64,000 bases of DNA from an uncultured virus (IMG/VR IMGVR_UViG_3300009873_000002) (lineage: Duplodnaviria > Heunggongvirae > Uroviricota > Caudoviricetes), in IMG/VR virus record IMGVR_UViG_3300009873_000002, positions 62,001 through 126,000 of that record; one strand, given 5' to 3'. Below, piece by piece: positions 1-64,000 of this stretch (within the stretch, counting starts at the first letter, position 1; each line of letters opens with the position of its first letter). The notes under the pieces are model-generated. The model ran no database searches and was not told the origin of the DNA. It saw nothing but the letters and a program-made list of their open reading frames with translations. The position numbers and the translations under genes are program-made.

Positions 1-993
1 GGTAGTAGTATCAAGCTTTTCTACCTTGATATTCTTACCTACAAGTTCTCTGAGAAATTGCTTGATTGCATACAGGATATTACGAATTACATTACTGAAA
101 CCGGTAGTAGGTACCTGTTTCATGATCTTATCTGTAGCATCCTTTTCTAAGGCAGATACAATCACCTCTTCTTTGAAGCGATCGGATGTATTATCAAGTT
201 CGGGATATAACTGACGGATCTTATCTATCAATTGTCGGCCTTCTTCTGTTGCTGAAACCTGATCATACAGGTTACTAAACAACTGATGATTCGTTTTGCT
301 GATAGCTTTAACTAAGGGATGAGAAAACTCATGTACCATAGTTTGTGGTGTAACTTTACCTTTTACAAAGTAGACTTGCCCGGCAAAGAAGAATGCCGCT
401 TCACCTGTATAAGGTGTAGTGGTTTTTGCTAATAGGTTATCCGCCATTTCAGGCGTTACGAAGTTGTAATCGACACCAAATCTCTGGGAGAGATTGTCCC
501 CGAGTCTGGTCAAAACTTCTTCCGAATATGCACTGTTATAATCAGCAACGGATTCACTCATGATTATGTTCATGTAATCCGGTGTCATTCGCGGACGAGA
601 ATCATACAAAAAACTTTCATAGCTCTGCAACCCAGGTTGCGGAGCTTCTTTTTTTTCCGGCTTGATGTTGTTCTCAGGCATCAATGTTTTTCCAAATGGT
701 TGAGATGCTACCCAACTCTTGAACTCGCGTTCTTGATATAAAGCAGGATCCACCATTTTGAGAAGATCCAAAGTGGTATCTTCACGACTTACCTCAGCAA
801 ATCCGATATGTTTAAAAAGCAAATATGGACCATTGTCTCCGTGTGTTTCCAGAAACAATTGGAATGCTGCTTCCATAGGTGAAGGATACTCACCATTGTT
901 ACGAGCCCATGCTCTCCAGGCTTCATTCTCTCCCAAAGTGGACTCAAGTAGTTTCCACTCCGGTAATGATTTATTAGGACAAGTTGCTGCCAT
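1..993 (-). CDS. Giant virion/ejected protein, N-terminal part (partial, runs off window edge); contains a zincin-like HExxH motif
   Basis: Not in the ORF track. ATG at 993-991, 1 nt after the RNAP stop. Reads MAATCPNKSLPEWKLLESTLGENEAWRAWARNNGEYP... with in-frame HEFSH at 333-319. Follows the virion RNAP, as in crAss-like giant-protein blocks. Confidence 0.8.
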   Translation of the reverse strand, partial: MAATCPNKSLPEWKLLESTLGENEAWRAWARNNGEYPSPMEAAFQLFLETHGDNGPYLLFKHIGFAEVSREDTTLDLLKMVDPALYQEREFKSWVASQPFGKTLMPENNIKPEKKEAPQPGLQSYESFLYDSRPRMTPDYMNIIMSESVADYNSAYSEEVLTRLGDNLSQRFGVDYNFVTPEMADNLLAKTTTPYTGEAAFFFAGQVYFVKGKVTPQTMVHEFSHPLVKAISKTNHQLFSNLYDQVSATEEGRQLIDKIRQLYPELDNTSDRFKEEVIVSALEKDATDKIMKQVPTTGFSNVIRNILYAIKQFLRELVGKNIKVEKLDTTT

Positions 994-994
994 A

Positions 995-3900
995 TTACTG
1001 CATACATTTAGCTATTAGTTCATCGATCTCGGTCTGAGAGATACCTTGCATTCTGTTCACAATCTCACGCACACTCGGTTCGGTAATTGAGCCTGGGTTT
1101 ATGTACCCAAACTCTTCGTACAATCTCTTAGACAAATATACGTAGATTTCGCGATCCATACCGGTAAGTTGTGTACCATAACCGAAAGGACTGAATGCTA
1201 TGTAAGTACCTTTGCGGTGAGCATCGATTATCGGTTTAAGATCTTCCTCAACCATGGTCTTTACTTTCTCCATCGCAATGTCAGTCTTGATACCCCAAGG
1301 ACCATCAAATGTTTCATTGGATATGCGTATACCTGTAGCATTATCCGCTTTACGGAGATTCATCTCGGTTCCGGTATCTGATAAACCTTTCTTCATACCG
1401 TTCCAACTATCTCTAAACACGAACATCACATTAGGATTAGAATTGGCAACCTTCACTAAGTCGTTACCTTTTTTAGCAGGAGTGAATGTAAATACACCAG
1501 GGCTATTTGTACGACTGAAGTTTGTCAGATTATCACGCTTAACGATGTCAGCTGCTATCTGTGAACTTGCGGCATTTATTGTATAATCACGGTAACGAGA
1601 TCTTAACCTGCGATTGTTATTAGCATTATTGGCTGTGAAATAATCATAGTAAATATCCAACATCCATGCTTTGGGATTAACCATGTACTTATCACCTTGC
1701 TTCTTCATTGCGGTTCCGTTATTCAGCATGTGATATTCAGGTGATGTATCTAACATCTTAACGATGTTATCACCATACTTACTTACCGCAGCTGCACGGT
1801 CCAATGTGGACCATGTTAAGTACTCTTCCTGGAACTTTTTGATAGGCTCCTGCATAATCTGTAAAAATGGTTCAGGAGATACCACATCGGTAAGTGAATA
1901 CTGATTCTTGGATAATCCTGACTGCATATATGCATAAATAGGTAGTCGCTGGAAGAACTCACTGATACGTAGGTTTTCTTTCACATCCGGAACTTTCATC
2001 ACAGATGGATCCTTAAGCTTATTGAAGTTCTCATAGTAAGTATTGAGCTTTGTACCATCAAGGTCCTTATCTCTCAGCATTAGATTGTAGATGTTCAAAT
2101 CACGGTCATGATTAACCTGCAGATTCGCAACCAGAGTATAATCTTTAGCAAGATCTGGGAACTTGTTCACCATACGTAGGAATTGACCAGCTACACTATC
2201 TGTAGGATGCGACAACACAGTATGTAGGTTAAAGATATTCTGCAAAGCTTTACGCTTAAGCATTTCTTCATAGGCACGTCTGTTAACCGCTTTCTCAAAA
2301 TCCTCATCGGATAAGTTCTCAGGACGCTTAGCTCCTAAAAGCTCAGCAAAGTACTTGTAGTCCTCAGTGTATTCAGCTGTGTTTTTGTACTGAGATAAAG
2401 TCGTAATACTACGTAAGTATTCACGCTCTGCTACATAATGGAAGAACTCATTCTTGGTGTTAATAGCACGCCAGTTAAAAGTAACCGGTGAAAGCGGTGC
2501 AAGTTTACGAGCTCTGTAACCATCGGCTTCAGTATAGGTATCGAGATATGCTTTGCTATTCCAGTCTTTCTCAAGCTGAGCTTTATCAATGTACAGAACT
2601 CCATCTTTAACTATAGCTCCGAACTCAAGCTTATCTACCATCTTTACCGGTATCTCACTTGTAGCACCATAACCTTTGTAAGTCTTAAGTCCACCGATGT
2701 TGAAACTCTTGATGTGGTTCTGGAATATTGATAGTATTAGATCGTTGTTGAAGGCCTTAACAAAATCCTCTTCATCACCGAATGTTCGATCGATATCGTC
2801 ACGTGTACCGATGTCTCTTAACTTATAAGTTAAGTAGTCGGTCACTGAATCGTTGGTACGGAACTTCAGGATGTTTTTCCACAGCTTTAACTGGAAGTCT
2901 TGGATAAAGAAGCTTCCGAGTATGGACTCATCTAACATCTTATTCACAAGTTCTGTAGGGATCCGGGTGCTTTCCGAGAGGGATTTCACCTCGGCCACTC
3001 TCTTAAGAGCATTGTAAAGATCCGGTGATTTCTTGGTATCAAAGTTGGTCTTGAACTTCAGGTCAGAGATACCCTTCATCATCTCCTCGATTTCAAGGAA
3101 GTGTAGGAAAGCAGCAACCGCTTCATCAGATGTACGGTCTTTAGTCTTAACTATCTTATCTAATGCAGATTTACTTAGCGGATTATTACCAAATACTTTA
3201 TCAGTAACAGCAACTGTAAACTTGTATAGCGACTTATTACCAAATACATCTGGAGCATCTTCCATTAAAGCATTGGATCCTCTCAAGTTATTAAGCACTG
3301 CTTTCTTGGCCGCATATCTGAACCAGGTACGTTGTATTCTGCCTTCATTGTCTCTCGGTACTTTACCAAGTGGATCAGCGAATGTAGACTTAGCAATACG
3401 CTGTTGATCTACATAGTCTAGAACTAATGGTTGTGATACAAACCATGCAGCATCTCGAATAGGTACCCCAGCTTTTAATAGGAAAAGTAAAACCGGCATC
3501 AATTCAGTATTACCCTGAAGGTTTGCAATCCAGGCATCTTTCTCAATATCCACAAGACCGTTCATGATCTGTGATATCACATCGGATACCTTGTTCTCAT
3601 TGTTCACATCATAGAGGTTGGACAATGATATACCAGTCTGCGGCTTACCTTCAGCATCATTATATTGAAACGTATGATGATCCAACATGATCTTCACACG
3701 TCTTTCCTGTGGTCCCTTCTTATCTTTGAAGGTATAATTATTCATCATGTAAGCACCGATACGGTTGAAGAGAGTGTTGTAAGTATTCTCTACGGCAGCC
3801 ATACCCAATGTCTTCTTACCAATGTTGTTCTGCTCATGTTTGTATAAGTTATAACCGTATTCGAGAACACGACTAGCACTTACACCTTTATCAGCCGGTG

Positions 3901-6900
3901 CATTTGTTTTCGATAAGCGGGCATCATATTTCTGTACATATTGGTCAAGACTGTCAGCTTTACCAACAGCAATAGGTCGAACAATATCAGTGTCATTAGG
4001 ACGAATCAATGATAAGTAGTTATGAGGCATCTCCAAGATTGAACGTATGTCACTGATTAGATCGTTCTCTACAGTGTTTATGAACATACGTTTTTGCTCA
4101 CGGAGTTTTGCGAGTCTTTCAGTTATTGGACGTTTCTCTTGCTCCAGATTATACTCCATGTTATAGAAGTCTTCGGCCGCTTTACCACCTTCACTGTAGA
4201 ACTTATTGATTTCTTGACGCAGACGCTCGATATCGTCCTCCTTAACCTTTTTCAGGTTCTCATAGATAGTATTCAGCTCCGGATCAATGCGAGTCAGAAG
4301 CTTGGACTTCTTATTAAGCATGCGATGGAAATCTTCAGTGTATCCTGAGATTGCAGCATCGGCTAATTCTTTATCCATACGTCTGGTATCCTTCAGCTGT
4401 GTAACAAGCTGCTTGGCATCTTCTATCAACTGACTGCGCATAGCTTTTGCACTATTGAGTGCGTTGAGTAATGCTTTCTTCTGTTCTGACTTTACAGGGC
4501 GTTCTGCTTTACGAGCTTCTTTAATACTACGAATTGTAGCATCCACATCAGCCCAGTTCACTTTAAGCTGCTCTGATAAGTTTGCAATCTCGGATTCAAT
4601 CTGATCCACTGAGTCAAATTCTCTGGTAGCATATTCACCTTCGCTTGTAAGTGTTGGCATGAATACACTAAGTTTATCAATGTCAAAGTCAGCACCCGAT
4701 TTGGCTACGATTTCTGAAGGAGGAACAATGATGTTACCTGCACTTGGTGGAAGGAATTCATACACCTCCATGAACTCCATTGAGTTCAATCCTTGCACTG
4801 GAATACGTACACCGACCATTGTGATCAGCTTACGATTGTTGTCCTTATTCAACCATTCTTCATCACGGATAAGTTTGTTAAGAGCTCGAAACGTGCTGAT
4901 GTTTTCCTGGAAGGCGAGTTCCATCACTTCTCTGCGACTCAACAGCTTCTCAAAGTTTCCTTGTAAGGCAACCTTGACCTTCATGGCTGAGTTACCTTGT
5001 TCAGTTTTGTGATAAGTCGGAAGGTCATTTGTTCCCAGGTACTTCTTACGCTGCTCCTCTGTTGGGTTTGTGAACTTGGCAGTAAAGCCTGTGTTCTCAA
5101 ACATGGAAGTAGCAACTTGCACAAGAGATTCACCGGTAACTTTCTGACGAATCAATCGGTTGTTTACGATAGATGTCAACATCTTCTCAATCTTCTCTGC
5201 ATTGTAATGCATCGAAACATCATAACGAAGTTCACCTGTAGCTTTATCATACTCGATCATGTCGATCTCGTGGTCCGGCAACTCACGACTTTCCATCTCA
5301 GATCGAATGATATCAATTAAATCTTCAAGGTCTCCTGATAGATTACCATCTTTATCTTCAACCCAACCAGCCTCACGAAGAAGTTCTTGCTTCTTGAGCT
5401 CGGTTAATCGGTCAATGTTTCTCTCGTACTGTTGAGCCATCTCAAGGAATTCAGGTCTCAAAGGTTTACCCTGTTCGAATAATCCCTCAATGATAAGCTT
5501 ACGTAACTGTGTTGAAAAGATTACCTTACTCTTGAACTTGTCAGCAATATCCTGCTGATTCTTTAGGTAGTTTAGATGGATCACATTTTTAGTGAATGTG
5601 AAATCCGGAGACATGTTTACTTCACGGTTACCTTGTTCATTCTTAGTGTAGAAGTTATCAGCTTTACCATTCGATGTAACAGCTCCTACTTTTGAACCGG
5701 ATTCGAATAGAGCATAATCGATACCGTCATTAAGCATCTTCTTATGAAGATTATCAAGGTTGGTACCTTTCACCACTGTTGGGATCAATGGGTATAGTGA
5801 GAACTTGTGAAAAGCTACGATAGGTAATCCACCAGCTTTTACAGTATTCTGAAGTGGTCCGTAATGCTGAACTTTGTATGGCGGGAAATAAGTAAGCATA
5901 TCCGAAGTACCAACATCATTACCTCTGAGAATACGTTGATATAACTCTTCTTGTTGAGTGCTCCATTTACCTTCAAGTTTACGCATGATGCGATAACTGT
6001 CAATTGTTACCCACCCTTGACCATCACCTTCTTTCATCTCCATGTAAGGAGCTAAAGCACTTTCTGTTTTAGCATCGATGATCTTCTTCAACTGATCAGA
6101 TGATAAGTTGTTTTTCTTACCGTATGCGTTGTTGTAGATACCCTCAAAGTGTTTACGGAATACTTCTTCATATTCCTTAGCATATACAGAAGCTGTTTGC
6201 ATATCTTGCATAACAGCTGTATTGAAAGTACCATCAAAGGTGCGTACACCTTCTGTTTTTAACTCACCAGAATCGATCAAGGACTTCTCATATCCACGAC
6301 CTACTGATTGATTTATGTAGTTGATAGCAGCCTCGTCTGTTCTGAAAAGTGTACCAGTTGATCCCATACCGGCATTACGCTTATGGAACTCCTCCTTGGC
6401 GTGGTTGTACAACGCAAGATCTCCATACATGTTGATAGCACTTTCCATGTTATGGATCCAGGAATTATAAGTGAAGGCGCGTAATGCTGTTTGCACCATC
6501 TCAGGCTCTGTAAGGTTCTTTACTTGAGCATTCACTTTACGGAATATCTCAGGATGGTAGTATGCATTCTCATTCATGATAGCCTCATTCTCGGCTGTCA
6601 TCTTATCAAAGTAACTCTTTACCTGTTCGCGGATCTGAACATATAAATCGGCATTTTCCGGCTTCTCTATTTCAGTGAGGAAATCTTGCTTAATCTGTGT
6701 ATCCGGATTCCATACCATGTTGTAGAGTTTAGTCTTAACATCATCGGTAAGGATATCATCGAATGCAGTGAGAACTTCACCGGCCATCAGACCGTCTTTT
6801 AATTTACGGTTATAACCTGCTGCATTCTTATATGCAGACTTATTCGAACGAACCTCAACTACACGATCAAGCTCTGCACCAAGGTATTTCTTAATGATCT

Positions 6901-9900
6901 CGAATGCTTGGGAAGATCCCAAGTAATCATTACTATCTGTACTTGAAGGTGCAAAAGATCCTAGCGGTACGTATAGACCATCAGAATATACTCCACTTGT
7001 TCTTATAGCATCTAAAGCTATATCGTAAGCTGTGCTTTTTGATGCGTGACGCATAAGCTCGATTCTTCCATGGAGAATGAGCATGTGGAAATCGCTCAAG
7101 AATTTCGTAGTTCTATCCGAACGACTTGTTGCGATACCAGCATCTGGGAATTGACTATTTACAAGAATTTGTACACCACTCAAGTTCTCAAGCTTGATAC
7201 GAACCGGTTTACCTTGGTGATCACGCTTGTCCCCATTAGGTGTACTGAAATCGAATATTGAGTTCATCCATACTGAGCTCTTGATAAAAGGATTCACAGA
7301 TGGATCCAGGTGTTTCATATAAGGCATGTTGATCAACTCTGTGAAATTCTTAGCACGGTTGATGGCACCAATCATCACAGATAATGTGTTGTTCAAACTA
7401 TGTTCGTACTGACGATTATTCTCAGCATTCATTACACTGAAACTTGAATAGTCATCGGATACTTTAGTATGGAAATTGAGGATCTCACGAACCCTACGAG
7501 AGTTATTATTGATCCCCATACTTTGATGATCACTGTCAAGGAAACCTACAGGATCTGATAACAGATATGGTTTACCTGACTTGCGGTTATGTTGCTGAAG
7601 TTTAAACAAAGACTCTGCTAGGTAATCTATACCAAATACAGAACGCTTCTGCACAATAACATCTCGGATCTCTGGTTTATCATCAAGGTAAAATCCGATA
7701 GCCTTCAGGAAGTCAAACTCCTTACCAATAAGTACTCGTCCTCCTTTAGTAAAGTCAGCAAGAACCTTATCAAGGTTCAGGTAGTTCATACGGTTAGTGT
7801 CCTGTTTGATATACGGGTTTTTCTCAACCGAATCTGTATTGAATAAGTTGCGGAAGTTACTCTTTACTCTATATACTTCAGAAGATGCTTCACCTGCACG
7901 CATATCGTATTTAATCACAGTGGTGTCATCTGAAAGAGTTTCTTCCTTCTTATCAATGATCAACTGTATAAGCGGTATCTGAGGTTTGTTGAAATCTTGC
8001 CAGAAACGGGTCTCCATATCAAACTCCTCCACAGTACGCGGTGTACCATCTACTTCATAGTTGGAGTTATCAGGTGCGCCTAATTTGGCAGTGATCTCTT
8101 TAAACTCAGGATGTATATTTTCAGCTGCAACTAAGCGGCTGTACATTTCTGTAGGAGTGAAGGCGCCTGTGAGTGTACGTACAAGTGAATTCCATACTTT
8201 GTCAAAGTCGACAAGCTCAGGAACACCGAGTTTGTTGTACACTCGTTCGTACTCACCTTTTTCATTCTTACGCATCTTATGTAAGCTGCGGATTAAATAG
8301 ATGGTTTCAGCATTGGCCATGTCTTTCAAGGAGAGCTCGTTCCCGGCTTTATCTCCAATGCGGACACCTTTCATCAAATCATCATCGTTTGTAGAAGCTT
8401 CATCAAGTTCTATGAACTTGCTGGATACACCAAGGTATTTACTCTTCTTATGGTGGTAAGCAACAAGACCGGTCTTCTCTTTACCACTGAGAACTTTGTT
8501 AATGTCTCCGAAATTTTCGATAGCAAAATCAAGAAGTCGAGCATTAGCATAAAGACGGTCTTTGGTATAAGAGTCTGTTTCTGATTCAGCTTTCTCCAGA
8601 GTTTCATTATACATACGCTTCAAACGTTCATGTACTGCAGTGTAAGCTACTGCTAAATTACTTCGGCTGGTAAATAAACTTGTGGTGAATCGATTTGTTT
8701 GCTTTGTCTCATTCTGCTTGTTGATGATATCAGAGAACAATGAATCTATGGTATCTACAAGCAGTCTTGAATCCTCCATACTAAGCCCCTGGTATTCCTC
8801 TTTCATAGGTTCAACACCTTTGTGAAGCACACCGAATTGGACATTGTCAACACTCGCACGATATTCATTGAGAGTACCGAAGTACAGCTTATCATAAAGA
8901 TCCTTGATTTTGGCTACTTGCATAGGTTGTGACACAACATCAGTCAATGTTGTCCCAGCGAATAACGAACGTAAAAAGTCCAAAATCTTCTGGAAGATGT
9001 TACGTCTCTTAGGTTTATTCTTGGCTTCACTCTTACCAGCATTGATAGCATACTTACGGAAATCTTCAGCAAGATATTCCTCAAGCTCAAGATCGGTAGC
9101 TGTAGCAAATTCTACAGTCTTACCTTCATAGGTTTTAAATGTACCGGTAGCTTTGCGGGCTTCATCGTACATCTCCTTTTTCTGAGATGCTGTCAGATAA
9201 AGCTGAGTGAATCCATGCCATGCTTCATGGTACAAATCTGTATAATTGGATCCGGAAAACAATGTAATACCATTAACAGTCCACTGAGCGAAAGCATCCG
9301 AGTTCACAATATTGAACATTGTGATGAATGGAATATGCTTTGCGAGTGGACTACTTTCGAACCACTGTTTTGCCCGGGTGATATCTTCTTTGGTAGCAGT
9401 GTTATCAATTGACTTGATCTTCTTTAATCCATCCAGGATCTCATCAGGAGTCTTACCTTCATCCTTACGTTTTAGCGGAGGATGCTTATCTAACTCCTTT
9501 TCCTGTTTCTCCTCAAGGGTTTCTTCAGCTCTGGTTTCTTCAGATTCTACAGGAGTTTTGATGATCTCAGGAGATGTAGTAAGTTCAGACGCTTGGTAAT
9601 TACTGATCTCACCACGAACTTTCATAAGCTCTTGCTCAGGTATGTCAAATGTCAAGTACGCATTGAGTTCTACAACATCACCTTTAGCATTAACCTCAGC
9701 AAAGATCTTTGCGTGATCTTTGATAAACTGACGATAGTCAGCATCAATACGCGTGGCTTTATCACCCTTGATATCGTAATCTACATAATATCCGAAATCA
9801 AGAAGTTTGTTGTCAAAGTTCATACGTGCAGGACCTCTGCGATCTTTGTATTTCTGAAGGGTCATCAACTCCTTAGCAAGAGCTTCAGATGCTGCAGCTG

Positions 9901-11398
9901 ATGCTGCTTCATCATTGATGTCAGGTAACACAAAACCTTTCCCATTAAGAGAAAGTGTTATAGGGTTTACACCTTTAGGTGCTGTACGATCATAGGTGAT
10001 AAAGAAGAACTTTGTAGGATCTGATTGTAGGAATTGCTTTACGAAAGCAACTTTCTCTTCAGGAAACATTTGACGGTTGTCGATGGTGATAGGACGGGTC
10101 AAGATCTGAGCAATCTTATCAGCTATTTCTTGAGTCATCTCCATACGATCTACCTGGATCGGCCTACTGATTCCCGGGAGAATGATTGAGGCGAACCCTT
10201 TACCTTTCTCACCGGACTTAGGTATATCCATGGCTGCAATCTGATCCAAGCTGATATTAGCACTCTTCATCGAACTTAGAACTCGATCATTGTTAAAGCC
10301 CTTGTTACCGCTCACAATGTTGAGTAAAACAGATCTTCCTGGATTTTGCTCGAGATACTGAGAAACCTCATATAACTGTTTGAACAATTCCTGACGAGCA
10401 TCATCAATCTTCTTGGCACGTTCTTGTGCCTGCTCATCTGTATACTCAGGTAATCCTTCAGATTTACGCTGTATGTTTTCTTTACGTAGAAGATCTTGTG
10501 TACTTACTACATCCGCATATTCAAGCTTGAAGGTGTCACCCTTCTTAACCGGTACCCGCATGAACATGTGAGCCACTTTACCATTACGGTTATAGCTCGG
10601 CATACCATTATCATCAAAGAACACAAACTCACCATATCTGTTACTTACAGCTAAGGCGATCTTAGGCCCCAGAACTTCACTGGTTAATCCAGCAAGCTTG
10701 GGATCTTTCAACTCTGGATACCATGAATTCTCTGGAATCTTATCCAGAGGAACAGCTGTCAAATAGAACCCGGTCTGATCTCCCATGACAAGTTCTGAGA
10801 ACGGAGTCTCATTGTTGCTTTTGAGGTTTAACAGAGAACGAATCACATTGTAGTGAAACGCTTTCTGAGGATCTGGCACATTTTTCATAGCCTCTTGTTC
10901 CTCCGTTAAACCCGCCTGGAAGGGTACGAAATACCCCTCCTGTCCACGGGTAGCAAACGGAGTTATCGGTTTCCCTTTGAAATCAACTTCCTTTGGTGCG
11001 GTAGTATCGATGGGCTTTGGTTGTTTGGAGACTTTAGCGTCCTCCTCGATTATTCGCTGAACTTGCTCAGTTGTTACTGGCGCCACACCAATGTACTTTG
11101 CTACATAATCCAAGTTATTAAACTCAGACTCGAGCGATACTAAGTCGGCAGCCAACGGGGCAAGCATCTGTCGTATAGACAATCGCTGTCCAAACGCAGT
11201 ATTCATATTCTGTGGAAGAAGTGATACGTAATTCAACGCCAGACCATGATCGTTAGTCTTGTCAAAGACTGATTGGTAAAACTCAGATGCATACTTTTTG
11301 AAGTCAAAGGGTTTCTTCGACTCTGCTTTAGTAAGCATGTCCTTGAATACTTTGGCGTACAACTGACGCTCCTGGTCTGGTGATAACGTACAATTCAT
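995..11398 (-). CDS. Virion-packaged RNA polymerase (crAss-like giant RNAP) with N-terminal zincin-like domain
   Basis: 3467 aa. Catalytic GADFDIDKL (~4670-4696) preceded by RIP-x-QG, the signature of phi14:2/crAss vRNAPs. HEAWH + downstream EEYLAE zincin motif at 9215-9229. Confidence 0.92.
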   Translation of the reverse strand: MNCTLSPDQERQLYAKVFKDMLTKAESKKPFDFKKYASEFYQSVFDKTNDHGLALNYVSLLPQNMNTAFGQRLSIRQMLAPLAADLVSLESEFNNLDYVAKYIGVAPVTTEQVQRIIEEDAKVSKQPKPIDTTAPKEVDFKGKPITPFATRGQEGYFVPFQAGLTEEQEAMKNVPDPQKAFHYNVIRSLLNLKSNNETPFSELVMGDQTGFYLTAVPLDKIPENSWYPELKDPKLAGLTSEVLGPKIALAVSNRYGEFVFFDDNGMPSYNRNGKVAHMFMRVPVKKGDTFKLEYADVVSTQDLLRKENIQRKSEGLPEYTDEQAQERAKKIDDARQELFKQLYEVSQYLEQNPGRSVLLNIVSGNKGFNNDRVLSSMKSANISLDQIAAMDIPKSGEKGKGFASIILPGISRPIQVDRMEMTQEIADKIAQILTRPITIDNRQMFPEEKVAFVKQFLQSDPTKFFFITYDRTAPKGVNPITLSLNGKGFVLPDINDEAASAAASEALAKELMTLQKYKDRRGPARMNFDNKLLDFGYYVDYDIKGDKATRIDADYRQFIKDHAKIFAEVNAKGDVVELNAYLTFDIPEQELMKVRGEISNYQASELTTSPEIIKTPVESEETRAEETLEEKQEKELDKHPPLKRKDEGKTPDEILDGLKKIKSIDNTATKEDITRAKQWFESSPLAKHIPFITMFNIVNSDAFAQWTVNGITLFSGSNYTDLYHEAWHGFTQLYLTASQKKEMYDEARKATGTFKTYEGKTVEFATATDLELEEYLAEDFRKYAINAGKSEAKNKPKRRNIFQKILDFLRSLFAGTTLTDVVSQPMQVAKIKDLYDKLYFGTLNEYRASVDNVQFGVLHKGVEPMKEEYQGLSMEDSRLLVDTIDSLFSDIINKQNETKQTNRFTTSLFTSRSNLAVAYTAVHERLKRMYNETLEKAESETDSYTKDRLYANARLLDFAIENFGDINKVLSGKEKTGLVAYHHKKSKYLGVSSKFIELDEASTNDDDLMKGVRIGDKAGNELSLKDMANAETIYLIRSLHKMRKNEKGEYERVYNKLGVPELVDFDKVWNSLVRTLTGAFTPTEMYSRLVAAENIHPEFKEITAKLGAPDNSNYEVDGTPRTVEEFDMETRFWQDFNKPQIPLIQLIIDKKEETLSDDTTVIKYDMRAGEASSEVYRVKSNFRNLFNTDSVEKNPYIKQDTNRMNYLNLDKVLADFTKGGRVLIGKEFDFLKAIGFYLDDKPEIRDVIVQKRSVFGIDYLAESLFKLQQHNRKSGKPYLLSDPVGFLDSDHQSMGINNNSRRVREILNFHTKVSDDYSSFSVMNAENNRQYEHSLNNTLSVMIGAINRAKNFTELINMPYMKHLDPSVNPFIKSSVWMNSIFDFSTPNGDKRDHQGKPVRIKLENLSGVQILVNSQFPDAGIATSRSDRTTKFLSDFHMLILHGRIELMRHASKSTAYDIALDAIRTSGVYSDGLYVPLGSFAPSSTDSNDYLGSSQAFEIIKKYLGAELDRVVEVRSNKSAYKNAAGYNRKLKDGLMAGEVLTAFDDILTDDVKTKLYNMVWNPDTQIKQDFLTEIEKPENADLYVQIREQVKSYFDKMTAENEAIMNENAYYHPEIFRKVNAQVKNLTEPEMVQTALRAFTYNSWIHNMESAINMYGDLALYNHAKEEFHKRNAGMGSTGTLFRTDEAAINYINQSVGRGYEKSLIDSGELKTEGVRTFDGTFNTAVMQDMQTASVYAKEYEEVFRKHFEGIYNNAYGKKNNLSSDQLKKIIDAKTESALAPYMEMKEGDGQGWVTIDSYRIMRKLEGKWSTQQEELYQRILRGNDVGTSDMLTYFPPYKVQHYGPLQNTVKAGGLPIVAFHKFSLYPLIPTVVKGTNLDNLHKKMLNDGIDYALFESGSKVGAVTSNGKADNFYTKNEQGNREVNMSPDFTFTKNVIHLNYLKNQQDIADKFKSKVIFSTQLRKLIIEGLFEQGKPLRPEFLEMAQQYERNIDRLTELKKQELLREAGWVEDKDGNLSGDLEDLIDIIRSEMESRELPDHEIDMIEYDKATGELRYDVSMHYNAEKIEKMLTSIVNNRLIRQKVTGESLVQVATSMFENTGFTAKFTNPTEEQRKKYLGTNDLPTYHKTEQGNSAMKVKVALQGNFEKLLSRREVMELAFQENISTFRALNKLIRDEEWLNKDNNRKLITMVGVRIPVQGLNSMEFMEVYEFLPPSAGNIIVPPSEIVAKSGADFDIDKLSVFMPTLTSEGEYATREFDSVDQIESEIANLSEQLKVNWADVDATIRSIKEARKAERPVKSEQKKALLNALNSAKAMRSQLIEDAKQLVTQLKDTRRMDKELADAAISGYTEDFHRMLNKKSKLLTRIDPELNTIYENLKKVKEDDIERLRQEINKFYSEGGKAAEDFYNMEYNLEQEKRPITERLAKLREQKRMFINTVENDLISDIRSILEMPHNYLSLIRPNDTDIVRPIAVGKADSLDQYVQKYDARLSKTNAPADKGVSASRVLEYGYNLYKHEQNNIGKKTLGMAAVENTYNTLFNRIGAYMMNNYTFKDKKGPQERRVKIMLDHHTFQYNDAEGKPQTGISLSNLYDVNNENKVSDVISQIMNGLVDIEKDAWIANLQGNTELMPVLLFLLKAGVPIRDAAWFVSQPLVLDYVDQQRIAKSTFADPLGKVPRDNEGRIQRTWFRYAAKKAVLNNLRGSNALMEDAPDVFGNKSLYKFTVAVTDKVFGNNPLSKSALDKIVKTKDRTSDEAVAAFLHFLEIEEMMKGISDLKFKTNFDTKKSPDLYNALKRVAEVKSLSESTRIPTELVNKMLDESILGSFFIQDFQLKLWKNILKFRTNDSVTDYLTYKLRDIGTRDDIDRTFGDEEDFVKAFNNDLILSIFQNHIKSFNIGGLKTYKGYGATSEIPVKMVDKLEFGAIVKDGVLYIDKAQLEKDWNSKAYLDTYTEADGYRARKLAPLSPVTFNWRAINTKNEFFHYVAEREYLRSITTLSQYKNTAEYTEDYKYFAELLGAKRPENLSDEDFEKAVNRRAYEEMLKRKALQNIFNLHTVLSHPTDSVAGQFLRMVNKFPDLAKDYTLVANLQVNHDRDLNIYNLMLRDKDLDGTKLNTYYENFNKLKDPSVMKVPDVKENLRISEFFQRLPIYAYMQSGLSKNQYSLTDVVSPEPFLQIMQEPIKKFQEEYLTWSTLDRAAAVSKYGDNIVKMLDTSPEYHMLNNGTAMKKQGDKYMVNPKAWMLDIYYDYFTANNANNNRRLRSRYRDYTINAASSQIAADIVKRDNLTNFSRTNSPGVFTFTPAKKGNDLVKVANSNPNVMFVFRDSWNGMKKGLSDTGTEMNLRKADNATGIRISNETFDGPWGIKTDIAMEKVKTMVEEDLKPIIDAHRKGTYIAFSPFGYGTQLTGMDREIYVYLSKRLYEEFGYINPGSITEPSVREIVNRMQGISQTEIDELIAKCMQ

Positions 11399-11399
11399 A

Positions 11400-14300
11400 T
11401 TACTTACATCCTATGTTGTTAAAGAAATCATCATCTACCTCTTTGGTAGACTTTTGCTCAGCCTCATCTGAAGCTTGCTTAACTGCAGCAGGATCCGCAA
11501 GGAAGCTTTCGTTCTGAGTTTTGTTCTCAGAGGCGATCACTTTCTCCTCTTTAGTCACTGGTGGTTTCTGCTCAATGTATCCCATGTTGTCATTGTATTT
11601 TTCGTAGTCGGAAAGTTTCTTCAAAGATACAACTTTGGCATCAGCTTCCGGTGTGTTCATTTGACGTAAACTCACACTATCTTTGTTGATATCTACAACT
11701 TCAAATAAACGACTGCTAATGTCACCGAGTGTAGTATCTTTTGCCACAAGAATGTTACCCTTCTCAAGGTCCACTTTCTCCACATCTTTTGTCAGAGCAA
11801 TCTCACGTTGCTTGATCATCTCTGCTATAACTTTTGTAGGTACAGCTAGCTGATTACCGGCATGGTAATTCAGTAGTTTCTTGCGTACTGCTTGTAGCTC
11901 TTCTACATTCTTAGCGCCATCAAGCATGGTCTGAATCTCTGATAGAGATACCATCTTCACACCTTTACTTGGTTGTAATGCCTTAGGTTTTTCAACCACA
12001 ACTTCTGGAGCTTTAACTACGGGTACTTTAGCAATAGCTTCCGTAATTATTGTAGAGGCTGATGCTAACTTTTGCTTAGCAGTTGGATCTTGATCCATCA
12101 TTGTTTTGGCAGCAGTTATAACCTCATCGATTGTTTTACCAGGACCTGCGATCATCATACCGGTAGGTCGATGTACAACATAGTAACCACCACGACTAAT
12201 CACAAAGAAGTCGACTTCTTCATAACCCGGGATATCAACTTTCTTACCGAAGATCTTAGTTAATGTACCATCTTCATTATGTAAGTATTGAGTAACCCAT
12301 CCCTTCATAGGAGTCTTGCCACTGGTCTCATCTTTACCCTTAGGTACAAACTTGTCAAGTTGTGACAGATCTTCTGATGGGGCTGGTGTTTCTACAACTT
12401 CTTCTACTACTTCTGTAGTTTCGGCAACTGGTTTACCCTTTCTTGGAATAGCACGCTCTACATCATCGCGATAGTCAAGATCGATAATCAGCTTGGCTGG
12501 TTCCAGTAAGTCTGCAATGTACACCTCAGGTCCTACTTTGGTAAACTCTTTACCAGCAAACTTAGCCTGTTCAGCAGCTATTACATTCTTAGCCGCTTGT
12601 TCAGCTACTGCAGTTTCTTGTCCTCGATTCTGGAACACAGTAGCCATACGCTCAACGTTATCTGAGAGGTAGATCTCGTCAAGTTCTTGAGGAACATCAC
12701 GCATAAACCAGTTCGAAGTAAGAACGATTTTACCTGCAGCTTTCGAAGCCTTGAAGCGATCGCGAATCTCTTTGAGGATATTCTTCTTCTCTTGCGGAGA
12801 AAGCTCTGAATAGTACTCATAAAAGTCGAATCCGGAATCTTGAACAGTACTGTGTTCGATATCCTTATCCTTGAGGAACTGAAATAGTATAGCATCCCCG
12901 TCAACATACTTACCAGACTTATCAGATAAATCTGTCTTACCGATACCTGGTGAACCGTATATGATAGCACCACCTTTACGAGGTTCACCCTTCACTGTCT
13001 GCTTAGCCAGTCTCAGCGATGTAACATTTCCGTTACGGTCGTAAGTAATCTCAAACGGAATAATACCGATATCAGCTACATCAATATCATAGTTGTTATG
13101 TAAGATATTAGAGTATGCTGAAAGCTGTAACTCATGTTTGATTTTGTTTGACTTGGTACTTGTGAGGTCATGGTACTTTTCCCACTTGTCACGTCTCGAT
13201 GTTTTGATATCGAAGATGTAAACTTTACCAGCTTCATCCACAGCGAGCATGTCGACTTCACCGGCAACCTTAGCTTCCGGATCGAATATCACAATGTTTT
13301 CCGTGAGGATATGTAATCCGCGCTTTTGAAACTCTTGTTGCATATTGCGCAGCTCACGAATAAGTTGCACAAAAGCTTCATTGGTCATAGCTTCGGGTTT
13401 GTGTTTATCAGCATCAATGTTACCATCATTGATGAAGAAATCACGCACAACTCGGTCAACTGCATTTCCTGCAGTACGGGAGTCATCGTAAGCTACATCA
13501 TTTATTACATCACGTAATGTATCTAAACTGTTCTCACTTTCTAAAGCAGATTTGATAGCATCATATTTACGGTCATTAAGCTCAGGAAGATTTACCTCTT
13601 TCAACGCATCGATGAACTGATCTATGGTCTTACCGGTACCAACTGTGTTCTCATACACATTCATAGCTTTTGGTAAACCTGGATACATGAAGTCTTCTTT
13701 ACCCGTAAGATCTTTCTCAATAGGATCAATCACACTGGTTACACGTTTGAATGGCTCACCATTTATGATGTAAAACTTCTGATCTTCTGTACGGCCACCA
13801 ATAGATGACTGCATAGCATTGATCTTATCAAGAGTGTTGGCAAGGTTAGCCTGAGTACCTACCTTGGTAGTGATACCTTCCCTCTGAGTAATATAAGCGT
13901 TAAGCTTATCGATATCACCCTGACGGTTATCGCGCATCTCCTGAGAATCTTTCTCTCCGAGTTTTTGACGCTCAACCAAGGTATCCCTTAGAGACTTCAA
14001 TTTGTCAATCGGCATAGTCTCTAACTCACCTTGCTTAATTGTAGCATAAGTTGACAAAACCGGAGCTGTACTTGGAGTCACATCCGGGCGAACCTCTTTA
14101 GCAATCTTCCAGTTAGAAATGATACCACGAGCCTCATTATTCTTTCTCATCCAATTCTGACGCAAATCACCAATCATAGCATCGGTGAAATCATCATTCT
14201 TCTGTTTGTAATCTTCGAGATACTTTTGGAAAGCAGGCTCTAACTGTTTCTGAAGATCTTCAGGAAGCTGATCCCACTTTGAGGAATAAGTAACTTGATC

Positions 14301-17300
14301 AGCGCGTAATTTGATAGCTGCTGTTTCTTCCTTCTCACCTTCTGTAACAACATCACGTTGTTCACCTGGTTTAGTTTCTGTACCGGGTTGCTCAACTTGC
14401 TCTTCAGTTCTTTGTTGAATAATCTGATCACGGATCAATTGCTCATTGATGTTCCAGATCTCTTGAGCCTGTTTGTACTTCTCACTCTCCTTGGGAACTT
14501 CGGTTAGATCTGACACATTCAGGAAACGATCGATAGTAGGTACTTCTTCGACATTGTTCTTCACAGCATCATAGAATGCAGTAAACTGATCAGGGTCTAC
14601 ATATACACCTATCTGAAATAACTTCTTGATAGCTTCGTTGGTCTCGAAGTTTTGAAGTACATTCTTGATACGATCGCGAAGGTCACGAGTTCTGTTATCC
14701 CATAACTCTTTGTGAGTTGCTGCAAATCTACGTGACAAATCCAGAAATGCTTCCGGATTGGACAATGTATTAATATGCTTAGCAAGGTTCTTGGTTTCAT
14801 CCTGCAAGAAGTAGTAATCTCTCAACTTGTCAAACGATGAATCAACACTTTCATCAAATACATAATCATTAGTTGTATCCGCTATAACGCTTAGGTACTT
14901 TTTATACGACCCCTTAACCTTGTCGAACTGCTCCATTCTCATCTGGTTCAATCGATCGTAATTCTTTTGAGGGCGTACATTCTTCTTCAATATACGTCTC
15001 TTACCATCAATGATGTAATGAGTATCGGTTTCGTTAGTAACTACACCTGCACCCTTTTTACCTGATGTGATATTCACAGTAGATCCAACTCCTATTTTCC
15101 CAGCTTGTACTTCAGCGATACCAGCTTGTACACCGGCTTCAGTAATAGCAGCACCTTGTAGATCTTCTAAGAAACTGCGAAGAGCTGTCATCTTAGCTTT
15201 CTTCTGTGAAGCCAACTTCTTTTGAAGCGGATCACCTTGACTCAATGCTTCTACTTCCTTATTTAAAATGTCGATCTCATTAACAATTGACTCAGGTGAG
15301 AATAATACATTAACATCTGACATTGATGCATTCTTTACAGCCTTATCACGAGATAAGTCCTGCATGATTGCATCCATACGTTGTAAGTTTCGCTCAAGGG
15401 AGAATTGAGAAAATACAAAGGCCTTCTTAGCCTCTTCCCATCCTTGTCTAGCAATAACAGATGCAGCATAAGCCTCACTACCGTATTTATGGTTAGATGG
15501 TGTAAATGGTTGACCATATCTTGATTCCACTTTCTCGTACAGATTCTTGATCTTCTCAGCTCGGTTTATAGCTTGATCAAGTTTCTCATGTAACCCCTCA
15601 GGTGATTCGGACCCTACGGCTTGTTGCAGCTCTTCTGGAGAAAGCTGCTTCATGTCTTTGAGGCGATCTACAAACATGTCGTATTTTCCCATACGCAATG
15701 CGGTATGCACACCATCAAAGATACTCTCGTCTTTTTTATCCTGGAAAGTTTTCTGATCACCAGTTTGTTCGGCCGCATTAAGATCGGCAGTTATATTCGT
15801 TTGCTTGCTCATGGATGACATCTCAGGAGCAAAGTATTTATCTACGTTCTTGTAAACCTCATTAAGGCGATCAACAGTTTCTTGTGTCTCTTTCTCCTTA
15901 CGTGATTGGTATTCTTGATACTGCTCACGATTGTAGAGTTGTTCACCTTTGCGATATAACCAGAATGGAACGGATTGTACTGGTTGTACCATACCTCCCA
16001 TGAGGAATCCGCTCATGAATGTTTCTAACCCTTGTGCACTGAACTGCTTTGATGCATTGTTCATCAAATGCCCATAGAAGGTTTCATAGTTACCACGAAC
16101 TTCGTTATGATATAGATCAGAGTAGTAATCCTTAGCGGCTCCTGCAATTGCTTCCTGCATGTTCTCTTGAAGACCTTCCGCTAGGTTAGCTTTAAGGTAA
16201 CCCAATCCAGCACCTTTGTAAGTTTTCAGCTTACCAAGACTCTTTACTTTATTGCGGAAGTTGTTCTCTACAACACTGAAGAATTTATTAGGATCACCTG
16301 CTGTACCGGTTTTGCTAAACTCAATACGACTACCTAAATCATCAACTACATTATCCATGTTTTTACCCAAACTCTTGAATCCACGAAACACTGTTTCAAA
16401 CACGAATTTGTTGGTATACATAATAGCTGGGAGGTTACCAAGAATTGTGGTACCTGCAGCATCGCGAGACATCTGGTGAATACGAGTCAAGTCTTCACCT
16501 TCGGGATCCTTGCCATTCTTCTCCCGGTACTCTTCGGTAAGTCGTTTAACCATCTCAAGCTGTACACTACCTCCTTCAAGTTTCGCTTCTGATAAAGCAA
16601 GATTGATATCGCGAACATCACGATAAAACTGACCGAAGTTGTGACTTACTCGAGCGAAATCGGAAGCGTGATCGATCTGGTTCACCCCTCTAAGAACATC
16701 CGTGGTTCTTTCAAGAGGATTAAGAATACGACCACCTGCTTTTATGGTGTTATAAAACGCACGGGCGCCATTGACGTTCCGCATGTTTTTCATCATCTTC
16801 AATGTATTGGAGAAAATCTTACTGGCACCACGAATCTTGTTGAATGCGTTAGCGCCACGAGCGGCCATAGCTGGTATTGTAAGCTCCGCAGCTCCTCCTC
16901 CAGATAATGCTGTTAAACCTGCAAGAGCTAACTCTTCTGTTACAAGCTCTGCAGCTATACCTATGGTATAACCTGATTGTAGGTACTGATTAATAAACCA
17001 TCCACCAAGACCTTCCTTGGAGGAGCCTCCGATCGCCATAGCACGTTCCATAGCTCTGGCACCTTTAAGGTCCGGAGCACCCGGTTCACCACTGAATATA
17101 TCACCAAATGAATTCCATGCTGAAGAGAAACCGGTTCCAACCATTGACCACCATTGAGGACTCGCTCTTGAGAACTCGTCACCAAAAGTTTGATGTTTGT
17201 TGTATAACTCCTCATTATCCCAAAAAGGAGAAAACCCAAGCTCATTGAACTTAGGACTCTGGTAATATCTTTGGAAGTTGAACTTGTCATAGTCTGATCC

Positions 17301-17597
17301 GAATGAATACACTTGCCCAATCTTATAAGGATTGTTAGCACTTATCGGATACTGTGACATTTTCTGGCGAACAGCTTTTACATAATCACTGTTATCCAGC
17401 ATCAATTTCGCACGAGCATCTCCTGGATTAGGACCCTTGATAGGATCTCCAGTAAGCTCTTTATTTATGTTGATGTAATCAGGCTGCGGATTAAAAGAAG
17501 GCATGCGTGTAGTCAAAGCTTCACGGCTGATCTGATCGATAGCATCATACTGCTTCTGTAGCTCCGATCTTTCGTCATTAGGGTTATCTATCGGCAT
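11400..17597 (-). CDS. Large ejected/cargo virion protein with PD-(D/E)xK nuclease and P-loop kinase-like domains
   Basis: 2065 aa directly upstream of vRNAP. N-terminal Gly/Ala hydrophobic segments. AGEVDMLAVDEAGKVYIFDIKT...QLSAY nuclease motif. IIYGSPGIGKT Walker A. Confidence 0.75.
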   Translation of the reverse strand: MPIDNPNDERSELQKQYDAIDQISREALTTRMPSFNPQPDYININKELTGDPIKGPNPGDARAKLMLDNSDYVKAVRQKMSQYPISANNPYKIGQVYSFGSDYDKFNFQRYYQSPKFNELGFSPFWDNEELYNKHQTFGDEFSRASPQWWSMVGTGFSSAWNSFGDIFSGEPGAPDLKGARAMERAMAIGGSSKEGLGGWFINQYLQSGYTIGIAAELVTEELALAGLTALSGGGAAELTIPAMAARGANAFNKIRGASKIFSNTLKMMKNMRNVNGARAFYNTIKAGGRILNPLERTTDVLRGVNQIDHASDFARVSHNFGQFYRDVRDINLALSEAKLEGGSVQLEMVKRLTEEYREKNGKDPEGEDLTRIHQMSRDAAGTTILGNLPAIMYTNKFVFETVFRGFKSLGKNMDNVVDDLGSRIEFSKTGTAGDPNKFFSVVENNFRNKVKSLGKLKTYKGAGLGYLKANLAEGLQENMQEAIAGAAKDYYSDLYHNEVRGNYETFYGHLMNNASKQFSAQGLETFMSGFLMGGMVQPVQSVPFWLYRKGEQLYNREQYQEYQSRKEKETQETVDRLNEVYKNVDKYFAPEMSSMSKQTNITADLNAAEQTGDQKTFQDKKDESIFDGVHTALRMGKYDMFVDRLKDMKQLSPEELQQAVGSESPEGLHEKLDQAINRAEKIKNLYEKVESRYGQPFTPSNHKYGSEAYAASVIARQGWEEAKKAFVFSQFSLERNLQRMDAIMQDLSRDKAVKNASMSDVNVLFSPESIVNEIDILNKEVEALSQGDPLQKKLASQKKAKMTALRSFLEDLQGAAITEAGVQAGIAEVQAGKIGVGSTVNITSGKKGAGVVTNETDTHYIIDGKRRILKKNVRPQKNYDRLNQMRMEQFDKVKGSYKKYLSVIADTTNDYVFDESVDSSFDKLRDYYFLQDETKNLAKHINTLSNPEAFLDLSRRFAATHKELWDNRTRDLRDRIKNVLQNFETNEAIKKLFQIGVYVDPDQFTAFYDAVKNNVEEVPTIDRFLNVSDLTEVPKESEKYKQAQEIWNINEQLIRDQIIQQRTEEQVEQPGTETKPGEQRDVVTEGEKEETAAIKLRADQVTYSSKWDQLPEDLQKQLEPAFQKYLEDYKQKNDDFTDAMIGDLRQNWMRKNNEARGIISNWKIAKEVRPDVTPSTAPVLSTYATIKQGELETMPIDKLKSLRDTLVERQKLGEKDSQEMRDNRQGDIDKLNAYITQREGITTKVGTQANLANTLDKINAMQSSIGGRTEDQKFYIINGEPFKRVTSVIDPIEKDLTGKEDFMYPGLPKAMNVYENTVGTGKTIDQFIDALKEVNLPELNDRKYDAIKSALESENSLDTLRDVINDVAYDDSRTAGNAVDRVVRDFFINDGNIDADKHKPEAMTNEAFVQLIRELRNMQQEFQKRGLHILTENIVIFDPEAKVAGEVDMLAVDEAGKVYIFDIKTSRRDKWEKYHDLTSTKSNKIKHELQLSAYSNILHNNYDIDVADIGIIPFEITYDRNGNVTSLRLAKQTVKGEPRKGGAIIYGSPGIGKTDLSDKSGKYVDGDAILFQFLKDKDIEHSTVQDSGFDFYEYYSELSPQEKKNILKEIRDRFKASKAAGKIVLTSNWFMRDVPQELDEIYLSDNVERMATVFQNRGQETAVAEQAAKNVIAAEQAKFAGKEFTKVGPEVYIADLLEPAKLIIDLDYRDDVERAIPRKGKPVAETTEVVEEVVETPAPSEDLSQLDKFVPKGKDETSGKTPMKGWVTQYLHNEDGTLTKIFGKKVDIPGYEEVDFFVISRGGYYVVHRPTGMMIAGPGKTIDEVITAAKTMMDQDPTAKQKLASASTIITEAIAKVPVVKAPEVVVEKPKALQPSKGVKMVSLSEIQTMLDGAKNVEELQAVRKKLLNYHAGNQLAVPTKVIAEMIKQREIALTKDVEKVDLEKGNILVAKDTTLGDISSRLFEVVDINKDSVSLRQMNTPEADAKVVSLKKLSDYEKYNDNMGYIEQKPPVTKEEKVIASENKTQNESFLADPAAVKQASDEAEQKSTKEVDDDFFNNIGCK

Positions 17598-17606
17598 AGC
17601 TGCAGG

Positions 17607-20591
17607 TTATTGTTGTTCGGTTGGTATCTCTAATCGAGTTCGGGTTGTAGCTTGTTGCTTGTTCAAACGATCTAACTGACGTTCTATGTATTGGTTTTGA
17701 CTCTGTATACTTGAGAGGTCACGCTTGATCTCACTGTTGATCCAGTTTACATCTGTGGTTTTTGGCCACGTCTGTACAAATGGATAGGTCTGCTTCACTC
17801 CGTTCTCGTAGAGAAAATAGTGGCCGTCTACTTTGTAACTGGCCCCATCTGACTTAATGGTAATAGCACCAGCATCTTTGAACTGATCATATTTCAATCC
17901 ATCCGGACTGAGTGATATCACATAGTCAAGATCCGAAGCACGCGAGTACTGGTGGAATGAGTTCTTTGCATTCTGGTTATCGAAGACAATAGTTAACGGT
18001 TTACCACCATCAAGAGCCTCGCGATAGTTCCACAGTGGACCATGGTTAGTCTTGGTACCAATGTACTTCTTGACGTATTCCGGATTGGAGAAGTAGAAAC
18101 TGATAGCACTCTTATCAGGATCATTGGCAGCAATATTGGAATACTCGATATCAAACATAGGGCGATCACCCTCATTACTCTTGTAACGCTTGTTCATATC
18201 TGAGTACAGTACATTCACAAATGATTTGAGGTCATCATTGGCTTCGGCATCTTTGGTAGGTTCTCCAAGAACTGTATACCATGATGCACTATTCATACCA
18301 CCTACAACATCAGTGAGTACACTCTTTACAGCAGTGTTCCACTTATTCATGTATTGACGAGAGTCAATACCTGCAATGCGCATAGGTTCTGTGAACTTAC
18401 CACCACCATAACCACCAAGAATCTCCATACCATTAATAGCTGAGTTCTTCTTGTTGTTGTAATCGATGAAGAACTTCTCATCGATAGCTTCATAAGCATC
18501 TTCAGCATCTGAGTATATATCCCGATCTGGAGCATAGTAAGAACCACCACCAGGTAAACCTCCAAAAGCATCTCGTTCACCACTTGATTGTCTAAGTTTA
18601 GGTGTGTATGCGCTTTCGTGACCATGACGCTTCTTGAACTCCTCAATGAATTCCTCTTTACTGCGAACATTCACACCAGTCTTGGATAAGAATAAATCAG
18701 CATCCTTGTAGAACTTATAACCATCATCCGCTTGAATATCCTTAACAACATCCTCGTTAAGTTTGATACGATGTTGACCTATTGCATATTCTGCTTGGCG
18801 TCCGATATCAATATTCTGCATCTGTTTTAAACGGTCTTCATCATTCATAAACTCAGAAGCCCATTCACGATCGCAGGTTTCGCATAGCTTTTGATCCATT
18901 AAAGCCTTAGCTTTATTGTACATGTTGGTAAGCTCATTCATACTCATGTTCTTAAGCATGTCCGGCTTAAACTCTTTCCAACTCTCTGTGCTTTTTGTTA
19001 ACTTCTTACCAGTGCGCTTTTCGATCTCAGAAGCAACTCCGGCAAATAAACCTGATTTACCTTCGAGCCTTATATTGTTGTAAGTAAGATTCAGCATCTT
19101 GCTTGCACCTGGTCTATTTTGAGCATTCTTTGCAAGGTTGTAAGCATCTGTAAGGAAGTTGATCATATCACCTTTAGTCTCGGTGATTTTCTGATTCTGT
19201 ACCTCAACATTCTCATTATATAAAGCACGAGGATTATCTCCCAATTCCTTATCTGAAACAGCCCAAGACGCACCAGTGTGTGGCGCTACCTCTTTCTCTT
19301 CACCCTCAAGCTCCATCTGCTTCTCAAGCATTTTGAACTTGTAATCCATCTGCTTAAGTGCAACTTGATTCTGGAAGTTTATATCCGCCATCTTCATAGA
19401 GTTGCGCAGTGATAAGTCTGCCTGGAATGAAGCCATACCATAAGGATTCTCCTTGACAGTAAGCTCTTCATCACGGTGAGACATTATCTCGGCTGCGTTA
19501 AACAGGTCTTTCTGCATCATTAAACCAGCGCGGGCCATGTCAGCACGTGTGCGTAACACATTAATATCAACTCCGGATAATCCGTTTGATAATGCATTAT
19601 TCATTACCTCATACTGCTCTCCGGCAACTTGAGTTTGTTGCAGACCTTCAACTGTATTCTGATAAGCGTATTGCTCAGATAATGTAAGACCTTCATTGGC
19701 CTGTTTCTTCTCAAGATCGTTCTTACGCTGCAACATCTCATCATTCATCTGTTGATTATCCTGTTGAGCTTGGGCGAATGTTTGTCTCGATCCTGAAAGT
19801 ATTGTATTGATATAATTAGCTTCGGCTGCATCTTCGGAACCAAATGCCATAGCATTAGACTTAGCAAAGTTCTTACGCTCTACATAAGCTTGAGTCTGGT
19901 ACATCTCCTGGATAGCAGGGTCGGAACCTAGACTGCCGGCAAATAGCGAATAAAGTGGACCGACAACCTGCTGTCCATTCTTCATTGTATAAATCCACTG
20001 ACCAGTTACCTGATCTTTCTTGATGTTCAACCCGGCTTCTTTAGCAAGGTTCATTGCCTTTTCCATCACATCGATGTATGGAGAAAACTTAGCATTGGAA
20101 AATCCTAAAGCTTGTTCATCACTTGCATTACGGAACTCATCAGCACGATAATGTAAAGCAGTAACACCGGTATCCCAATACTTACCACCACACTTCTTAG
20201 GATCAAGACAGTTTCTGAAGTTTTCGGCTCTCTGGAGCTCTTTTTGGTACTGTCTGGTCCATGATATATCCTTCATCATGTTCTTATCCTCATAGAAAGG
20301 TTTAAACACGTTGTAGGCTGCATCTACGTTTTCCTGGAGGGAGAGATCAATACCTGACATCTTTTTGATGTTGGTTTCGGCCGCCTTGAAGAACTCATCT
20401 CTACGTTGATTATTGACATCTCGTAGCATTGGTGAATTCAAAAGGGTACCGTAGATGCTACTCAACTTCTCATAGTTGGCATCATATTGACTCTGCTTAG
20501 TTTGTAAAGCATAAGCATAGAAGTTGAAATCCGGTCTAAAAGGCTGAATCTGAGGAATAAAATCAGTGACCCCTTGTAAATACGTTGCCAT
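17607..20591 (-). CDS. Putative ejected/cargo virion protein
   Basis: 994 aa, helical and Gln-rich. N-terminus (PFRPDFNFYAYALQTKQSQYD) and position resemble crAss-like cargo genes. Confidence 0.6.
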   Translation of the reverse strand: MATYLQGVTDFIPQIQPFRPDFNFYAYALQTKQSQYDANYEKLSSIYGTLLNSPMLRDVNNQRRDEFFKAAETNIKKMSGIDLSLQENVDAAYNVFKPFYEDKNMMKDISWTRQYQKELQRAENFRNCLDPKKCGGKYWDTGVTALHYRADEFRNASDEQALGFSNAKFSPYIDVMEKAMNLAKEAGLNIKKDQVTGQWIYTMKNGQQVVGPLYSLFAGSLGSDPAIQEMYQTQAYVERKNFAKSNAMAFGSEDAAEANYINTILSGSRQTFAQAQQDNQQMNDEMLQRKNDLEKKQANEGLTLSEQYAYQNTVEGLQQTQVAGEQYEVMNNALSNGLSGVDINVLRTRADMARAGLMMQKDLFNAAEIMSHRDEELTVKENPYGMASFQADLSLRNSMKMADINFQNQVALKQMDYKFKMLEKQMELEGEEKEVAPHTGASWAVSDKELGDNPRALYNENVEVQNQKITETKGDMINFLTDAYNLAKNAQNRPGASKMLNLTYNNIRLEGKSGLFAGVASEIEKRTGKKLTKSTESWKEFKPDMLKNMSMNELTNMYNKAKALMDQKLCETCDREWASEFMNDEDRLKQMQNIDIGRQAEYAIGQHRIKLNEDVVKDIQADDGYKFYKDADLFLSKTGVNVRSKEEFIEEFKKRHGHESAYTPKLRQSSGERDAFGGLPGGGSYYAPDRDIYSDAEDAYEAIDEKFFIDYNNKKNSAINGMEILGGYGGGKFTEPMRIAGIDSRQYMNKWNTAVKSVLTDVVGGMNSASWYTVLGEPTKDAEANDDLKSFVNVLYSDMNKRYKSNEGDRPMFDIEYSNIAANDPDKSAISFYFSNPEYVKKYIGTKTNHGPLWNYREALDGGKPLTIVFDNQNAKNSFHQYSRASDLDYVISLSPDGLKYDQFKDAGAITIKSDGASYKVDGHYFLYENGVKQTYPFVQTWPKTTDVNWINSEIKRDLSSIQSQNQYIERQLDRLNKQQATTRTRLEIPTEQQ

Positions 20592-20592
20592 G

Positions 20593-21090
20593 TTACTTGA
20601 AATTTAAGTTAGCAAATTCTCCAAACAGTTTATTAGCAGCTTCATCATAAGCCTTTGCTGCATCTTCTTCATTAGTGAAGTAACCTACAAAGGTTCTCTC
20701 ACGATTTTTACATATATCAACGCGCCACTTACCTTTGTCTTTCTTCCATGCTACACCTAAGTATCTTGATGTAGTGGCTCTTTTAGTAGACTTACGGCTA
20801 TTTCGATCATTCTCAGACTTTGAACATAACCTAAGGTTTGATTTGGTATTGTTGAGACCATCATGATCTTTATGATCTACAAAGATCTCGCTATTGGATA
20901 CTCTCATTATAACACGATGTAGAAAGGTTTGAAAGTTATCAGTGTTTCGTAGCGCTCCCTTCTTCTTCTGTCTGACAGCATACCATGTTCCTTTTGTAGA
21001 CACAGCTTGCCAATTCCACTGTGATAACCAGTAGAAATCTTCATCATCTACGAGGGCTACTTTACCTCTTGTTAACTTAAGCTCTTTCAT
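20593..21090 (-). CDS. HNH-AP2 homing endonuclease
   Basis: LHRVIM...VDHKDHDGLNNTKSNLR (HNH) followed by SRYLGV...W...YFTNEEDAAKAYDEAANKLFGEFA (AP2). N-terminal LTRGKVALVDDED is typical of this family. Confidence 0.92.
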   Translation of the reverse strand: MKELKLTRGKVALVDDEDFYWLSQWNWQAVSTKGTWYAVRQKKKGALRNTDNFQTFLHRVIMRVSNSEIFVDHKDHDGLNNTKSNLRLCSKSENDRNSRKSTKRATTSRYLGVAWKKDKGKWRVDICKNRERTFVGYFTNEEDAAKAYDEAANKLFGEFANLNFK

Positions 21091-21094
21091 CGTG

Positions 21095-21141
21095 TAAATT
21101 TACAGAGTTTATACATAGCGGCAATAAACTTATAAAGTTTA
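21095..21141. promoter_or_regulatory. Two copies of the 17-bp palindromic operator (21095-21111 degenerate; 21125-21141 perfect)
   Basis: TAAATTT-ACA-GAGTTTA and TAAACTT-ATA-AAGTTTA, 30 bp apart, upstream of the HNH-AP2 gene. Confidence 0.6.
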
Positions 21142-23658
21142 TGGAGTGCCTGTCATGGGATTTGTCATTCCTGCTATCATCTGAGCATACTGATCGTAGT
21201 ACTCAGCATCCGGTGCGTACCCATAAGGTGTTGAAGGCATACCCATGCTAGTCTTAGCAGCATCATAATACTGCTGAGGATTAAATCCTGGATATTGACT
21301 CATATAGTCACTTGCCACATCCATCACGTTTTGTTGTTGACCGAATGAAGGTTTGAGATCCTTACCACCCATAAACGTCATCATACCACCAGTGATCGGT
21401 GAAATGTTGTACTGAGGGTAAAGGCTATTCATAACCTGAGCATTCGCCTTATTGGTAATAGCATCGATGTATGATTTACGAAGTTCTTGACGGGCCATAT
21501 TCTTGGCATTGTCGAACTGTTGGTTAGCGATTGTAACCTGATCATACAATTCATCAGCTAATCCGAGATTAGTCATACTGGCTTGATTCATAACACCAGC
21601 GTTGGTTTGAGCAAACTGATTTGCAGTACCTACATTCAAGTTATTGTAACGAGCCATAACATCAGCTGCATTACGAGCTCCTGCTCCTTGAATCTGTGAG
21701 AAACGGGCATTGAATGCTTGTGGTCCTGCGAATTCTGCAGCACCCTGTGTACCGATCATCATTTGCTCAGCATTAGCTGCAAGCTCACGAGTTGGGTCAT
21801 AAAATGTAGGATCAGCAACTACTGGTTGGAACTGTGGCGCCCAAGGCATGTATTTTTTCACACGAGCAAGATCCATAGCAGATCCTGCAGTTCTTACTAC
21901 ATCTTGTAACCACCACTCTGAAGGAGGTGCTTGTTTAAGCTTACCTATTTCACCAGGTTTAGTTGGCTCTTCAGGTGCTGGGATTTCAGTGTCTGGTACC
22001 TCTTGATATTCGAGATCTTTCAGCACTGGTTTGTACAAAGCAGCTTGACCGATGGTAGTGTTACCTACCCAACCGTCAATATCAGAAATGGTAGCACGGC
22101 CAGTACCACCACCTGGTTCATCAGCAATACCTACCTGAGAAACTCGGTAGTCAGCAAGTACATCCTTAAATTTAGGATCATCTGCAAGGTTCTGTAAGCT
22201 GATATAAGCACCTTGGAATGCCGCTTGCTGGGACTTATCCAGAGGTTTGAATCCTAAAGTTGCGATGGTCTTTTCGTAGTTACTACGGTCTTTATCCCAG
22301 CTGTCTTTAGGGTCCATTCCTTTACCAGAAATACCTGCAGCATTGGTTGCCATAACCTGCTTCTGCATCTCTAAGAAGTTACTGATGATTTGTTCATCTG
22401 TCATCTGCTTAGCTGACTCGAGATCTTGTTTTGTTAAACCGGTTCTGTTGTTAGGTTTAACCTTACCCATATTATTACGGTACTGATCAACGAGGGATTT
22501 TCTCAGATCTGCATTGTTAGGATCAGTCAGTGTTTGCTCAAGACGACCATAAGCTTCTTGGAGATCACCGGCAGAACCTTTCAAACGAGGATCCTGAAAG
22601 TTTCCGGTATAAGGTTGTGTCTTATAACCGGTAGCTCTATACCAACGACCATCTGATTTCTTGATGTAGTCACCAGGTTTAACAGCAGCTGAGTTATAAC
22701 CTTCAGCAGATTCATCATGCTTGGTTACACCATCTGGTATATTTTGTACCTTGGTTGGTGTCGTAGTTGTTTTAGCAACTTGACCTGTAGTCTTCTGTGT
22801 ATTCTGATTTTGAGTAACGCCAGTCTGTTCTCCGGGTAATACCCCTTTGAACTCACCTCTCCAGTTGTAAACTTCCATCTTACCGGTTTGAGGATTCAAC
22901 ATGACACGATCGCCACGTTTAGGACCACTCATAAGTATTTTTTCTCCACCACCTTGGTAGATACGCTTCTTCAGGCGATTCATGATCTCAAGACCATCTT
23001 TGGCCATAGCTTGTGGCTGAGGCATCTCTTCATTACGAGATGGTGCCAGAGTTGAGGGATCTACATTATTCATCATAATGTATGGCATTGCTATGGCAGG
23101 AATTCCTTGAGGGAATCCTTTTAATGACTCCTGAGCGAGCGCCAGTTTCGCAAGCTTCAGATTGTAGTTCTGAATCATCATCTCTGCAGTTTTTACCTGG
23201 AGCTTATCTGAATCAGGATCCTGCAACTGTTTGCGATAATCATTGAGGTCATACTTCATAGCAAGTTCGGCCGGAGTGTAACCCTTTTTACGTGGTGACT
23301 TACCGAACTCTTCGAGAATGTCCTCATCATGTAAGCGCATACTCTTGTCCTTGGAGAACACGAATGAGTTATCAGGAAGATTCAATGGGGTGCCACCTTT
23401 AGAGTGTGGCTTACCACCCACTTTGTAGAACTCAGGAATAGTATCCTGGTTGATATCTCCAACAACTACTTCACCCTTTTCGGCCTCAAGGTTGGCTTTG
23501 CTGCGAGGAACCGGCTTTAGCGATGTACGAACACCATCACTATCTTCACCTGTACCCATGTCAACCATAGGTGCAAACTTGAAGAAGGATGCGTTGAATC
23601 CTTTAACCTGCATTCCTTGCTGCGCTTTAGGCAGACTTTTTATACGTACTTTCTTCAT
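21139..23658 (-). CDS. Putative internal virion/cargo protein
   Basis: 839 aa. N-terminal ANLEAEKGEVV...GGKPHSKGGTPL...VFS motif recalls crAss-like cargo proteins. Q/N/A-rich C-terminus. Confidence 0.6.
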   Translation of the reverse strand: MKKVRIKSLPKAQQGMQVKGFNASFFKFAPMVDMGTGEDSDGVRTSLKPVPRSKANLEAEKGEVVVGDINQDTIPEFYKVGGKPHSKGGTPLNLPDNSFVFSKDKSMRLHDEDILEEFGKSPRKKGYTPAELAMKYDLNDYRKQLQDPDSDKLQVKTAEMMIQNYNLKLAKLALAQESLKGFPQGIPAIAMPYIMMNNVDPSTLAPSRNEEMPQPQAMAKDGLEIMNRLKKRIYQGGGEKILMSGPKRGDRVMLNPQTGKMEVYNWRGEFKGVLPGEQTGVTQNQNTQKTTGQVAKTTTTPTKVQNIPDGVTKHDESAEGYNSAAVKPGDYIKKSDGRWYRATGYKTQPYTGNFQDPRLKGSAGDLQEAYGRLEQTLTDPNNADLRKSLVDQYRNNMGKVKPNNRTGLTKQDLESAKQMTDEQIISNFLEMQKQVMATNAAGISGKGMDPKDSWDKDRSNYEKTIATLGFKPLDKSQQAAFQGAYISLQNLADDPKFKDVLADYRVSQVGIADEPGGGTGRATISDIDGWVGNTTIGQAALYKPVLKDLEYQEVPDTEIPAPEEPTKPGEIGKLKQAPPSEWWLQDVVRTAGSAMDLARVKKYMPWAPQFQPVVADPTFYDPTRELAANAEQMMIGTQGAAEFAGPQAFNARFSQIQGAGARNAADVMARYNNLNVGTANQFAQTNAGVMNQASMTNLGLADELYDQVTIANQQFDNAKNMARQELRKSYIDAITNKANAQVMNSLYPQYNISPITGGMMTFMGGKDLKPSFGQQQNVMDVASDYMSQYPGFNPQQYYDAAKTSMGMPSTPYGYAPDAEYYDQYAQMIAGMTNPMTGTP

Positions 23659-23661
23659 AGC

Positions 23662-25785
23662 TTAGTCGATTATCTCGATTTGTCCTCCCATCTTCAGGAA
23701 GTTTTGTATTTCAGCATCCGTCATGTAGTATTCACCACCTTGACGTAAATTGGCTCCAGAGTATCCACGGAACTGAACCGGTACCATATCATCCGGGCGG
23801 AATAGGCCTGAGTTCTTATCGTAGTCTCCGCGTGAATTCATATTCATAGCAAGTGGTGTGAAAACTGCATCAGCGTTCTGGCGCTTCTTCAGTTTTTCCT
23901 CATATTGCTTGCGTTGTTTGTTCTCAGCAAAGGAAGCAAGCATGTTACCTGCTACATAAGATGCATTCACCACATCTTCCGGATTGTAACGAGTCTTTCT
24001 TTTGAAAGTAACTTTCTGCTCAGTGTATCCATCATCATCTCCCAGATTAGCTGTAGAGTTGTTAAAGGTTTCTGGCGTCACCTGCATAGGATCTCGTTGG
24101 AAATAATCGGTACCAGTGTTCTCAGGACTGTACATTTGTTGGTTCTGTGGATCGTATGGATTGTATGCTGCTGGATTATTTGCCAGATCTATAGGATTAA
24201 ATGGTAATCCCATTTGAGGATCTTCCATAGGTCCTACTTGACCAGCCAATCGCATGAATCTTAGAAGCCCTCCTTTTCTGAAAGGTGTAGGATTACTTAC
24301 AATAGGACGATCCTTAATCTGGTTTTCATCCATCATAATAGGTTGGTCAAATGCCGGCATTTTCATTTCAGCACTTGATTGCCATGTCATGTCTGCACCA
24401 CCGGTAGCTCCTGTTACTTCCACAGGGGTTTGTTGAGCTTGTGCTTGTTGTTTCTTCGAATATGGTGTCTGGAAGGTCATAGTAACTTTCCGAGGAGAGC
24501 GTTTATTAAGTAACCCATACTTCATCTCTACACTGGATAGAGCAGAAGTCTTATTCGGATCCCACATGATTGGTGCTTGTTGAGTCTGTCTTGCACTAGA
24601 CCTACTCATCTTATAATAAGGGTTAGGATAATAAGGAGCGTAGTTCATAGGTATCAACAAGTTTCCAGGTGCAAACTGTCCCATTTGGTAACCGTATTGT
24701 GCTTGAGGAACATAGTACTCTTCAGCATTCATTTGCATGTTACCGATAGCTCCAAACATATTCATCACATCTTGACTAACATCGTTTGGTTCAGCTGCTT
24801 GTTTATAGATGGATTGATTGTATTGATTGGCGTTAAATACAGGATATGGATCTGCAGACTCGCCACCCATTTGCTTCATGAACTTGTTTACTTGATCATG
24901 AAGATCAGCCATGCGATCTGCTTCCTCAGCCATAATAGCCATCGTTGTTTGGTTACGAACCGCACTGATAAAGTCAGCATTTCTCTGTTCAACCACATCA
25001 CCCAAACCTTCATACTGAGAAGGCACATCACCTCCCATTTGTTTTTTAGCGATGGTACGCATAGCTTTGGCAAAACCCGCACGTTTACGAGTTGTAGGGT
25101 TTGATGATTTCAAACCTCTTTCGATACACTCATCAGTAACAGTACCTCCGCAGTATTCTGTAAAAGCACCCTTGGTACCTCTACGTTCCATACTCTCATT
25201 GGCTTTTTTAATCCAACCTCCGCCTTGCATTTTCTGGCCACCACACTCAAAGCATGGTTGACCACCGTGCATATAAAAGCCGACAGGGCTGTTGGGTACT
25301 ACTCCATAGCTGAAGAATTCATCAGCGGTAGGTACAACTGTATTTTTCATAGGTCCACCTTTATCATATTTGTAATCAAAATCGAATGCGTAGTCTCCAC
25401 CACGGTTCTTATACTGAGAATGTATCCATGTGGTTACTTGTGCACTTGGATATACTTTGAACTTCTTCTTTGCTTCTTTGGATATCTGGTTAAAGAGCTT
25501 GCGATTGAGTGGAGTCATTCCTCGAGGGAATCCGCCACGTTTAGCTTCTGGTAAATCTACTACAGCATCATGGTTAGGGAATGAATATTCCTGACCTGGA
25601 TATGCAGTAACAGGTGAACTTACTTGTAAATGTCCTCCGGCAAACTTAACAGGAAAAAGTTGTAAAGGTTGCTCTACACCTTTCATGGTAATGTCAGATC
25701 CTGGAATAACATTAAAGTCGTTAAACCTATCTGGTGAATCAGATAGGTAACCGGTTTTTGATATGTTACCTTTAAGCTTCTTCAT
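23662..25785 (-). CDS. Putative internal virion protein made of small modules separated by xxxGG motifs
   Basis: 707 aa, M/Q/P-rich low complexity, short basic modules, repeated xxxGG. Lies between muzzle and cargo genes. Confidence 0.55.
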   Translation of the reverse strand: MKKLKGNISKTGYLSDSPDRFNDFNVIPGSDITMKGVEQPLQLFPVKFAGGHLQVSSPVTAYPGQEYSFPNHDAVVDLPEAKRGGFPRGMTPLNRKLFNQISKEAKKKFKVYPSAQVTTWIHSQYKNRGGDYAFDFDYKYDKGGPMKNTVVPTADEFFSYGVVPNSPVGFYMHGGQPCFECGGQKMQGGGWIKKANESMERRGTKGAFTEYCGGTVTDECIERGLKSSNPTTRKRAGFAKAMRTIAKKQMGGDVPSQYEGLGDVVEQRNADFISAVRNQTTMAIMAEEADRMADLHDQVNKFMKQMGGESADPYPVFNANQYNQSIYKQAAEPNDVSQDVMNMFGAIGNMQMNAEEYYVPQAQYGYQMGQFAPGNLLIPMNYAPYYPNPYYKMSRSSARQTQQAPIMWDPNKTSALSSVEMKYGLLNKRSPRKVTMTFQTPYSKKQQAQAQQTPVEVTGATGGADMTWQSSAEMKMPAFDQPIMMDENQIKDRPIVSNPTPFRKGGLLRFMRLAGQVGPMEDPQMGLPFNPIDLANNPAAYNPYDPQNQQMYSPENTGTDYFQRDPMQVTPETFNNSTANLGDDDGYTEQKVTFKRKTRYNPEDVVNASYVAGNMLASFAENKQRKQYEEKLKKRQNADAVFTPLAMNMNSRGDYDKNSGLFRPDDMVPVQFRGYSGANLRQGGEYYMTDAEIQNFLKMGGQIEIID

Positions 25786-28700
25786 CGCATTGATATAACA
25801 TTCTTATTGTGACTTAGTATCAACAACATCTTGGTGTTACCACTAACACGTCTACGTAATAAAACCATGTTCACAAAATGTCTGAACTTCTTGCGCTGGT
25901 GAGGCGGCTTATTGTAGTTCATATTTGCAGGGTTCAGATCACGTATATACCCGTTAGCTGCAGTAACCCATATATGACGCTGCGCTGCCAGATTAAATTC
26001 TCCACGATCATCAGTGATATCCCAGAACTGGTTAAAGCGGTATTTTTGCTCTTCCTTACTGTATAGGATATCAATCGATGTCGGATTGATAATCGGATAC
26101 TGCACTATCTGTGGCGCATTGTTCTTCGGCTTCAAATTTAAGCGTAATAATCCAGATACTTGCTCTGTGTTATAAACTACTGCTTCATCAAAGTTGAAAT
26201 CAAGGACGTGGAACTTATCAAAACAGTTGTTTTGACCGTACCGGAAACACTCAAGCATGTACTCAAGACTTCTTGTGATTTCAACAGCTTGAATGGTAGG
26301 ACGTACAAATTCTATCTCCCAAGGATAATCAACACCATAGAAGTTACAGTAGCTATCACATACATCATTATGTTCCCAGATACCTTCGTTAAGTATAGTG
26401 AAAATATGAGACTTGGATCCCAATGTTAAAGTAGGATGCCAGTCATGAAATGATAACCACATCTTTTCTTCGGTATCATAACTTAAGGTCCATGATGCAT
26501 CTTCAAAGAAACGCGGATCACCTAGCTCAACCTGCAGTAGCCCGTTTACCAAGAACTGATTACCTCCGATGTATGTAACAGTTTGACCCGGCACATTGCG
26601 AAGTTTGTAATCTTTCTTCATGAAGTAGGCTATACCATATTCGCTATCGTACACCGATTGGCACCCTATACCAATAACAGGGTTCTCGAGTAGTTCAAAA
26701 GTAGGGAAGTCCTCCAGGAGTTTGTAAGGTAAGTACTCGGCCAACCAATATCGCATACTCTGAAGAGAGATTTCTTCAACACCACCTTGGAGTCTGAAGA
26801 TCTTACCTTGATTCTGACTTATCCAGAATAAACCAGCTGGAGTATTCATCACAGCTAATCGATCTTGACAAGATCCATACTCATAAGGAGCATCTGCATT
26901 AAATATGTTCTGCATAGGTTGACTGAACAACCCTCCATCACCTATAGTAATCTTGGTACCAATATCTGTCTGCAGTGTATCAACACCCTGGAACATAACC
27001 GGGCTTTCATTCTGGAAGAATATGGCTGCACCATTTTTATTGATAGGTTTCACACAGACTACACGACTCTTGAAATCCTTGTAGTTGTTGGCCAAGAATA
27101 CGAACCAATTATCCTTACGGAGTTCTTGCTCCTGAGGTAACGAGTATATGATTCTTTCCGGGTAATACAGATAACAACTTGCAGCAACAAGTGGATCATA
27201 ATATCGAGGTTGCATATTACCCCAACTTATGAAGTTGTTGAACAACCTAGAAATACTCAAGCTGATATCATACTTGAAGAAGTTACCAGACTTCAGGATA
27301 TCAGGCTTAGCGTTGAATAAAGATTGTAGATCGGTATAACGGTAAGGATCATAATGACGCTCTGTAGTAGGCTCTCCCCAATCACGTAAATCAGTATTGA
27401 TCTCTGACTCTACAAAGAAGTCACGAACACCTGAACTAGATATGTACATGTGAGCTCTTTTCAGCATGAATAGGTTCAGAGCTGTAAGATCACGATCAAA
27501 TGCACGATTACTTGTAGGAAGCTCCCAGTTGGCAATATTCAAAGGAATGATGTTTGTAACAACACTCGCAAAGAATTCGTTGATATCGTAATTTGTAGTA
27601 TCCATCCAATATGATGGATGAGGTAACATCTTTCTCAACTCGTAGTTAAACTCATAACCATCCGGTTGATCGTATAACCAGTCATAGAAATAGAAGAACG
27701 TATTCTTCTCCGTATATCGTGATACATAGGTATCCCCGTTGAACAATGTATCAGAATTGGCAATAGGTGTCGGAGGACCTGGAATCTGATAGGTCTGCAA
27801 TTCTGCAGCAGTCATCAGGTATGGACATGTACTTACCGGTACTTGTTGGATGTTATCCAATTGACCATACTGGTTACGAATGCGCTGTTTCAACGCTGCG
27901 TAGTGACATGCCGAATTGGTATTGAACGGTCTTAAAGGTTCATCATAAGGATTAGGTAACCCCCATGGGTTATCACCTACGCGTTGACGAGTATTGTCTG
28001 CCCCGAGAGGGTCTGCGATCAGCGATCCGCCAGATAAACTCAGAGCTACGCAACGACCTCTGAACAAGTTGTTGATTCGGAAATTGGTTCCGAAGTCATG
28101 AATGTTCGGAGTTAGGTATATAGAGTCATCCAATAATCTGCGGTTATTATTCAGCTGTGTTGGGAAGATTGAACTGTAGAAACCATGTGACTGGTACTGT
28201 AAAGCAAATTGTCGATATGGCGCAAAAGCCTTAATCAAGCGTAGCATTGTATCGGCACCTTCTGACATGTAATAGCTAAATGTTGGTATAGCATTAAATA
28301 CCTTAACAATTGCAGGTACCGTATCATAAGCACCTTGTTCTTCATCATGTATAATACCATAACCCATAGTAGCAGGAAGTAATCCTACACCTGAATAAAC
28401 AGCATCAATAGGAGGTTGATAAGTCAATCCGGTATCTGCACCTAATGTAGCTACAGCTATCATTTGACCTCCAGCATCATACCATATACCATCCTGAATT
28501 GATATATTAGCATTACCCCCAGCAACTGCTAATTCGGCAGCTGGACCTAAACCAGTAAATGGAACCCCACCAGTAGTAGCCCCTGCAAAAATACCACCAA
28601 GATCAATCTTGCGCGGGTATAAGCGTTGTGTCCTACGCTGACCATTCAAGGCGGCAAGAGCACCCGCAATACCCGCAACAAGAGAGATAAAGAATGCAAG

Positions 28701-30716
28701 GTTAGTAGCGTGCTTGTGCTTTGGATGTTTATCCGGTTCTACAAATTGACCTTCTACAGTAGCTCTGATCTCACCATAGAGTTTAAGCTCTTTGGATGAT
28801 AAGAATGGATTTGTAAATTGTGTATCCGGAGAGTGAAAGGTAAAATGATCTCTGCGGAAACTGTTATAAGGGTTCAGATCTTGGATCACACCGCTCAGTG
28901 CTCCAGTAAATGTAGGAGTAGTTGAAAGGAATGGATCTGCATTAAGATCATTGTATGGGTAGTTAGGATATAAACCAGTACGAGGTGTAATACCACCTTC
29001 AATTTGGTATTCACCCATGTTGTTGATGATACCTTTAGCAATAACACTCTTGTTACCTTCACGACTTCCACGAAGGATCTCGTAACCGACAATACCCGGG
29101 ATAGCATTTCCGTTATTGTCACGAGGAGGTTTGATGTTCTCAAACTTAACACCCATGATTCTGATTCTCGAACCACCAGCTGTTACATGATTTGTAATAG
29201 GGTTTGTAGCTGTAGCAAAGGGTGCTACACCTATGAAGTTATCAGGGAATCTATGGTGACGAATAGCTTTACCACACAAGTCATAGTCAGGACTGATAGT
29301 ACCGCTCCATGGTTGTGCACTGGCATTCCATATATCAGGTTTGTTATCCGGATAGATTTCAGAAGACTCCCAATAACCCATGAGACCTTCTCCAACAACT
29401 ACACCACCATCTGATAACACTGTACCGGGTAATGCAGTTACTGTTGCTGTATTTCTTACACGCCAAGTAAAAGGTGTAATACCTTCACTGATCTCTATAG
29501 CAGCATCAGGGCCAGCCGCGATAGTCAGATCATCAGCTGTAGCAGCTCTTCCAGGAATGTGATATGATGCTGATTTATCTCCAGTATCGAAGATCCATCT
29601 TATGAAGAATGGATAAACCTCATCTCTCAAGTAACCGGTATTGGTACCACCTTTAGCGTAATAATCCGATGGGTATTCCACAGCTTGCCATTTGGCTGTA
29701 ATCTGATTAGCCAAAGGTTGATAATTGAAGTCAAAACGAGTCTGTGGACCTACACGAAGTAAGTGCTGATTTACCTCATAAATAGCATCCGAACTTTCAT
29801 AAGTAGGAGTACGCAGAGGGATGAATTCTATAGGTACTGAAGGTAGAGATTCTTTTATCTGGTCGAATGATAATTGCTGCTGACGAGTGCTATAGATCCC
29901 CATCCGTTTAGCAACTGTCTGCTGATTGATGGTTGATACAATCACCAACTCAAATTCATCAAAGTTATCAGTATCGATCTGCTCTACAAATACGTCCAAC
30001 GAACCGGCAACATTATCGTGATCAAACAAAGCCTGAACATTAGATGGCATAAAGTAATCGGTAACTCTGATACTTTTTATTGTGTATGCAATAAGGGCAT
30101 AATAGGAGCCATTACGTAAAGTACCACCTGAGGCTCCTTTGGCTACACGTAAACAAGGACGAGTCATCAATCGTGCAAGTCGTATAGCATCGCAATCTAG
30201 CTGTGTGGTGTCAGTACAGATATTACAACCATCAACTACCACACACGATTGAACCCACGGAATGTTATCCAGGTTCATAGTGCGATCTGGATTTCTACGC
30301 TTATCAGACCAATAAACTTGCCAAGTACAATCTTCTTTCTCACGGGTTACACCTGTGATCAAGTTTTCCCTGGAGAAGTTTAGGCACGGATCGTTTACCT
30401 TGGTTGTATAGGTACATGTACTTGCATCGAATATCCCAATCTCAGAATCTACATCATTTGTGGAGAATGCAACCCACTTATCATTGTACATGTACACCAT
30501 ACCAATGATTGTATACGGAGCACTTGCACAATGTGTATTTGATGATTCATTTCCGATACCTCCTAAGTTTCCACTACGAGAGTTATTGATAGCATTACGC
30601 GCATGAGTCCACACATTCTCGGTGTTCATGACAGGTTCAATGTCCTTAACCAACCCCTTGAGAAAGGTGTTAGTTACTACATCGCTTGTATTTTGCATTC
30701 CCTGTTGCTTAGCCAT
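25782..30716 (-). CDS. Tail muzzle / stabilisation protein (P22 gp10-like nozzle of crAss-like phages)
   Basis: 1644 aa, beta-rich. N-terminal NTFLKGLVKD...ARNAIN and C-terminal WTLSYD...WLSFHDWHP motifs. Follows the ring-protein genes. Confidence 0.75.
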   Translation of the reverse strand: MAKQQGMQNTSDVVTNTFLKGLVKDIEPVMNTENVWTHARNAINNSRSGNLGGIGNESSNTHCASAPYTIIGMVYMYNDKWVAFSTNDVDSEIGIFDASTCTYTTKVNDPCLNFSRENLITGVTREKEDCTWQVYWSDKRRNPDRTMNLDNIPWVQSCVVVDGCNICTDTTQLDCDAIRLARLMTRPCLRVAKGASGGTLRNGSYYALIAYTIKSIRVTDYFMPSNVQALFDHDNVAGSLDVFVEQIDTDNFDEFELVIVSTINQQTVAKRMGIYSTRQQQLSFDQIKESLPSVPIEFIPLRTPTYESSDAIYEVNQHLLRVGPQTRFDFNYQPLANQITAKWQAVEYPSDYYAKGGTNTGYLRDEVYPFFIRWIFDTGDKSASYHIPGRAATADDLTIAAGPDAAIEISEGITPFTWRVRNTATVTALPGTVLSDGGVVVGEGLMGYWESSEIYPDNKPDIWNASAQPWSGTISPDYDLCGKAIRHHRFPDNFIGVAPFATATNPITNHVTAGGSRIRIMGVKFENIKPPRDNNGNAIPGIVGYEILRGSREGNKSVIAKGIINNMGEYQIEGGITPRTGLYPNYPYNDLNADPFLSTTPTFTGALSGVIQDLNPYNSFRRDHFTFHSPDTQFTNPFLSSKELKLYGEIRATVEGQFVEPDKHPKHKHATNLAFFISLVAGIAGALAALNGQRRTQRLYPRKIDLGGIFAGATTGGVPFTGLGPAAELAVAGGNANISIQDGIWYDAGGQMIAVATLGADTGLTYQPPIDAVYSGVGLLPATMGYGIIHDEEQGAYDTVPAIVKVFNAIPTFSYYMSEGADTMLRLIKAFAPYRQFALQYQSHGFYSSIFPTQLNNNRRLLDDSIYLTPNIHDFGTNFRINNLFRGRCVALSLSGGSLIADPLGADNTRQRVGDNPWGLPNPYDEPLRPFNTNSACHYAALKQRIRNQYGQLDNIQQVPVSTCPYLMTAAELQTYQIPGPPTPIANSDTLFNGDTYVSRYTEKNTFFYFYDWLYDQPDGYEFNYELRKMLPHPSYWMDTTNYDINEFFASVVTNIIPLNIANWELPTSNRAFDRDLTALNLFMLKRAHMYISSSGVRDFFVESEINTDLRDWGEPTTERHYDPYRYTDLQSLFNAKPDILKSGNFFKYDISLSISRLFNNFISWGNMQPRYYDPLVAASCYLYYPERIIYSLPQEQELRKDNWFVFLANNYKDFKSRVVCVKPINKNGAAIFFQNESPVMFQGVDTLQTDIGTKITIGDGGLFSQPMQNIFNADAPYEYGSCQDRLAVMNTPAGLFWISQNQGKIFRLQGGVEEISLQSMRYWLAEYLPYKLLEDFPTFELLENPVIGIGCQSVYDSEYGIAYFMKKDYKLRNVPGQTVTYIGGNQFLVNGLLQVELGDPRFFEDASWTLSYDTEEKMWLSFHDWHPTLTLGSKSHIFTILNEGIWEHNDVCDSYCNFYGVDYPWEIEFVRPTIQAVEITRSLEYMLECFRYGQNNCFDKFHVLDFNFDEAVVYNTEQVSGLLRLNLKPKNNAPQIVQYPIINPTSIDILYSKEEQKYRFNQFWDITDDRGEFNLAAQRHIWVTAANGYIRDLNPANMNYNKPPHQRKKFRHFVNMVLLRRRVSGNTKMLLILSHNKNVISMR

Positions 30717-31720
30717 TATCTACGGAATAAAGTTTTTTGTACCCAATAAGGAGGATATGAACGGAACATATCGTAATATCGGGAATACTGCGCTTTTCTA
30801 TTGATCTCCCAAACTTTCTTCATCTCTGAGAAGTTCGGCATCAGAACTATGGATAATGCGTTATTTCGAGCAGCTCTAAGTTTACCTTGGAGGTATCCTA
30901 GTTTCTGCTGCATATCTTCACCGTTAAACCAAAGGTTTTCACAGATGCGCTCCTTCATCGCATATTCATAGTACTCATTGAGAATTTCATGATCAGGAAC
31001 TAGTAAGTTACCATCAGCATCTTCCAGTATACCTTCATAGCTGATATAAACCTTACCGGTTTTGAATGACGTATGTAACCATCCATCTTTAATCCAACCT
31101 TCATCTTTACAAATCCAGCTAATGTTGGGACAATCACAATCGATATCCGGTGAGTTGCGAAGTCTCAAAGGATACATCTCATTGTATACTCTGGTCTCAG
31201 TTTTGATCACCTGAACTAACTGAAATGTATCACCACATTTATTAAGTAGACATGTTGGTTGCGGAGGACATGGATTTTGTGCACATGGATCACAAGGATT
31301 GGTAACCGGTGCCGGACATTGATTACTGATATCCATTCCTTGAGGATATGGATAATATTGAGGAATCATTGGTGAGCACTGACAAGGGTTAGGACAACCG
31401 CATGTCTTTGTAGGACATGGTAATTCTTCAACCTGGGTTCCTTGCGGAAGAGCATTGGTCACTGTGAATGTACCACAGACCAAAGCATAGTTCAGCACAT
31501 GAAAATCATCAGGCAATTTGGCTTTGAAGTTTTCAATCTCGATCACCTTACCCTTGGTAGAGTGAATACGTAAACCCAGATCGCGGTTCACACGTCTGGC
31601 AACCTTGATCAAATCCTGAGGATCGATCATACCTTCAAGAGCGTAATTACGGAAGTCTATCTGAGCTTCCGATACGAGCTGATCAAAGGTTCGGTATTTG
31701 AGTTGATATCCGCTGCTCAT
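30716..31720 (-). CDS. Tail ring (tubular) protein with Cys/Pro-rich insertion
   Basis: LPDDF...L and GWLHTSFKTGKVYISYEG...DADGNLLVPD motifs typical of crAss ring proteins. Position just before the muzzle. Confidence 0.7.
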   Translation of the reverse strand: MSSGYQLKYRTFDQLVSEAQIDFRNYALEGMIDPQDLIKVARRVNRDLGLRIHSTKGKVIEIENFKAKLPDDFHVLNYALVCGTFTVTNALPQGTQVEELPCPTKTCGCPNPCQCSPMIPQYYPYPQGMDISNQCPAPVTNPCDPCAQNPCPPQPTCLLNKCGDTFQLVQVIKTETRVYNEMYPLRLRNSPDIDCDCPNISWICKDEGWIKDGWLHTSFKTGKVYISYEGILEDADGNLLVPDHEILNEYYEYAMKERICENLWFNGEDMQQKLGYLQGKLRAARNNALSIVLMPNFSEMKKVWEINRKAQYSRYYDMFRSYPPYWVQKTLFRR

Positions 31721-32388
31721 TATCTAAGTACGTTTTGTTTATCATCAGCGCCATCTGTTGGTAATTGTGCTGAGATTCCTAAATCGGCCTTGGCCATATT
31801 TTCAATCTCTGCAAAAAGATAATCAGGGATGGCGATATCCTGATCTTGTCTCATTACACATTGTAAAGCGGGATCGCATTGGAAAGCCGATGTATCATCA
31901 TCAAATAAACCTTCGATGAGGACGCTGTCCCAATCCAGATTAGGGAAATAGAGGTATCCATCAATGTACCAGAAATACTTCTTCTTGTTGTACTTAAAGT
32001 TCACTGATCGAAGCATGCGTTCGTAAGTAGCAGCATCTGTTTGGTATACCTCTTGAGATCTATCTACAGAAGACACCAATCTGAAGATAGGACCATGAAC
32101 TCCATCTGTAATTCCAGGAAGCTTCACCTTTGTTCTTTTGATGTAACAACCCGTAGGTATACTCAAACAACAGGCCTCTATGGGGCTTGTGTCTATTAAT
32201 TCGATACATGGAATGGTAGTGAACAAAGAACTGATACGCATCAGCTTTGCTCTGCTATCTTCTCTTCGAAGAAGTGCTCTTCCGTATTTCATGATGAGGC
32301 TGTATAAGAAACGGTCTGTGACAAACGCGTCATCTTTAACCGCCTTCATAATGTTCCTCAATCGTGATGTAGCTTCACCTATCTGCAT
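31720..32388 (-). CDS. Tail ring protein
   Basis: 222 aa. YFWYIDGYLYFPN...IEGLF motif. Position in the tail block. Confidence 0.6.
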   Translation of the reverse strand: MQIGEATSRLRNIMKAVKDDAFVTDRFLYSLIMKYGRALLRREDSRAKLMRISSLFTTIPCIELIDTSPIEACCLSIPTGCYIKRTKVKLPGITDGVHGPIFRLVSSVDRSQEVYQTDAATYERMLRSVNFKYNKKKYFWYIDGYLYFPNLDWDSVLIEGLFDDDTSAFQCDPALQCVMRQDQDIAIPDYLFAEIENMAKADLGISAQLPTDGADDKQNVLR

Positions 32389-32397
32389 ATCGTTAGT

Positions 32398-32979
32398 TTA
32401 AATGTCAAACTCATTGTAGTTCTCCAGACGTTTCTCCATCTGTGAGTTGTGGTAATCACGCTTCATCGCTTTTTCGAAAAGGTGAGATACCTGTTTGCGA
32501 TTATCAATCACAACGAACTTCTCAAATTCTTCCCGGTATACCTGAGAGCTGGCTTTCTTGAACTTCTTAGCTGCAGTATAAGCCCACATTTCTCTCAAGG
32601 AGAACTGGTACTTCTCAGCATAGTTGCAATAAAAGATCTTCCCAATGTAACCACCGGTAGCGATATTTGAATACTTCAGAGGCTTACCGTGCTTTATCGA
32701 TTCCTGATAATTGTAGTTGGCACTGATATCTGGTTTTGTGCTACCGATAAACATAAAGCCAACCTGTGCGGGAAGTTCTACACCATTGCGTTCTTGCATA
32801 ACTGTATCTTGTACCTTCTGATTGAAGGCTCTCATAATTGCAAGGATATCATCTTTGGTTAAGTGTGCATGCTGAGGAAACTTGGTCTTAAAGCTATCCA
32901 CAAACTCATTTGTGACCATAGTCTTGTACTGGGGTCTGTATCGTGGAGCTGTTATATCAGGTTTTCTGAAGTTATGCAT
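32398..32979 (-). CDS. IHF/HU-like DNA-binding protein (crAss-type)
   Basis: Helical N-terminus then GVELPAQVGFMFI beta-hairpin. Basic. crAss-like phages carry IHF-like genes before the ring proteins. Confidence 0.55.
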   Translation of the reverse strand: MHNFRKPDITAPRYRPQYKTMVTNEFVDSFKTKFPQHAHLTKDDILAIMRAFNQKVQDTVMQERNGVELPAQVGFMFIGSTKPDISANYNYQESIKHGKPLKYSNIATGGYIGKIFYCNYAEKYQFSLREMWAYTAAKKFKKASSQVYREEFEKFVVIDNRKQVSHLFEKAMKRDYHNSQMEKRLENYNEFDI

Positions 32980-32996
32980 GGCTATACCTCCTATTG

Positions 32997-33043
32997 AATA
33001 TACGCAAATTTAGTAAACTTTGCAAATAAACCTCTCAAGTTTA
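32997..33043 (-). promoter_or_regulatory. Putative late promoter (TTTG-N19-GTATATT) with abutting 17-bp palindrome
   Basis: Minus-strand TTTG at 33026-33023 and GTATATT at 33003-32997. TAAACCT-CTC-AAGTTTA at 33027-33043. Confidence 0.6.
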
Positions 33044-33057
33044 CAACAGATATAAAC

Positions 33058-33086
33058 AGAAAGTGCCGGGATTACTCCCAGCACTC
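33058..33086 (-). terminator. Rho-independent terminator
   Basis: Minus strand AGTGCTGGGA-GTAA-TCCCGGCACT followed by TTT, downstream of the 390-aa gene. Confidence 0.65.
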
Positions 33087-33127
33087 TCCGCGTCAGTCAC
33101 AGCAAACCAACAAGCTATGACAATCTT

Positions 33128-34300
33128 TTATGCACCTTGACAGGTTCCGTTATTTACAATGGTCCATGTAACACCATCATTCAATGGTAGCACAGATAAT
33201 GATCCAGTAACTACACATACGGTAACACTTTCACCAGCATCTAAAGTATTAGATACTGCACCACCACCACACACCACAGCCCATACTTGTAAACCTCCAC
33301 CTTGCGCAGTATTGGTAACAGTTACGTTCTCGCATGTGCATAAGCAGTTTCCTGATTCTGCGATAGAATATTGGGCCGGTACAGGGTTAGCAGGTTGACC
33401 TGTTGAAGAACATGTAGCAAGAGTTTCTCCTACAGGGATATCTGGTCCTTGGGGACCTGCTCCATCACAATCAGGTAGTGTAAACTTAGGACAGTCTCTC
33501 AGTACAGAAACACCTACAGCTTGTACACCGGCTCCCGGAGGATCGATTGTAACTGCAGGGTTAGAACTGTAACCAGATCCCGCGTTTGTTACATTGAAAC
33601 TTATAATAGTACCGTAATCTGTAGTTACGGTGATTTGAGCTGAAGTAGTAGGTACGCCAACTACGCTGGTATCTGGTGTTAAGACCTCACCGGTTAAGTA
33701 ACCAGTTCCAGGAGCTGAAATAATCACAGTGTTGATTATACCGCCACTTATACCAATTGTAGCCTGAGCTCCAGAACCAGAACCTCCAAGGAGAGGTACT
33801 GCAGCATAAGCTCCATCAGTATATCCTGTTCCCGGGATGGTAAGAACCTCACTTAAGATAGCTCCTTGACCTACGTTAGCTGTAGCTGTTGCTCCTGCAC
33901 CGCCACCTCCAGAAAGTGATACAGCTGGAGGATTCATTGGGTCGTAACCACTACCTGGAGTGGTAACCACAATAGAATCTACCGGTGCGTTCTCACATGT
34001 AAAGATGTAACGCTTACAAGCAGGGTCTGGGGTAAATGTTTGCGAAAATGCAATTCGGCCGTTTAATGAGTTGATGTCCTCGCATGCTGCTTGAACATAT
34101 CCTTCAAAAACAACCTGGTCACAGGTTTCATTGTCAACAGTGACATTAATGTTTGCTGAACAAGCTGCACCTCCACCGGTACAGTTTACGATAGTACTAC
34201 AGTCGTAAGGTCCTGAAGAACCTATTCTCCAACATACACGGTGTGGACCTGCATATACTGAGTTGAAATTGACTGTGATTATTGCGGGTATTGCTGCCAT
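33128..34300 (-). CDS. Cys/Gly-rich structural fibre/spike protein
   Basis: 390 aa. Nested GxGY beta-repeat modules. N-terminal FN3-like segment. Cys-rich C-terminus. Confidence 0.6.
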   Translation of the reverse strand: MAAIPAIITVNFNSVYAGPHRVCWRIGSSGPYDCSTIVNCTGGGAACSANINVTVDNETCDQVVFEGYVQAACEDINSLNGRIAFSQTFTPDPACKRYIFTCENAPVDSIVVTTPGSGYDPMNPPAVSLSGGGGAGATATANVGQGAILSEVLTIPGTGYTDGAYAAVPLLGGSGSGAQATIGISGGIINTVIISAPGTGYLTGEVLTPDTSVVGVPTTSAQITVTTDYGTIISFNVTNAGSGYSSNPAVTIDPPGAGVQAVGVSVLRDCPKFTLPDCDGAGPQGPDIPVGETLATCSSTGQPANPVPAQYSIAESGNCLCTCENVTVTNTAQGGGLQVWAVVCGGGAVSNTLDAGESVTVCVVTGSLSVLPLNDGVTWTIVNNGTCQGA

Positions 34301-34306
34301 AGTCTT

Positions 34307-34834
34307 TTATGGATTGGTTTTTACTTTTATGGTTAATGAGTAACAGCCTCCCATAGCGCATTGAGCGTTTACGCGGATCATATACTCGGTATTTGGTAAG
34401 AGAGGTCCGATGGTATCAGTATTGACACCAACCGGTATAGCGGGGTTTAAATTCCAAGACATTGCTGACACTTCCTTGTACTCAACTTGGTAAGTTAGAG
34501 CTGTAGCTGACGGACTCCAAGATAGAACAATGCTGTTTGGACCAATTGCAGTAGGTATCAAATTCAATACACTCTGACATGTAGATGTAGGATTAGCACA
34601 GCCTGGGTAGATTGCATTGATCATGAGTTTCTGAAGAACCTCATCCATTCGATCTCCCGGTTGAATATCCAAGTCTACAATCTCAGGTCCTGGCCACACT
34701 ATACAGTGTGCACTCCAAATCTGAGCACATGGTTCAGGATTTGGGCACGGTGTTGGTGCGCAAATAGTTTGCGTAGATAATGGATTATCCGAACATCCAC
34801 AACCTGGGTCATTATGTCCACAGCCTTGGCTCAT
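34307..34834 (-). CDS. Structural protein with C-terminal fibronectin type III domain
   Basis: SVLNL...SIVLSW...YQVEYK...LLPNTEYMIRVNAQC matches the FN3 consensus. Cys-rich N-terminus. Confidence 0.75.
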   Translation of the reverse strand: MSQGCGHNDPGCGCSDNPLSTQTICAPTPCPNPEPCAQIWSAHCIVWPGPEIVDLDIQPGDRMDEVLQKLMINAIYPGCANPTSTCQSVLNLIPTAIGPNSIVLSWSPSATALTYQVEYKEVSAMSWNLNPAIPVGVNTDTIGPLLPNTEYMIRVNAQCAMGGCYSLTIKVKTNP

Positions 34835-34835
34835 A

Positions 34836-36347
34836 TTACGGTATGTTTAATTGTGATGTAACATTATAAGGTGGGTCACAAGGTGAGCCTAAAGTAGTAG
34901 TCAAGGTGTAAGGACAAGTCTTAGACTTACTTCCGGCTGTAATTGAAACTTCCACACGGTAAACAGTTCCCGATGTTAATCCGCCAAATGAACCAGAAAC
35001 AGTCACAGCAGCTGATACTACATGTGAATTGGAGCTGATCAATGTTGTACCTGTAGAATCAAACAACTTCACAGTGTAAGTCATAGAACCGGTTAAGTGG
35101 CTGAATGAATACCCAATTGAGTTATTTGTAGGAACTAGATTCACAGGGTCAGGACAGATTAGGGTATTAGCCAATACGTACTGTATTGTAGACTGACAAG
35201 TAACATTTGTTGTCGAGTTCTTCAGACAGATATTGGCACTGATTGTAAAGTCAAGAGCTGGATTCAATGCGCTTGCAGAGATATCTATATCAAGACCGTT
35301 CGGAGCATTCAGTATAGCAGTAAGCGATACGTTGGTAGTGAAATACTGACCATTGGTATCCATTACAGTAATCAAGGTTCCTCCCAGATTGCATTCAGCG
35401 AATCCTGAAGGAATATTACCGTTTACAAAGATCTTAAGGTTGTTGTTTACCAGGGTAGCGAATAGTGCTAATTCAACATCTTCACAACCATCACCACAGC
35501 AATTCGATTTGATATTCTTCACAGCAGCTCTGATATCACAAACCGTCAACCATAAATTTGTGAATGCATCAGCAAAACTCTTTGGTTGCTGTACCCATCC
35601 TTGAATGGATGCCATATTACCAAGGCCCGTTGCCAATTGCTTCTCCTGATCTAAACCTGCACATTGGGCAAGAATAGCAGCAAAGATCTCATTAGGCATA
35701 CCGGTAGCAGTACGAAGTTCACAGAACTGTTTCTCGAGTTCCTGGAGGAACTGATCCATCAGAACAGGATCTTTCGTACTGAAAATACACACAGGTTGCA
35801 GAGTGGGTAACTGATCTGATGTTACACTCTTGGTTTGGGCTTGTTGCTGTGCTTGTTCAAGATTTGTGATACGAGTATTGAACTGAGTCAATGTCTCGTT
35901 GATAATATTGATCTGATCCACTAAAGAGCAGATACGATTACCAATGGCAGTAACATAATCAAGTAACTGCATGGTAGTGACTGTATCTCCTTGCGGATTC
36001 AAGAAGTAGAAACATGGCGCAATGTTTACCACACAATCCGGACAACCTCCAGTAGGAGTTGGTGGAGGTGTAACATTACAGCATGTACAAATTCTCTCAA
36101 TTAACAACTGAATCAGTTGCTGAAAACTAGAAGGTGCAGGACATGCGTTAAGGCATGTAAGATCATAATTGGTGATCTTAAACATGTCCATAAGCTTGCA
36201 TAATTCAGTAGCCAAGTCGTAAACAACTTTAGTTACGGAATCACCCTTACATAGCTTGATACAAGGAAGATCAGGACCGCCCCATATCACACAATTTGAT
36301 GATACCGGATCGCATCCTGCTTGGTTAATATTTGTTGGTAGACCCAT
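34836..36347 (-). CDS. Cys-rich fibre protein with coiled coil and C-terminal FN3 domain
   Basis: 503 aa. Heptads (LVDQINIINETLTQFNTRITNLEQ). GLTSGTVYRVEV FN3 motif. N-terminal CVIWGGP module shared with the 175-aa neighbour (CIVWPGP). Confidence 0.65.
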   Translation of the reverse strand: MGLPTNINQAGCDPVSSNCVIWGGPDLPCIKLCKGDSVTKVVYDLATELCKLMDMFKITNYDLTCLNACPAPSSFQQLIQLLIERICTCCNVTPPPTPTGGCPDCVVNIAPCFYFLNPQGDTVTTMQLLDYVTAIGNRICSLVDQINIINETLTQFNTRITNLEQAQQQAQTKSVTSDQLPTLQPVCIFSTKDPVLMDQFLQELEKQFCELRTATGMPNEIFAAILAQCAGLDQEKQLATGLGNMASIQGWVQQPKSFADAFTNLWLTVCDIRAAVKNIKSNCCGDGCEDVELALFATLVNNNLKIFVNGNIPSGFAECNLGGTLITVMDTNGQYFTTNVSLTAILNAPNGLDIDISASALNPALDFTISANICLKNSTTNVTCQSTIQYVLANTLICPDPVNLVPTNNSIGYSFSHLTGSMTYTVKLFDSTGTTLISSNSHVVSAAVTVSGSFGGLTSGTVYRVEVSITAGSKSKTCPYTLTTTLGSPCDPPYNVTSQLNIP

Positions 36348-36360
36348 AGTTTACGTATTT

Positions 36361-36390
36361 AATATACAACTTTTCTGGCACTTGTCCAAG
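36361..36390 (-). promoter_or_regulatory. Putative late promoter CTTG-N19-GTATATT
   Basis: Same motif and spacing as at 32997, 41155 and 62069. Fills the 43-nt intergenic gap. Confidence 0.55.
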
Positions 36391-38382
36391 TTATCCGATA
36401 AATAACTGCGATGTAACATTCTCCGGTGGAGGACATGACGGCAGCGGAATGATCAGCTGGGATGTCACATTCTGTGGTGGAGGACATTGTATCGGGTTAA
36501 ATACTGATAAGGATGACGTTACGTTACATGGTGGACAACAGTCAGTTGACGGAATAACCGGTATACAAACTGTAGGATCAAACATTTCGGCAAGGTCAGC
36601 TTGTTCATTCTTAATCCATGCTTTGTCAACATCTTCTTCACAACATATACGGACTCCGTATCTTTTGCGAATGACATCATTGTACATAGCATCGCCAAAC
36701 TCACATTTGGCATTTAGGTAGTCTTGCGTATTACAAACCCGGGTTTCAAATCCAGGTTCAACAAAAGGTTTAGTGGGCTCTGGAACATAAGGTGGAGGAC
36801 ATTGCGTACAATCAGCAAAAGCTCTCACTATAGGTCCCGGGAGCATTATAGGGCAATCACAAATTACAGGATCTGTGCTCTCACGTACATACCAGCATCT
36901 TTCATCGCCTTCAATCTGAACAACCATTCCTACATAAGCAGATAAGTCGTCAGCAACTGAAATGGTTTCTTGGTTGTTGGCGCAATTGGCTAACCAGAAA
37001 CAGTGAGGTAAACAGGTTTGACAATCCTGGAAGGACTGGGTCATGTTTACAGCAACCGGTGCCTGACAAGTCAATGCCTGAGTTACATTCCAACAGACAC
37101 CATCGTAGCCGTCTATTTGGATAACAGAACCTACTTGAGCAGCAAGATCTGTATTTGTAATTATGTTCGGTAATGTACCAGCACAATCAATAAGTTCATA
37201 ACAAGTACCAAGACACTCTTGACAGTCAGCAAATGCTTGAACTAAAGTTACGGGTATAACTCCAGTACAGTTCTGAGCAACAGATACTGTCCAGCAACCT
37301 CCTCCTTGTAATTGAACAGTCTGACCTACATAAGCTGATAAGTCGGTATCTGTAATCAAGAAAGCAAAGCCGTTACACGCATCTAATCTGTAGCAAGGAT
37401 TAGCTTGAGACCATACTGCAGCAATGATGTCATCTCCGGGCATCGTATCTGTTACAGCACCGGTAAGACCAGCATTAGCTGTAACCATCATATTAGATTC
37501 CCTAGAGTAGAATCCATTAGTGAATGAATGGTAATGTGCTGCAAAAATCCTAGGTAATGCAACAGGTGGTAAAGTTGTTGGATTCTGTACAGTCCATGTG
37601 TTACCACCGTCTGTACTTATTAAGCGCTCGTCTCCTTGGCCTGTAGCCCACATCGTAGTAGCATCATACTTAGGTAACCAGGTCATGTGTAAACCTTCTC
37701 TATAAAGGAAGTCATGAACCATGGTGAAGGTGTTACCACCATCTAAACTCTTAAGTATAGCATTCTGACAACAAATAACAATTTCTTGCTGATCATTCGA
37801 CATGTAAATAGCAACAGGAGCAAGTACACTTATAACACCGTTTAGGTCGTTACCTCCATTCACAGCAGACCAAGTTACACCTCCATCATTTGTACGGAAA
37901 GCATAAGTCTCAAGAGATGACTGATAGAAACCTACCACACCTATTAATGGAGTGGTGAAGTGCACACAGTAAGCCCCTCCTCCCAGATTACCTCCAGTAG
38001 GTGTAGGCCATGATGCGGTTAAGTTAAAAGTTAATCCACCATCATTACTGATCACACATCGACCGTTGTCACCAACAGCTACAATGTTGTTGGAATCAAT
38101 TACCCATACTTCCCAGAATTGTTTGGCGCCAAGATATGTACCGGCCGGAGCTGCCCAAGTATTACCACCATCAACAGATACTCCTATCCCTCCGAATCCT
38201 TGACCTGATACACCTACTACAAACACCTTATCCGGGTTGTTAGGATCGGTCATCACATCATAAAGGGTCCCTGTATAACTAGGGAAAGACGATTGCAGGT
38301 CGACACTCGTCCACGGTGGTGTGAAATTGGTAAGGCGTCTAACCTTACCTCCTTGACCTACATAATACGTCTTAGCTGCCAT
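36391..38382 (-). CDS. Asp-box (BNR) beta-propeller structural protein with three Cys-rich repeats
   Basis: Five S/TxDGGxTW/F Asp-boxes (SVDGGNTW, SNDGGLTF, TNDGGVTW, SLDGGNTF, STDGGNTW). Three ~68-aa Cys repeats. Three terminal CxPPxNVTSxL motifs. Confidence 0.75.
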   Translation of the reverse strand: MAAKTYYVGQGGKVRRLTNFTPPWTSVDLQSSFPSYTGTLYDVMTDPNNPDKVFVVGVSGQGFGGIGVSVDGGNTWAAPAGTYLGAKQFWEVWVIDSNNIVAVGDNGRCVISNDGGLTFNLTASWPTPTGGNLGGGAYCVHFTTPLIGVVGFYQSSLETYAFRTNDGGVTWSAVNGGNDLNGVISVLAPVAIYMSNDQQEIVICCQNAILKSLDGGNTFTMVHDFLYREGLHMTWLPKYDATTMWATGQGDERLISTDGGNTWTVQNPTTLPPVALPRIFAAHYHSFTNGFYSRESNMMVTANAGLTGAVTDTMPGDDIIAAVWSQANPCYRLDACNGFAFLITDTDLSAYVGQTVQLQGGGCWTVSVAQNCTGVIPVTLVQAFADCQECLGTCYELIDCAGTLPNIITNTDLAAQVGSVIQIDGYDGVCWNVTQALTCQAPVAVNMTQSFQDCQTCLPHCFWLANCANNQETISVADDLSAYVGMVVQIEGDERCWYVRESTDPVICDCPIMLPGPIVRAFADCTQCPPPYVPEPTKPFVEPGFETRVCNTQDYLNAKCEFGDAMYNDVIRKRYGVRICCEEDVDKAWIKNEQADLAEMFDPTVCIPVIPSTDCCPPCNVTSSLSVFNPIQCPPPQNVTSQLIIPLPSCPPPENVTSQLFIG
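36800..37396 (-). repeat. Three tandem ~68-aa Cys-rich protein repeats
   Basis: CYRLDAC...TDLSAYVGQTVQL...CW...FADCQEC / CYELIDC...TDLAAQVGSVIQI...CW...FQDCQTC / CFWLANC...DDLSAYVGMVVQI...CW...FADCTQC. Confidence 0.8.
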
Positions 38383-38389
38383 CTCTTCT

Positions 38390-38590
38390 TTATTTCGGGA
38401 ATTGGGCTGTTATACTGGTAACTTGGATTCCACCTTGTGCAGGCTTCACTGAATCCGCTTTTTTGTTCTTAAGGCTCTGTTCGTAAGCTGCTGCGCATGA
38501 TGAGCAAACAGACTTACCGTCAGAAGCTGTTCTTTTCTGGCAACCACAACTCATCGTGGCTCCACAGTTTAGGCATTTAGTATTTCCCAT
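38390..38590 (-). CDS. Small Cys-rich (zinc-binding-like) protein
   Basis: 66 aa. CLNC...CGC...CSSC. A/C-rich leader before the ATG. Confidence 0.65.
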   Translation of the reverse strand: MGNTKCLNCGATMSCGCQKRTASDGKSVCSSCAAAYEQSLKNKKADSVKPAQGGIQVTSITAQFPK

Positions 38591-38609
38591 ATCGGTTGGT
38601 TTTTGTTGG

Positions 38610-39158
38610 TTATCGACATGTTGTGCAATTGAACTTGTTAAGTAGCTTCATTGCATAGTTGAAGATCTCCATACCCTTCTTTGGGTGATGACAGAATTCA
38701 ACCTGTGCTTTAGCTGCATATAACAATGAACGAATATATTGAAGTTCGCGTAATTTATCCTTGGTTGCGGCTGTAGGTTCACATCCTGCAAGATCAAGAG
38801 AACATAACGCTTTTTGGTATTTCATCAATGCTTTGGTAATACGTAGATGGTTGTATTCAACATACACTACATCTAACGGAGAGACTGCCCAACGAATAAC
38901 GTATATGCCATCCGGGAGGCCAGCAAATGTCTGACCGCAATCCTGAGTTTGAAGTTCAAGATCACAGGCTGTAAGATTTGTCGAAAACCCTGGTGCAAAC
39001 TGATCGAATACAACCGGTCCTAGAAATCCTGGAACGGTTACATAGAGGGTCGGACAAGTCACTGGAAGGTTGGGATCGTATACTGAAGTATCGACCACAC
39101 GTAGGATGCAATCATTCATCACATCCGGTATATCTAAACTGAGTTTGTGCTGTCCCAT
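38610..39158 (-). CDS. Conserved structural (tail/neck) protein
   Basis: 182 aa. LRVVDTSVYDP and LPDGIYVIRWAVSP motifs resemble a conserved crAss-like structural gene. Confidence 0.55.
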   Translation of the reverse strand: MGQHKLSLDIPDVMNDCILRVVDTSVYDPNLPVTCPTLYVTVPGFLGPVVFDQFAPGFSTNLTACDLELQTQDCGQTFAGLPDGIYVIRWAVSPLDVVYVEYNHLRITKALMKYQKALCSLDLAGCEPTAATKDKLRELQYIRSLLYAAKAQVEFCHHPKKGMEIFNYAMKLLNKFNCTTCR

Positions 39159-39161
39159 ATA

Positions 39162-39482
39162 TTAATCTTTTTGCCAGTCTTTATTTATCCAGGTTTTTAA
39201 TCTATGACAGTTTGCACATAACACTCTTAAGTTATCAAACTCATTGTTATTGTGGTTCCCATCTATGTGATCTATATCCAATTGACATTCGTGTATTGGT
39301 ATAAACCCGCAATTATCACACCTCTCCTTTTTGATACATCTCTTGTACACACGAGTTCTAAAGCTTCCCTTTTTACGCCCCTTTCTCTTATCTTTAGATA
39401 AAACCTTACACTTTCTGGAACAGAATCTCTTACCAGATCTGGTAAGTGTTATAGGGGTTTTGCAATGTTCACAGTTAGCCAT
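39162..39482 (-). CDS. HNH endonuclease with N-terminal zinc ribbon
   Basis: Likely ATG at 39482 (MANCEHC). KRFCSRKC. CDNCG...LDIDHIDGNHNNNEFDNLRVLCANCHRLKT. Confidence 0.88.
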   Translation of the reverse strand: MANCEHCKTPITLTRSGKRFCSRKCKVLSKDKRKGRKKGSFRTRVYKRCIKKERCDNCGFIPIHECQLDIDHIDGNHNNNEFDNLRVLCANCHRLKTWINKDWQKD

Positions 39483-39493
39483 AGTTACATAAA

Positions 39494-39536
39494 GCAAAAA
39501 GGGAGAGGAGAAATGTATCTCGCTCTCCCTTAGCTT
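39494..39536 (-). terminator. Rho-independent terminator
   Basis: AAGGGAGAG...CTCTCCCTT stem followed by a T-run on the minus strand, after the 521-aa gene. Confidence 0.65.
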
Positions 39537-39551
39537 TGAAGTTTATACCGA

Positions 39552-41117
39552 TTACGGGAACTGAGGCACCATTGGGGTACAGTTGGTACATCCTACCACT
39601 GTCATGGTTACACAGTCAGCACAGTTGCTTAACCAAGTGTTCATGAAGGTTTCGAATGCAGCGTTTGTACCGGTAGTTACTACCTCCAGTAAGTACTGGT
39701 CGTTATCAAACGTTCCCGAAGGATTGTTGTAACGAGGCACGCTGTGAAGGATGAAGTAACGAGTGTAGAATGCAGCTCTGTTGATCGCAGCAAGGATATC
39801 GTTTCCTTGAGTAACCTCACGGATACGGATATCAGTAGCAAAGTAGTTCTGCAGGTAGCTTTCTGACAAGATCAAGTCACGAAGAACTGTCTCACCAAAA
39901 CCTTGCCCTTGACGTGGAGGACATTCCTCGATCACGCAAATTCCTTCGAATACGCAAGGATCTCCTGTGTAGTCTACTAAAGATGCAAGGATCTTAACCG
40001 GCTCCTTCTCGAAGAAGTCGCTTGGTTGGAATGAGCAATCTCCAAATACAGTACCTACGTAAGCTCCGTAAAGGATCAAACCGGCACAAGCATTTGCCAC
40101 GTGACCTGGAGATACATAAGCATCCCAAGTGTTTGCAGCGCCAGGAGTTCCTGGTGCGTAGTATACAGTTCCAGCTTCACTTACTACAACAGGCTGTACG
40201 AAAGCCTTCAAGTAAGGATCATTGATGATCTCATTAGCCCATGCAATCATTACAAGGGTTGAATCAACTGGAGACGGTGCGTTAGGATCCGGGCAGCATC
40301 CTGTTGGAGCAGGAAGTGTACGGTACGCATTGTGGTTCAAGAAACGCAATGTTGGCGATCCTTTCACATCGATACGGAGATAGTAAGTCTCATCGCACTG
40401 GAATTCGAAGCAGCAAGCTGCATTTGAACCAGCTACAGTATCAACTGTGATCTCAGCAGGTGTTCCTGGAGTTCCTACAATTGTAGGATCTGGAGCAAGA
40501 ACATCACCAACAGTATATCCGATACCACCATTTACAATCGTTACAATTGTGATGATACCACCTACGATAGTGATATTAGCTGTAGCACCAGAACCTGTTC
40601 CGCCAATAAGAGGAACGTTAGTGTATACACCATTGGTATATCCTACACCAGCTACTGAAAGTGTAACCGTAGCTACACCTGAAGAGGTATAAGGAGTGTT
40701 ACCAATGTGCACCACATGATTCTGTGGAGTACAAGGATCTACGCGATAGAACTCGCGGATGAATTTCGGGTTGATCAACTTCGATTTGTTCGACTCTTGA
40801 TAACCACCGTGGAATGGACCAATCTTATCGTTTTGGTATAACGCAGCGCTTGCCAGAATTAACGGGCAGCATGAGTTACTTGAAACGAAAGCAAGATCCA
40901 CGGATTGATACCCTGTTTTAGGGTTGAAGAATCCGAAACTTCCCACACCATAATTTTGTGCCGGGGTGGACGACACTTGCGCTAGGTTTGCCGATGGCAC
41001 ACCAGCAACAGTAAGGAAACCGTTGGTCAAGTTCGGGTTCGGATTTTGTCCGGCACCAACACCTGAAACCTGTGTTCCTACCATTGTCTTGCGAAACGCG
41101 TGATTAAAATAAGCCAT
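39552..41117 (-). CDS. Putative auxiliary capsid/structural protein with inserted GxGY module
   Basis: 521 aa. Has its own promoter and terminator. SKLINPKFI and YYLRIDVKGSP motifs plus head-block position fit the crAss auxiliary capsid protein. Confidence 0.55.
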   Translation of the reverse strand: MAYFNHAFRKTMVGTQVSGVGAGQNPNPNLTNGFLTVAGVPSANLAQVSSTPAQNYGVGSFGFFNPKTGYQSVDLAFVSSNSCCPLILASAALYQNDKIGPFHGGYQESNKSKLINPKFIREFYRVDPCTPQNHVVHIGNTPYTSSGVATVTLSVAGVGYTNGVYTNVPLIGGTGSGATANITIVGGIITIVTIVNGGIGYTVGDVLAPDPTIVGTPGTPAEITVDTVAGSNAACCFEFQCDETYYLRIDVKGSPTLRFLNHNAYRTLPAPTGCCPDPNAPSPVDSTLVMIAWANEIINDPYLKAFVQPVVVSEAGTVYYAPGTPGAANTWDAYVSPGHVANACAGLILYGAYVGTVFGDCSFQPSDFFEKEPVKILASLVDYTGDPCVFEGICVIEECPPRQGQGFGETVLRDLILSESYLQNYFATDIRIREVTQGNDILAAINRAAFYTRYFILHSVPRYNNPSGTFDNDQYLLEVVTTGTNAAFETFMNTWLSNCADCVTMTVVGCTNCTPMVPQFP

Positions 41118-41154
41118 GTGATGTTAAGGTTTTAAGGTTACAAACATATAATAC

Positions 41155-41184
41155 AATATAAGCATTGTTGTTGAGATATGCAAA
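41155..41184 (-). promoter_or_regulatory. Putative late promoter TTTG-N19-TTATATT
   Basis: Same spacing as the other copies. Upstream of the 521-aa structural gene. Confidence 0.55.
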
Positions 41185-41202
41185 TCTGTAGCAACTTTTT
41201 TA

Positions 41203-41754
41203 TCAAGCACCAGCCATTTCGTTATCCAGCAATCTGATTGCGATCTTATCCTCACCGAATGCAGCAAGCTTATCCAGCCAAGTCTGCATCTTATCATGCT
41301 CTTCTACTTGCTCTTTCAAATACTTGAGAGCCAGCTCATACAGAATGTGATCTCCCTTTTTTAAAGCATCAGAAGCCAACTGTTTACATTGGTTGGACAC
41401 TTCAACTTCATGGTCAAAGGACATTCGAATGATCTCTGGTAAACCGGTGAAATTCTGATCAGGTGCATCAAGCTTGGGTGTAGTTGGTTGAACTCCCATA
41501 GCTAACAAATATTCACGAGCCCAATCAGCGTGTGCCATTTCCTCCTGGGAATACTTCTTCCATAAGGATGCGGCTCCTGTATAACCCATGTTGTTTAACC
41601 ACATTGACATAGCAAGGTAAATCCTTGAGGAGTATTCTTCCTGCTGAATTCTGTAGTTAAGGTGAGAAATAGCTGAGTCGTTTATCAATGGATTGTGAGT
41701 CCTTGGAATTGGGGCTGCTCCACCAGATCTTGCAAGTTTACGTGTCTGTTCCAT
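41203..41754 (-). CDS. ftnA: Ferritin (non-haem FtnA-like)
   Basis: QQEEYSSRIYLAMS, SQEEMAHA, DHEVEVS and KEQVEEH carry the ferroxidase-centre E/Y/E/H/E/Q/E pattern. Confidence 0.88.
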   Translation of the reverse strand: MEQTRKLARSGGAAPIPRTHNPLINDSAISHLNYRIQQEEYSSRIYLAMSMWLNNMGYTGAASLWKKYSQEEMAHADWAREYLLAMGVQPTTPKLDAPDQNFTGLPEIIRMSFDHEVEVSNQCKQLASDALKKGDHILYELALKYLKEQVEEHDKMQTWLDKLAAFGEDKIAIRLLDNEMAGA

Positions 41755-41756
41755 AA

Positions 41757-42461
41757 TTAGTTGTTGCTTTCAACAGATTGTGATGATCGTTGCACCTGGT
41801 TACCGGATTCTATATCTCCGGACAATATGGTCACAGCTTCATCGATTAATAACTCCACAATATCATCTTTAAACTCGGAGATCACATCTGCGGGAGATGC
41901 TACTCCTGTATAGGGATCGACACAACCTGCAATCTGAATCAGACGAGGTTGGCGATAGTAAGTCATTGTTGCATTGGATACACTAAAGTCATTGTTAGTG
42001 TATATGAGAAGGTTGTTATTCTTCAACGTACAAACAGTCTCGCCCCATTCGAAACTTGGCTGTTTGTGTTTATCACGGAGGATATCATCGATATTAGCCT
42101 CCTCAACTTGCCAGATCTTTAGCCTGCGGGCTTCATCACAGCATTCACTTTTAGCATAAGCTGATACCCTTTTCCACTCCATGTAATCTGCCGGGAGAGG
42201 GCTTTGTTCGAAGATACCCTTTGGCGTCATAACCAAAGTTGGGGTATCTGTAAGTAGCACTTGTAAATCGTCAATTCTACGCTTGGACTGTTCGTCACCC
42301 TCCTGCTTGATGTTCATACCATGCAGCTGCCTGCGGCACCATTGTACCTGGCCCTTGTTAAACGCCTCAACAATTTGCCAGCACTCTATGTTGTCATAGT
42401 CATTGCTGGCAAGTTTGTTGATACGTTCTTTAATCTTCAGTTGTAGTGTGACGTTGTTCAC
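41757..42461 (-). CDS. Head-tail connector / ring protein
   Basis: 234 aa, GTG start. AFNKGQ...EQSKRRIDDLQVLL, LPADY and YYRQP motifs typical of the crAss ring-1-like gene. Confidence 0.65.
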   Translation of the reverse strand: MNNVTLQLKIKERINKLASNDYDNIECWQIVEAFNKGQVQWCRRQLHGMNIKQEGDEQSKRRIDDLQVLLTDTPTLVMTPKGIFEQSPLPADYMEWKRVSAYAKSECCDEARRLKIWQVEEANIDDILRDKHKQPSFEWGETVCTLKNNNLLIYTNNDFSVSNATMTYYRQPRLIQIAGCVDPYTGVASPADVISEFKDDIVELLIDEAVTILSGDIESGNQVQRSSQSVESNN

Positions 42462-42463
42462 TC

Positions 42464-42694
42464 TTACTTGCTTTTACGCTTTACTGAACCACCCTTTTTG
42501 AAACTTACAGACTTGTTGTAAGATCCACCTGTGGATTTCTTCTCCAATCTCAAAGTGCCTACAGTTTTACGTGCTGTAGCAGCTGTAGAGTCAGTTGCAG
42601 GTTTAGCTGCAGGTTTGGAATACGTGGACGATGCTGATTGAGCTTTCTTCTCAGCAGCTCCTCCACCTTTTTGCATTTTCTTTAATTTGGCCAT
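42464..42694 (-). CDS. Small basic protein with xxxGG motifs
   Basis: Likely ATG at 42694 (MAKLKKMQKGGG...KSTGG...FKKGGSVKRKSK), 76 aa, K/A/S-rich, with ACCAAC leader. Confidence 0.65.
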   Translation of the reverse strand: MAKLKKMQKGGGAAEKKAQSASSTYSKPAAKPATDSTAATARKTVGTLRLEKKSTGGSYNKSVSFKKGGSVKRKSK

Positions 42695-42713
42695 GGTTAT
42701 ATGTGTTAGTTGG

Positions 42714-43736
42714 TTACTCGTTCCAATTTTGCTCAACCGATCTGGTGATCTCAACCAGAAGGTTTTCATTGAGCGGGTTTCTCAAATACTCGACAACCTC
42801 CATCGGATTCTTACCAAGCATAGTGCTTGATGGTAAGTGATAAATAAATCCATCACTTCTGGTACCGATAACTTTGTAGAACGCTGCATCTTTTACAATG
42901 GCACGTAAAGTCAATGACTCCATATCCATTGCTGCAGTTTCTGAGAACTTCGCGGCTGCACGCATTTGGTTGCGCTCAACTCCTTTACCGTTGATGAAGT
43001 TATCCATGTTGTCATAGATAATATCCGGAGGAGTAGATGTTTTGTATTGTGCACTGTTTGCATCCAATACCTTAGCCACCATACGAAGCTTCTTCGGTGT
43101 CTTGTCAAACAACTTCTGTAACTCAGCAAGAGCTTTGTTACGCGCTTTCTTAAGCTCAGTCTTCAGAGCTACAGTCTCAACAAGTTTGTCAAGATAGAAC
43201 TTTGGAGCAACTGGCATCTTCTTAGCTTCTTCGTAACTGCGAGCAATCATAGTGAACCCACCAGCCTCGATCGCAAATAACCTGATCCTGTCATTAGGAT
43301 CTTTTACCGGATCCAGGAACACAGGCTCATTACCGCAACGAAGGACTATCTTATCCCAGAATTTGGCATTGTCAGGACGTAACAGTTGTACCTTGTTCCA
43401 AAATTCAGGATCATCCACTTCTATGATATTCGCAGCAAGTTCCTTTTCTAACTCAGAAACAGCAGTGCGAATTCTCTTTATTGCAGCCTTACGCTCTTCA
43501 GCATCTTTGATCATTCTGATCTCAGGTGCAAATTCATTCAGACCGGTAACGTAACGTTTTACGCCATTGATCTCTAAACAGGCAAGCTGTTCTTCATGAC
43601 ACACTCCGTCAAAGAGCGATAATCCGTATTTCTCAAGACCCATGTTTTCCTTCGAGTCATCGAAGTATGGTCTAATTGAAATTGTACCCTGTTTATGAGC
43701 CGGGTTGGTCTCTACGATAGTCACATCTTTACTCAT
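42714..43736 (-). CDS. Conserved head-block protein downstream of MCP
   Basis: 340 aa, charged. Same position as the conserved post-MCP gene of crAss-like phages. Confidence 0.55.
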   Translation of the reverse strand: MSKDVTIVETNPAHKQGTISIRPYFDDSKENMGLEKYGLSLFDGVCHEEQLACLEINGVKRYVTGLNEFAPEIRMIKDAEERKAAIKRIRTAVSELEKELAANIIEVDDPEFWNKVQLLRPDNAKFWDKIVLRCGNEPVFLDPVKDPNDRIRLFAIEAGGFTMIARSYEEAKKMPVAPKFYLDKLVETVALKTELKKARNKALAELQKLFDKTPKKLRMVAKVLDANSAQYKTSTPPDIIYDNMDNFINGKGVERNQMRAAAKFSETAAMDMESLTLRAIVKDAAFYKVIGTRSDGFIYHLPSSTMLGKNPMEVVEYLRNPLNENLLVEITRSVEQNWNE

Positions 43737-43810
43737 ATTTGTTGGTTTGTTGGTGAACTCTCAGTGCTTATACCAGGTTACGAACCCGCGAGGTGCAAAC
43801 ACGTATAAGC

Positions 43811-43842
43811 AAAAAAGGGAGGGAACATTTCGGCTCCCTCCC
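43811..43842 (-). terminator. Rho-independent terminator after MCP
   Basis: Minus strand GGGAGGGAGC-loop-GTTCCCTCCC followed by TTTTTT. Confidence 0.8.
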
Positions 43843-43849
43843 GGTATTC

Positions 43850-45466
43850 TTAGAACGATCCGCCCGTGATTGGGTTTCTCATTACAATTTTCAACACTTT
43901 GGTTGGGTCCTTTACCCAGATGGCTGGCATCGTCTGGCTCATGAACACACGGTATCCGTTGAATTGTCCAGAAGACTGGAATCCTTTCAAACGACCCATG
44001 TAATCCATTGTACCGTTTTGATACCACCACTTAAGTTGGTTATCCCACTTAAACTTCAACAAGAAGATGTTGTCGTTGGTGTTATCAGTTACATCGAAGA
44101 TGATGAAGCTGTACGAGCTCAAAGGATACCCATCGATGATTGGGTTCTCGATGTCGTTGGTATGTAAGTTGTCGAACGCAGGGTTCAGAACGAACTTCAC
44201 ATTTGCCAAGAACGGAATCACATAGCTTGTGTATGCGAACCCGAAGTTCAAGTCCATACCTTTACCAGTGATTGCTCCTATGTCAGCAGCCTGGATCACT
44301 AATCCAGAGTTAACTGCTTCCTGCTTGATGGCTTCATTCACCATACGCATACCACCCATACCGGTTTGAACGATCAGCTGACGCTTAGGATCCGGACCTT
44401 TGAACTCCACACGACCGTTGTAGAAGTTGAAGATCTCAGTACGGAACAGCTCTAAGCTGAAGTTACCTTTGTTGTAGATACGCTTGAAGGAGTTATCAAG
44501 CTGTTTCCAAAGACCCACAGAAAGACGCATGTCATCCGGGCCATCTTGCTTGATGCGACCACCATGTCCCCACATTAAGTAGGTCTCGATGTCAGTTGCA
44601 ATCTTCGCGAAGTGGGCTTGTTCCATCTTTGTCAGATAGGTAACACCCAATGTACCATTCTTCATGGCTTTCTTCACGTAATCTTTACCCATTTTGGTTA
44701 CCATGCTATCAAGCGAGCTGATGGATGGATCCAAGTTCTTGTCAAAGTTACGCCAGATCTCAGTTACAGGAACTGTACCATCAGCGTTCAAACCTCCGTC
44801 AGCTATCAATTTGGCACGAGAAGAACATGAGTAGTGAACGTGAGCTTCTGCACCTCCTACGAAGTTGTAGAACTCACGGAAACCTGAACCGGTGTGGATG
44901 TCAGAGAAACGCTCTCCGTACTCACCACGCGCAGAACCTTTGCGGAAGATCTTGGTTCCAGATGCCAGGTACTTGTTGTCAAGGAACTTGTAATTGTCAT
45001 TATTTACAAGTTGTACGGTGTAGATGAAACCATCACCAATTGGTAAGATATCATCCGCTGTCACGTACATCTCACAACCGTTGTACTTGTCATAAGTAAT
45101 GATGTCTCCATGTCCAAACTCACGCTTGTTCAGCTTGATTTTGAATGTGGTTCCATCGATACCCTTCTGCAAGTTGCTTGGTTCGATGTCTTCCATGATG
45201 TAAGGAAGATCTTGGGCGATAGGTGTTTCCCATTTGTATTCACCTCGAGCGTTATCCACCTCGATAACGTTCTTGCCACCAAAACTGGACATCTGATAGA
45301 GCGGCATCTCAACGCGCTGTGTCATGGCCCATAATTCTACAGGTCCAAGATCCATCGGTTCAGGGCTCTTCAGCATGTTCAGTAAGTGGTACGAGTCCAC
45401 GTGTGAGCTCGCATCATACTTGGTATCTCTTAGGAAAATACCATTGTTTAAAACTGGAGTTGCCAT
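43850..45466 (-). CDS. Major capsid protein
   Basis: 538 aa, after portal and acidic scaffold, followed by a strong terminator. GEYKW, ETYLMWG and GLWKQL segments fit the HK97-fold crAss MCP. Confidence 0.85.
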   Translation of the reverse strand: MATPVLNNGIFLRDTKYDASSHVDSYHLLNMLKSPEPMDLGPVELWAMTQRVEMPLYQMSSFGGKNVIEVDNARGEYKWETPIAQDLPYIMEDIEPSNLQKGIDGTTFKIKLNKREFGHGDIITYDKYNGCEMYVTADDILPIGDGFIYTVQLVNNDNYKFLDNKYLASGTKIFRKGSARGEYGERFSDIHTGSGFREFYNFVGGAEAHVHYSCSSRAKLIADGGLNADGTVPVTEIWRNFDKNLDPSISSLDSMVTKMGKDYVKKAMKNGTLGVTYLTKMEQAHFAKIATDIETYLMWGHGGRIKQDGPDDMRLSVGLWKQLDNSFKRIYNKGNFSLELFRTEIFNFYNGRVEFKGPDPKRQLIVQTGMGGMRMVNEAIKQEAVNSGLVIQAADIGAITGKGMDLNFGFAYTSYVIPFLANVKFVLNPAFDNLHTNDIENPIIDGYPLSSYSFIIFDVTDNTNDNIFLLKFKWDNQLKWWYQNGTMDYMGRLKGFQSSGQFNGYRVFMSQTMPAIWVKDPTKVLKIVMRNPITGGSF

Positions 45467-45490
45467 GTTGTGTTTATGTTTAAGTTAATG

Positions 45491-46825
45491 TTAGCGTTTA
45501 CCTGTGAAGACGTTAACGGGTCTTGATAACTTACGACCTTTGCCGCCTTTATCATCGTCATCATCTCCTGCTGCTGCACTTGCTACTTTACGTTGTTCTT
45601 CAGTTTTCAACAGCTTCACTGTTTTCTTCTGAGCATCAGAAGCTGCGCCTTCGCGAAGTTTCTGCTTGTATCCTTCCGGATCCGCAAGTAACCATAATAC
45701 TTCAGCTACAAGCCCATGGTTCGGTTCAACGAACTGGTACTTTTCCATCAAGTGTCCCAGAAGGTTAGTCTGGCGACCTGTAACTGATGGATAGCTGGCT
45801 TGAACAAGACCGGTGTACAGCATACCCTGCGTCTTTTTATCAAGCTTAACCCCGTTAAGCTGACCCGGTTCAAGAACGTCATAAACGCTCTTCATATAAT
45901 TACGGGCCGCATCTTGTTGCTTTTTTCTTGCAGCTTCTTGAGCTGCAAGTTGTTGAGCAACACGTTCTTCCTTCATCTTATCCAATTTCGGTTTGAACTG
46001 CTTGGCTTTCTGACCTAACTTGTTCAAATCCTTCCAGGAGGCGATCTCATCGCTGATCTCTTCTTCTGTACCGAATTGAGTAGCGCGAAGGTATTCACGG
46101 GTAATCATTTCCTGATCATTGTCATCTTCAGGATCCAGCTCACGAGTTTGTTCAACTTGAGCTAAAGCTGAGAATAACTGTTTCAGATCCTGTCCACCAT
46201 TGGCCAAATATTGACCGATGTATTGAACTTCCTGAGGCATACTTTCCCAGAACTCCTTTGATATGTCCTTACGTGTTTGTTCACGCTGGTCATCAAAGTT
46301 GGCCTGGAAGAGTTCTTTGAAGTCTTGTAAGGTATACTTCTCGATAGGTTTGTCATCCTCGAAAGGTACGATGAGCTTGGCCTCTATAAGCTGGTTGGTT
46401 AAATCCACAAGACCGTTTTTATCGGTCTTAGGTCTACCACCTTTATTAGGGTCATCATCGCCTTCTCCTGATCCATCACCTGCTCCTGCGTTACCTTTAC
46501 CAAGGTTAAGAGGATCATCATCCTCTTCCTCTTCTTCTTCCTCTTCTTCATGTTCCTCCTCCTCTTCTTCTTCACCAGGCTTCTTACCTTTAGGAGCTGG
46601 AGGTGGGGTACCTTTATTAGGATCATCATTATCATCATCAGGATCATCTTGATCATCTGATTTGTCAAGGAACTGTAGATCCGGGCCATTTGCAGAGAAG
46701 ATGTTAGCCTTCTGCTTATTTTCCGGAGTCATTACACTCTCAGAAGACATCCCTAAGTCAAAGATACTCAGGTCAGCTTCTGTGGTTTGTACGGAGGTTT
46801 GCACCCCTGCTTTTTTATCACTCAT
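45491..46825 (-). CDS. Acidic scaffolding-like protein
   Basis: Likely ATG at 46825 (MSDKKAG). Poly-D/E disordered N-terminus, helical C-terminus. Between portal and MCP. Confidence 0.7.
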   Translation of the reverse strand: MSDKKAGVQTSVQTTEADLSIFDLGMSSESVMTPENKQKANIFSANGPDLQFLDKSDDQDDPDDDNDDPNKGTPPPAPKGKKPGEEEEEEEHEEEEEEEEEDDDPLNLGKGNAGAGDGSGEGDDDPNKGGRPKTDKNGLVDLTNQLIEAKLIVPFEDDKPIEKYTLQDFKELFQANFDDQREQTRKDISKEFWESMPQEVQYIGQYLANGGQDLKQLFSALAQVEQTRELDPEDDNDQEMITREYLRATQFGTEEEISDEIASWKDLNKLGQKAKQFKPKLDKMKEERVAQQLAAQEAARKKQQDAARNYMKSVYDVLEPGQLNGVKLDKKTQGMLYTGLVQASYPSVTGRQTNLLGHLMEKYQFVEPNHGLVAEVLWLLADPEGYKQKLREGAASDAQKKTVKLLKTEEQRKVASAAAGDDDDDKGGKGRKLSRPVNVFTGKR

Positions 46826-46862
46826 GTTGGTTGGTTTTAAGTTGGTGACTGACTGCAATAAT

Positions 46863-46901
46863 AATATACACAAAACTACTCAAATAAACCTTATAAGTTT
46901 A
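46863..46901 (-). promoter_or_regulatory. Promoter (TAGTTTTG-T-GTATATT) with 17-bp palindrome
   Basis: GTATATT at 46869-46863. TAAACCT-TAT-AAGTTTA at 46885-46901 covers the position where the TTG box lies in the other copies. Confidence 0.55.
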
Positions 46902-46938
46902 CAAGATGTATGAAGTTTTGCGCAACATATAGCTACGG

Positions 46939-49689
46939 CTACTTCTTCTTCTTAGCCGGCTCTTTTTTGTCGAACCGGTTCTTGTTCTCTCGGGCAATTT
47001 GAACATCCTTTTCTTTCATGGCTAATTGGGCTGCTACTTTCTCGCGCTCTATGTTGATTTTGTCGCGATGCATAGCAAGCTTATTACCCTCTTTCTGACG
47101 ATCGAGATTCATGATATCTTGATGCTCTTGTGTAGCCTCGAGCCTATCTAAAGCATCAAGGTAATCACTCTGAGCATTGGCATTTACATCCTGCATAGCT
47201 CCATAACCTGCAGCACGAATTTTAGCCTCAAGAATATCAGCCTGACGATCTTTTTCATTCTCGGCTGCTTCGAACTCCATTTTCTCTCTACGCTCACGAT
47301 CTTTAGCCGCGATCATTTCCTCCTGGAGTTTTGCAGCATTCTCATGTTCTTGTTGACGGATAGCATCCTGCTTAGCTTCTGTATTCTTCAATACGGTATT
47401 CAGCTCAGCAAGCGTATCAGTTTGCATCACACGTCCAAGATCATATACCGATGCACCGGTTGTATTATTCTCAACCATGAGTTTCTTAAGCTGCTCAAGA
47501 ATTGCACGGTGGTTTGTCTTGGTAGATGCGAATATGTTGAGATCTCTTAGAAGGAGGTCTGTTCCATTTATCTGGAAGTTCATCCGCTCATCTGCTGCTG
47601 TAATATACTGCAGACGAATAGATGGGTTACTTGATTGATAATACTGAGCAAGATCTGTACGCATCTGATGTACTCTAGGCATTAAACGATCAGAGTGATC
47701 AATGAAGTAATTCTCAGTTTGAGCATACGATGCATTCAATGATTCTTCCACACCAGTTGCTGTCTGACGGCCCATTTGTTGACCCATACGTTGAGGAGTT
47801 AGACCAATAGTTTCAAAGCATTGTTGCTTGAAGTAGTTGGCCAGCTGAACACGACTCATCAATCGATTTGTCTGCTCAAGGTCGAGCTTTTGGAAATGTT
47901 GGAAGTTAAGAGCATTCTCAGTATTGGTAATGGTAGTATCCAATGGTAAGATCTGGAAGTTCTTCATGGCTACATAAGCCTTTCCGAAGTTGTGTTTACC
48001 CCAGTCTTCGCCCATTGATTGGCGAGGAATAGCATTCTGATCAAGTACAATTACTGTACCCAACTCATCGATGAGGATATCGGCAATCTGATTATTTACT
48101 ACATTATATCCAATCTGGAACGGCTTAGTGCGATCTACGAGAGATCTTGACTGTGTATTGTAGTCAGAGAATACGGCACCCTCTACAGGAAGTTTACATC
48201 CGTATAAACTGTGATCACCTTTGAACTGGAACTTTACACGACCTGGTTTATTTTGGTTGATACCAATGTACATAGGAGATACACCGGCCGCATTATTCAT
48301 ACCCCAATAACTTGGTAAATTAGGTCCGATTTTCACTCCACCATAAACTTCGTTAATCCAGATCCAATCAATATGCTCACCATACACAAGTGTGCGTTTA
48401 TCCTTGCTTTTAAACAGCGAGGTATCGTACACAGGTTTAGTAGTGACTTTATATGTTTCATCAACTACATCGTGTGTTGCTTCGCCACGATCATCGATCT
48501 TGGTTAAGTGACCAACACGTCTCTGGGTTTTCCAGTAAATAGTAGCTACGCGTAATAGGTATTGTGTACCGAAATCCAAGAAGTCTTCAGACTCACCCAA
48601 GATCCAGCTGATAACATCACTTCCGTACTTCAAGAATTCATCAGTCACTGATGTAAACTGACGATATGCCAAACCAGGTTGACTTGTGTTCCATTCGTAG
48701 GATTTGGTAGCATCGTAGTAAGAACCGTCATTCTGCATACCACCGATCATATAACCGGCTGCACGGATTGGGTAAATCATCTCAAGAGATTTGAGTTGAT
48801 CCTCATCCATGATGTAACCGTATTTGTCGATAACATCAGCCACAGTCATCATATCAACTTTACCAACCCAGTTACCCTGGGAGATGTAGCGAACACTTGG
48901 TGATTTGTGGTAGAAAGTTAATGCCGGATTCCATAACTCAATATCATAATCATCTTCCATCATCTGGAAATGCCAGAACTGACTATCTGTGATTAGCATA
49001 TCACGGAAACCGCGCTGCTCAAGCTCATCCATCTTGAAGCGCTCAGTGTCTGCTTCATGCTGATGTTGAGCCCATATTTCAGGGATGCTGCGATATTTCT
49101 TACGGAAGAATTCCTCAATCTCTGGCAAGCTTCGTAGCTTATCCGGAGCCGTTGCTTGTTGCACAAGTTCATCATTAGGGTCATGACCCATCTCGAGAAG
49201 TTTTGATACAACTTTACGCTCAGCTTCGGCCAGAAGGTTCTGCTCAATCATTGCTCTTTTCTGTTCGAGCAACTCATTGTGGGAATATTCATCTACAGCA
49301 CGGAAGGTAACTTTACTACTGCGCTTTGCAAATTCAGATGTAAGAACATTGATGATATTCGGAACAAGAGGGTAGAACTTTAACTCAAGTGCTGATTCAT
49401 CCTCCTGAGTAAGCATTTCAAGAAGGTCGGCATACTCATTGTCACCATCTACAATGTAATCGGTTCGATCAATGATACCGTTGGCAAGCTTGTAATTTTT
49501 TAAGAGCCTGCGTGATTTACGCCTCAATTGTTTGAGACCCTGCCATTCCAACCAGTCCATATTCCAGGCACACCATTGCTCATCCTTCTGGTCTCTCGAC
49601 AGGAATTGGGTAGGTTGAGTCAAGCTACCCATTTTATTGGGTTCGGCTTTGGCTCCAGCCTTTAGTTGCATTGCGTTTAATATCTGCAT
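46939..49689 (-). CDS. Portal protein
   Basis: 916 aa directly after TerL. NYKLANG, FYPLVPNIINVLTSE, SLVDRTKPFQIGYN and GLTPQRMGQ motifs. Coiled-coil C-terminus. Confidence 0.88.
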   Translation of the reverse strand: MQILNAMQLKAGAKAEPNKMGSLTQPTQFLSRDQKDEQWCAWNMDWLEWQGLKQLRRKSRRLLKNYKLANGIIDRTDYIVDGDNEYADLLEMLTQEDESALELKFYPLVPNIINVLTSEFAKRSSKVTFRAVDEYSHNELLEQKRAMIEQNLLAEAERKVVSKLLEMGHDPNDELVQQATAPDKLRSLPEIEEFFRKKYRSIPEIWAQHQHEADTERFKMDELEQRGFRDMLITDSQFWHFQMMEDDYDIELWNPALTFYHKSPSVRYISQGNWVGKVDMMTVADVIDKYGYIMDEDQLKSLEMIYPIRAAGYMIGGMQNDGSYYDATKSYEWNTSQPGLAYRQFTSVTDEFLKYGSDVISWILGESEDFLDFGTQYLLRVATIYWKTQRRVGHLTKIDDRGEATHDVVDETYKVTTKPVYDTSLFKSKDKRTLVYGEHIDWIWINEVYGGVKIGPNLPSYWGMNNAAGVSPMYIGINQNKPGRVKFQFKGDHSLYGCKLPVEGAVFSDYNTQSRSLVDRTKPFQIGYNVVNNQIADILIDELGTVIVLDQNAIPRQSMGEDWGKHNFGKAYVAMKNFQILPLDTTITNTENALNFQHFQKLDLEQTNRLMSRVQLANYFKQQCFETIGLTPQRMGQQMGRQTATGVEESLNASYAQTENYFIDHSDRLMPRVHQMRTDLAQYYQSSNPSIRLQYITAADERMNFQINGTDLLLRDLNIFASTKTNHRAILEQLKKLMVENNTTGASVYDLGRVMQTDTLAELNTVLKNTEAKQDAIRQQEHENAAKLQEEMIAAKDRERREKMEFEAAENEKDRQADILEAKIRAAGYGAMQDVNANAQSDYLDALDRLEATQEHQDIMNLDRQKEGNKLAMHRDKINIEREKVAAQLAMKEKDVQIARENKNRFDKKEPAKKKK

Positions 49690-49696
49690 ATTACGA

Positions 49697-51910
49697 CTAT
49701 CTTAGGTTCTTAAACGGGTTACGGGGAGGTCTGTTCTTCCCGCTTAAACCACCACCCGTTCCGCCAATGTGACGAAATGGGCTCTTATCTAATTTAACGA
49801 TTTTATCTGACTTGTGCAAATTATCATTGCGTTCTAAACGCTTGCTATATCCTCGGTTGGCCTGTTGAATCTTCATGAAAGCAACCAAAGCAGCAAAGGA
49901 AACTAACCGGTCAACGTTGATATCTTCGTTGTAAGCGGTCATCTCCTTGATCAGCATAGGATCCGGAATGCGTTCTACACCGAATGTAATCTTCACAATA
50001 TCACCGTTTTCCTTGGTTTCTACATCAAGTTCTTCGGTAAGGTATTCAATAGCATAACTGAGCAGGTGATTCTTGAATATGGTACCTACGTTCTTCCAAC
50101 CATACTCTTGGTACACATTACTATTGGCGCCAAGATCTTTGAGGAAGAGGATCTGATTCTTAGGCACCAGATAGCGCTGCTTACGCTTACTGATCATGTA
50201 CTGGATAAATAAGGAAACGTTGTTCTCAACAACCGCCCATGCATTATACCACTCCAGCATCAACTCCAAACGCTCATGAGTTTTGTTGATATCATTGAAT
50301 CGACCACACCAAGCAGCCACAATCTTATCCCTCTCGATGAAGGTTTCGAACGTACCATCCCCGCGCTCGCGTGTTACTTCTATCGCATTCTTCATGATAT
50401 AGATGGAACACAGAGATTCGGAGGTTGTAGTTTTTCCTTCAGATACCGGGTCAATTGATGCGTAGTACATTCCAAACTCAGGCTTATCAACTGGTCTCTC
50501 CCATACAACAATAGATCCTTCTTTATCCTCAGCCTTTTTATCTACCGGGAAAGTTGATATAGGAAGCTTGTTAGTTTCTTTCCACTGAATCTTACCTGAA
50601 GCATCCCGGGATAGATCCACAAAAGTGTACGGGTATTCTTTATCCTCGATTCGCTTACCTTGCTTGGCCAGGAGATGGATCGGGAACTTAGACTCTTTAC
50701 GGTAAGCAAAGGCTTCCGCAATATTTCTTGGGCGCTGAGAAACTTCAAGCTGATAATCCTCGGGATCCAAAACCTTCTTGAGGTGTTCAAACTCCTTGTT
50801 TAAAGCATCAAGAGCTTCTTCAACTTTAGAGTTACCGAACTCATCAATGAATGGCGGCATTGACCATTGCTCTGGTAAAAACAAACCAGTCTTTCCGATT
50901 GTACCTTTCTCATCTAAGAGATTGGTCTCAACAGGATACATCCCGTTAGCTTCAGGATTCAGGATGAATTTCTTCAGAGGTTCACATTGTTCAAGATCAC
51001 CCACAGAACCTGCAATGATGAAGATACCGGTAGTCTGTTGACCGAATCGCATAGCTGGTTTGATATAACCATAGGTTTCATCAGCATCCGGGGCAATACC
51101 ACCCTCTTCGTAAAAGAAGATACGACATGGACCCCCTACACCTGCAGCAGGATCTTGTTCAAACGAAGTACCTTTGATCTCACCTTTCAAACCTTCATCA
51201 TACTTTCTACCATTGGCATCAGTCACCTCGATCTTCTGCTCCCAGTGGAGAGGCTTACCAGGATTCATGGGACGATACCATGCTGTATTCTTATTGAGGA
51301 ATGATCTGTACTCATCAAAGAACTTCCAGCTACCAGACGCATCAATGTAACCCTTAAGACTTGCACCGATCTTTCCTTTGAAACCTTCTTCGAACCAAAC
51401 ATAATTTGTAAGTTTGGCTACGTGATAGTAGGATGATGCAATCTGTCGTTTCTTAAGAACAGGTGCATGTTTATAATACAACTCCGCCAGTAACTCATAG
51501 AGGGCCATGTGATACTGCACATCCATGACTTCGGGGAAAGCGAACTTATTCTTCCGCTTGTCATTTATCTGCAGATAGTTTAACCACATGTAATACTCTC
51601 GAGGTATGTACCAGGTGTGGGATCCACTTATGAATAATACACCTAATCGACAGCGTTCTTTATTTGTATCCCAATATCGATCGTAATCTCGGGTCTTCTT
51701 GGGAGCTCCGCAATAGAATCCTCTTTGCTCAAATATCCTGGATTGTTCGTTGAAGACGTAGGAAGTATCATTGAACTGGTACTTACCAGGTTCCCTGAAC
51801 AATGGTGTTAGGAAGTCGCGGAATTCATCCCGGGTACCGAAACCAGTGTACTCCCAGTTACCGTTACGCCATGTAGGCACATCTATGAAAGGTTTAGTGG
51901 CGTGGGTCAT
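49697..51910 (-). CDS. terL: Terminase large subunit
   Basis: LKKRQIASSY Walker-A variant, IFFYEEGG Walker B, YASIDPV RNase-H-like nuclease motif, VENN, NVDRLVS. Confidence 0.92.
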   Translation of the reverse strand: MTHATKPFIDVPTWRNGNWEYTGFGTRDEFRDFLTPLFREPGKYQFNDTSYVFNEQSRIFEQRGFYCGAPKKTRDYDRYWDTNKERCRLGVLFISGSHTWYIPREYYMWLNYLQINDKRKNKFAFPEVMDVQYHMALYELLAELYYKHAPVLKKRQIASSYYHVAKLTNYVWFEEGFKGKIGASLKGYIDASGSWKFFDEYRSFLNKNTAWYRPMNPGKPLHWEQKIEVTDANGRKYDEGLKGEIKGTSFEQDPAAGVGGPCRIFFYEEGGIAPDADETYGYIKPAMRFGQQTTGIFIIAGSVGDLEQCEPLKKFILNPEANGMYPVETNLLDEKGTIGKTGLFLPEQWSMPPFIDEFGNSKVEEALDALNKEFEHLKKVLDPEDYQLEVSQRPRNIAEAFAYRKESKFPIHLLAKQGKRIEDKEYPYTFVDLSRDASGKIQWKETNKLPISTFPVDKKAEDKEGSIVVWERPVDKPEFGMYYASIDPVSEGKTTTSESLCSIYIMKNAIEVTRERGDGTFETFIERDKIVAAWCGRFNDINKTHERLELMLEWYNAWAVVENNVSLFIQYMISKRKQRYLVPKNQILFLKDLGANSNVYQEYGWKNVGTIFKNHLLSYAIEYLTEELDVETKENGDIVKITFGVERIPDPMLIKEMTAYNEDINVDRLVSFAALVAFMKIQQANRGYSKRLERNDNLHKSDKIVKLDKSPFRHIGGTGGGLSGKNRPPRNPFKNLR

Positions 51911-52403
51911 AACCTGAATTTCCTCGTGAACGTTTTTGTTCTTCCATCAGATCCTGATAGACTCCCTTGAAGGATTTGCGTATTGCCTCAAAATCTTTAC
52001 CGGCACGTAGTAGAGAGTTAATGTTACCATCTCGACCATGAGTCACCGGTGTGTGTTCGAGATATACAGCCATACGATCTATCATAGTTTTCATACCACG
52101 ATACATCCGAACAGTAGGTGTTTCATAAAGATCTGTACAGAACTTGACAGCTCTAATGATGGTCTCGTTGTCAAGAGAAACAGATAACTGAATCTCATCA
52201 AGGATAGCACTTTCCTTATCCTCCTCGGCCGTATTAAAATACGGATTAAGATCAGGATCAGGACAGGTCATGTAGAAGATGTACTGATACACTTTCAAAT
52301 ACTCATCCGGAAATTCATCCATGATAGCTTTTAAACTCTTGAGAGTGTAACAGTGCTCTGTCGGCACGACCTGCTTGTCCTGTATGTCAAATAATCTTAT
52401 CAT
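51894..52403 (-). CDS. Conserved protein upstream of TerL (candidate terminase small subunit)
   Basis: 169 aa, helical, overlaps the terL start. Confidence 0.45.
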   Translation of the reverse strand: MIRLFDIQDKQVVPTEHCYTLKSLKAIMDEFPDEYLKVYQYIFYMTCPDPDLNPYFNTAEEDKESAILDEIQLSVSLDNETIIRAVKFCTDLYETPTVRMYRGMKTMIDRMAVYLEHTPVTHGRDGNINSLLRAGKDFEAIRKSFKGVYQDLMEEQKRSRGNSGYDPRH

Positions 52404-52687
52404 TGTGCAGCAGCCCAGTCATCGGCTAAAATATCGGTTTGACTTGCTAACCATGGTACCAGCTTGTTGTCCGCTGTCTTCATGGCTATAAACGGTAATG
52501 TTGCTAATGGTTCAGTGTGACCATTGATAAATGAGTGAAAGCCTGACTTGTTCTCTATACCCAATTGCTGGGTATGCTCCGGAGATACCGGACTTACAAG
52601 AACAATCCACATACCTTTACCATTCCAGCCCTGACGGGAAACCTTCTTCCCGTCACGGAGCATCTCGAGTGCTTTTTCAAAGTACAT
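52400..52687 (-). CDS. tad2: Tad2 / DUF2829 family anti-Thoeris nucleotide sponge homologue
   Basis: ATG at 52687. FEKALEMLRDGKKVSRQGWNGKGMWI ... PFIAMKTADNKLVPWLASQTDILADDW is the DUF2829 signature. Confidence 0.85.
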   Translation of the reverse strand: MYFEKALEMLRDGKKVSRQGWNGKGMWIVLVSPVSPEHTQQLGIENKSGFHSFINGHTEPLATLPFIAMKTADNKLVPWLASQTDILADDWAAAQ

Positions 52688-52689
52688 GA

Positions 52690-52956
52690 TTAAACCTCCC
52701 CATGCGACCAAGTTGCCGCTTTTACCGCGTTCATTTGCGCATCTTCCATAGCACTGATAGCTTTAGAATAGTAGCGTTTCTTGTCCGGGTTGTTGGTAGC
52801 ATTACGAGCTACATGACATTGATCAATGAACTGTGCTGCAATTCCCTTGAGCACGGTTACCTCGGAGTGTCCTCTAGAATTAAAGTTTACACCTGCGGCT
52901 TTCTCACCGAAGGTTAATTCGCGCTGCTGTGCGCCTTCTTCTGTTACATTCTCCAT
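52690..52956 (-). CDS. Acb2/Tad1-like helical-hairpin nucleotide sponge homologue
   Basis: LTFGEKAAGVNFN...LKGIAAQFID...RYYSKAISAMEDAQMNAVKAATW resembles the Acb2/Tad1 hairpin family (R..S.A.T..E.A.M.AVKA). Adjacent to tad2. Confidence 0.65.
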   Translation of the reverse strand: MENVTEEGAQQRELTFGEKAAGVNFNSRGHSEVTVLKGIAAQFIDQCHVARNATNNPDKKRYYSKAISAMEDAQMNAVKAATWSHGEV

Positions 52957-52978
52957 GATATGTTGATTTAATTGGTTA

Positions 52979-53266
52979 CTACTTGACCTTATGTTTACGC
53001 ACTACATTACCACTTTTCATGTTGATAGCTTCAACAATATCACCTTTTTTGATCGGTTGCTTTTGAAGAGCCCAAATAGCATAACATGCCGAATTGTGAC
53101 AGATGGTGCTCCACTGCCCGTCCGGTATCTTAGGTGTTTTAGGATGAGTTGTCAGATCCTGATTAGGGATCATCTGATCCATGATTGCATTGTAAAGAGC
53201 CTTGTGCTCTTTGAATTTACGCCACATCTTTAGTGGCACTTTGTACTTGTTAGGTGTGTTGCTCAT
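52979..53266 (-). CDS. Hypothetical protein
   Basis: Likely ATG at 53266 (MSNTPNKY), 95 aa. Tightly packed in the operon. Confidence 0.6.
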   Translation of the reverse strand: MSNTPNKYKVPLKMWRKFKEHKALYNAIMDQMIPNQDLTTHPKTPKIPDGQWSTICHNSACYAIWALQKQPIKKGDIVEAINMKSGNVVRKHKVK

Positions 53267-53276
53267 ATAGCTTAGT

Positions 53277-54122
53277 TTAATGTTTTTTCTTGATCTCATC
53301 TCTGTGTTCATGCACCCAATTGATGATGTCTATAACCTCACGCTTAAGGTAAGGTACATCCATCTTCTTAACATCCTTCACAATAGGATCACCATTTTGC
53401 TCATTGTATCTGAGTATAGGATTACCGTATTTATCGCTACCCTCTGTCTCGAAAACTACATGATGTAAACACATGTCACCAGCTTTGAGAAGAGGATTAT
53501 GTTTCAAGATGATGTACATGTACAGACTTAACTGTAGTGAGTAATGGTTGAAGTTGCAATTGTCCAGGTGCATAACTGGATTCAGCATTTTCTCAACAAC
53601 ACCCTCCCAATTTTTGTATCCCTCTGTACGGATTTCTTTGTTGGTCTTGTAGTCCGTGATTGATACTACACCATTGACAACTTCAACTAAATCTGATTGC
53701 CCACATATACCTGCAGATTTAAGATACACAAAGTGTTCAGGATATACTCCGTCTACAAGTTTTTGATCCGGTGCTCTCTTGATTCCATCAGTATCTATTA
53801 CTGGAGGTTTTATGACAGGGACTTCAACCCCTCCTCGAGATATGGTGTTAAGGAGTGTCAGATCAGCTTCTCTCTGATTGTGGTAGAATGTACCAAGACT
53901 GATTGCTCGATCTGATTCAGCATTCCATGCTTGTTCAATTTCGGATGGAGTCATTCCAAACCACTTTGACTTACGATTCTTCGCAGACTTCTTTGACTGC
54001 ACTTTAGCATCAAAGGGTTTTTTGAACTGTGAAACTACAGTAGTCACACTGACCCATTGAATGTCTTCAGATGGATCCATACTGTGATATGAGTGGTCTG
54101 CTTGTTTAAATATTACTGCCAT
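53277..54122 (-). CDS. PD-(D/E)xK (Cas4/RecB-like) exonuclease
   Basis: SVTT, GTFYH, PE...ICGQSDLV...ITDYKTN and HYSLQLSLY motifs. Confidence 0.85.
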   Translation of the reverse strand: MAVIFKQADHSYHSMDPSEDIQWVSVTTVVSQFKKPFDAKVQSKKSAKNRKSKWFGMTPSEIEQAWNAESDRAISLGTFYHNQREADLTLLNTISRGGVEVPVIKPPVIDTDGIKRAPDQKLVDGVYPEHFVYLKSAGICGQSDLVEVVNGVVSITDYKTNKEIRTEGYKNWEGVVEKMLNPVMHLDNCNFNHYSLQLSLYMYIILKHNPLLKAGDMCLHHVVFETEGSDKYGNPILRYNEQNGDPIVKDVKKMDVPYLKREVIDIINWVHEHRDEIKKKH

Positions 54123-54387
54123 GGTTGTTCATTTCAAGTTTAGCTTCGATAACAGACTCTGCTACTGTTATATTTCCAGGATCATCTGACTGTATCATTT
54201 CCGTCAATCGCAAAACTTCAACCGGTGTAACTACACCAATAGAAGCTGCATAACTAAGTTGCTTCCTAACGGCTTCTCTACGAAGTTCCAGATGGAACAA
54301 CTCAGCACCACGGATACCGGTATGAATAACAATATCCCGTTGTCCAAGTTGTGGAGTCATAAACAACTTTACCAGTTCCTCTTGCAT
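54106..54387 (-). CDS. Hypothetical protein
   Basis: Likely ATG at 54387 (MQEELVK), just after the upstream stop. Stop overlaps the nuclease start. Confidence 0.5.
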   Translation of the reverse strand: MQEELVKLFMTPQLGQRDIVIHTGIRGAELFHLELRREAVRKQLSYAASIGVVTPVEVLRLTEMIQSDDPGNITVAESVIEAKLEMNNHGSNI

Positions 54388-54397
54388 GTTGTCAAGA

Positions 54398-54739
54398 CTA
54401 AAGGGTCTTGCCGGCTTGTTCTGAATCTGGATCATACCCAATAGTCCCGTAGAGTTCATCCTGTTCATTTTCGGTTAATACTGCTTCCCATCGTTTATCA
54501 TCGCATGCACTTGCAAGCGATCGGGTCTTGAACCCAAGTTTACATCCGCACAGCCCGCAACACGGTGCTGTTCCCGGTATCATACATTTCGCACCTTCCC
54601 GGTCAATGTGTGGACACTTCTCGCAAATGTCCATACGTTCTTTAGCAATCTCCTCAACAGCTCTCTTCTTGAAGAGACTGTTCTTCATCCCCTCGATTAT
54701 CTTCGCTTTGTTTCGCCATATCTGAGCTAATGATCCCAT
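54398..54739 (-). CDS. Small Cys-rich protein (DUF6171-like)
   Basis: ERMDICEKCP...CCGLCGC.L..KTR...AC...RW pattern. Confidence 0.6.
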   Translation of the reverse strand: MGSLAQIWRNKAKIIEGMKNSLFKKRAVEEIAKERMDICEKCPHIDREGAKCMIPGTAPCCGLCGCKLGFKTRSLASACDDKRWEAVLTENEQDELYGTIGYDPDSEQAGKTL

Positions 54740-55094
54740 ATCGCTTTTCCTTTACCTGTTGTTTACGTTCGAACTCTTTGTCCCATAAAGCAAGATTCTT
54801 ATTGAGCTTATCTATCTTGCCTTGTAAATCCTGTATGATCTTCATCCCGCGCATCGTCTCCGGATTTATCTTCGAGAGGATGGCCTGCAGTTTGGTTATT
54901 CGTGCTTTTATTGCTTTCGGACGGCTCCTGAATATTCCCAGTTGCTCAACCGAAATATGAGTATACTGCATACTACTCATCTTGTTCCTAAGATCTTTGT
55001 AGAAGAAGTCAACAACATCTCCCACAAGTTTCTCATTCATGTTAAGCTCCCGAGCTACTTCTGGAACTAATGTCTTAGCCTTTCTCGGTGTCAA
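54654..55094 (-). CDS. HU/IHF-like DNA-binding protein
   Basis: LVPEVARELNMNEKLVGDVVDFFY...HISVEQLGIF matches the HU fold N-terminus. Confidence 0.6.
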   Translation of the reverse strand: MTPRKAKTLVPEVARELNMNEKLVGDVVDFFYKDLRNKMSSMQYTHISVEQLGIFRSRPKAIKARITKLQAILSKINPETMRGMKIIQDLQGKIDKLNKNLALWDKEFERKQQVKEKRYGIISSDMAKQSEDNRGDEEQSLQEESC

Positions 55095-55506
55095 GCGTCA
55101 CAAATTTAAAGTCCAACAATATGTTCCCCTTGGTCTGAATCTTCAGATCAGGATTCAATTGTATCTTCTTACGTCTGTCACCTCGCTTTATTATGAGGTT
55201 ACTCTTCTCAGCTCTGATAAGGATATTCCTTATGGTTTGCGGAGAAGCTTCCGGTCTACGCTTGGAAGGATCATGAGGATCCGGTTTCCATGTGGTAAGC
55301 CTTTCCTGGAGACGCTTCTCTGCTTGCATGTCACAGAAATCACTCAGGTCAAATTCACCTATTTCCCCTAAACATGTAAGGCAATCCAGGTCAGCATCGC
55401 TCATGACTATACCATTAAGGAAACAGTGAGTCATGAGCTGATACCGGATAACAGCTGAACGAGACAAGCGAGCACGCTTGTCGACCTGGTTTACTACAGC
55501 TTTCAT
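55075..55506 (-). CDS. Putative winged-helix DNA-binding protein
   Basis: MSDADLDCL...SPQTIRNILIRAEKSNLIIKRG...IQLNP fits a MarR/RepL-like wHTH pattern. Confidence 0.55.
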   Translation of the reverse strand: MKAVVNQVDKRARLSRSAVIRYQLMTHCFLNGIVMSDADLDCLTCLGEIGEFDLSDFCDMQAEKRLQERLTTWKPDPHDPSKRRPEASPQTIRNILIRAEKSNLIIKRGDRRKKIQLNPDLKIQTKGNILLDFKFVTLDTEKG

Positions 55507-56462
55507 AGATTTTTCAGTGCACTTACTAATTCTGGTTGTGGAAACACATCACTCTTATCAGAGCGGATATTGGTATGAGATAAGATACCCTTCACTTGTC
55601 CTTTATAGGCTTCTGGTCGGAAGCTAAATACTTTCGAAGGATGTTCAGTACGTAACCAATCAACTAATCCTGATCTCATATTGATCTTAGGATGTCTACG
55701 CTCAATCTCAAAGATGAGCTTTATCAGACTGTCGATCTGTTTGGTTGTGTACTTGTGGTAGTATTGTTTACCACAGAATTTATATCCTAAGTCGCATACC
55801 ATAGATGCCGGCACTTCCTTATTTACGTAGTTGAAGAACTTACCATCTCTTTCTTCAAGATAACCCCAGTTACAGATTTCAATACCTATGGATTGAGGAT
55901 GCAGAGCACTGCTTCCGTTTTCACCAAGGTGATATGCCCAATCTGCATCAGGGAAACACTCAACTACAGAACCATCGTGAGTAGCATCACCGTTAGTTGT
56001 AGAAATTCCTCCGATCACAAATTGTGTAGCAATGCGACCACGAGTATCGTTATTCCACTGACTGATTGTAGCAAATGGATTATGACCACCTGCTGTATGA
56101 TGCAACACTAACCATTCTTTGTCTACTCCCTTTTTACCGGCTACATACTCATCATTATCCAAGTAGGACTTGAAGATAGTTAAACCCTGTGAAGTTTGGT
56201 ATGAACTTACAGCTGCAGGTAACGTCTTCGAAGGAGAAGATGATGAGGTTTTCAAATCTGTAGAGATGTAATCCTCTATACGGAAACCGAGTTTCTCAGC
56301 AGTTTGGGAACCGCAAACACCATCAGGATCGAGACCGTTAGCTTTCTGGTAAGATCGTAATGCAACTTCGGTGTCACTCCCGAATTTATTGTCGACCGCG
56401 ATACCAAGTAAAGACTGCAGTTTTCCTACCGCAGTGCCTTTATCACCACGTTTAAGTACCAT
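55503..56462 (-). CDS. Endolysin: peptidoglycan-binding domain + N-acetylmuramoyl-L-alanine amidase
   Basis: LKRGDKG...LQ...DNKFG...YQKANGLDPDGVCG (PG_binding_1). LVLHHTAG, AYHLG, SIGIEICNWG, SHTNIRSDKSD (Amidase_2). Confidence 0.92.
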   Translation of the reverse strand: MVLKRGDKGTAVGKLQSLLGIAVDNKFGSDTEVALRSYQKANGLDPDGVCGSQTAEKLGFRIEDYISTDLKTSSSSPSKTLPAAVSSYQTSQGLTIFKSYLDNDEYVAGKKGVDKEWLVLHHTAGGHNPFATISQWNNDTRGRIATQFVIGGISTTNGDATHDGSVVECFPDADWAYHLGENGSSALHPQSIGIEICNWGYLEERDGKFFNYVNKEVPASMVCDLGYKFCGKQYYHKYTTKQIDSLIKLIFEIERRHPKINMRSGLVDWLRTEHPSKVFSFRPEAYKGQVKGILSHTNIRSDKSDVFPQPELVSALKNL

Positions 56463-56791
56463 TACTCACCTCCTCCTTTCTCTGCCGGATCCCTCTTTAA
56501 TTTACGAGGACCTTTACCCTCCTCAGCATCTGGTGGAAGAGGTGGTGTTTTACCTTCACCTTCATCACCATTACCTTCGCCTGGTGCTGGCGCCATAGCA
56601 GATGCCATCTGGAATTGCATCTTGAAACGTTCAAAACGTTCCTTCTCAATCTGAGTCTGAAGCTTTTCATACTCCAGCTGTTTCTTGAGTCTTGGGATTT
56701 GCTTAGTGTAAAAAGCATCGAGGATTACACGTTGAGCCTCGATTTGCTCAGGAGTCATATCCTTAGCTGATTCGTTGGTTGTTTCTGACAT
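56462..56791 (-). CDS. Hypothetical coiled-coil protein
   Basis: 109 aa. First gene after the promoter/operator region. Stop abuts the endolysin start. Confidence 0.65.
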   Translation of the reverse strand: MSETTNESAKDMTPEQIEAQRVILDAFYTKQIPRLKKQLEYEKLQTQIEKERFERFKMQFQMASAMAPAPGEGNGDEGEGKTPPLPPDAEEGKGPRKLKRDPAEKGGGE

Positions 56792-56804
56792 AGTTGTTGG
56801 TTTA

Positions 56805-56860
56805 TAAACTTATCAAATTTACAACAAATGTACACATTCGTAGTAAACTTACCAAGTTTA
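56805..56860 (-). promoter_or_regulatory. Bacteroidota-type promoter (CTTG-N20-TACATTTG) flanked by two 17-bp palindromes
   Basis: TAnnTTTG -7 box at 56832-56825. TAAACTT-ATC-AAATTTA at 56805-56821 and perfect TAAACTT-ACC-AAGTTTA at 56844-56860. Confidence 0.65.
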
Positions 56861-56876
56861 TTTACAAAATGTGCAT

Positions 56877-56900
56877 AAAAAACCCCGGATAGAACCGGGG
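56877..56900 (-). terminator. Rho-independent terminator
   Basis: Minus strand CCCCGG-TTCTAT-CCGGGG followed by TTTTTT. Confidence 0.8.
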
Positions 56901-56905
56901 ATATC

Positions 56906-57151
56906 TTAACAAGGTAAAGCTGCGATGAAGTCGATAAGCTCCTGTTTATACTGGGGTTCTTTAGGTATAGCCCTCATCTTAAAGTAGTTAACAGCTTGTA
57001 CAATCGAGCTAGGACTCGTTGTTGTACGGGTCCATTCGTTATCCCAATTAGCGACTTTGTCGTTAAGGATAGCTTTGAACTCGTTGATGTATTCGGTGAG
57101 CCCTTGCTCGCATAGAGCATTGGCATCTGGTTGTAATAATTCTATAATCAT
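56906..57151 (-). CDS. Hypothetical protein
   Basis: 81-aa ORF in the operon, ending just before the terminator. Confidence 0.55.
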   Translation of the reverse strand: MIIELLQPDANALCEQGLTEYINEFKAILNDKVANWDNEWTRTTTSPSSIVQAVNYFKMRAIPKEPQYKQELIDFIAALPC

Positions 57152-57171
57152 GGGGTCTATGGTTTTACGAT

Positions 57172-57465
57172 TTACTTGTGATTATCCAGCTGTAGATCTA
57201 CCAGCTTCTTTACGCTTGCTGACAGCTCCTGTACTGTGGTTGCTAAATTACGTAGTTCAAGCTGTGTTGTTTGCTCAATGCGTTTTACATCACTGTTGAG
57301 CTGTAACTCCACAAGCTCAATACGACCTTTGTTCTTACCGGTCTCTTCGACTGCTTTCTTAGCATCTCCATGAACGATCTTCAGAAAATATCCGATGATC
57401 CCAAAGAGGATAAGGATTACGGCTCCGGCCACACCTAACAAAAAGTACGCTAAATCTGGTGTCAT
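57172..57465 (-). CDS. Membrane protein, holin-like candidate
   Basis: One N-terminal TM helix (LAYFLLGVAGAVILILFGIIGYFL) plus a coiled coil. Near the endolysin. Confidence 0.5.
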   Translation of the reverse strand: MTPDLAYFLLGVAGAVILILFGIIGYFLKIVHGDAKKAVEETGKNKGRIELVELQLNSDVKRIEQTTQLELRNLATTVQELSASVKKLVDLQLDNHK

Positions 57466-57471
57466 ATCTGG

Positions 57472-57960
57472 TTATTTACGTGGTTCAAAATATTGGGCTT
57501 TGAGTTTATTGCGAGCCTGCAAATAATTCCAGGCATCTCTAGCATGTTGCTTCTGACCAAATGCAAAGTTCAGCGCTTTGCTGAACCACTTACCGGTTTT
57601 GTTGAGATCGTTATCTATCTCAAGCTTTCCTACGCTGGCAGAAACTGATACATTCTTTTCTGTGAAAGTGGTATCCTCTTTTGCGGTGATACAATCCTCC
57701 AGGAATTCTCCACCTACTACATTCCACGAAAGATCCCATCCGTATGCAAACTCATAAATAGTATGTCCTATTGCAGCACATACACCATCAATGATCCGCC
57801 ATACAAATCGAAAGATTGCAGTCCATCGATTACCTTTACGTGCACGTTTACTAAGCCAAATACCGTATAGTAAGTTGTACACAAAGCCTACCGGTAGTAA
57901 GGCTACGCTAACGATCAAAGCCCATAATAAGGCCCATAATGCAATTGCTAGTTCTTTCAT
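57472..57960 (-). CDS. Membrane protein
   Basis: Hydrophobic N-terminus (LAIALWALLWALIVSVALLPVGFVY). Soluble C-terminal part. Confidence 0.55.
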   Translation of the reverse strand: MKELAIALWALLWALIVSVALLPVGFVYNLLYGIWLSKRARKGNRWTAIFRFVWRIIDGVCAAIGHTIYEFAYGWDLSWNVVGGEFLEDCITAKEDTTFTEKNVSVSASVGKLEIDNDLNKTGKWFSKALNFAFGQKQHARDAWNYLQARNKLKAQYFEPRK

Positions 57961-58310
57961 GGTTGGTATCTATTATCGACAACAGCATTTACACACGCTT
58001 CATCAGTACAAGCTTTAATCTGGTCCTTCAATGCTGATCCGGAAAACAACGGTGTTGTTTTAGCTGAAACTGCAGCCAGATAGAAGTTAATCTTGTTAGC
58101 TAAAGTGAGGTAGTAAACACTCTCATCTTTGGTTGATATCGGTATAGGAAAAGCAGCATCTGGTAATAATGGTATATTACTCCAGTTGATCTGCGCAGTA
58201 AGAGACATAGAAAATGTCTTGTTGTCAAAGACAAACCCTTGATCTATGATTAAACGAGATACCTCATCAATCTCGTTGTATCTGATATCTTTTAACTCGT
58301 CTAGTGTCAT
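57957..58310 (-). CDS. Tail fibre assembly-like protein (DUF4376-like)
   Basis: LDELKD...EID...IIDQGFVFDNKTF...AQINW...LKDQIKACTD...VNAV pattern. Confidence 0.6.
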   Translation of the reverse strand: MTLDELKDIRYNEIDEVSRLIIDQGFVFDNKTFSMSLTAQINWSNIPLLPDAAFPIPISTKDESVYYLTLANKINFYLAAVSAKTTPLFSGSALKDQIKACTDEACVNAVVDNRYQP

Positions 58311-58909
58311 GTTAATATACTGGTTGCTTGGTAAACATCAAGTGTATGGTTAGATCCTGCAGTAACAACCTCCCATTGTAAGTCAATTGTATTGGGTATA
58401 GCTTTATTCCAGGTTCCTGATCCTCGAACTGTCCGACGATTTATTTCGGAAGTCGCAGTCTGGTTGAATAATCTGAACAATCCTTCAACCGTATTTCCGG
58501 CACGAAAAGTGAGATCTACTTCGAATATGAAGAAACGACCTGATATAATACCAACACCCGGTGCAAAAGGAGCAAATGTTAAAGTCAGTCCTCCAATGTT
58601 AACTCTGAAGTTTATAGTACCCGGACCTCCGGTTTTACTATATTGGCAGATGACTTGGATCTTTCTCGAGCGACCATCAACTACTGCAGCATCTACGGGA
58701 AATGGCATGCTCATGAAATTGGACATAGGAGATATCCCAGCTTTAGCATAAGAGGCTGCAACTGGAAAAAGATATTCAGACTTCACATTTCCACTACCTG
58801 CAACTATATCAGCCATCGTAGCAAATGGATTGCCCGGTGCTGGTGCATTAGCATTCATCAAAGCCTTAAACTGGTTGTAAGGCAGTAGTTGGTCTATCTC
58901 TGTCTTCAT
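58307..58909 (-). CDS. Putative tail fibre tip/receptor-binding protein
   Basis: 200 aa. N-terminal ANAPAPGNPFATMADI linker and beta-rich C-terminus. Followed by a chaperone-like gene. Confidence 0.45.
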   Translation of the reverse strand: MKTEIDQLLPYNQFKALMNANAPAPGNPFATMADIVAGSGNVKSEYLFPVAASYAKAGISPMSNFMSMPFPVDAAVVDGRSRKIQVICQYSKTGGPGTINFRVNIGGLTLTFAPFAPGVGIISGRFFIFEVDLTFRAGNTVEGLFRLFNQTATSEINRRTVRGSGTWNKAIPNTIDLQWEVVTAGSNHTLDVYQATSILT

Positions 58910-59766
58910 TAAGATACGTAAGTTACAAGTAAATCGGTTCCTGTTCCATTATAAGCAATCACAGCTAATGTATCATCTTCTCCATCCGCAGAGAATGATA
59001 CACGCTCTCCTGGAAGGAGAGTTGCTCCTAATACCGTGGCATTACCTCCACCCGCGTTATAAATAGAAGCTGAGCGAGCACCGGCCGGCACTGTACCTGC
59101 AGCAGATGCACGCACCATTACAGGAGTTCTTACTACCGCTGTAAACTTGGCGCTAAAAGCCGCTAATGTAACTTCTGTTGCCAAAGGTCCTAAAGCTGCA
59201 GTAATCGCAGCAAGACCTGCTACTAATGTAGCTTCAGTAGCTCTTGTAGATAATGGTACATCAAGGTTAGCTGTGTTAGTAACAATACTACCAAGTAATG
59301 CATTTGTAGCAAGAAGAGTTACTTCACTGGCACGCGTACTAAGTGCAACATCAAGATCAGCATTAATTGCTGTTACCTGTGCTAGTATTCCCTCAAGAAC
59401 AAACTGAGGATTTACAATCTGAATCGGACCAACTGGTACAACTACAGCACCGCTTCCGTCATAGTAAATAGGCGGATCGAATGTATGAGTAGTTGTATTC
59501 CAGATGCGCACTTGCAAATAAGTTGGACAGTTAGCCGGACAGCCAACTCCACCCAAATCCATTACAAGATTTTGCTCGAACTCTTTACCGTTTTGTAATG
59601 CAGCAAGAACCATAGTAAGAGTAGCCTCTGTGGCTAATCCTCCAGGAACTGTTACACCAGCAGCGATCTGAGCAAGCAGATGCCATGCTTTGTTCTGGAA
59701 CGTGAAGTTATTCCCCTTCGTTCCATAGGTCTTGGTGTTACCTATACTTCCGCCTTTTCCGCTCAT
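58909..59766 (-). CDS. Putative fibre protein with A(T/S)ExTL repeats
   Basis: LATEATL, LDVALSTRASEVTL, LDVPLSTRATEATL and LATEVTL repeats. Confidence 0.5.
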   Translation of the reverse strand: MSGKGGSIGNTKTYGTKGNNFTFQNKAWHLLAQIAAGVTVPGGLATEATLTMVLAALQNGKEFEQNLVMDLGGVGCPANCPTYLQVRIWNTTTHTFDPPIYYDGSGAVVVPVGPIQIVNPQFVLEGILAQVTAINADLDVALSTRASEVTLLATNALLGSIVTNTANLDVPLSTRATEATLVAGLAAITAALGPLATEVTLAAFSAKFTAVVRTPVMVRASAAGTVPAGARSASIYNAGGGNATVLGATLLPGERVSFSADGEDDTLAVIAYNGTGTDLLVTYVS

Positions 59767-59767
59767 G

Positions 59768-60094
59768 TTATAGCTGATTTAAAAGGTTAATAAATGCGTC
59801 AACTTTATCCTTGTCTTGTTGGGACATATTGTTGTAGTCCAACGTGACTGGAGTCATATCTACAGCAACTGCTATAGGTCGATTAGCATCGATACCTACA
59901 GAAGTATTACTGATGGTAACCATGGCCTTGTTTGATAACAAGCTGGTGAACCCATCATAAACCGGTTGTTGAACCGGCTGTAGTTCAGAACGAGTGATAG
60001 CTACAGTTTTTGTAGAACCATCACCTTGTGTTACGAACACCCCCATGCAATCAGGGGCTGTTGTATCTTGGAATTGAGTAGCTGTAGTTTCCAT
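59768..60094 (-). CDS. Hypothetical protein
   Basis: 108 aa, tightly coupled between the spike and fibre genes. Confidence 0.6.
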   Translation of the reverse strand: METTATQFQDTTAPDCMGVFVTQGDGSTKTVAITRSELQPVQQPVYDGFTSLLSNKAMVTISNTSVGIDANRPIAVAVDMTPVTLDYNNMSQQDKDKVDAFINLLNQL

Positions 60095-60095
60095 A

Positions 60096-62042
60096 TTAGA
60101 ATACTGTTGGGATTATTAGACCTGGATCAACAATAACCCCGGTCGGAGTGAATACGTCAGTTACAAAAGCACTATTCGGTTTGCGTGTACGTACATTTTG
60201 GAAGCCTGATGTTACGGGAACACTTCCTGCTACAAGCTCTCCAAGAGCGCCTGCGCTGTCAGCCTCACAATTGTACATATAGATGTTATTACCAAGTTGG
60301 AACAAGTCAATCAATGCGATTGTACTATCCACTCGTGCATTATACAATCTGCAGTCTTTTAAGTACAGCACATTGTTAGGTTGGTCAGGTAAACCTACAT
60401 AACCAACACCTTGAACAATTACATAAGGATAAGGACCTGTAGTACCGTTGCTCGAAATCAAACCTTGTTCAACCATAACCGGGCAAGTACTGCTCGATTG
60501 GCGAATAGCTTCTCGGTTACTTGACACGGATCCTTTGACATACACACGACCAACATCACCAACTACACCATCAGTTTGGATACCGGCATGATCATTTCCT
60601 GTGATGTTACCGTAGATCTTTACATTTCCACCGCGTACCGCAACTGTGTAGTGTTCTACACCAGCTGCTGGAACACCTGTTATAATCATATTACCTCTTA
60701 CGGTAATATTAGAGGTTATAGGTGTAGTATTACCACAGTTCAATACATCACGCTCATAGTTCGATGTACTGTTACCGTTCATGGTGATCTCAGGACATTC
60801 GATGTAAAGATTACCTTGGAACACTGCGGCTCCACTGTTTCTCACAAAGAATATTCTTCGGTTAGAAATAATGTAGTCACGCACAAATAACTTCACATTA
60901 CACAATCCACGGAATGTTGACATGAAGTTGAATCCGGCAAATGGAGTAGCATTGATCTTGTTACCCTTGATTGTAACGTTTGCAGTAGTTACAGTAGGCG
61001 CAATAGAGAATGCATAAAATGATGTTGTTATATGATCAAACTCGAAGTTGATAGTTGATCCTCCAGTGATGTTCAATACACCTATGAAACCATTTACAAC
61101 AAGACTACCGGTAACTTTACAAGTTACGGATCCACCACCATCCTGGAATCCTCCAGAGATAATAGTAGCACCTGGTTCGAAATAGAAATCAACAAGGTTT
61201 TTGAAAGTCAATGTAGGCGGTGAGTATTGTCCTCTGCGTACATAGATCAAAGCAGGTGTACCTGCAGGGGCTGCAGCAAGCGCTGCTTGTATAGTTTGAT
61301 AAGGACGATCAAGTCTGTTAGGAAGACCGGTACCATCGTTACCAAATGCAGCATCTACATAGTAGTCGCTGGCTGGTAAACTGAATGTCGGAGCTGCCGG
61401 TGATGTGCACAATCTGGTACCGTCTGGGAAGTGTATACAACCATCACAGATATCAGTGATCTCTTGGCGTTCGTAGATAAATCCACCACCACCCCCTGCT
61501 TGCCAATCGATGAATGAAATAAGGTAGTACTTATCATTCACCGTATCATGCATCACAAGACTGTTACCCGGAAGAGATCCAAAGGATCCGAGGTTATTTA
61601 TTACCTCATTGTATAACGTGTCATAAGTCAGATTCTTTACCTGACTTAAGTCACTTGTATCAAATGACCATTCGGTGTTTGCGGGCGAACCTGCATTTGC
61701 AGAGCTTTCCACGAGAGGGTTATACAACCACTGGCTTAATCCACGAGTGATAGCAACATCTTTATCGATGTTGTCATAAACAGTGGCGCCAGTACCGGTT
61801 GGATGATTGAAGATAAATTTCTCACTCAGGGTAAAACTCTTCTGCAGGTTTACCGAGCATTGAGATACACCCATAGCAGCAATGAAGTCTTCGACAAGCA
61901 TAGCCATCTCGCGATATTTGGTGCTGTCTCGCTTACTATTTATGCTGCGACCTACAAGAATGAGGTCTTTATTTTTGATTAACTCAGAGGCTTTAAGAAG
62001 ACCGTACTGAGCGACCATTGCGTTAAAATTTACTATATCCAT
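60096..62042 (-). CDS. Tail spike / beta-helix (pectin-lyase-like) receptor-binding protein
   Basis: YYVDAAFGNDGTG...RPYQTIQAALAAA...IYVRRGQY beta-helix cap, then I/V/N/G-rich beta-solenoid. Confidence 0.7.
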   Translation of the reverse strand: MDIVNFNAMVAQYGLLKASELIKNKDLILVGRSINSKRDSTKYREMAMLVEDFIAAMGVSQCSVNLQKSFTLSEKFIFNHPTGTGATVYDNIDKDVAITRGLSQWLYNPLVESSANAGSPANTEWSFDTSDLSQVKNLTYDTLYNEVINNLGSFGSLPGNSLVMHDTVNDKYYLISFIDWQAGGGGGFIYERQEITDICDGCIHFPDGTRLCTSPAAPTFSLPASDYYVDAAFGNDGTGLPNRLDRPYQTIQAALAAAPAGTPALIYVRRGQYSPPTLTFKNLVDFYFEPGATIISGGFQDGGGSVTCKVTGSLVVNGFIGVLNITGGSTINFEFDHITTSFYAFSIAPTVTTANVTIKGNKINATPFAGFNFMSTFRGLCNVKLFVRDYIISNRRIFFVRNSGAAVFQGNLYIECPEITMNGNSTSNYERDVLNCGNTTPITSNITVRGNMIITGVPAAGVEHYTVAVRGGNVKIYGNITGNDHAGIQTDGVVGDVGRVYVKGSVSSNREAIRQSSSTCPVMVEQGLISSNGTTGPYPYVIVQGVGYVGLPDQPNNVLYLKDCRLYNARVDSTIALIDLFQLGNNIYMYNCEADSAGALGELVAGSVPVTSGFQNVRTRKPNSAFVTDVFTPTGVIVDPGLIIPTVF

Positions 62043-62068
62043 CTTCGAAGGTATTAGGTGTACAACCT

Positions 62069-62098
62069 AATATACGAAAATGTTACGATACCTCCAAA
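62069..62098 (-). promoter_or_regulatory. Putative late promoter TTTG-N19-GTATATT
   Basis: Between the last tRNA and the spike gene. Identical spacing to the other copies. Confidence 0.6.
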
Positions 62099-62104
62099 TT
62101 TTTG

Positions 62105-62176
62105 TTGCCCGAGCTGGATTCGAACCAACCTTCCTTGAACCAAAATCAAGTGTCCTGCCAGATAGACGATCGGGCA
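62105..62176 (-). tRNA. trnQ: tRNA-Gln(TTG)
   Basis: TGCCCGA/TCGGGCA acceptor. CTTGA-TTTTGGT-TCAAG anticodon arm. GGTTCGAATCC T arm. Confidence 0.92.
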
Positions 62177-62181
62177 TTAAG

Positions 62182-62254
62182 AGGTCCCGGAGGGATTCAA
62201 ACCCCCAACCTTTTGATCCGTATTCAAATGCTCATTCAGTTGAGCTACGGGACC
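62182..62254 (-). tRNA. trnR: tRNA-Arg(ACG)
   Basis: GGTCCCG/CGGGACC acceptor. TTTGA-ATACGGA-TCAAA arm. Variant T loop TTTGAAT. Confidence 0.85.
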
Positions 62255-62266
62255 TGGTAATCTTTG

Positions 62267-62341
62267 GGTGGCCGGTGGGCTTCGAACCCACAAATCCGAG
62301 AACCACAATCTCGTGAGTCTACCCAATTCCTCTACGACCAC
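62267..62341 (-). tRNA. trnH: tRNA-His(GTG)
   Basis: GTGGTCG/CGGCCAC acceptor. CGAGA-TTGTGGT-TCTCG arm. Confidence 0.9.
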
Positions 62342-62343
62342 AG

Positions 62344-62417
62344 AGCCCAAGGAGGGAATCGAACCCCCGACCCTCTGTTTACAAAACAGTAGCTCTAACC
62401 TGCTGAGCTACTTGGGC
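62344..62417 (-). tRNA. trnT: tRNA-Thr(TGT)
   Basis: GCCCAAG/CTTGGGC acceptor. CTGT-TTTGTAA-ACAG arm. Confidence 0.88.
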
Positions 62418-62425
62418 TTAATCAG

Positions 62426-62500
62426 TACTCCGGACGGGATTTGAACCCGTGATCTTCAGGATGAAAACCTGATGTCCTGGACCAGCTAGACGACCGGAGC
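62426..62500 (-). tRNA. trnE: tRNA-Glu(TTC)
   Basis: GCTCCGG/CCGGAGT acceptor. TCAGG-TTTTCAT-CCTGA arm. Confidence 0.9.
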
Positions 62501-62563
62501 AAAACCGGTTGATAGGGCGGACCTGGTACTATATCCGCTTTTATCAGGCATTCCTATCATCAG

Positions 62564-62637
62564 TAGCGGGGGTGCGACTCGAACGCACGACCTTTGGGTT
62601 ATGAGCCCAACGAGCTGACCAACTGCTCTACCCCGCC
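62564..62637 (-). tRNA. trnM: tRNA-Met(CAT), initiator-like
   Basis: TTGGG-CTCATAA-CCCAA with three G:C pairs. Weak G1:U72 pair. GGGGTAGAGCAG D-arm as in fMet tRNAs. Confidence 0.88.
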
Positions 62638-62645
62638 ATTACCTG

Positions 62646-62719
62646 TGGATCCTACCGGTTTCGAACCTGTTACCTTCGCATTATGAGTGCGCTGCTCTAA
62701 CCAATTGAGCTAAGGATCC
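62646..62719 (-). tRNA. tRNA-CAT (Ile2-lysidine or elongator Met)
   Basis: GGATCCT/AGGATCC acceptor. GCGCA-CTCATAA-TGCGA arm. Confidence 0.85.
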
Positions 62720-62724
62720 AGTTG

Positions 62725-62797
62725 TACCCTCGGTAGGACTCGAACCTACAACCTTAAGCTTAGAAGTCTCCTGCTCTTCCAATTGAGCTACGAGGGC
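62725..62797 (-). tRNA. trnR: tRNA-Arg(TCT) with weak anticodon stem
   Basis: GCCCTCG/CGAGGGT acceptor. Loop CTTCTAA. Stem GGAGA/GCTTA has mismatches. Confidence 0.75.
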
Positions 62798-62800
62798 TTG

Positions 62801-62871
62801 TTCCCCCACCGAGAATCGAACTCAGGTCAATAGATTAAAAGTCTACGGCTTTACCACTAAGCTATGAGGGA
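62801..62871 (-). tRNA. trnK: tRNA-Lys(TTT)
   Basis: TCCCTCA/TGGGGGA acceptor. GTAGA-CTTTTAA-TCTAT arm. Confidence 0.88.
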
Positions 62872-62953
62872 ATGAAGAATCATGACGAACGTTTTCGTCT
62901 GCTCTTTATTCTATCCCATATCAATAGTACCATTGCCATTTTCATTTTTGTTG

Positions 62954-63028
62954 TAGGAACAGAGAGATTCGAACTCCCGGCCCTCTCCTTGTAAGGGAGA
63001 TGCTCTGAACCAGCTGAGCTATGTTCCT
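62954..63028 (-). tRNA. trnV: tRNA-Val(TAC)
   Basis: AGGAACA/TGTTCCT acceptor. TCTCC-CTTACAA-GGAGA arm. Confidence 0.92.
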
Positions 63029-63031
63029 ATT

Positions 63032-63109
63032 TGGTCGACACACATGGATTTGAACCACGGACCCCCACATTATCAGTGTGGTACTCTAACCAAGCTGAGC
63101 TATGTGTCG
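63032..63109 (-). tRNA. trnI: tRNA-Ile(GAT), CCA encoded
   Basis: CGACACA/TGTGTCG-A-CCA acceptor. CCACA-CTGATAA-TGTGG arm. Confidence 0.92.
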
Positions 63110-63115
63110 ATTTTG

Positions 63116-63188
63116 CGTACTGGGTTGGGTTCGAACCAACGTACTCTTGATTAACAGTCAAGTGCTGAACCAGCTCAGCTACCAGTAC
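63116..63188 (-). tRNA. trnN: tRNA-Asn(GTT)
   Basis: GTACTGG/CCAGTAC acceptor with G discriminator. CTTGA-CTGTTAA-TCAAG arm. Confidence 0.9.
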
Positions 63189-63513
63189 TTTTTGCATGTT
63201 CCTCTCTATGACAGTTTGCACATAGAAGTTCACATTTGTCAATTTCCTCTTTAACCTTTTCCCAACTCCGTGTGTATCCCTTGTCACTAATACTAAAATC
63301 CTTACCTCCTTTATGATGGAAATCAAGAGCATCCACGCATTTATCATATCCACACCTCTCACATTTACCACCCTTATAAGCTACAGCCATTAGCTTAATC
63401 TTCTTCCTACGCTTAGCTACAGCTTCGACCATGCACTTTTTACATCTCCAACAGTTTTGATCCTTTCTGAGAGAGTGTTCTTGTAAACCATGCTTACGAC
63501 ATTCCTTTTCCAT
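63175..63513 (-). CDS. HNH endonuclease within the tRNA array
   Basis: Likely ATG at 63513 (MEKECRKHG). YKGGKCERCGYDKC..ALDFHH...EEIDKCELLCANCHREEH. Confidence 0.88.
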   Translation of the reverse strand: MEKECRKHGLQEHSLRKDQNCWRCKKCMVEAVAKRRKKIKLMAVAYKGGKCERCGYDKCVDALDFHHKGGKDFSISDKGYTRSWEKVKEEIDKCELLCANCHREEHAKSTGS

Positions 63514-63517
63514 TCTA

Positions 63518-63548
63518 CAAAGGTATAACAATTTCTTGTTATACCAAT
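63518..63548 (-). promoter_or_regulatory. Bacteroidota-type promoter overlapped by a perfect 10-bp hairpin
   Basis: TACCTTTG (TAnnTTTG) at 63525-63518. GGTATAACAA-GAAA-TTGTTATACC at 63545-63522. Confidence 0.6.
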
Positions 63549-63551
63549 CTT

Positions 63552-63656
63552 TGGGGCCGAGTAGGGTTCTTAACCCACATCCATCGTCTTTAAGTCAACG
63601 ACCGTTTTCACCTCCAGTGTCAGCACGCCACACCGGATCTTTTAAACTATCGGCCA
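63552..63656 (-). ncRNA. tRNA-like RNA with expanded D loop
   Basis: GGCCGA/TCGGCC-CCA acceptor. GTTT/AAAC D stem enclosing an extra hairpin. GTCGT/ACGAT anticodon-like stem. GTGGG-TTAAGAA-CCCTAC T-like arm. Confidence 0.55.
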
Positions 63657-63662
63657 ATCCTG

Positions 63663-63736
63663 CGGTCTATATGGGACTCGAACCCATGATCTCCTCCGTG
63701 ACAGGGAGGCGTCCACTCCAACTGGACTGATAGACC
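63663..63736 (-). tRNA. trnD: tRNA-Asp(GTC)
   Basis: GGTCTAT/ATAGACC-G acceptor. CCTCC-CTGTCAC-GGAGG arm. Confidence 0.92.
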
Positions 63737-63748
63737 TTCAATTGCTTC

Positions 63749-63900
63749 GAGAGACACTCTTGCAAAACACAGCTTTTTCAAACATCGTCCTCGGCTTCTA
63801 AGGACTGTGGGCTTTAACCACTCTGTGTTCATCATACCATCTCAGCCAACAGTACTGCTGTCACTGTATCTCTCAGGCGCCCAAGTGATAGTTGGGTACC
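63749..63900 (-). ncRNA. Putative multi-stem structured RNA
   Basis: GAGAGATAC/GTGTCTCTC closing stem, inner AACACAG/CTGTGTT stem, two inner hairpins, and a 5' hairpin GGTACCCAA/TTGGGCGCC. Confidence 0.4.
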
Positions 63901-63904
63901 GGTG

Positions 63905-63978
63905 AGCGAGTGGTGAGACTCGAACTCACAACACCCTGCTTGGAAGGCAGGTACTCTAGCCAATTGAGCTACACTCGC
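63905..63978 (-). tRNA. trnG: tRNA-Gly(TCC)
   Basis: GCGAGTG/CACTCGC-T acceptor. CCTGC-CTTCCAA-GCAGG arm. Confidence 0.92.
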
Positions 63979-64000
63979 TGGTCGAGCGGATTTTAACGAG

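Follow-up and report, generated by a model that had tools for sequence, protein, structure and literature searches.

Four short C-terminal segments on two proteins of an uncultured Caudoviricetes virus (IMGVR_UViG_3300009873_000002) are proposed to dock as donor strands, with a disulfide lock, into an incomplete domain of a third protein, a reading to which we assign a probability of about 0.75. The four segments (tags) would be orphan FN3 first strands that insert into the predicted six-stranded N-terminal domain of a 390-aa protein (the acceptor), and docking would build a seven-stranded FN3 sandwich from two chains, with Cys73 and the tag cysteine probably forming a disulfide that locks it. 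The pairing partner of the tag would be strand B, which is long (residues 3-14), and the tag would contact it with the hydrophobic residues that alternate at positions 7, 9 and 11. The incomplete acceptor domain would be stabilised by three cis disulfides, with no chaperone, and the lock would form in the oxidising medium after lysis, comparable to the disulfide-linked tail hubs of crAss001.

The virion module and its tags

The window, that is, the whole stretch of DNA analysed here, comprises 64,000 nt (positions 62,001-126,000 of the record) and is a crAss-like virion module. Pfam families PF23898, PF24228, PF25702 and PF25731 score above their cut-offs, Crassvirus major capsid, ring and muzzle genes are found in typical order, and the gene order around the ring, HU-like and muzzle genes is as in crAss001. 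All genes in the window are located on the minus strand (Table 1). The 663-aa and 503-aa proteins, denoted as hub and stem, are likely tail-fibre proteins. Their location on the tail collar is suggested by synteny only: profile comparisons with crAss001 gp38, gp39 and gp22 are not significant for the 182-aa protein, the hub or the stem, searches for a tail-hub identity by profile, Pfam or fold give no significant match, and the helical anchor of the hub, which shares the gene position of crAss001 gp39 and resembles it by eye, is not significantly similar in hhalign and Foldseek. If sited on the collar, hub and stem would display several copies of the 390-aa protein, together with its payload domains, as side branches, which probably serve host-surface contact.

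Table 1. Coordinates of the proteins, domains and tags discussed in the text (positions within the window).
Feature	Position	Strand	Basis
390-aa acceptor protein: strand-A-less FN3-like N-terminal domain, Gly-rich beta insert (~105-268), Cys-rich C-terminal beta domains	33128..34300	-	
Acceptor ("socket") domain, residues 1-95; predicted strands B, C, C', E, F, G; putative cis disulfides C23-C34, C40-C47, C60-C95	34016..34300	-	
Acceptor Cys73, end of strand F; predicted partner of tag cysteine	34082..34084	-	conservation, covariation
175-aa protein with complete FN3 (PF00041, residues 91-162)	34307..34834	-	
503-aa stem protein, likely fibre stem: conserved Cys-rich N-terminal motif, helical middle, FN3-like domain, C-terminal tag	34836..36347	-	
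Stem FN3-like domain, residues 398-486, own strand A; fold suggested by sequence pattern, no Pfam match	34890..35156	-	
Stem tag, residues 490-503; putative orphan strand A, ends at stop codon	34839..34880	-	
663-aa hub protein: BNR/Asp-box propeller-like N-terminus, Cys-rich repeats, two-helix anchor, three tags	36391..38382	-	
Two predicted hub helices, residues 552-600; tail-hub-B position by crAss001 synteny	36583..36729	-	
Hub tag 1, residues 615-628; additional cysteines, role perhaps different	36499..36540	-	
Hub tag 2, residues 633-646	36445..36486	-	
Hub tag 3, residues 650-663; ends at stop codon	36394..36435	-	
182-aa conserved protein; tail-hub-A position by synteny, homology not significant	38610..39158	-	

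A six-frame search of the window for the strict motif C.PP.N[VLI] gives exactly four matches, three in the hub (36520-36540, 36466-36486 and 36415-36435, starting at residues 615, 633 and 650) and one in the stem (34860-34880, residue 490). The search thereby recovers the tags of the original prediction, CCPPCNVTSSL, CPPPQNVTSQL and CPPPENVTSQL at the end of the hub and CDPPYNVTSQL at the end of the stem. In the last tag of each protein the stop is reached 5 residues past the NVTS core. A chance origin of the motif is ruled out by the six-frame count and by residue shuffles: two or more matches occur in 0 of 20,000 shuffles of the hub (one match in 51), and one match occurs in 25 of 20,000 shuffles of the stem. 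A tag profile, applied to all ORFs of the 128,845-base genome, finds, besides the four tags, only the in-cis A strand of the stem FN3; counts of stem tags are partly circular because the profile was trained on them. The hub tags are arranged in tandem with a spacing of 17-18 residues and are predicted as extended coil in the hub model, from which a cis sheet formed by the tags themselves is absent. Additional cysteines (CCPPC) set the first hub tag apart, and it may not correspond to the other tags in role.

The acceptor domain and its conserved cysteine

The 390-aa protein was originally described as beginning FN3-like without an A strand, and this holds for both its gene and its predicted structure. 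An in-frame stop two codons upstream excludes a mis-called start, and 83 of 84 related loci have a stop no more than 16 codons from the acceptor start. The AlphaFold2 model (mean pLDDT 95) consists of six strands in residues 3-89, with strands B and E longer than in a typical FN3 and without an N-terminal helix. The confident folding of the domain on its own counts against the proposed docking. The fold predicted for it has six strands only and is not the complete single-chain sandwich (A-B-E / C'-C-F-G). In structural alignments, FN3 structures match the acceptor only from approximately their 14th to 22nd residue, that is, from strand B on (for example, 2h45 18..95, and 5kf4 389..466 in a domain titled P368-P466), and the topology of the remaining strands is of the FN3 type, B-C-C'-E-F-G. 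FN3 chains align with Z-scores of 6.2-7.0 (rmsd 2.5-3.5 over 70-80 residues), and the scores of other Ig-like folds are similar; the best Z-scores are middling (at most 7.7) and include non-FN3 Ig-like domains. The models thus point to an incomplete sandwich that lacks one strand, specifically strand A.

At the level of sequence, the 390-aa protein has no Pfam fn3 match (0 families at E 0.1), and sequence searches connect the acceptor neither with solved structures nor with the FN3 domains encoded next to it. Foldseek with the full-length model gives no match at E 0.001, and the matches of an atlas search are limited to generic Ig-like folds and, at 0.77, weak clusters of unnamed viral proteins. 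The acceptor family comprises 250 clusters at 50% identity. Neither the acceptor nor the 182-aa protein was found in a cultured phage, and a search of 50,697 deposited phage records gives no acceptor match. Among the best 150 of 250 matches, 148 representatives have the domain at the N-terminus, starting no later than residue 7, and no one-chain fusion with a tag directly before the acceptor is found. Relatives also include stand-alone forms of 88-103 aa. In one relative (P0246) an ice-binding domain precedes the acceptor, with no clear tag; a second candidate for a fusion (P0252) was rejected as an unrelated repeat protein. Two acceptor paralogs occur in three related loci (L052, L113, L137). 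The genome considered here has one acceptor gene and no further paralog was found; the tags would therefore recruit copies of one protein, and the attachment of several adhesin subunits envisaged originally is only partly right.

Conservation of cysteines argues for the proposed lock. Cys73 is the only cysteine kept in 315/315 acceptor domains, and it has no covarying cis partner. For the remaining cysteines, covariation counts are 285/0/0/30 (23/34), 283/3/3/26 (40/47), 305/5/0/5 (60/95) and 32/0/3/280 (19/72). An odd number of cysteines in the whole protein is found in 163 of 198 acceptor proteins, compared to 41/72, 28/63 and 34/53 in neighbouring families. In the complete FN3 of the 175-aa protein, Cys86 of strand A and Cys159 of strand F covary (53/0/4/13), and this domain therefore serves as an in-cis model of the bond between the tag cysteine and Cys73. 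The four discordant rows of this pair look like alignment slips. As judged from these patterns, the tag cysteine probably pairs with Cys73, in agreement with the disulfide to an F-strand cysteine that had been suggested at the outset.

Co-occurrence, complex prediction and alternative readings

Tags and acceptors co-occur across related loci, which had been proposed originally as a check. In a non-redundant set of 90 loci, collected independently of the acceptor, 18 of the 23 with an acceptor and 0 of the 67 without one have a tag on stem or hub. Within a set of 130 loci the respective counts are 60/67 and 0/63 (tag score of at least 5) or 65/67 and 1/63 (at least 0). Seven of the 67 acceptor loci score below 5 and two below 0 (L126 and L265), both with C-x-P-like tails by eye. 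The protein that carries the tag varies, with tags on the stem only (L007) or on the hub only (L163, L175), and in one case the tag is internal (L113). Few of these contrasts are phylogenetically independent: acceptor presence changes 6 times on the tree, giving 3 independent pairs on starred branches, none of them opposite, and the sign test is not significant. Such a pattern could also arise from a shared cassette, in which the tags bind each other or some other component of the virion, and the six-stranded domain is either a disulfide-stabilised fold sufficient by itself or an open-edge homodimer. We consider this unlikely, even though the tag and acceptor genes are neighbours with few independent gains and losses, the acceptor folds without a partner in AlphaFold2, and the extra cysteines of hub tag 1 could pair in cis. 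In nine acceptor-less loci, tag and acceptor are absent together while the same stem FN3 and the intervening 175-aa protein are retained; likewise, L242 lacks both, whereas the acceptor, along with a tail that resembles a tag, is present in its sister L117. The missing cis partner of Cys73 also speaks against a self-sufficient domain, as does the complex of acceptor and tag, which outscored every control.

In this complex prediction, acceptor residues 1-95 and the stem FN3 with its tag reach a score of 0.56, compared to 0.00 for the best of 3 controls; runs agree in at least 95% of contacts, and the partner pLDDT is at least 82. This is a weak pass: 116 of the 157 solved complexes attain the mark, as do 2 of the 215 mismatches; with scores at or below 0.60, just 18 solved complexes do so, together with both mismatches. 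The score may also reflect likeness to intact FN3 folds, and it gives no interface position, which leaves room for tags that bind by edge beta-augmentation, or by a bare inter-chain disulfide elsewhere, instead of as strand A in FN3 register. The length of strands B and E, the hydrophobic spacing of the tag, somewhat unlike that of in-cis A strands, and the fibre dimers of A1002, which dock on their rope by augmented sheets, would be in line with such binding. It is nevertheless unlikely, given that the tag sits exactly where strand A of a next FN3 repeat would begin, right after the stem G strand, that the element absent from the acceptor is specifically strand A, and that the tag Cys/Cys73 pair mirrors the in-cis strand-A/strand-F pair. 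The same position, in which the tag looks like the beginning of one more FN3 repeat, would be expected of functionless vestiges of FN3 repeats cut by stop codons. This very improbable explanation is largely refuted by conservation: the tag cysteine is invariant in 60 aligned tag-bearing stems (rows chosen for a C-terminal C-x-P), compared to a mean column identity of 40% in the domain, the hub bears up to three tags, the tag outlives the adjacent FN3 in L033, and tags are missing where the acceptor is missing. Docking as strand A remains the preferred reading; predicted fold, structural alignment, co-occurrence, cysteine covariation and the weak complex pass lend support to the original idea that the tags complete the acceptor in trans.

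We further consider it fairly probable that the system is a natural chaperone-free, disulfide-locked split-FN3 tag-and-catcher, which pairs a C-terminal tag of 12-14 residues with a socket of 95 residues and tunes the number and kind of payloads branching from tail hubs and fibres in a large uncultured crAss-like clade, and perhaps one case of a general, so far undescribed split-FN3 docking shared with bacterial surface proteins. The hosts of this clade are probably aquatic Bacteroidota. Related loci carry one to four tags, and the payload varies just as freely: it may be absent, a Gly-rich beta insert, a carbohydrate-binding-like insert or a further fibre. An alignment search of viral contigs finds 582 relatives of the stem, and a single-sequence search none. 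If true, the proposed docking would explain branched, variable-valency tail appendages in widespread uncultured crAss-like phages, bring the FN3 fold and a covalent lock into the strand complementation of phage fibres, and provide a compact, reduction-reversible coupling pair of a small domain and a peptide.

Comparison with known systems

In chaperone-usher pili of the Pap/Fim type, a donor peptide replaces the last strand of an Ig-like subunit, and TasA and archaeal cannulae are reportedly further examples of donor-strand complementation. The likeness is that a peptide of one chain completes the incomplete Ig-like sandwich of another, here as predicted; the missing strand is the first and not the last. 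Pilins carry donor and acceptor on the same subunit and polymerise, whereas here both reside on separate genes. The genome-wide scan with the tag profile finds no tag on the 390-aa protein, which would therefore cap and not polymerise, and no chaperone or usher genes are seen among the 21 window proteins scanned. Compared to PF00041, the acceptor shares the FN3 topology, with strand A off-chain and three putative cis disulfides, and the tag resembles in-cis A strands of the neighbouring FN3 domains. Donor-strand complementation is also described for Pam pili of CPR bacteria (PMC13278184).

The closest counterparts are rope-and-bead fibres, in which subunits encoded by separate genes dock at tandem sites on an extended scaffold segment, as many subunits are bound as there are sites, and connector disulfides are common (PMC12609058, PMC13730344). 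The ropes of Bas63 and GP4 complete incomplete sandwiches (PMC12609058), and the nozzle-rope gp39 of A1002 forms such a fibre with gp40/gp41 (PMC13730344). GP4 Fiber-1/rope, the Bas63 collar-whisker and A1002 share with the proposed system a scaffold peptide that completes a separately encoded sandwich, and the three tandem, predicted-extended hub tags resemble the tandem docking segment, with docking here being predicted. Their beads are dimers of ~140-170 aa, with an N-terminal helix in Bas63, and the rope is N-terminal or separate. In contrast, the acceptor is a predicted FN3 split between strands A and B, with no N-terminal helix and with variable payloads, and the donors are C-terminal, located on two different scaffold proteins, and subject to a predicted disulfide lock. 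Rope-and-bead proteins (e.g. GP4 gp80, Bas63 gp5) are not among the listed sequence or fold matches of the acceptor. In phiCrAss001, the tail hubs THA/THB and fibre gp22 form disulfide-stabilised docking hubs for fibres (PMC10172136); THB has 114 aa and no tags, whereas the hub considered here has 663 aa and three tags. Our literature search, covering the main text of mostly non-subscription papers, found no report of a split FN3 tag in phages or crassviruses. Strand completion in phage fibres is already known from GP4, Bas63 and A1002; new here is its predicted split-FN3, disulfide-locked form.

A domain without strand A

The amino-terminal domain of the 390-aa protein (residues 1-95, the acceptor) had been proposed to lack FN3 strand A, and its structure prediction agrees: AlphaFold2, run with 119 sequences, places six strands in residues 3-89 (pLDDT about 95), and FN3 chains align to them from well within their own domain, as in 2h45 (from residue 18 of 95) and 5kf4 (from 389 of a domain titled 368-466). 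The matches of a wide structural search were filled by the acceptor domain. With a best Z-score of 7.7 (rmsd about 2.8) the matches are of middling strength, and other Ig-like folds reach similar values, so that the label FN3 denotes topology and not sequence; no FN3 match was found at the sequence level in Pfam, in a PDB sequence search or among the neighbouring FN3 domains.

A first search returned 167 acceptor relatives and an exhaustive profile search 250 clusters; among the matches listed, the domain begins within the first seven residues in 148 of 150 clusters. Two codons ahead of the 390-aa start there is an in-frame stop, and in 83 of 84 loci one occurs at most 16 codons upstream. Stand-alone acceptors of 88-103 residues exist, therefore later chain segments are not needed. 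The genome, a single contig of 128,845 bases, contains one acceptor gene. It shares its frame with the preceding 175-aa gene, which encodes a complete FN3 domain, with a single TAA stop and two codons between them; as this spacing differs in relatives, readthrough from one into the other is unlikely.

Tags and their co-occurrence with the acceptor

The tags are short C-x-PP-x-NV peptides that resemble FN3 strand A. The original prediction placed them at the ends of the 663-aa (hub) and 503-aa (stem) proteins, and all four matches to C.PP.N[VLI] in the six frames of the window are found there. Shuffled sequences gave a single chance match in 51 (hub) and 25 (stem) of 20,000 cases each, and two matches in none. 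Sixty stem tags from related loci were used for a tag profile, which has five matches among all ORFs of the genome, namely the four tags themselves and, in cis, strand A of the stem FN3-like domain. The stem tag follows the last strand of this domain and a short linker, at the strand-A position of a next repeat, and is itself followed by the stop. The modelled hub C-terminus consists of two helices and three extended tags without a sheet of their own; tag 1, with extra cysteines, may behave differently. The hub also carries about four tandem Cys-rich repeats of about 65 aa, variable in copy number among relatives and without a Pfam match.

Tag location varies among loci: stem only, hub only, within the stem, or kept after loss of the FN3 domain. 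In six related loci (L007, 6224-7924; L012, L014, L043, L053, L059) the hub has a Cys/Ser/Gly/Thr-rich end with many close-set cysteines and no tags. In L114 (2743-4833) the stem ends in an ice-binding-like domain (PF11999) in place of the tag, and in the stems of L052 and L113, of about 1000 aa, a long propeller-like extension comes after an internal tag.

Among 66 non-redundant loci selected for the acceptor, 63 have at least one tag, with hub tags in 39 and a stem tag in 61, the latter count being partly circular because these stem tags served to train the profile. A sample without acceptor selection combined the best 80 of 586 loci for the 182-aa protein with the best 80 of 582 for the stem N-terminus, of which 90 were kept as non-redundant and extending to the next conserved gene. 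Here, a stem or hub tag occurs in 18 of 23 acceptor-bearing loci (in a 19th on a split stem fragment) versus none of 67 acceptor-less loci, meaning loci in which the interval from the stem to the HU-like or ring gene has no profile match at E 0.01. In the pooled sets (130 loci) a tag score of 5 is reached in 60/67 loci with and 0/63 without acceptor, and a score of 0 in 65/67 and 1/63, respectively. The counts show the co-occurrence expected from the original prediction. Counting against it, the tree contains only six changes in acceptor presence, and its starred branches yield three independent pairs; no pair runs in the opposite direction, but a sign test is not significant. Of the acceptor-less loci, nine retain the stem FN3 domain yet lack the tag, the chain ending at most nine residues past it in eight. 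Two acceptor-bearing loci (L126, L265) have tag scores below 0 and, by eye, C-x-P-like tails. Comparative evidence gives good support for a conserved tag/acceptor system, whose binding and geometry are predicted.

Predicted docking, disulfide lock and payloads

Modelling of acceptor residues 1-95 with a tag, as originally proposed, was run with the tagged stem FN3 domain and scored 0.56 (runs 0.55, 0.56 and 0.60; best control 0.00), with at least 95% contact agreement and partner pLDDT of at least 82. Of 157 solved complexes 116 attain the pass mark, as do 2 of 215 mismatches; at scores up to 0.60 the passes comprise only 18 solved complexes plus both mismatches, and a split FN3 may pass through resemblance to intact FN3 folds. 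The predicted complex thus weakly supports the pairing.

The cysteines were compared in 315 distinct acceptor domains, after removal of five rows (one unrelated repeat protein, one large insertion, two fragments, one aberrant start). Positions 23/34, 40/47, 19/72 and 60/95 are gained and lost pairwise. A single cysteine is invariant across all 315: Cys73, at the end of strand F. The cysteine count is odd in 163 of 198 whole acceptor proteins, versus roughly half in three neighbouring families. In the 175-aa FN3 domain the cysteine that opens strand A covaries with the one that closes strand F (53 rows with both, 13 with neither, of 70; the remaining 4 are discordant and look misaligned). Counts and covariation point to an inter-chain bond, and we infer that the tag cysteine and Cys73 represent this in-cis pair divided between two chains. 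The disulfide of the original prediction thereby gains comparative backing from alignments.

We assign a probability of roughly three in four to docking of the tags into the acceptor. Each tag would most likely run antiparallel to the long strand B and so complete the A-B-E sheet; the tag cysteine would bond Cys73 when the virion arrives in an oxidising medium. Three cis disulfides could hold the incomplete domain folded without a chaperone. Up to three acceptor copies could bind per hub chain and one per stem chain. Carrying no tag itself, the acceptor would cap a site and not polymerise.

The payloads differ. Here it is a Gly-rich insert with matches to virion and baseplate PHROGs; in acceptor-bearing relatives it is a CBM_4_9-like insert below the Pfam cut-off (P0250), an ice-binding domain (PF11999) fused ahead of the acceptor (P0246) or, by eye, a further fibre-like chain (P0156, P0185), and some acceptors carry none. 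In P0156 and P0185 the acceptor is fused, by eye, to a segment like the N-terminal fibre motif of the stem and 175-aa proteins and then to the long chain, without Pfam match to these segments; such a fusion would constitute a true fibre branch. Three loci (L052, 6531-9188; L113, 7131-9278; L137) encode two acceptor paralogs, in tandem and with differing payloads. The 521-aa protein, in auxiliary-capsid position by synteny, shares the Gly-rich insert and its PHROG matches; the insert is missing in shorter relatives.

Virion context and known systems

On its minus strand the window encodes a crAss-like phage virion module, including portal and terminase (PHROGs).

Features of the module (window positions)
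Feature	Position	Strand	Basis
HNH-type endonuclease	20593-21090		Pfam/PHROGs
Muzzle	25782-30716	-	Pfam, above cut-off
Two ring proteins	30716-32388	-	Pfam, above cut-off
390-aa protein (acceptor)	33128-34300	-	
Gly-rich insert of 390-aa protein	33500-33990		
TAA stop and two codons	34301-34309		
175-aa protein	34307-34834	-	
503-aa protein (stem)	34836-36347	-	
663-aa protein (hub)	36391-38382	-	
Cys-rich repeats of hub	36780-37400		
HNH-type endonuclease	39162-39497		by eye
521-aa protein	39552-41117		
183-aa gene	41203-41754		by eye
Crassvirus major capsid protein	43850-45466	-	Pfam, above cut-off
HNH-type endonuclease	63175-63531		by eye

The 183-aa gene, ferritin-like by eye, is shared with the related locus L001, and HNH-type genes are scattered through the module. 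Among deposited phages the best match of the major capsid protein (28.5% over 99% of its length) is PP438436; the record names it a Leptolyngbya (cyanobacterial) phage, which is unusual for a crAss-like capsid.

The gene order matches that of crAss001, whose hubs serve fibre docking and are stabilised by disulfides, according to PMC10172136. The 182-aa and 663-aa genes occupy the tail hub A and B positions, and the 503-, 175- and 390-aa genes form an insertion ahead of the HU-like and ring genes. Homology to the crAss001 hubs is not detectable, hence it is synteny that suggests a placement of these proteins on the tail collar. A role of the acceptor system in host contact is plausible.

Pap and Fim are familiar donor-strand examples among pili. 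In the literature searched (few subscription papers, no supplements) no description of a split-FN3 tag/acceptor pair was found. Strand completion by a rope is already known in phages: the collar rope of Bas63 threads grooves in the whisker dimers, whose incomplete sandwiches it completes, as in GP4 (PMC12609058), and in A1002 eleven dimers dock on a rope through augmented sheets (PMC13730344). The bacterial parallel is pilus donor-strand exchange (PMC13278184). The present system would resemble these in its mode of working. In contrast to rope-and-bead fibres, the acceptor is of FN3 type, split at strand A and without an N-terminal helix, the donors are the C-terminal ends of two scaffold proteins, and the predicted lock is covalent.
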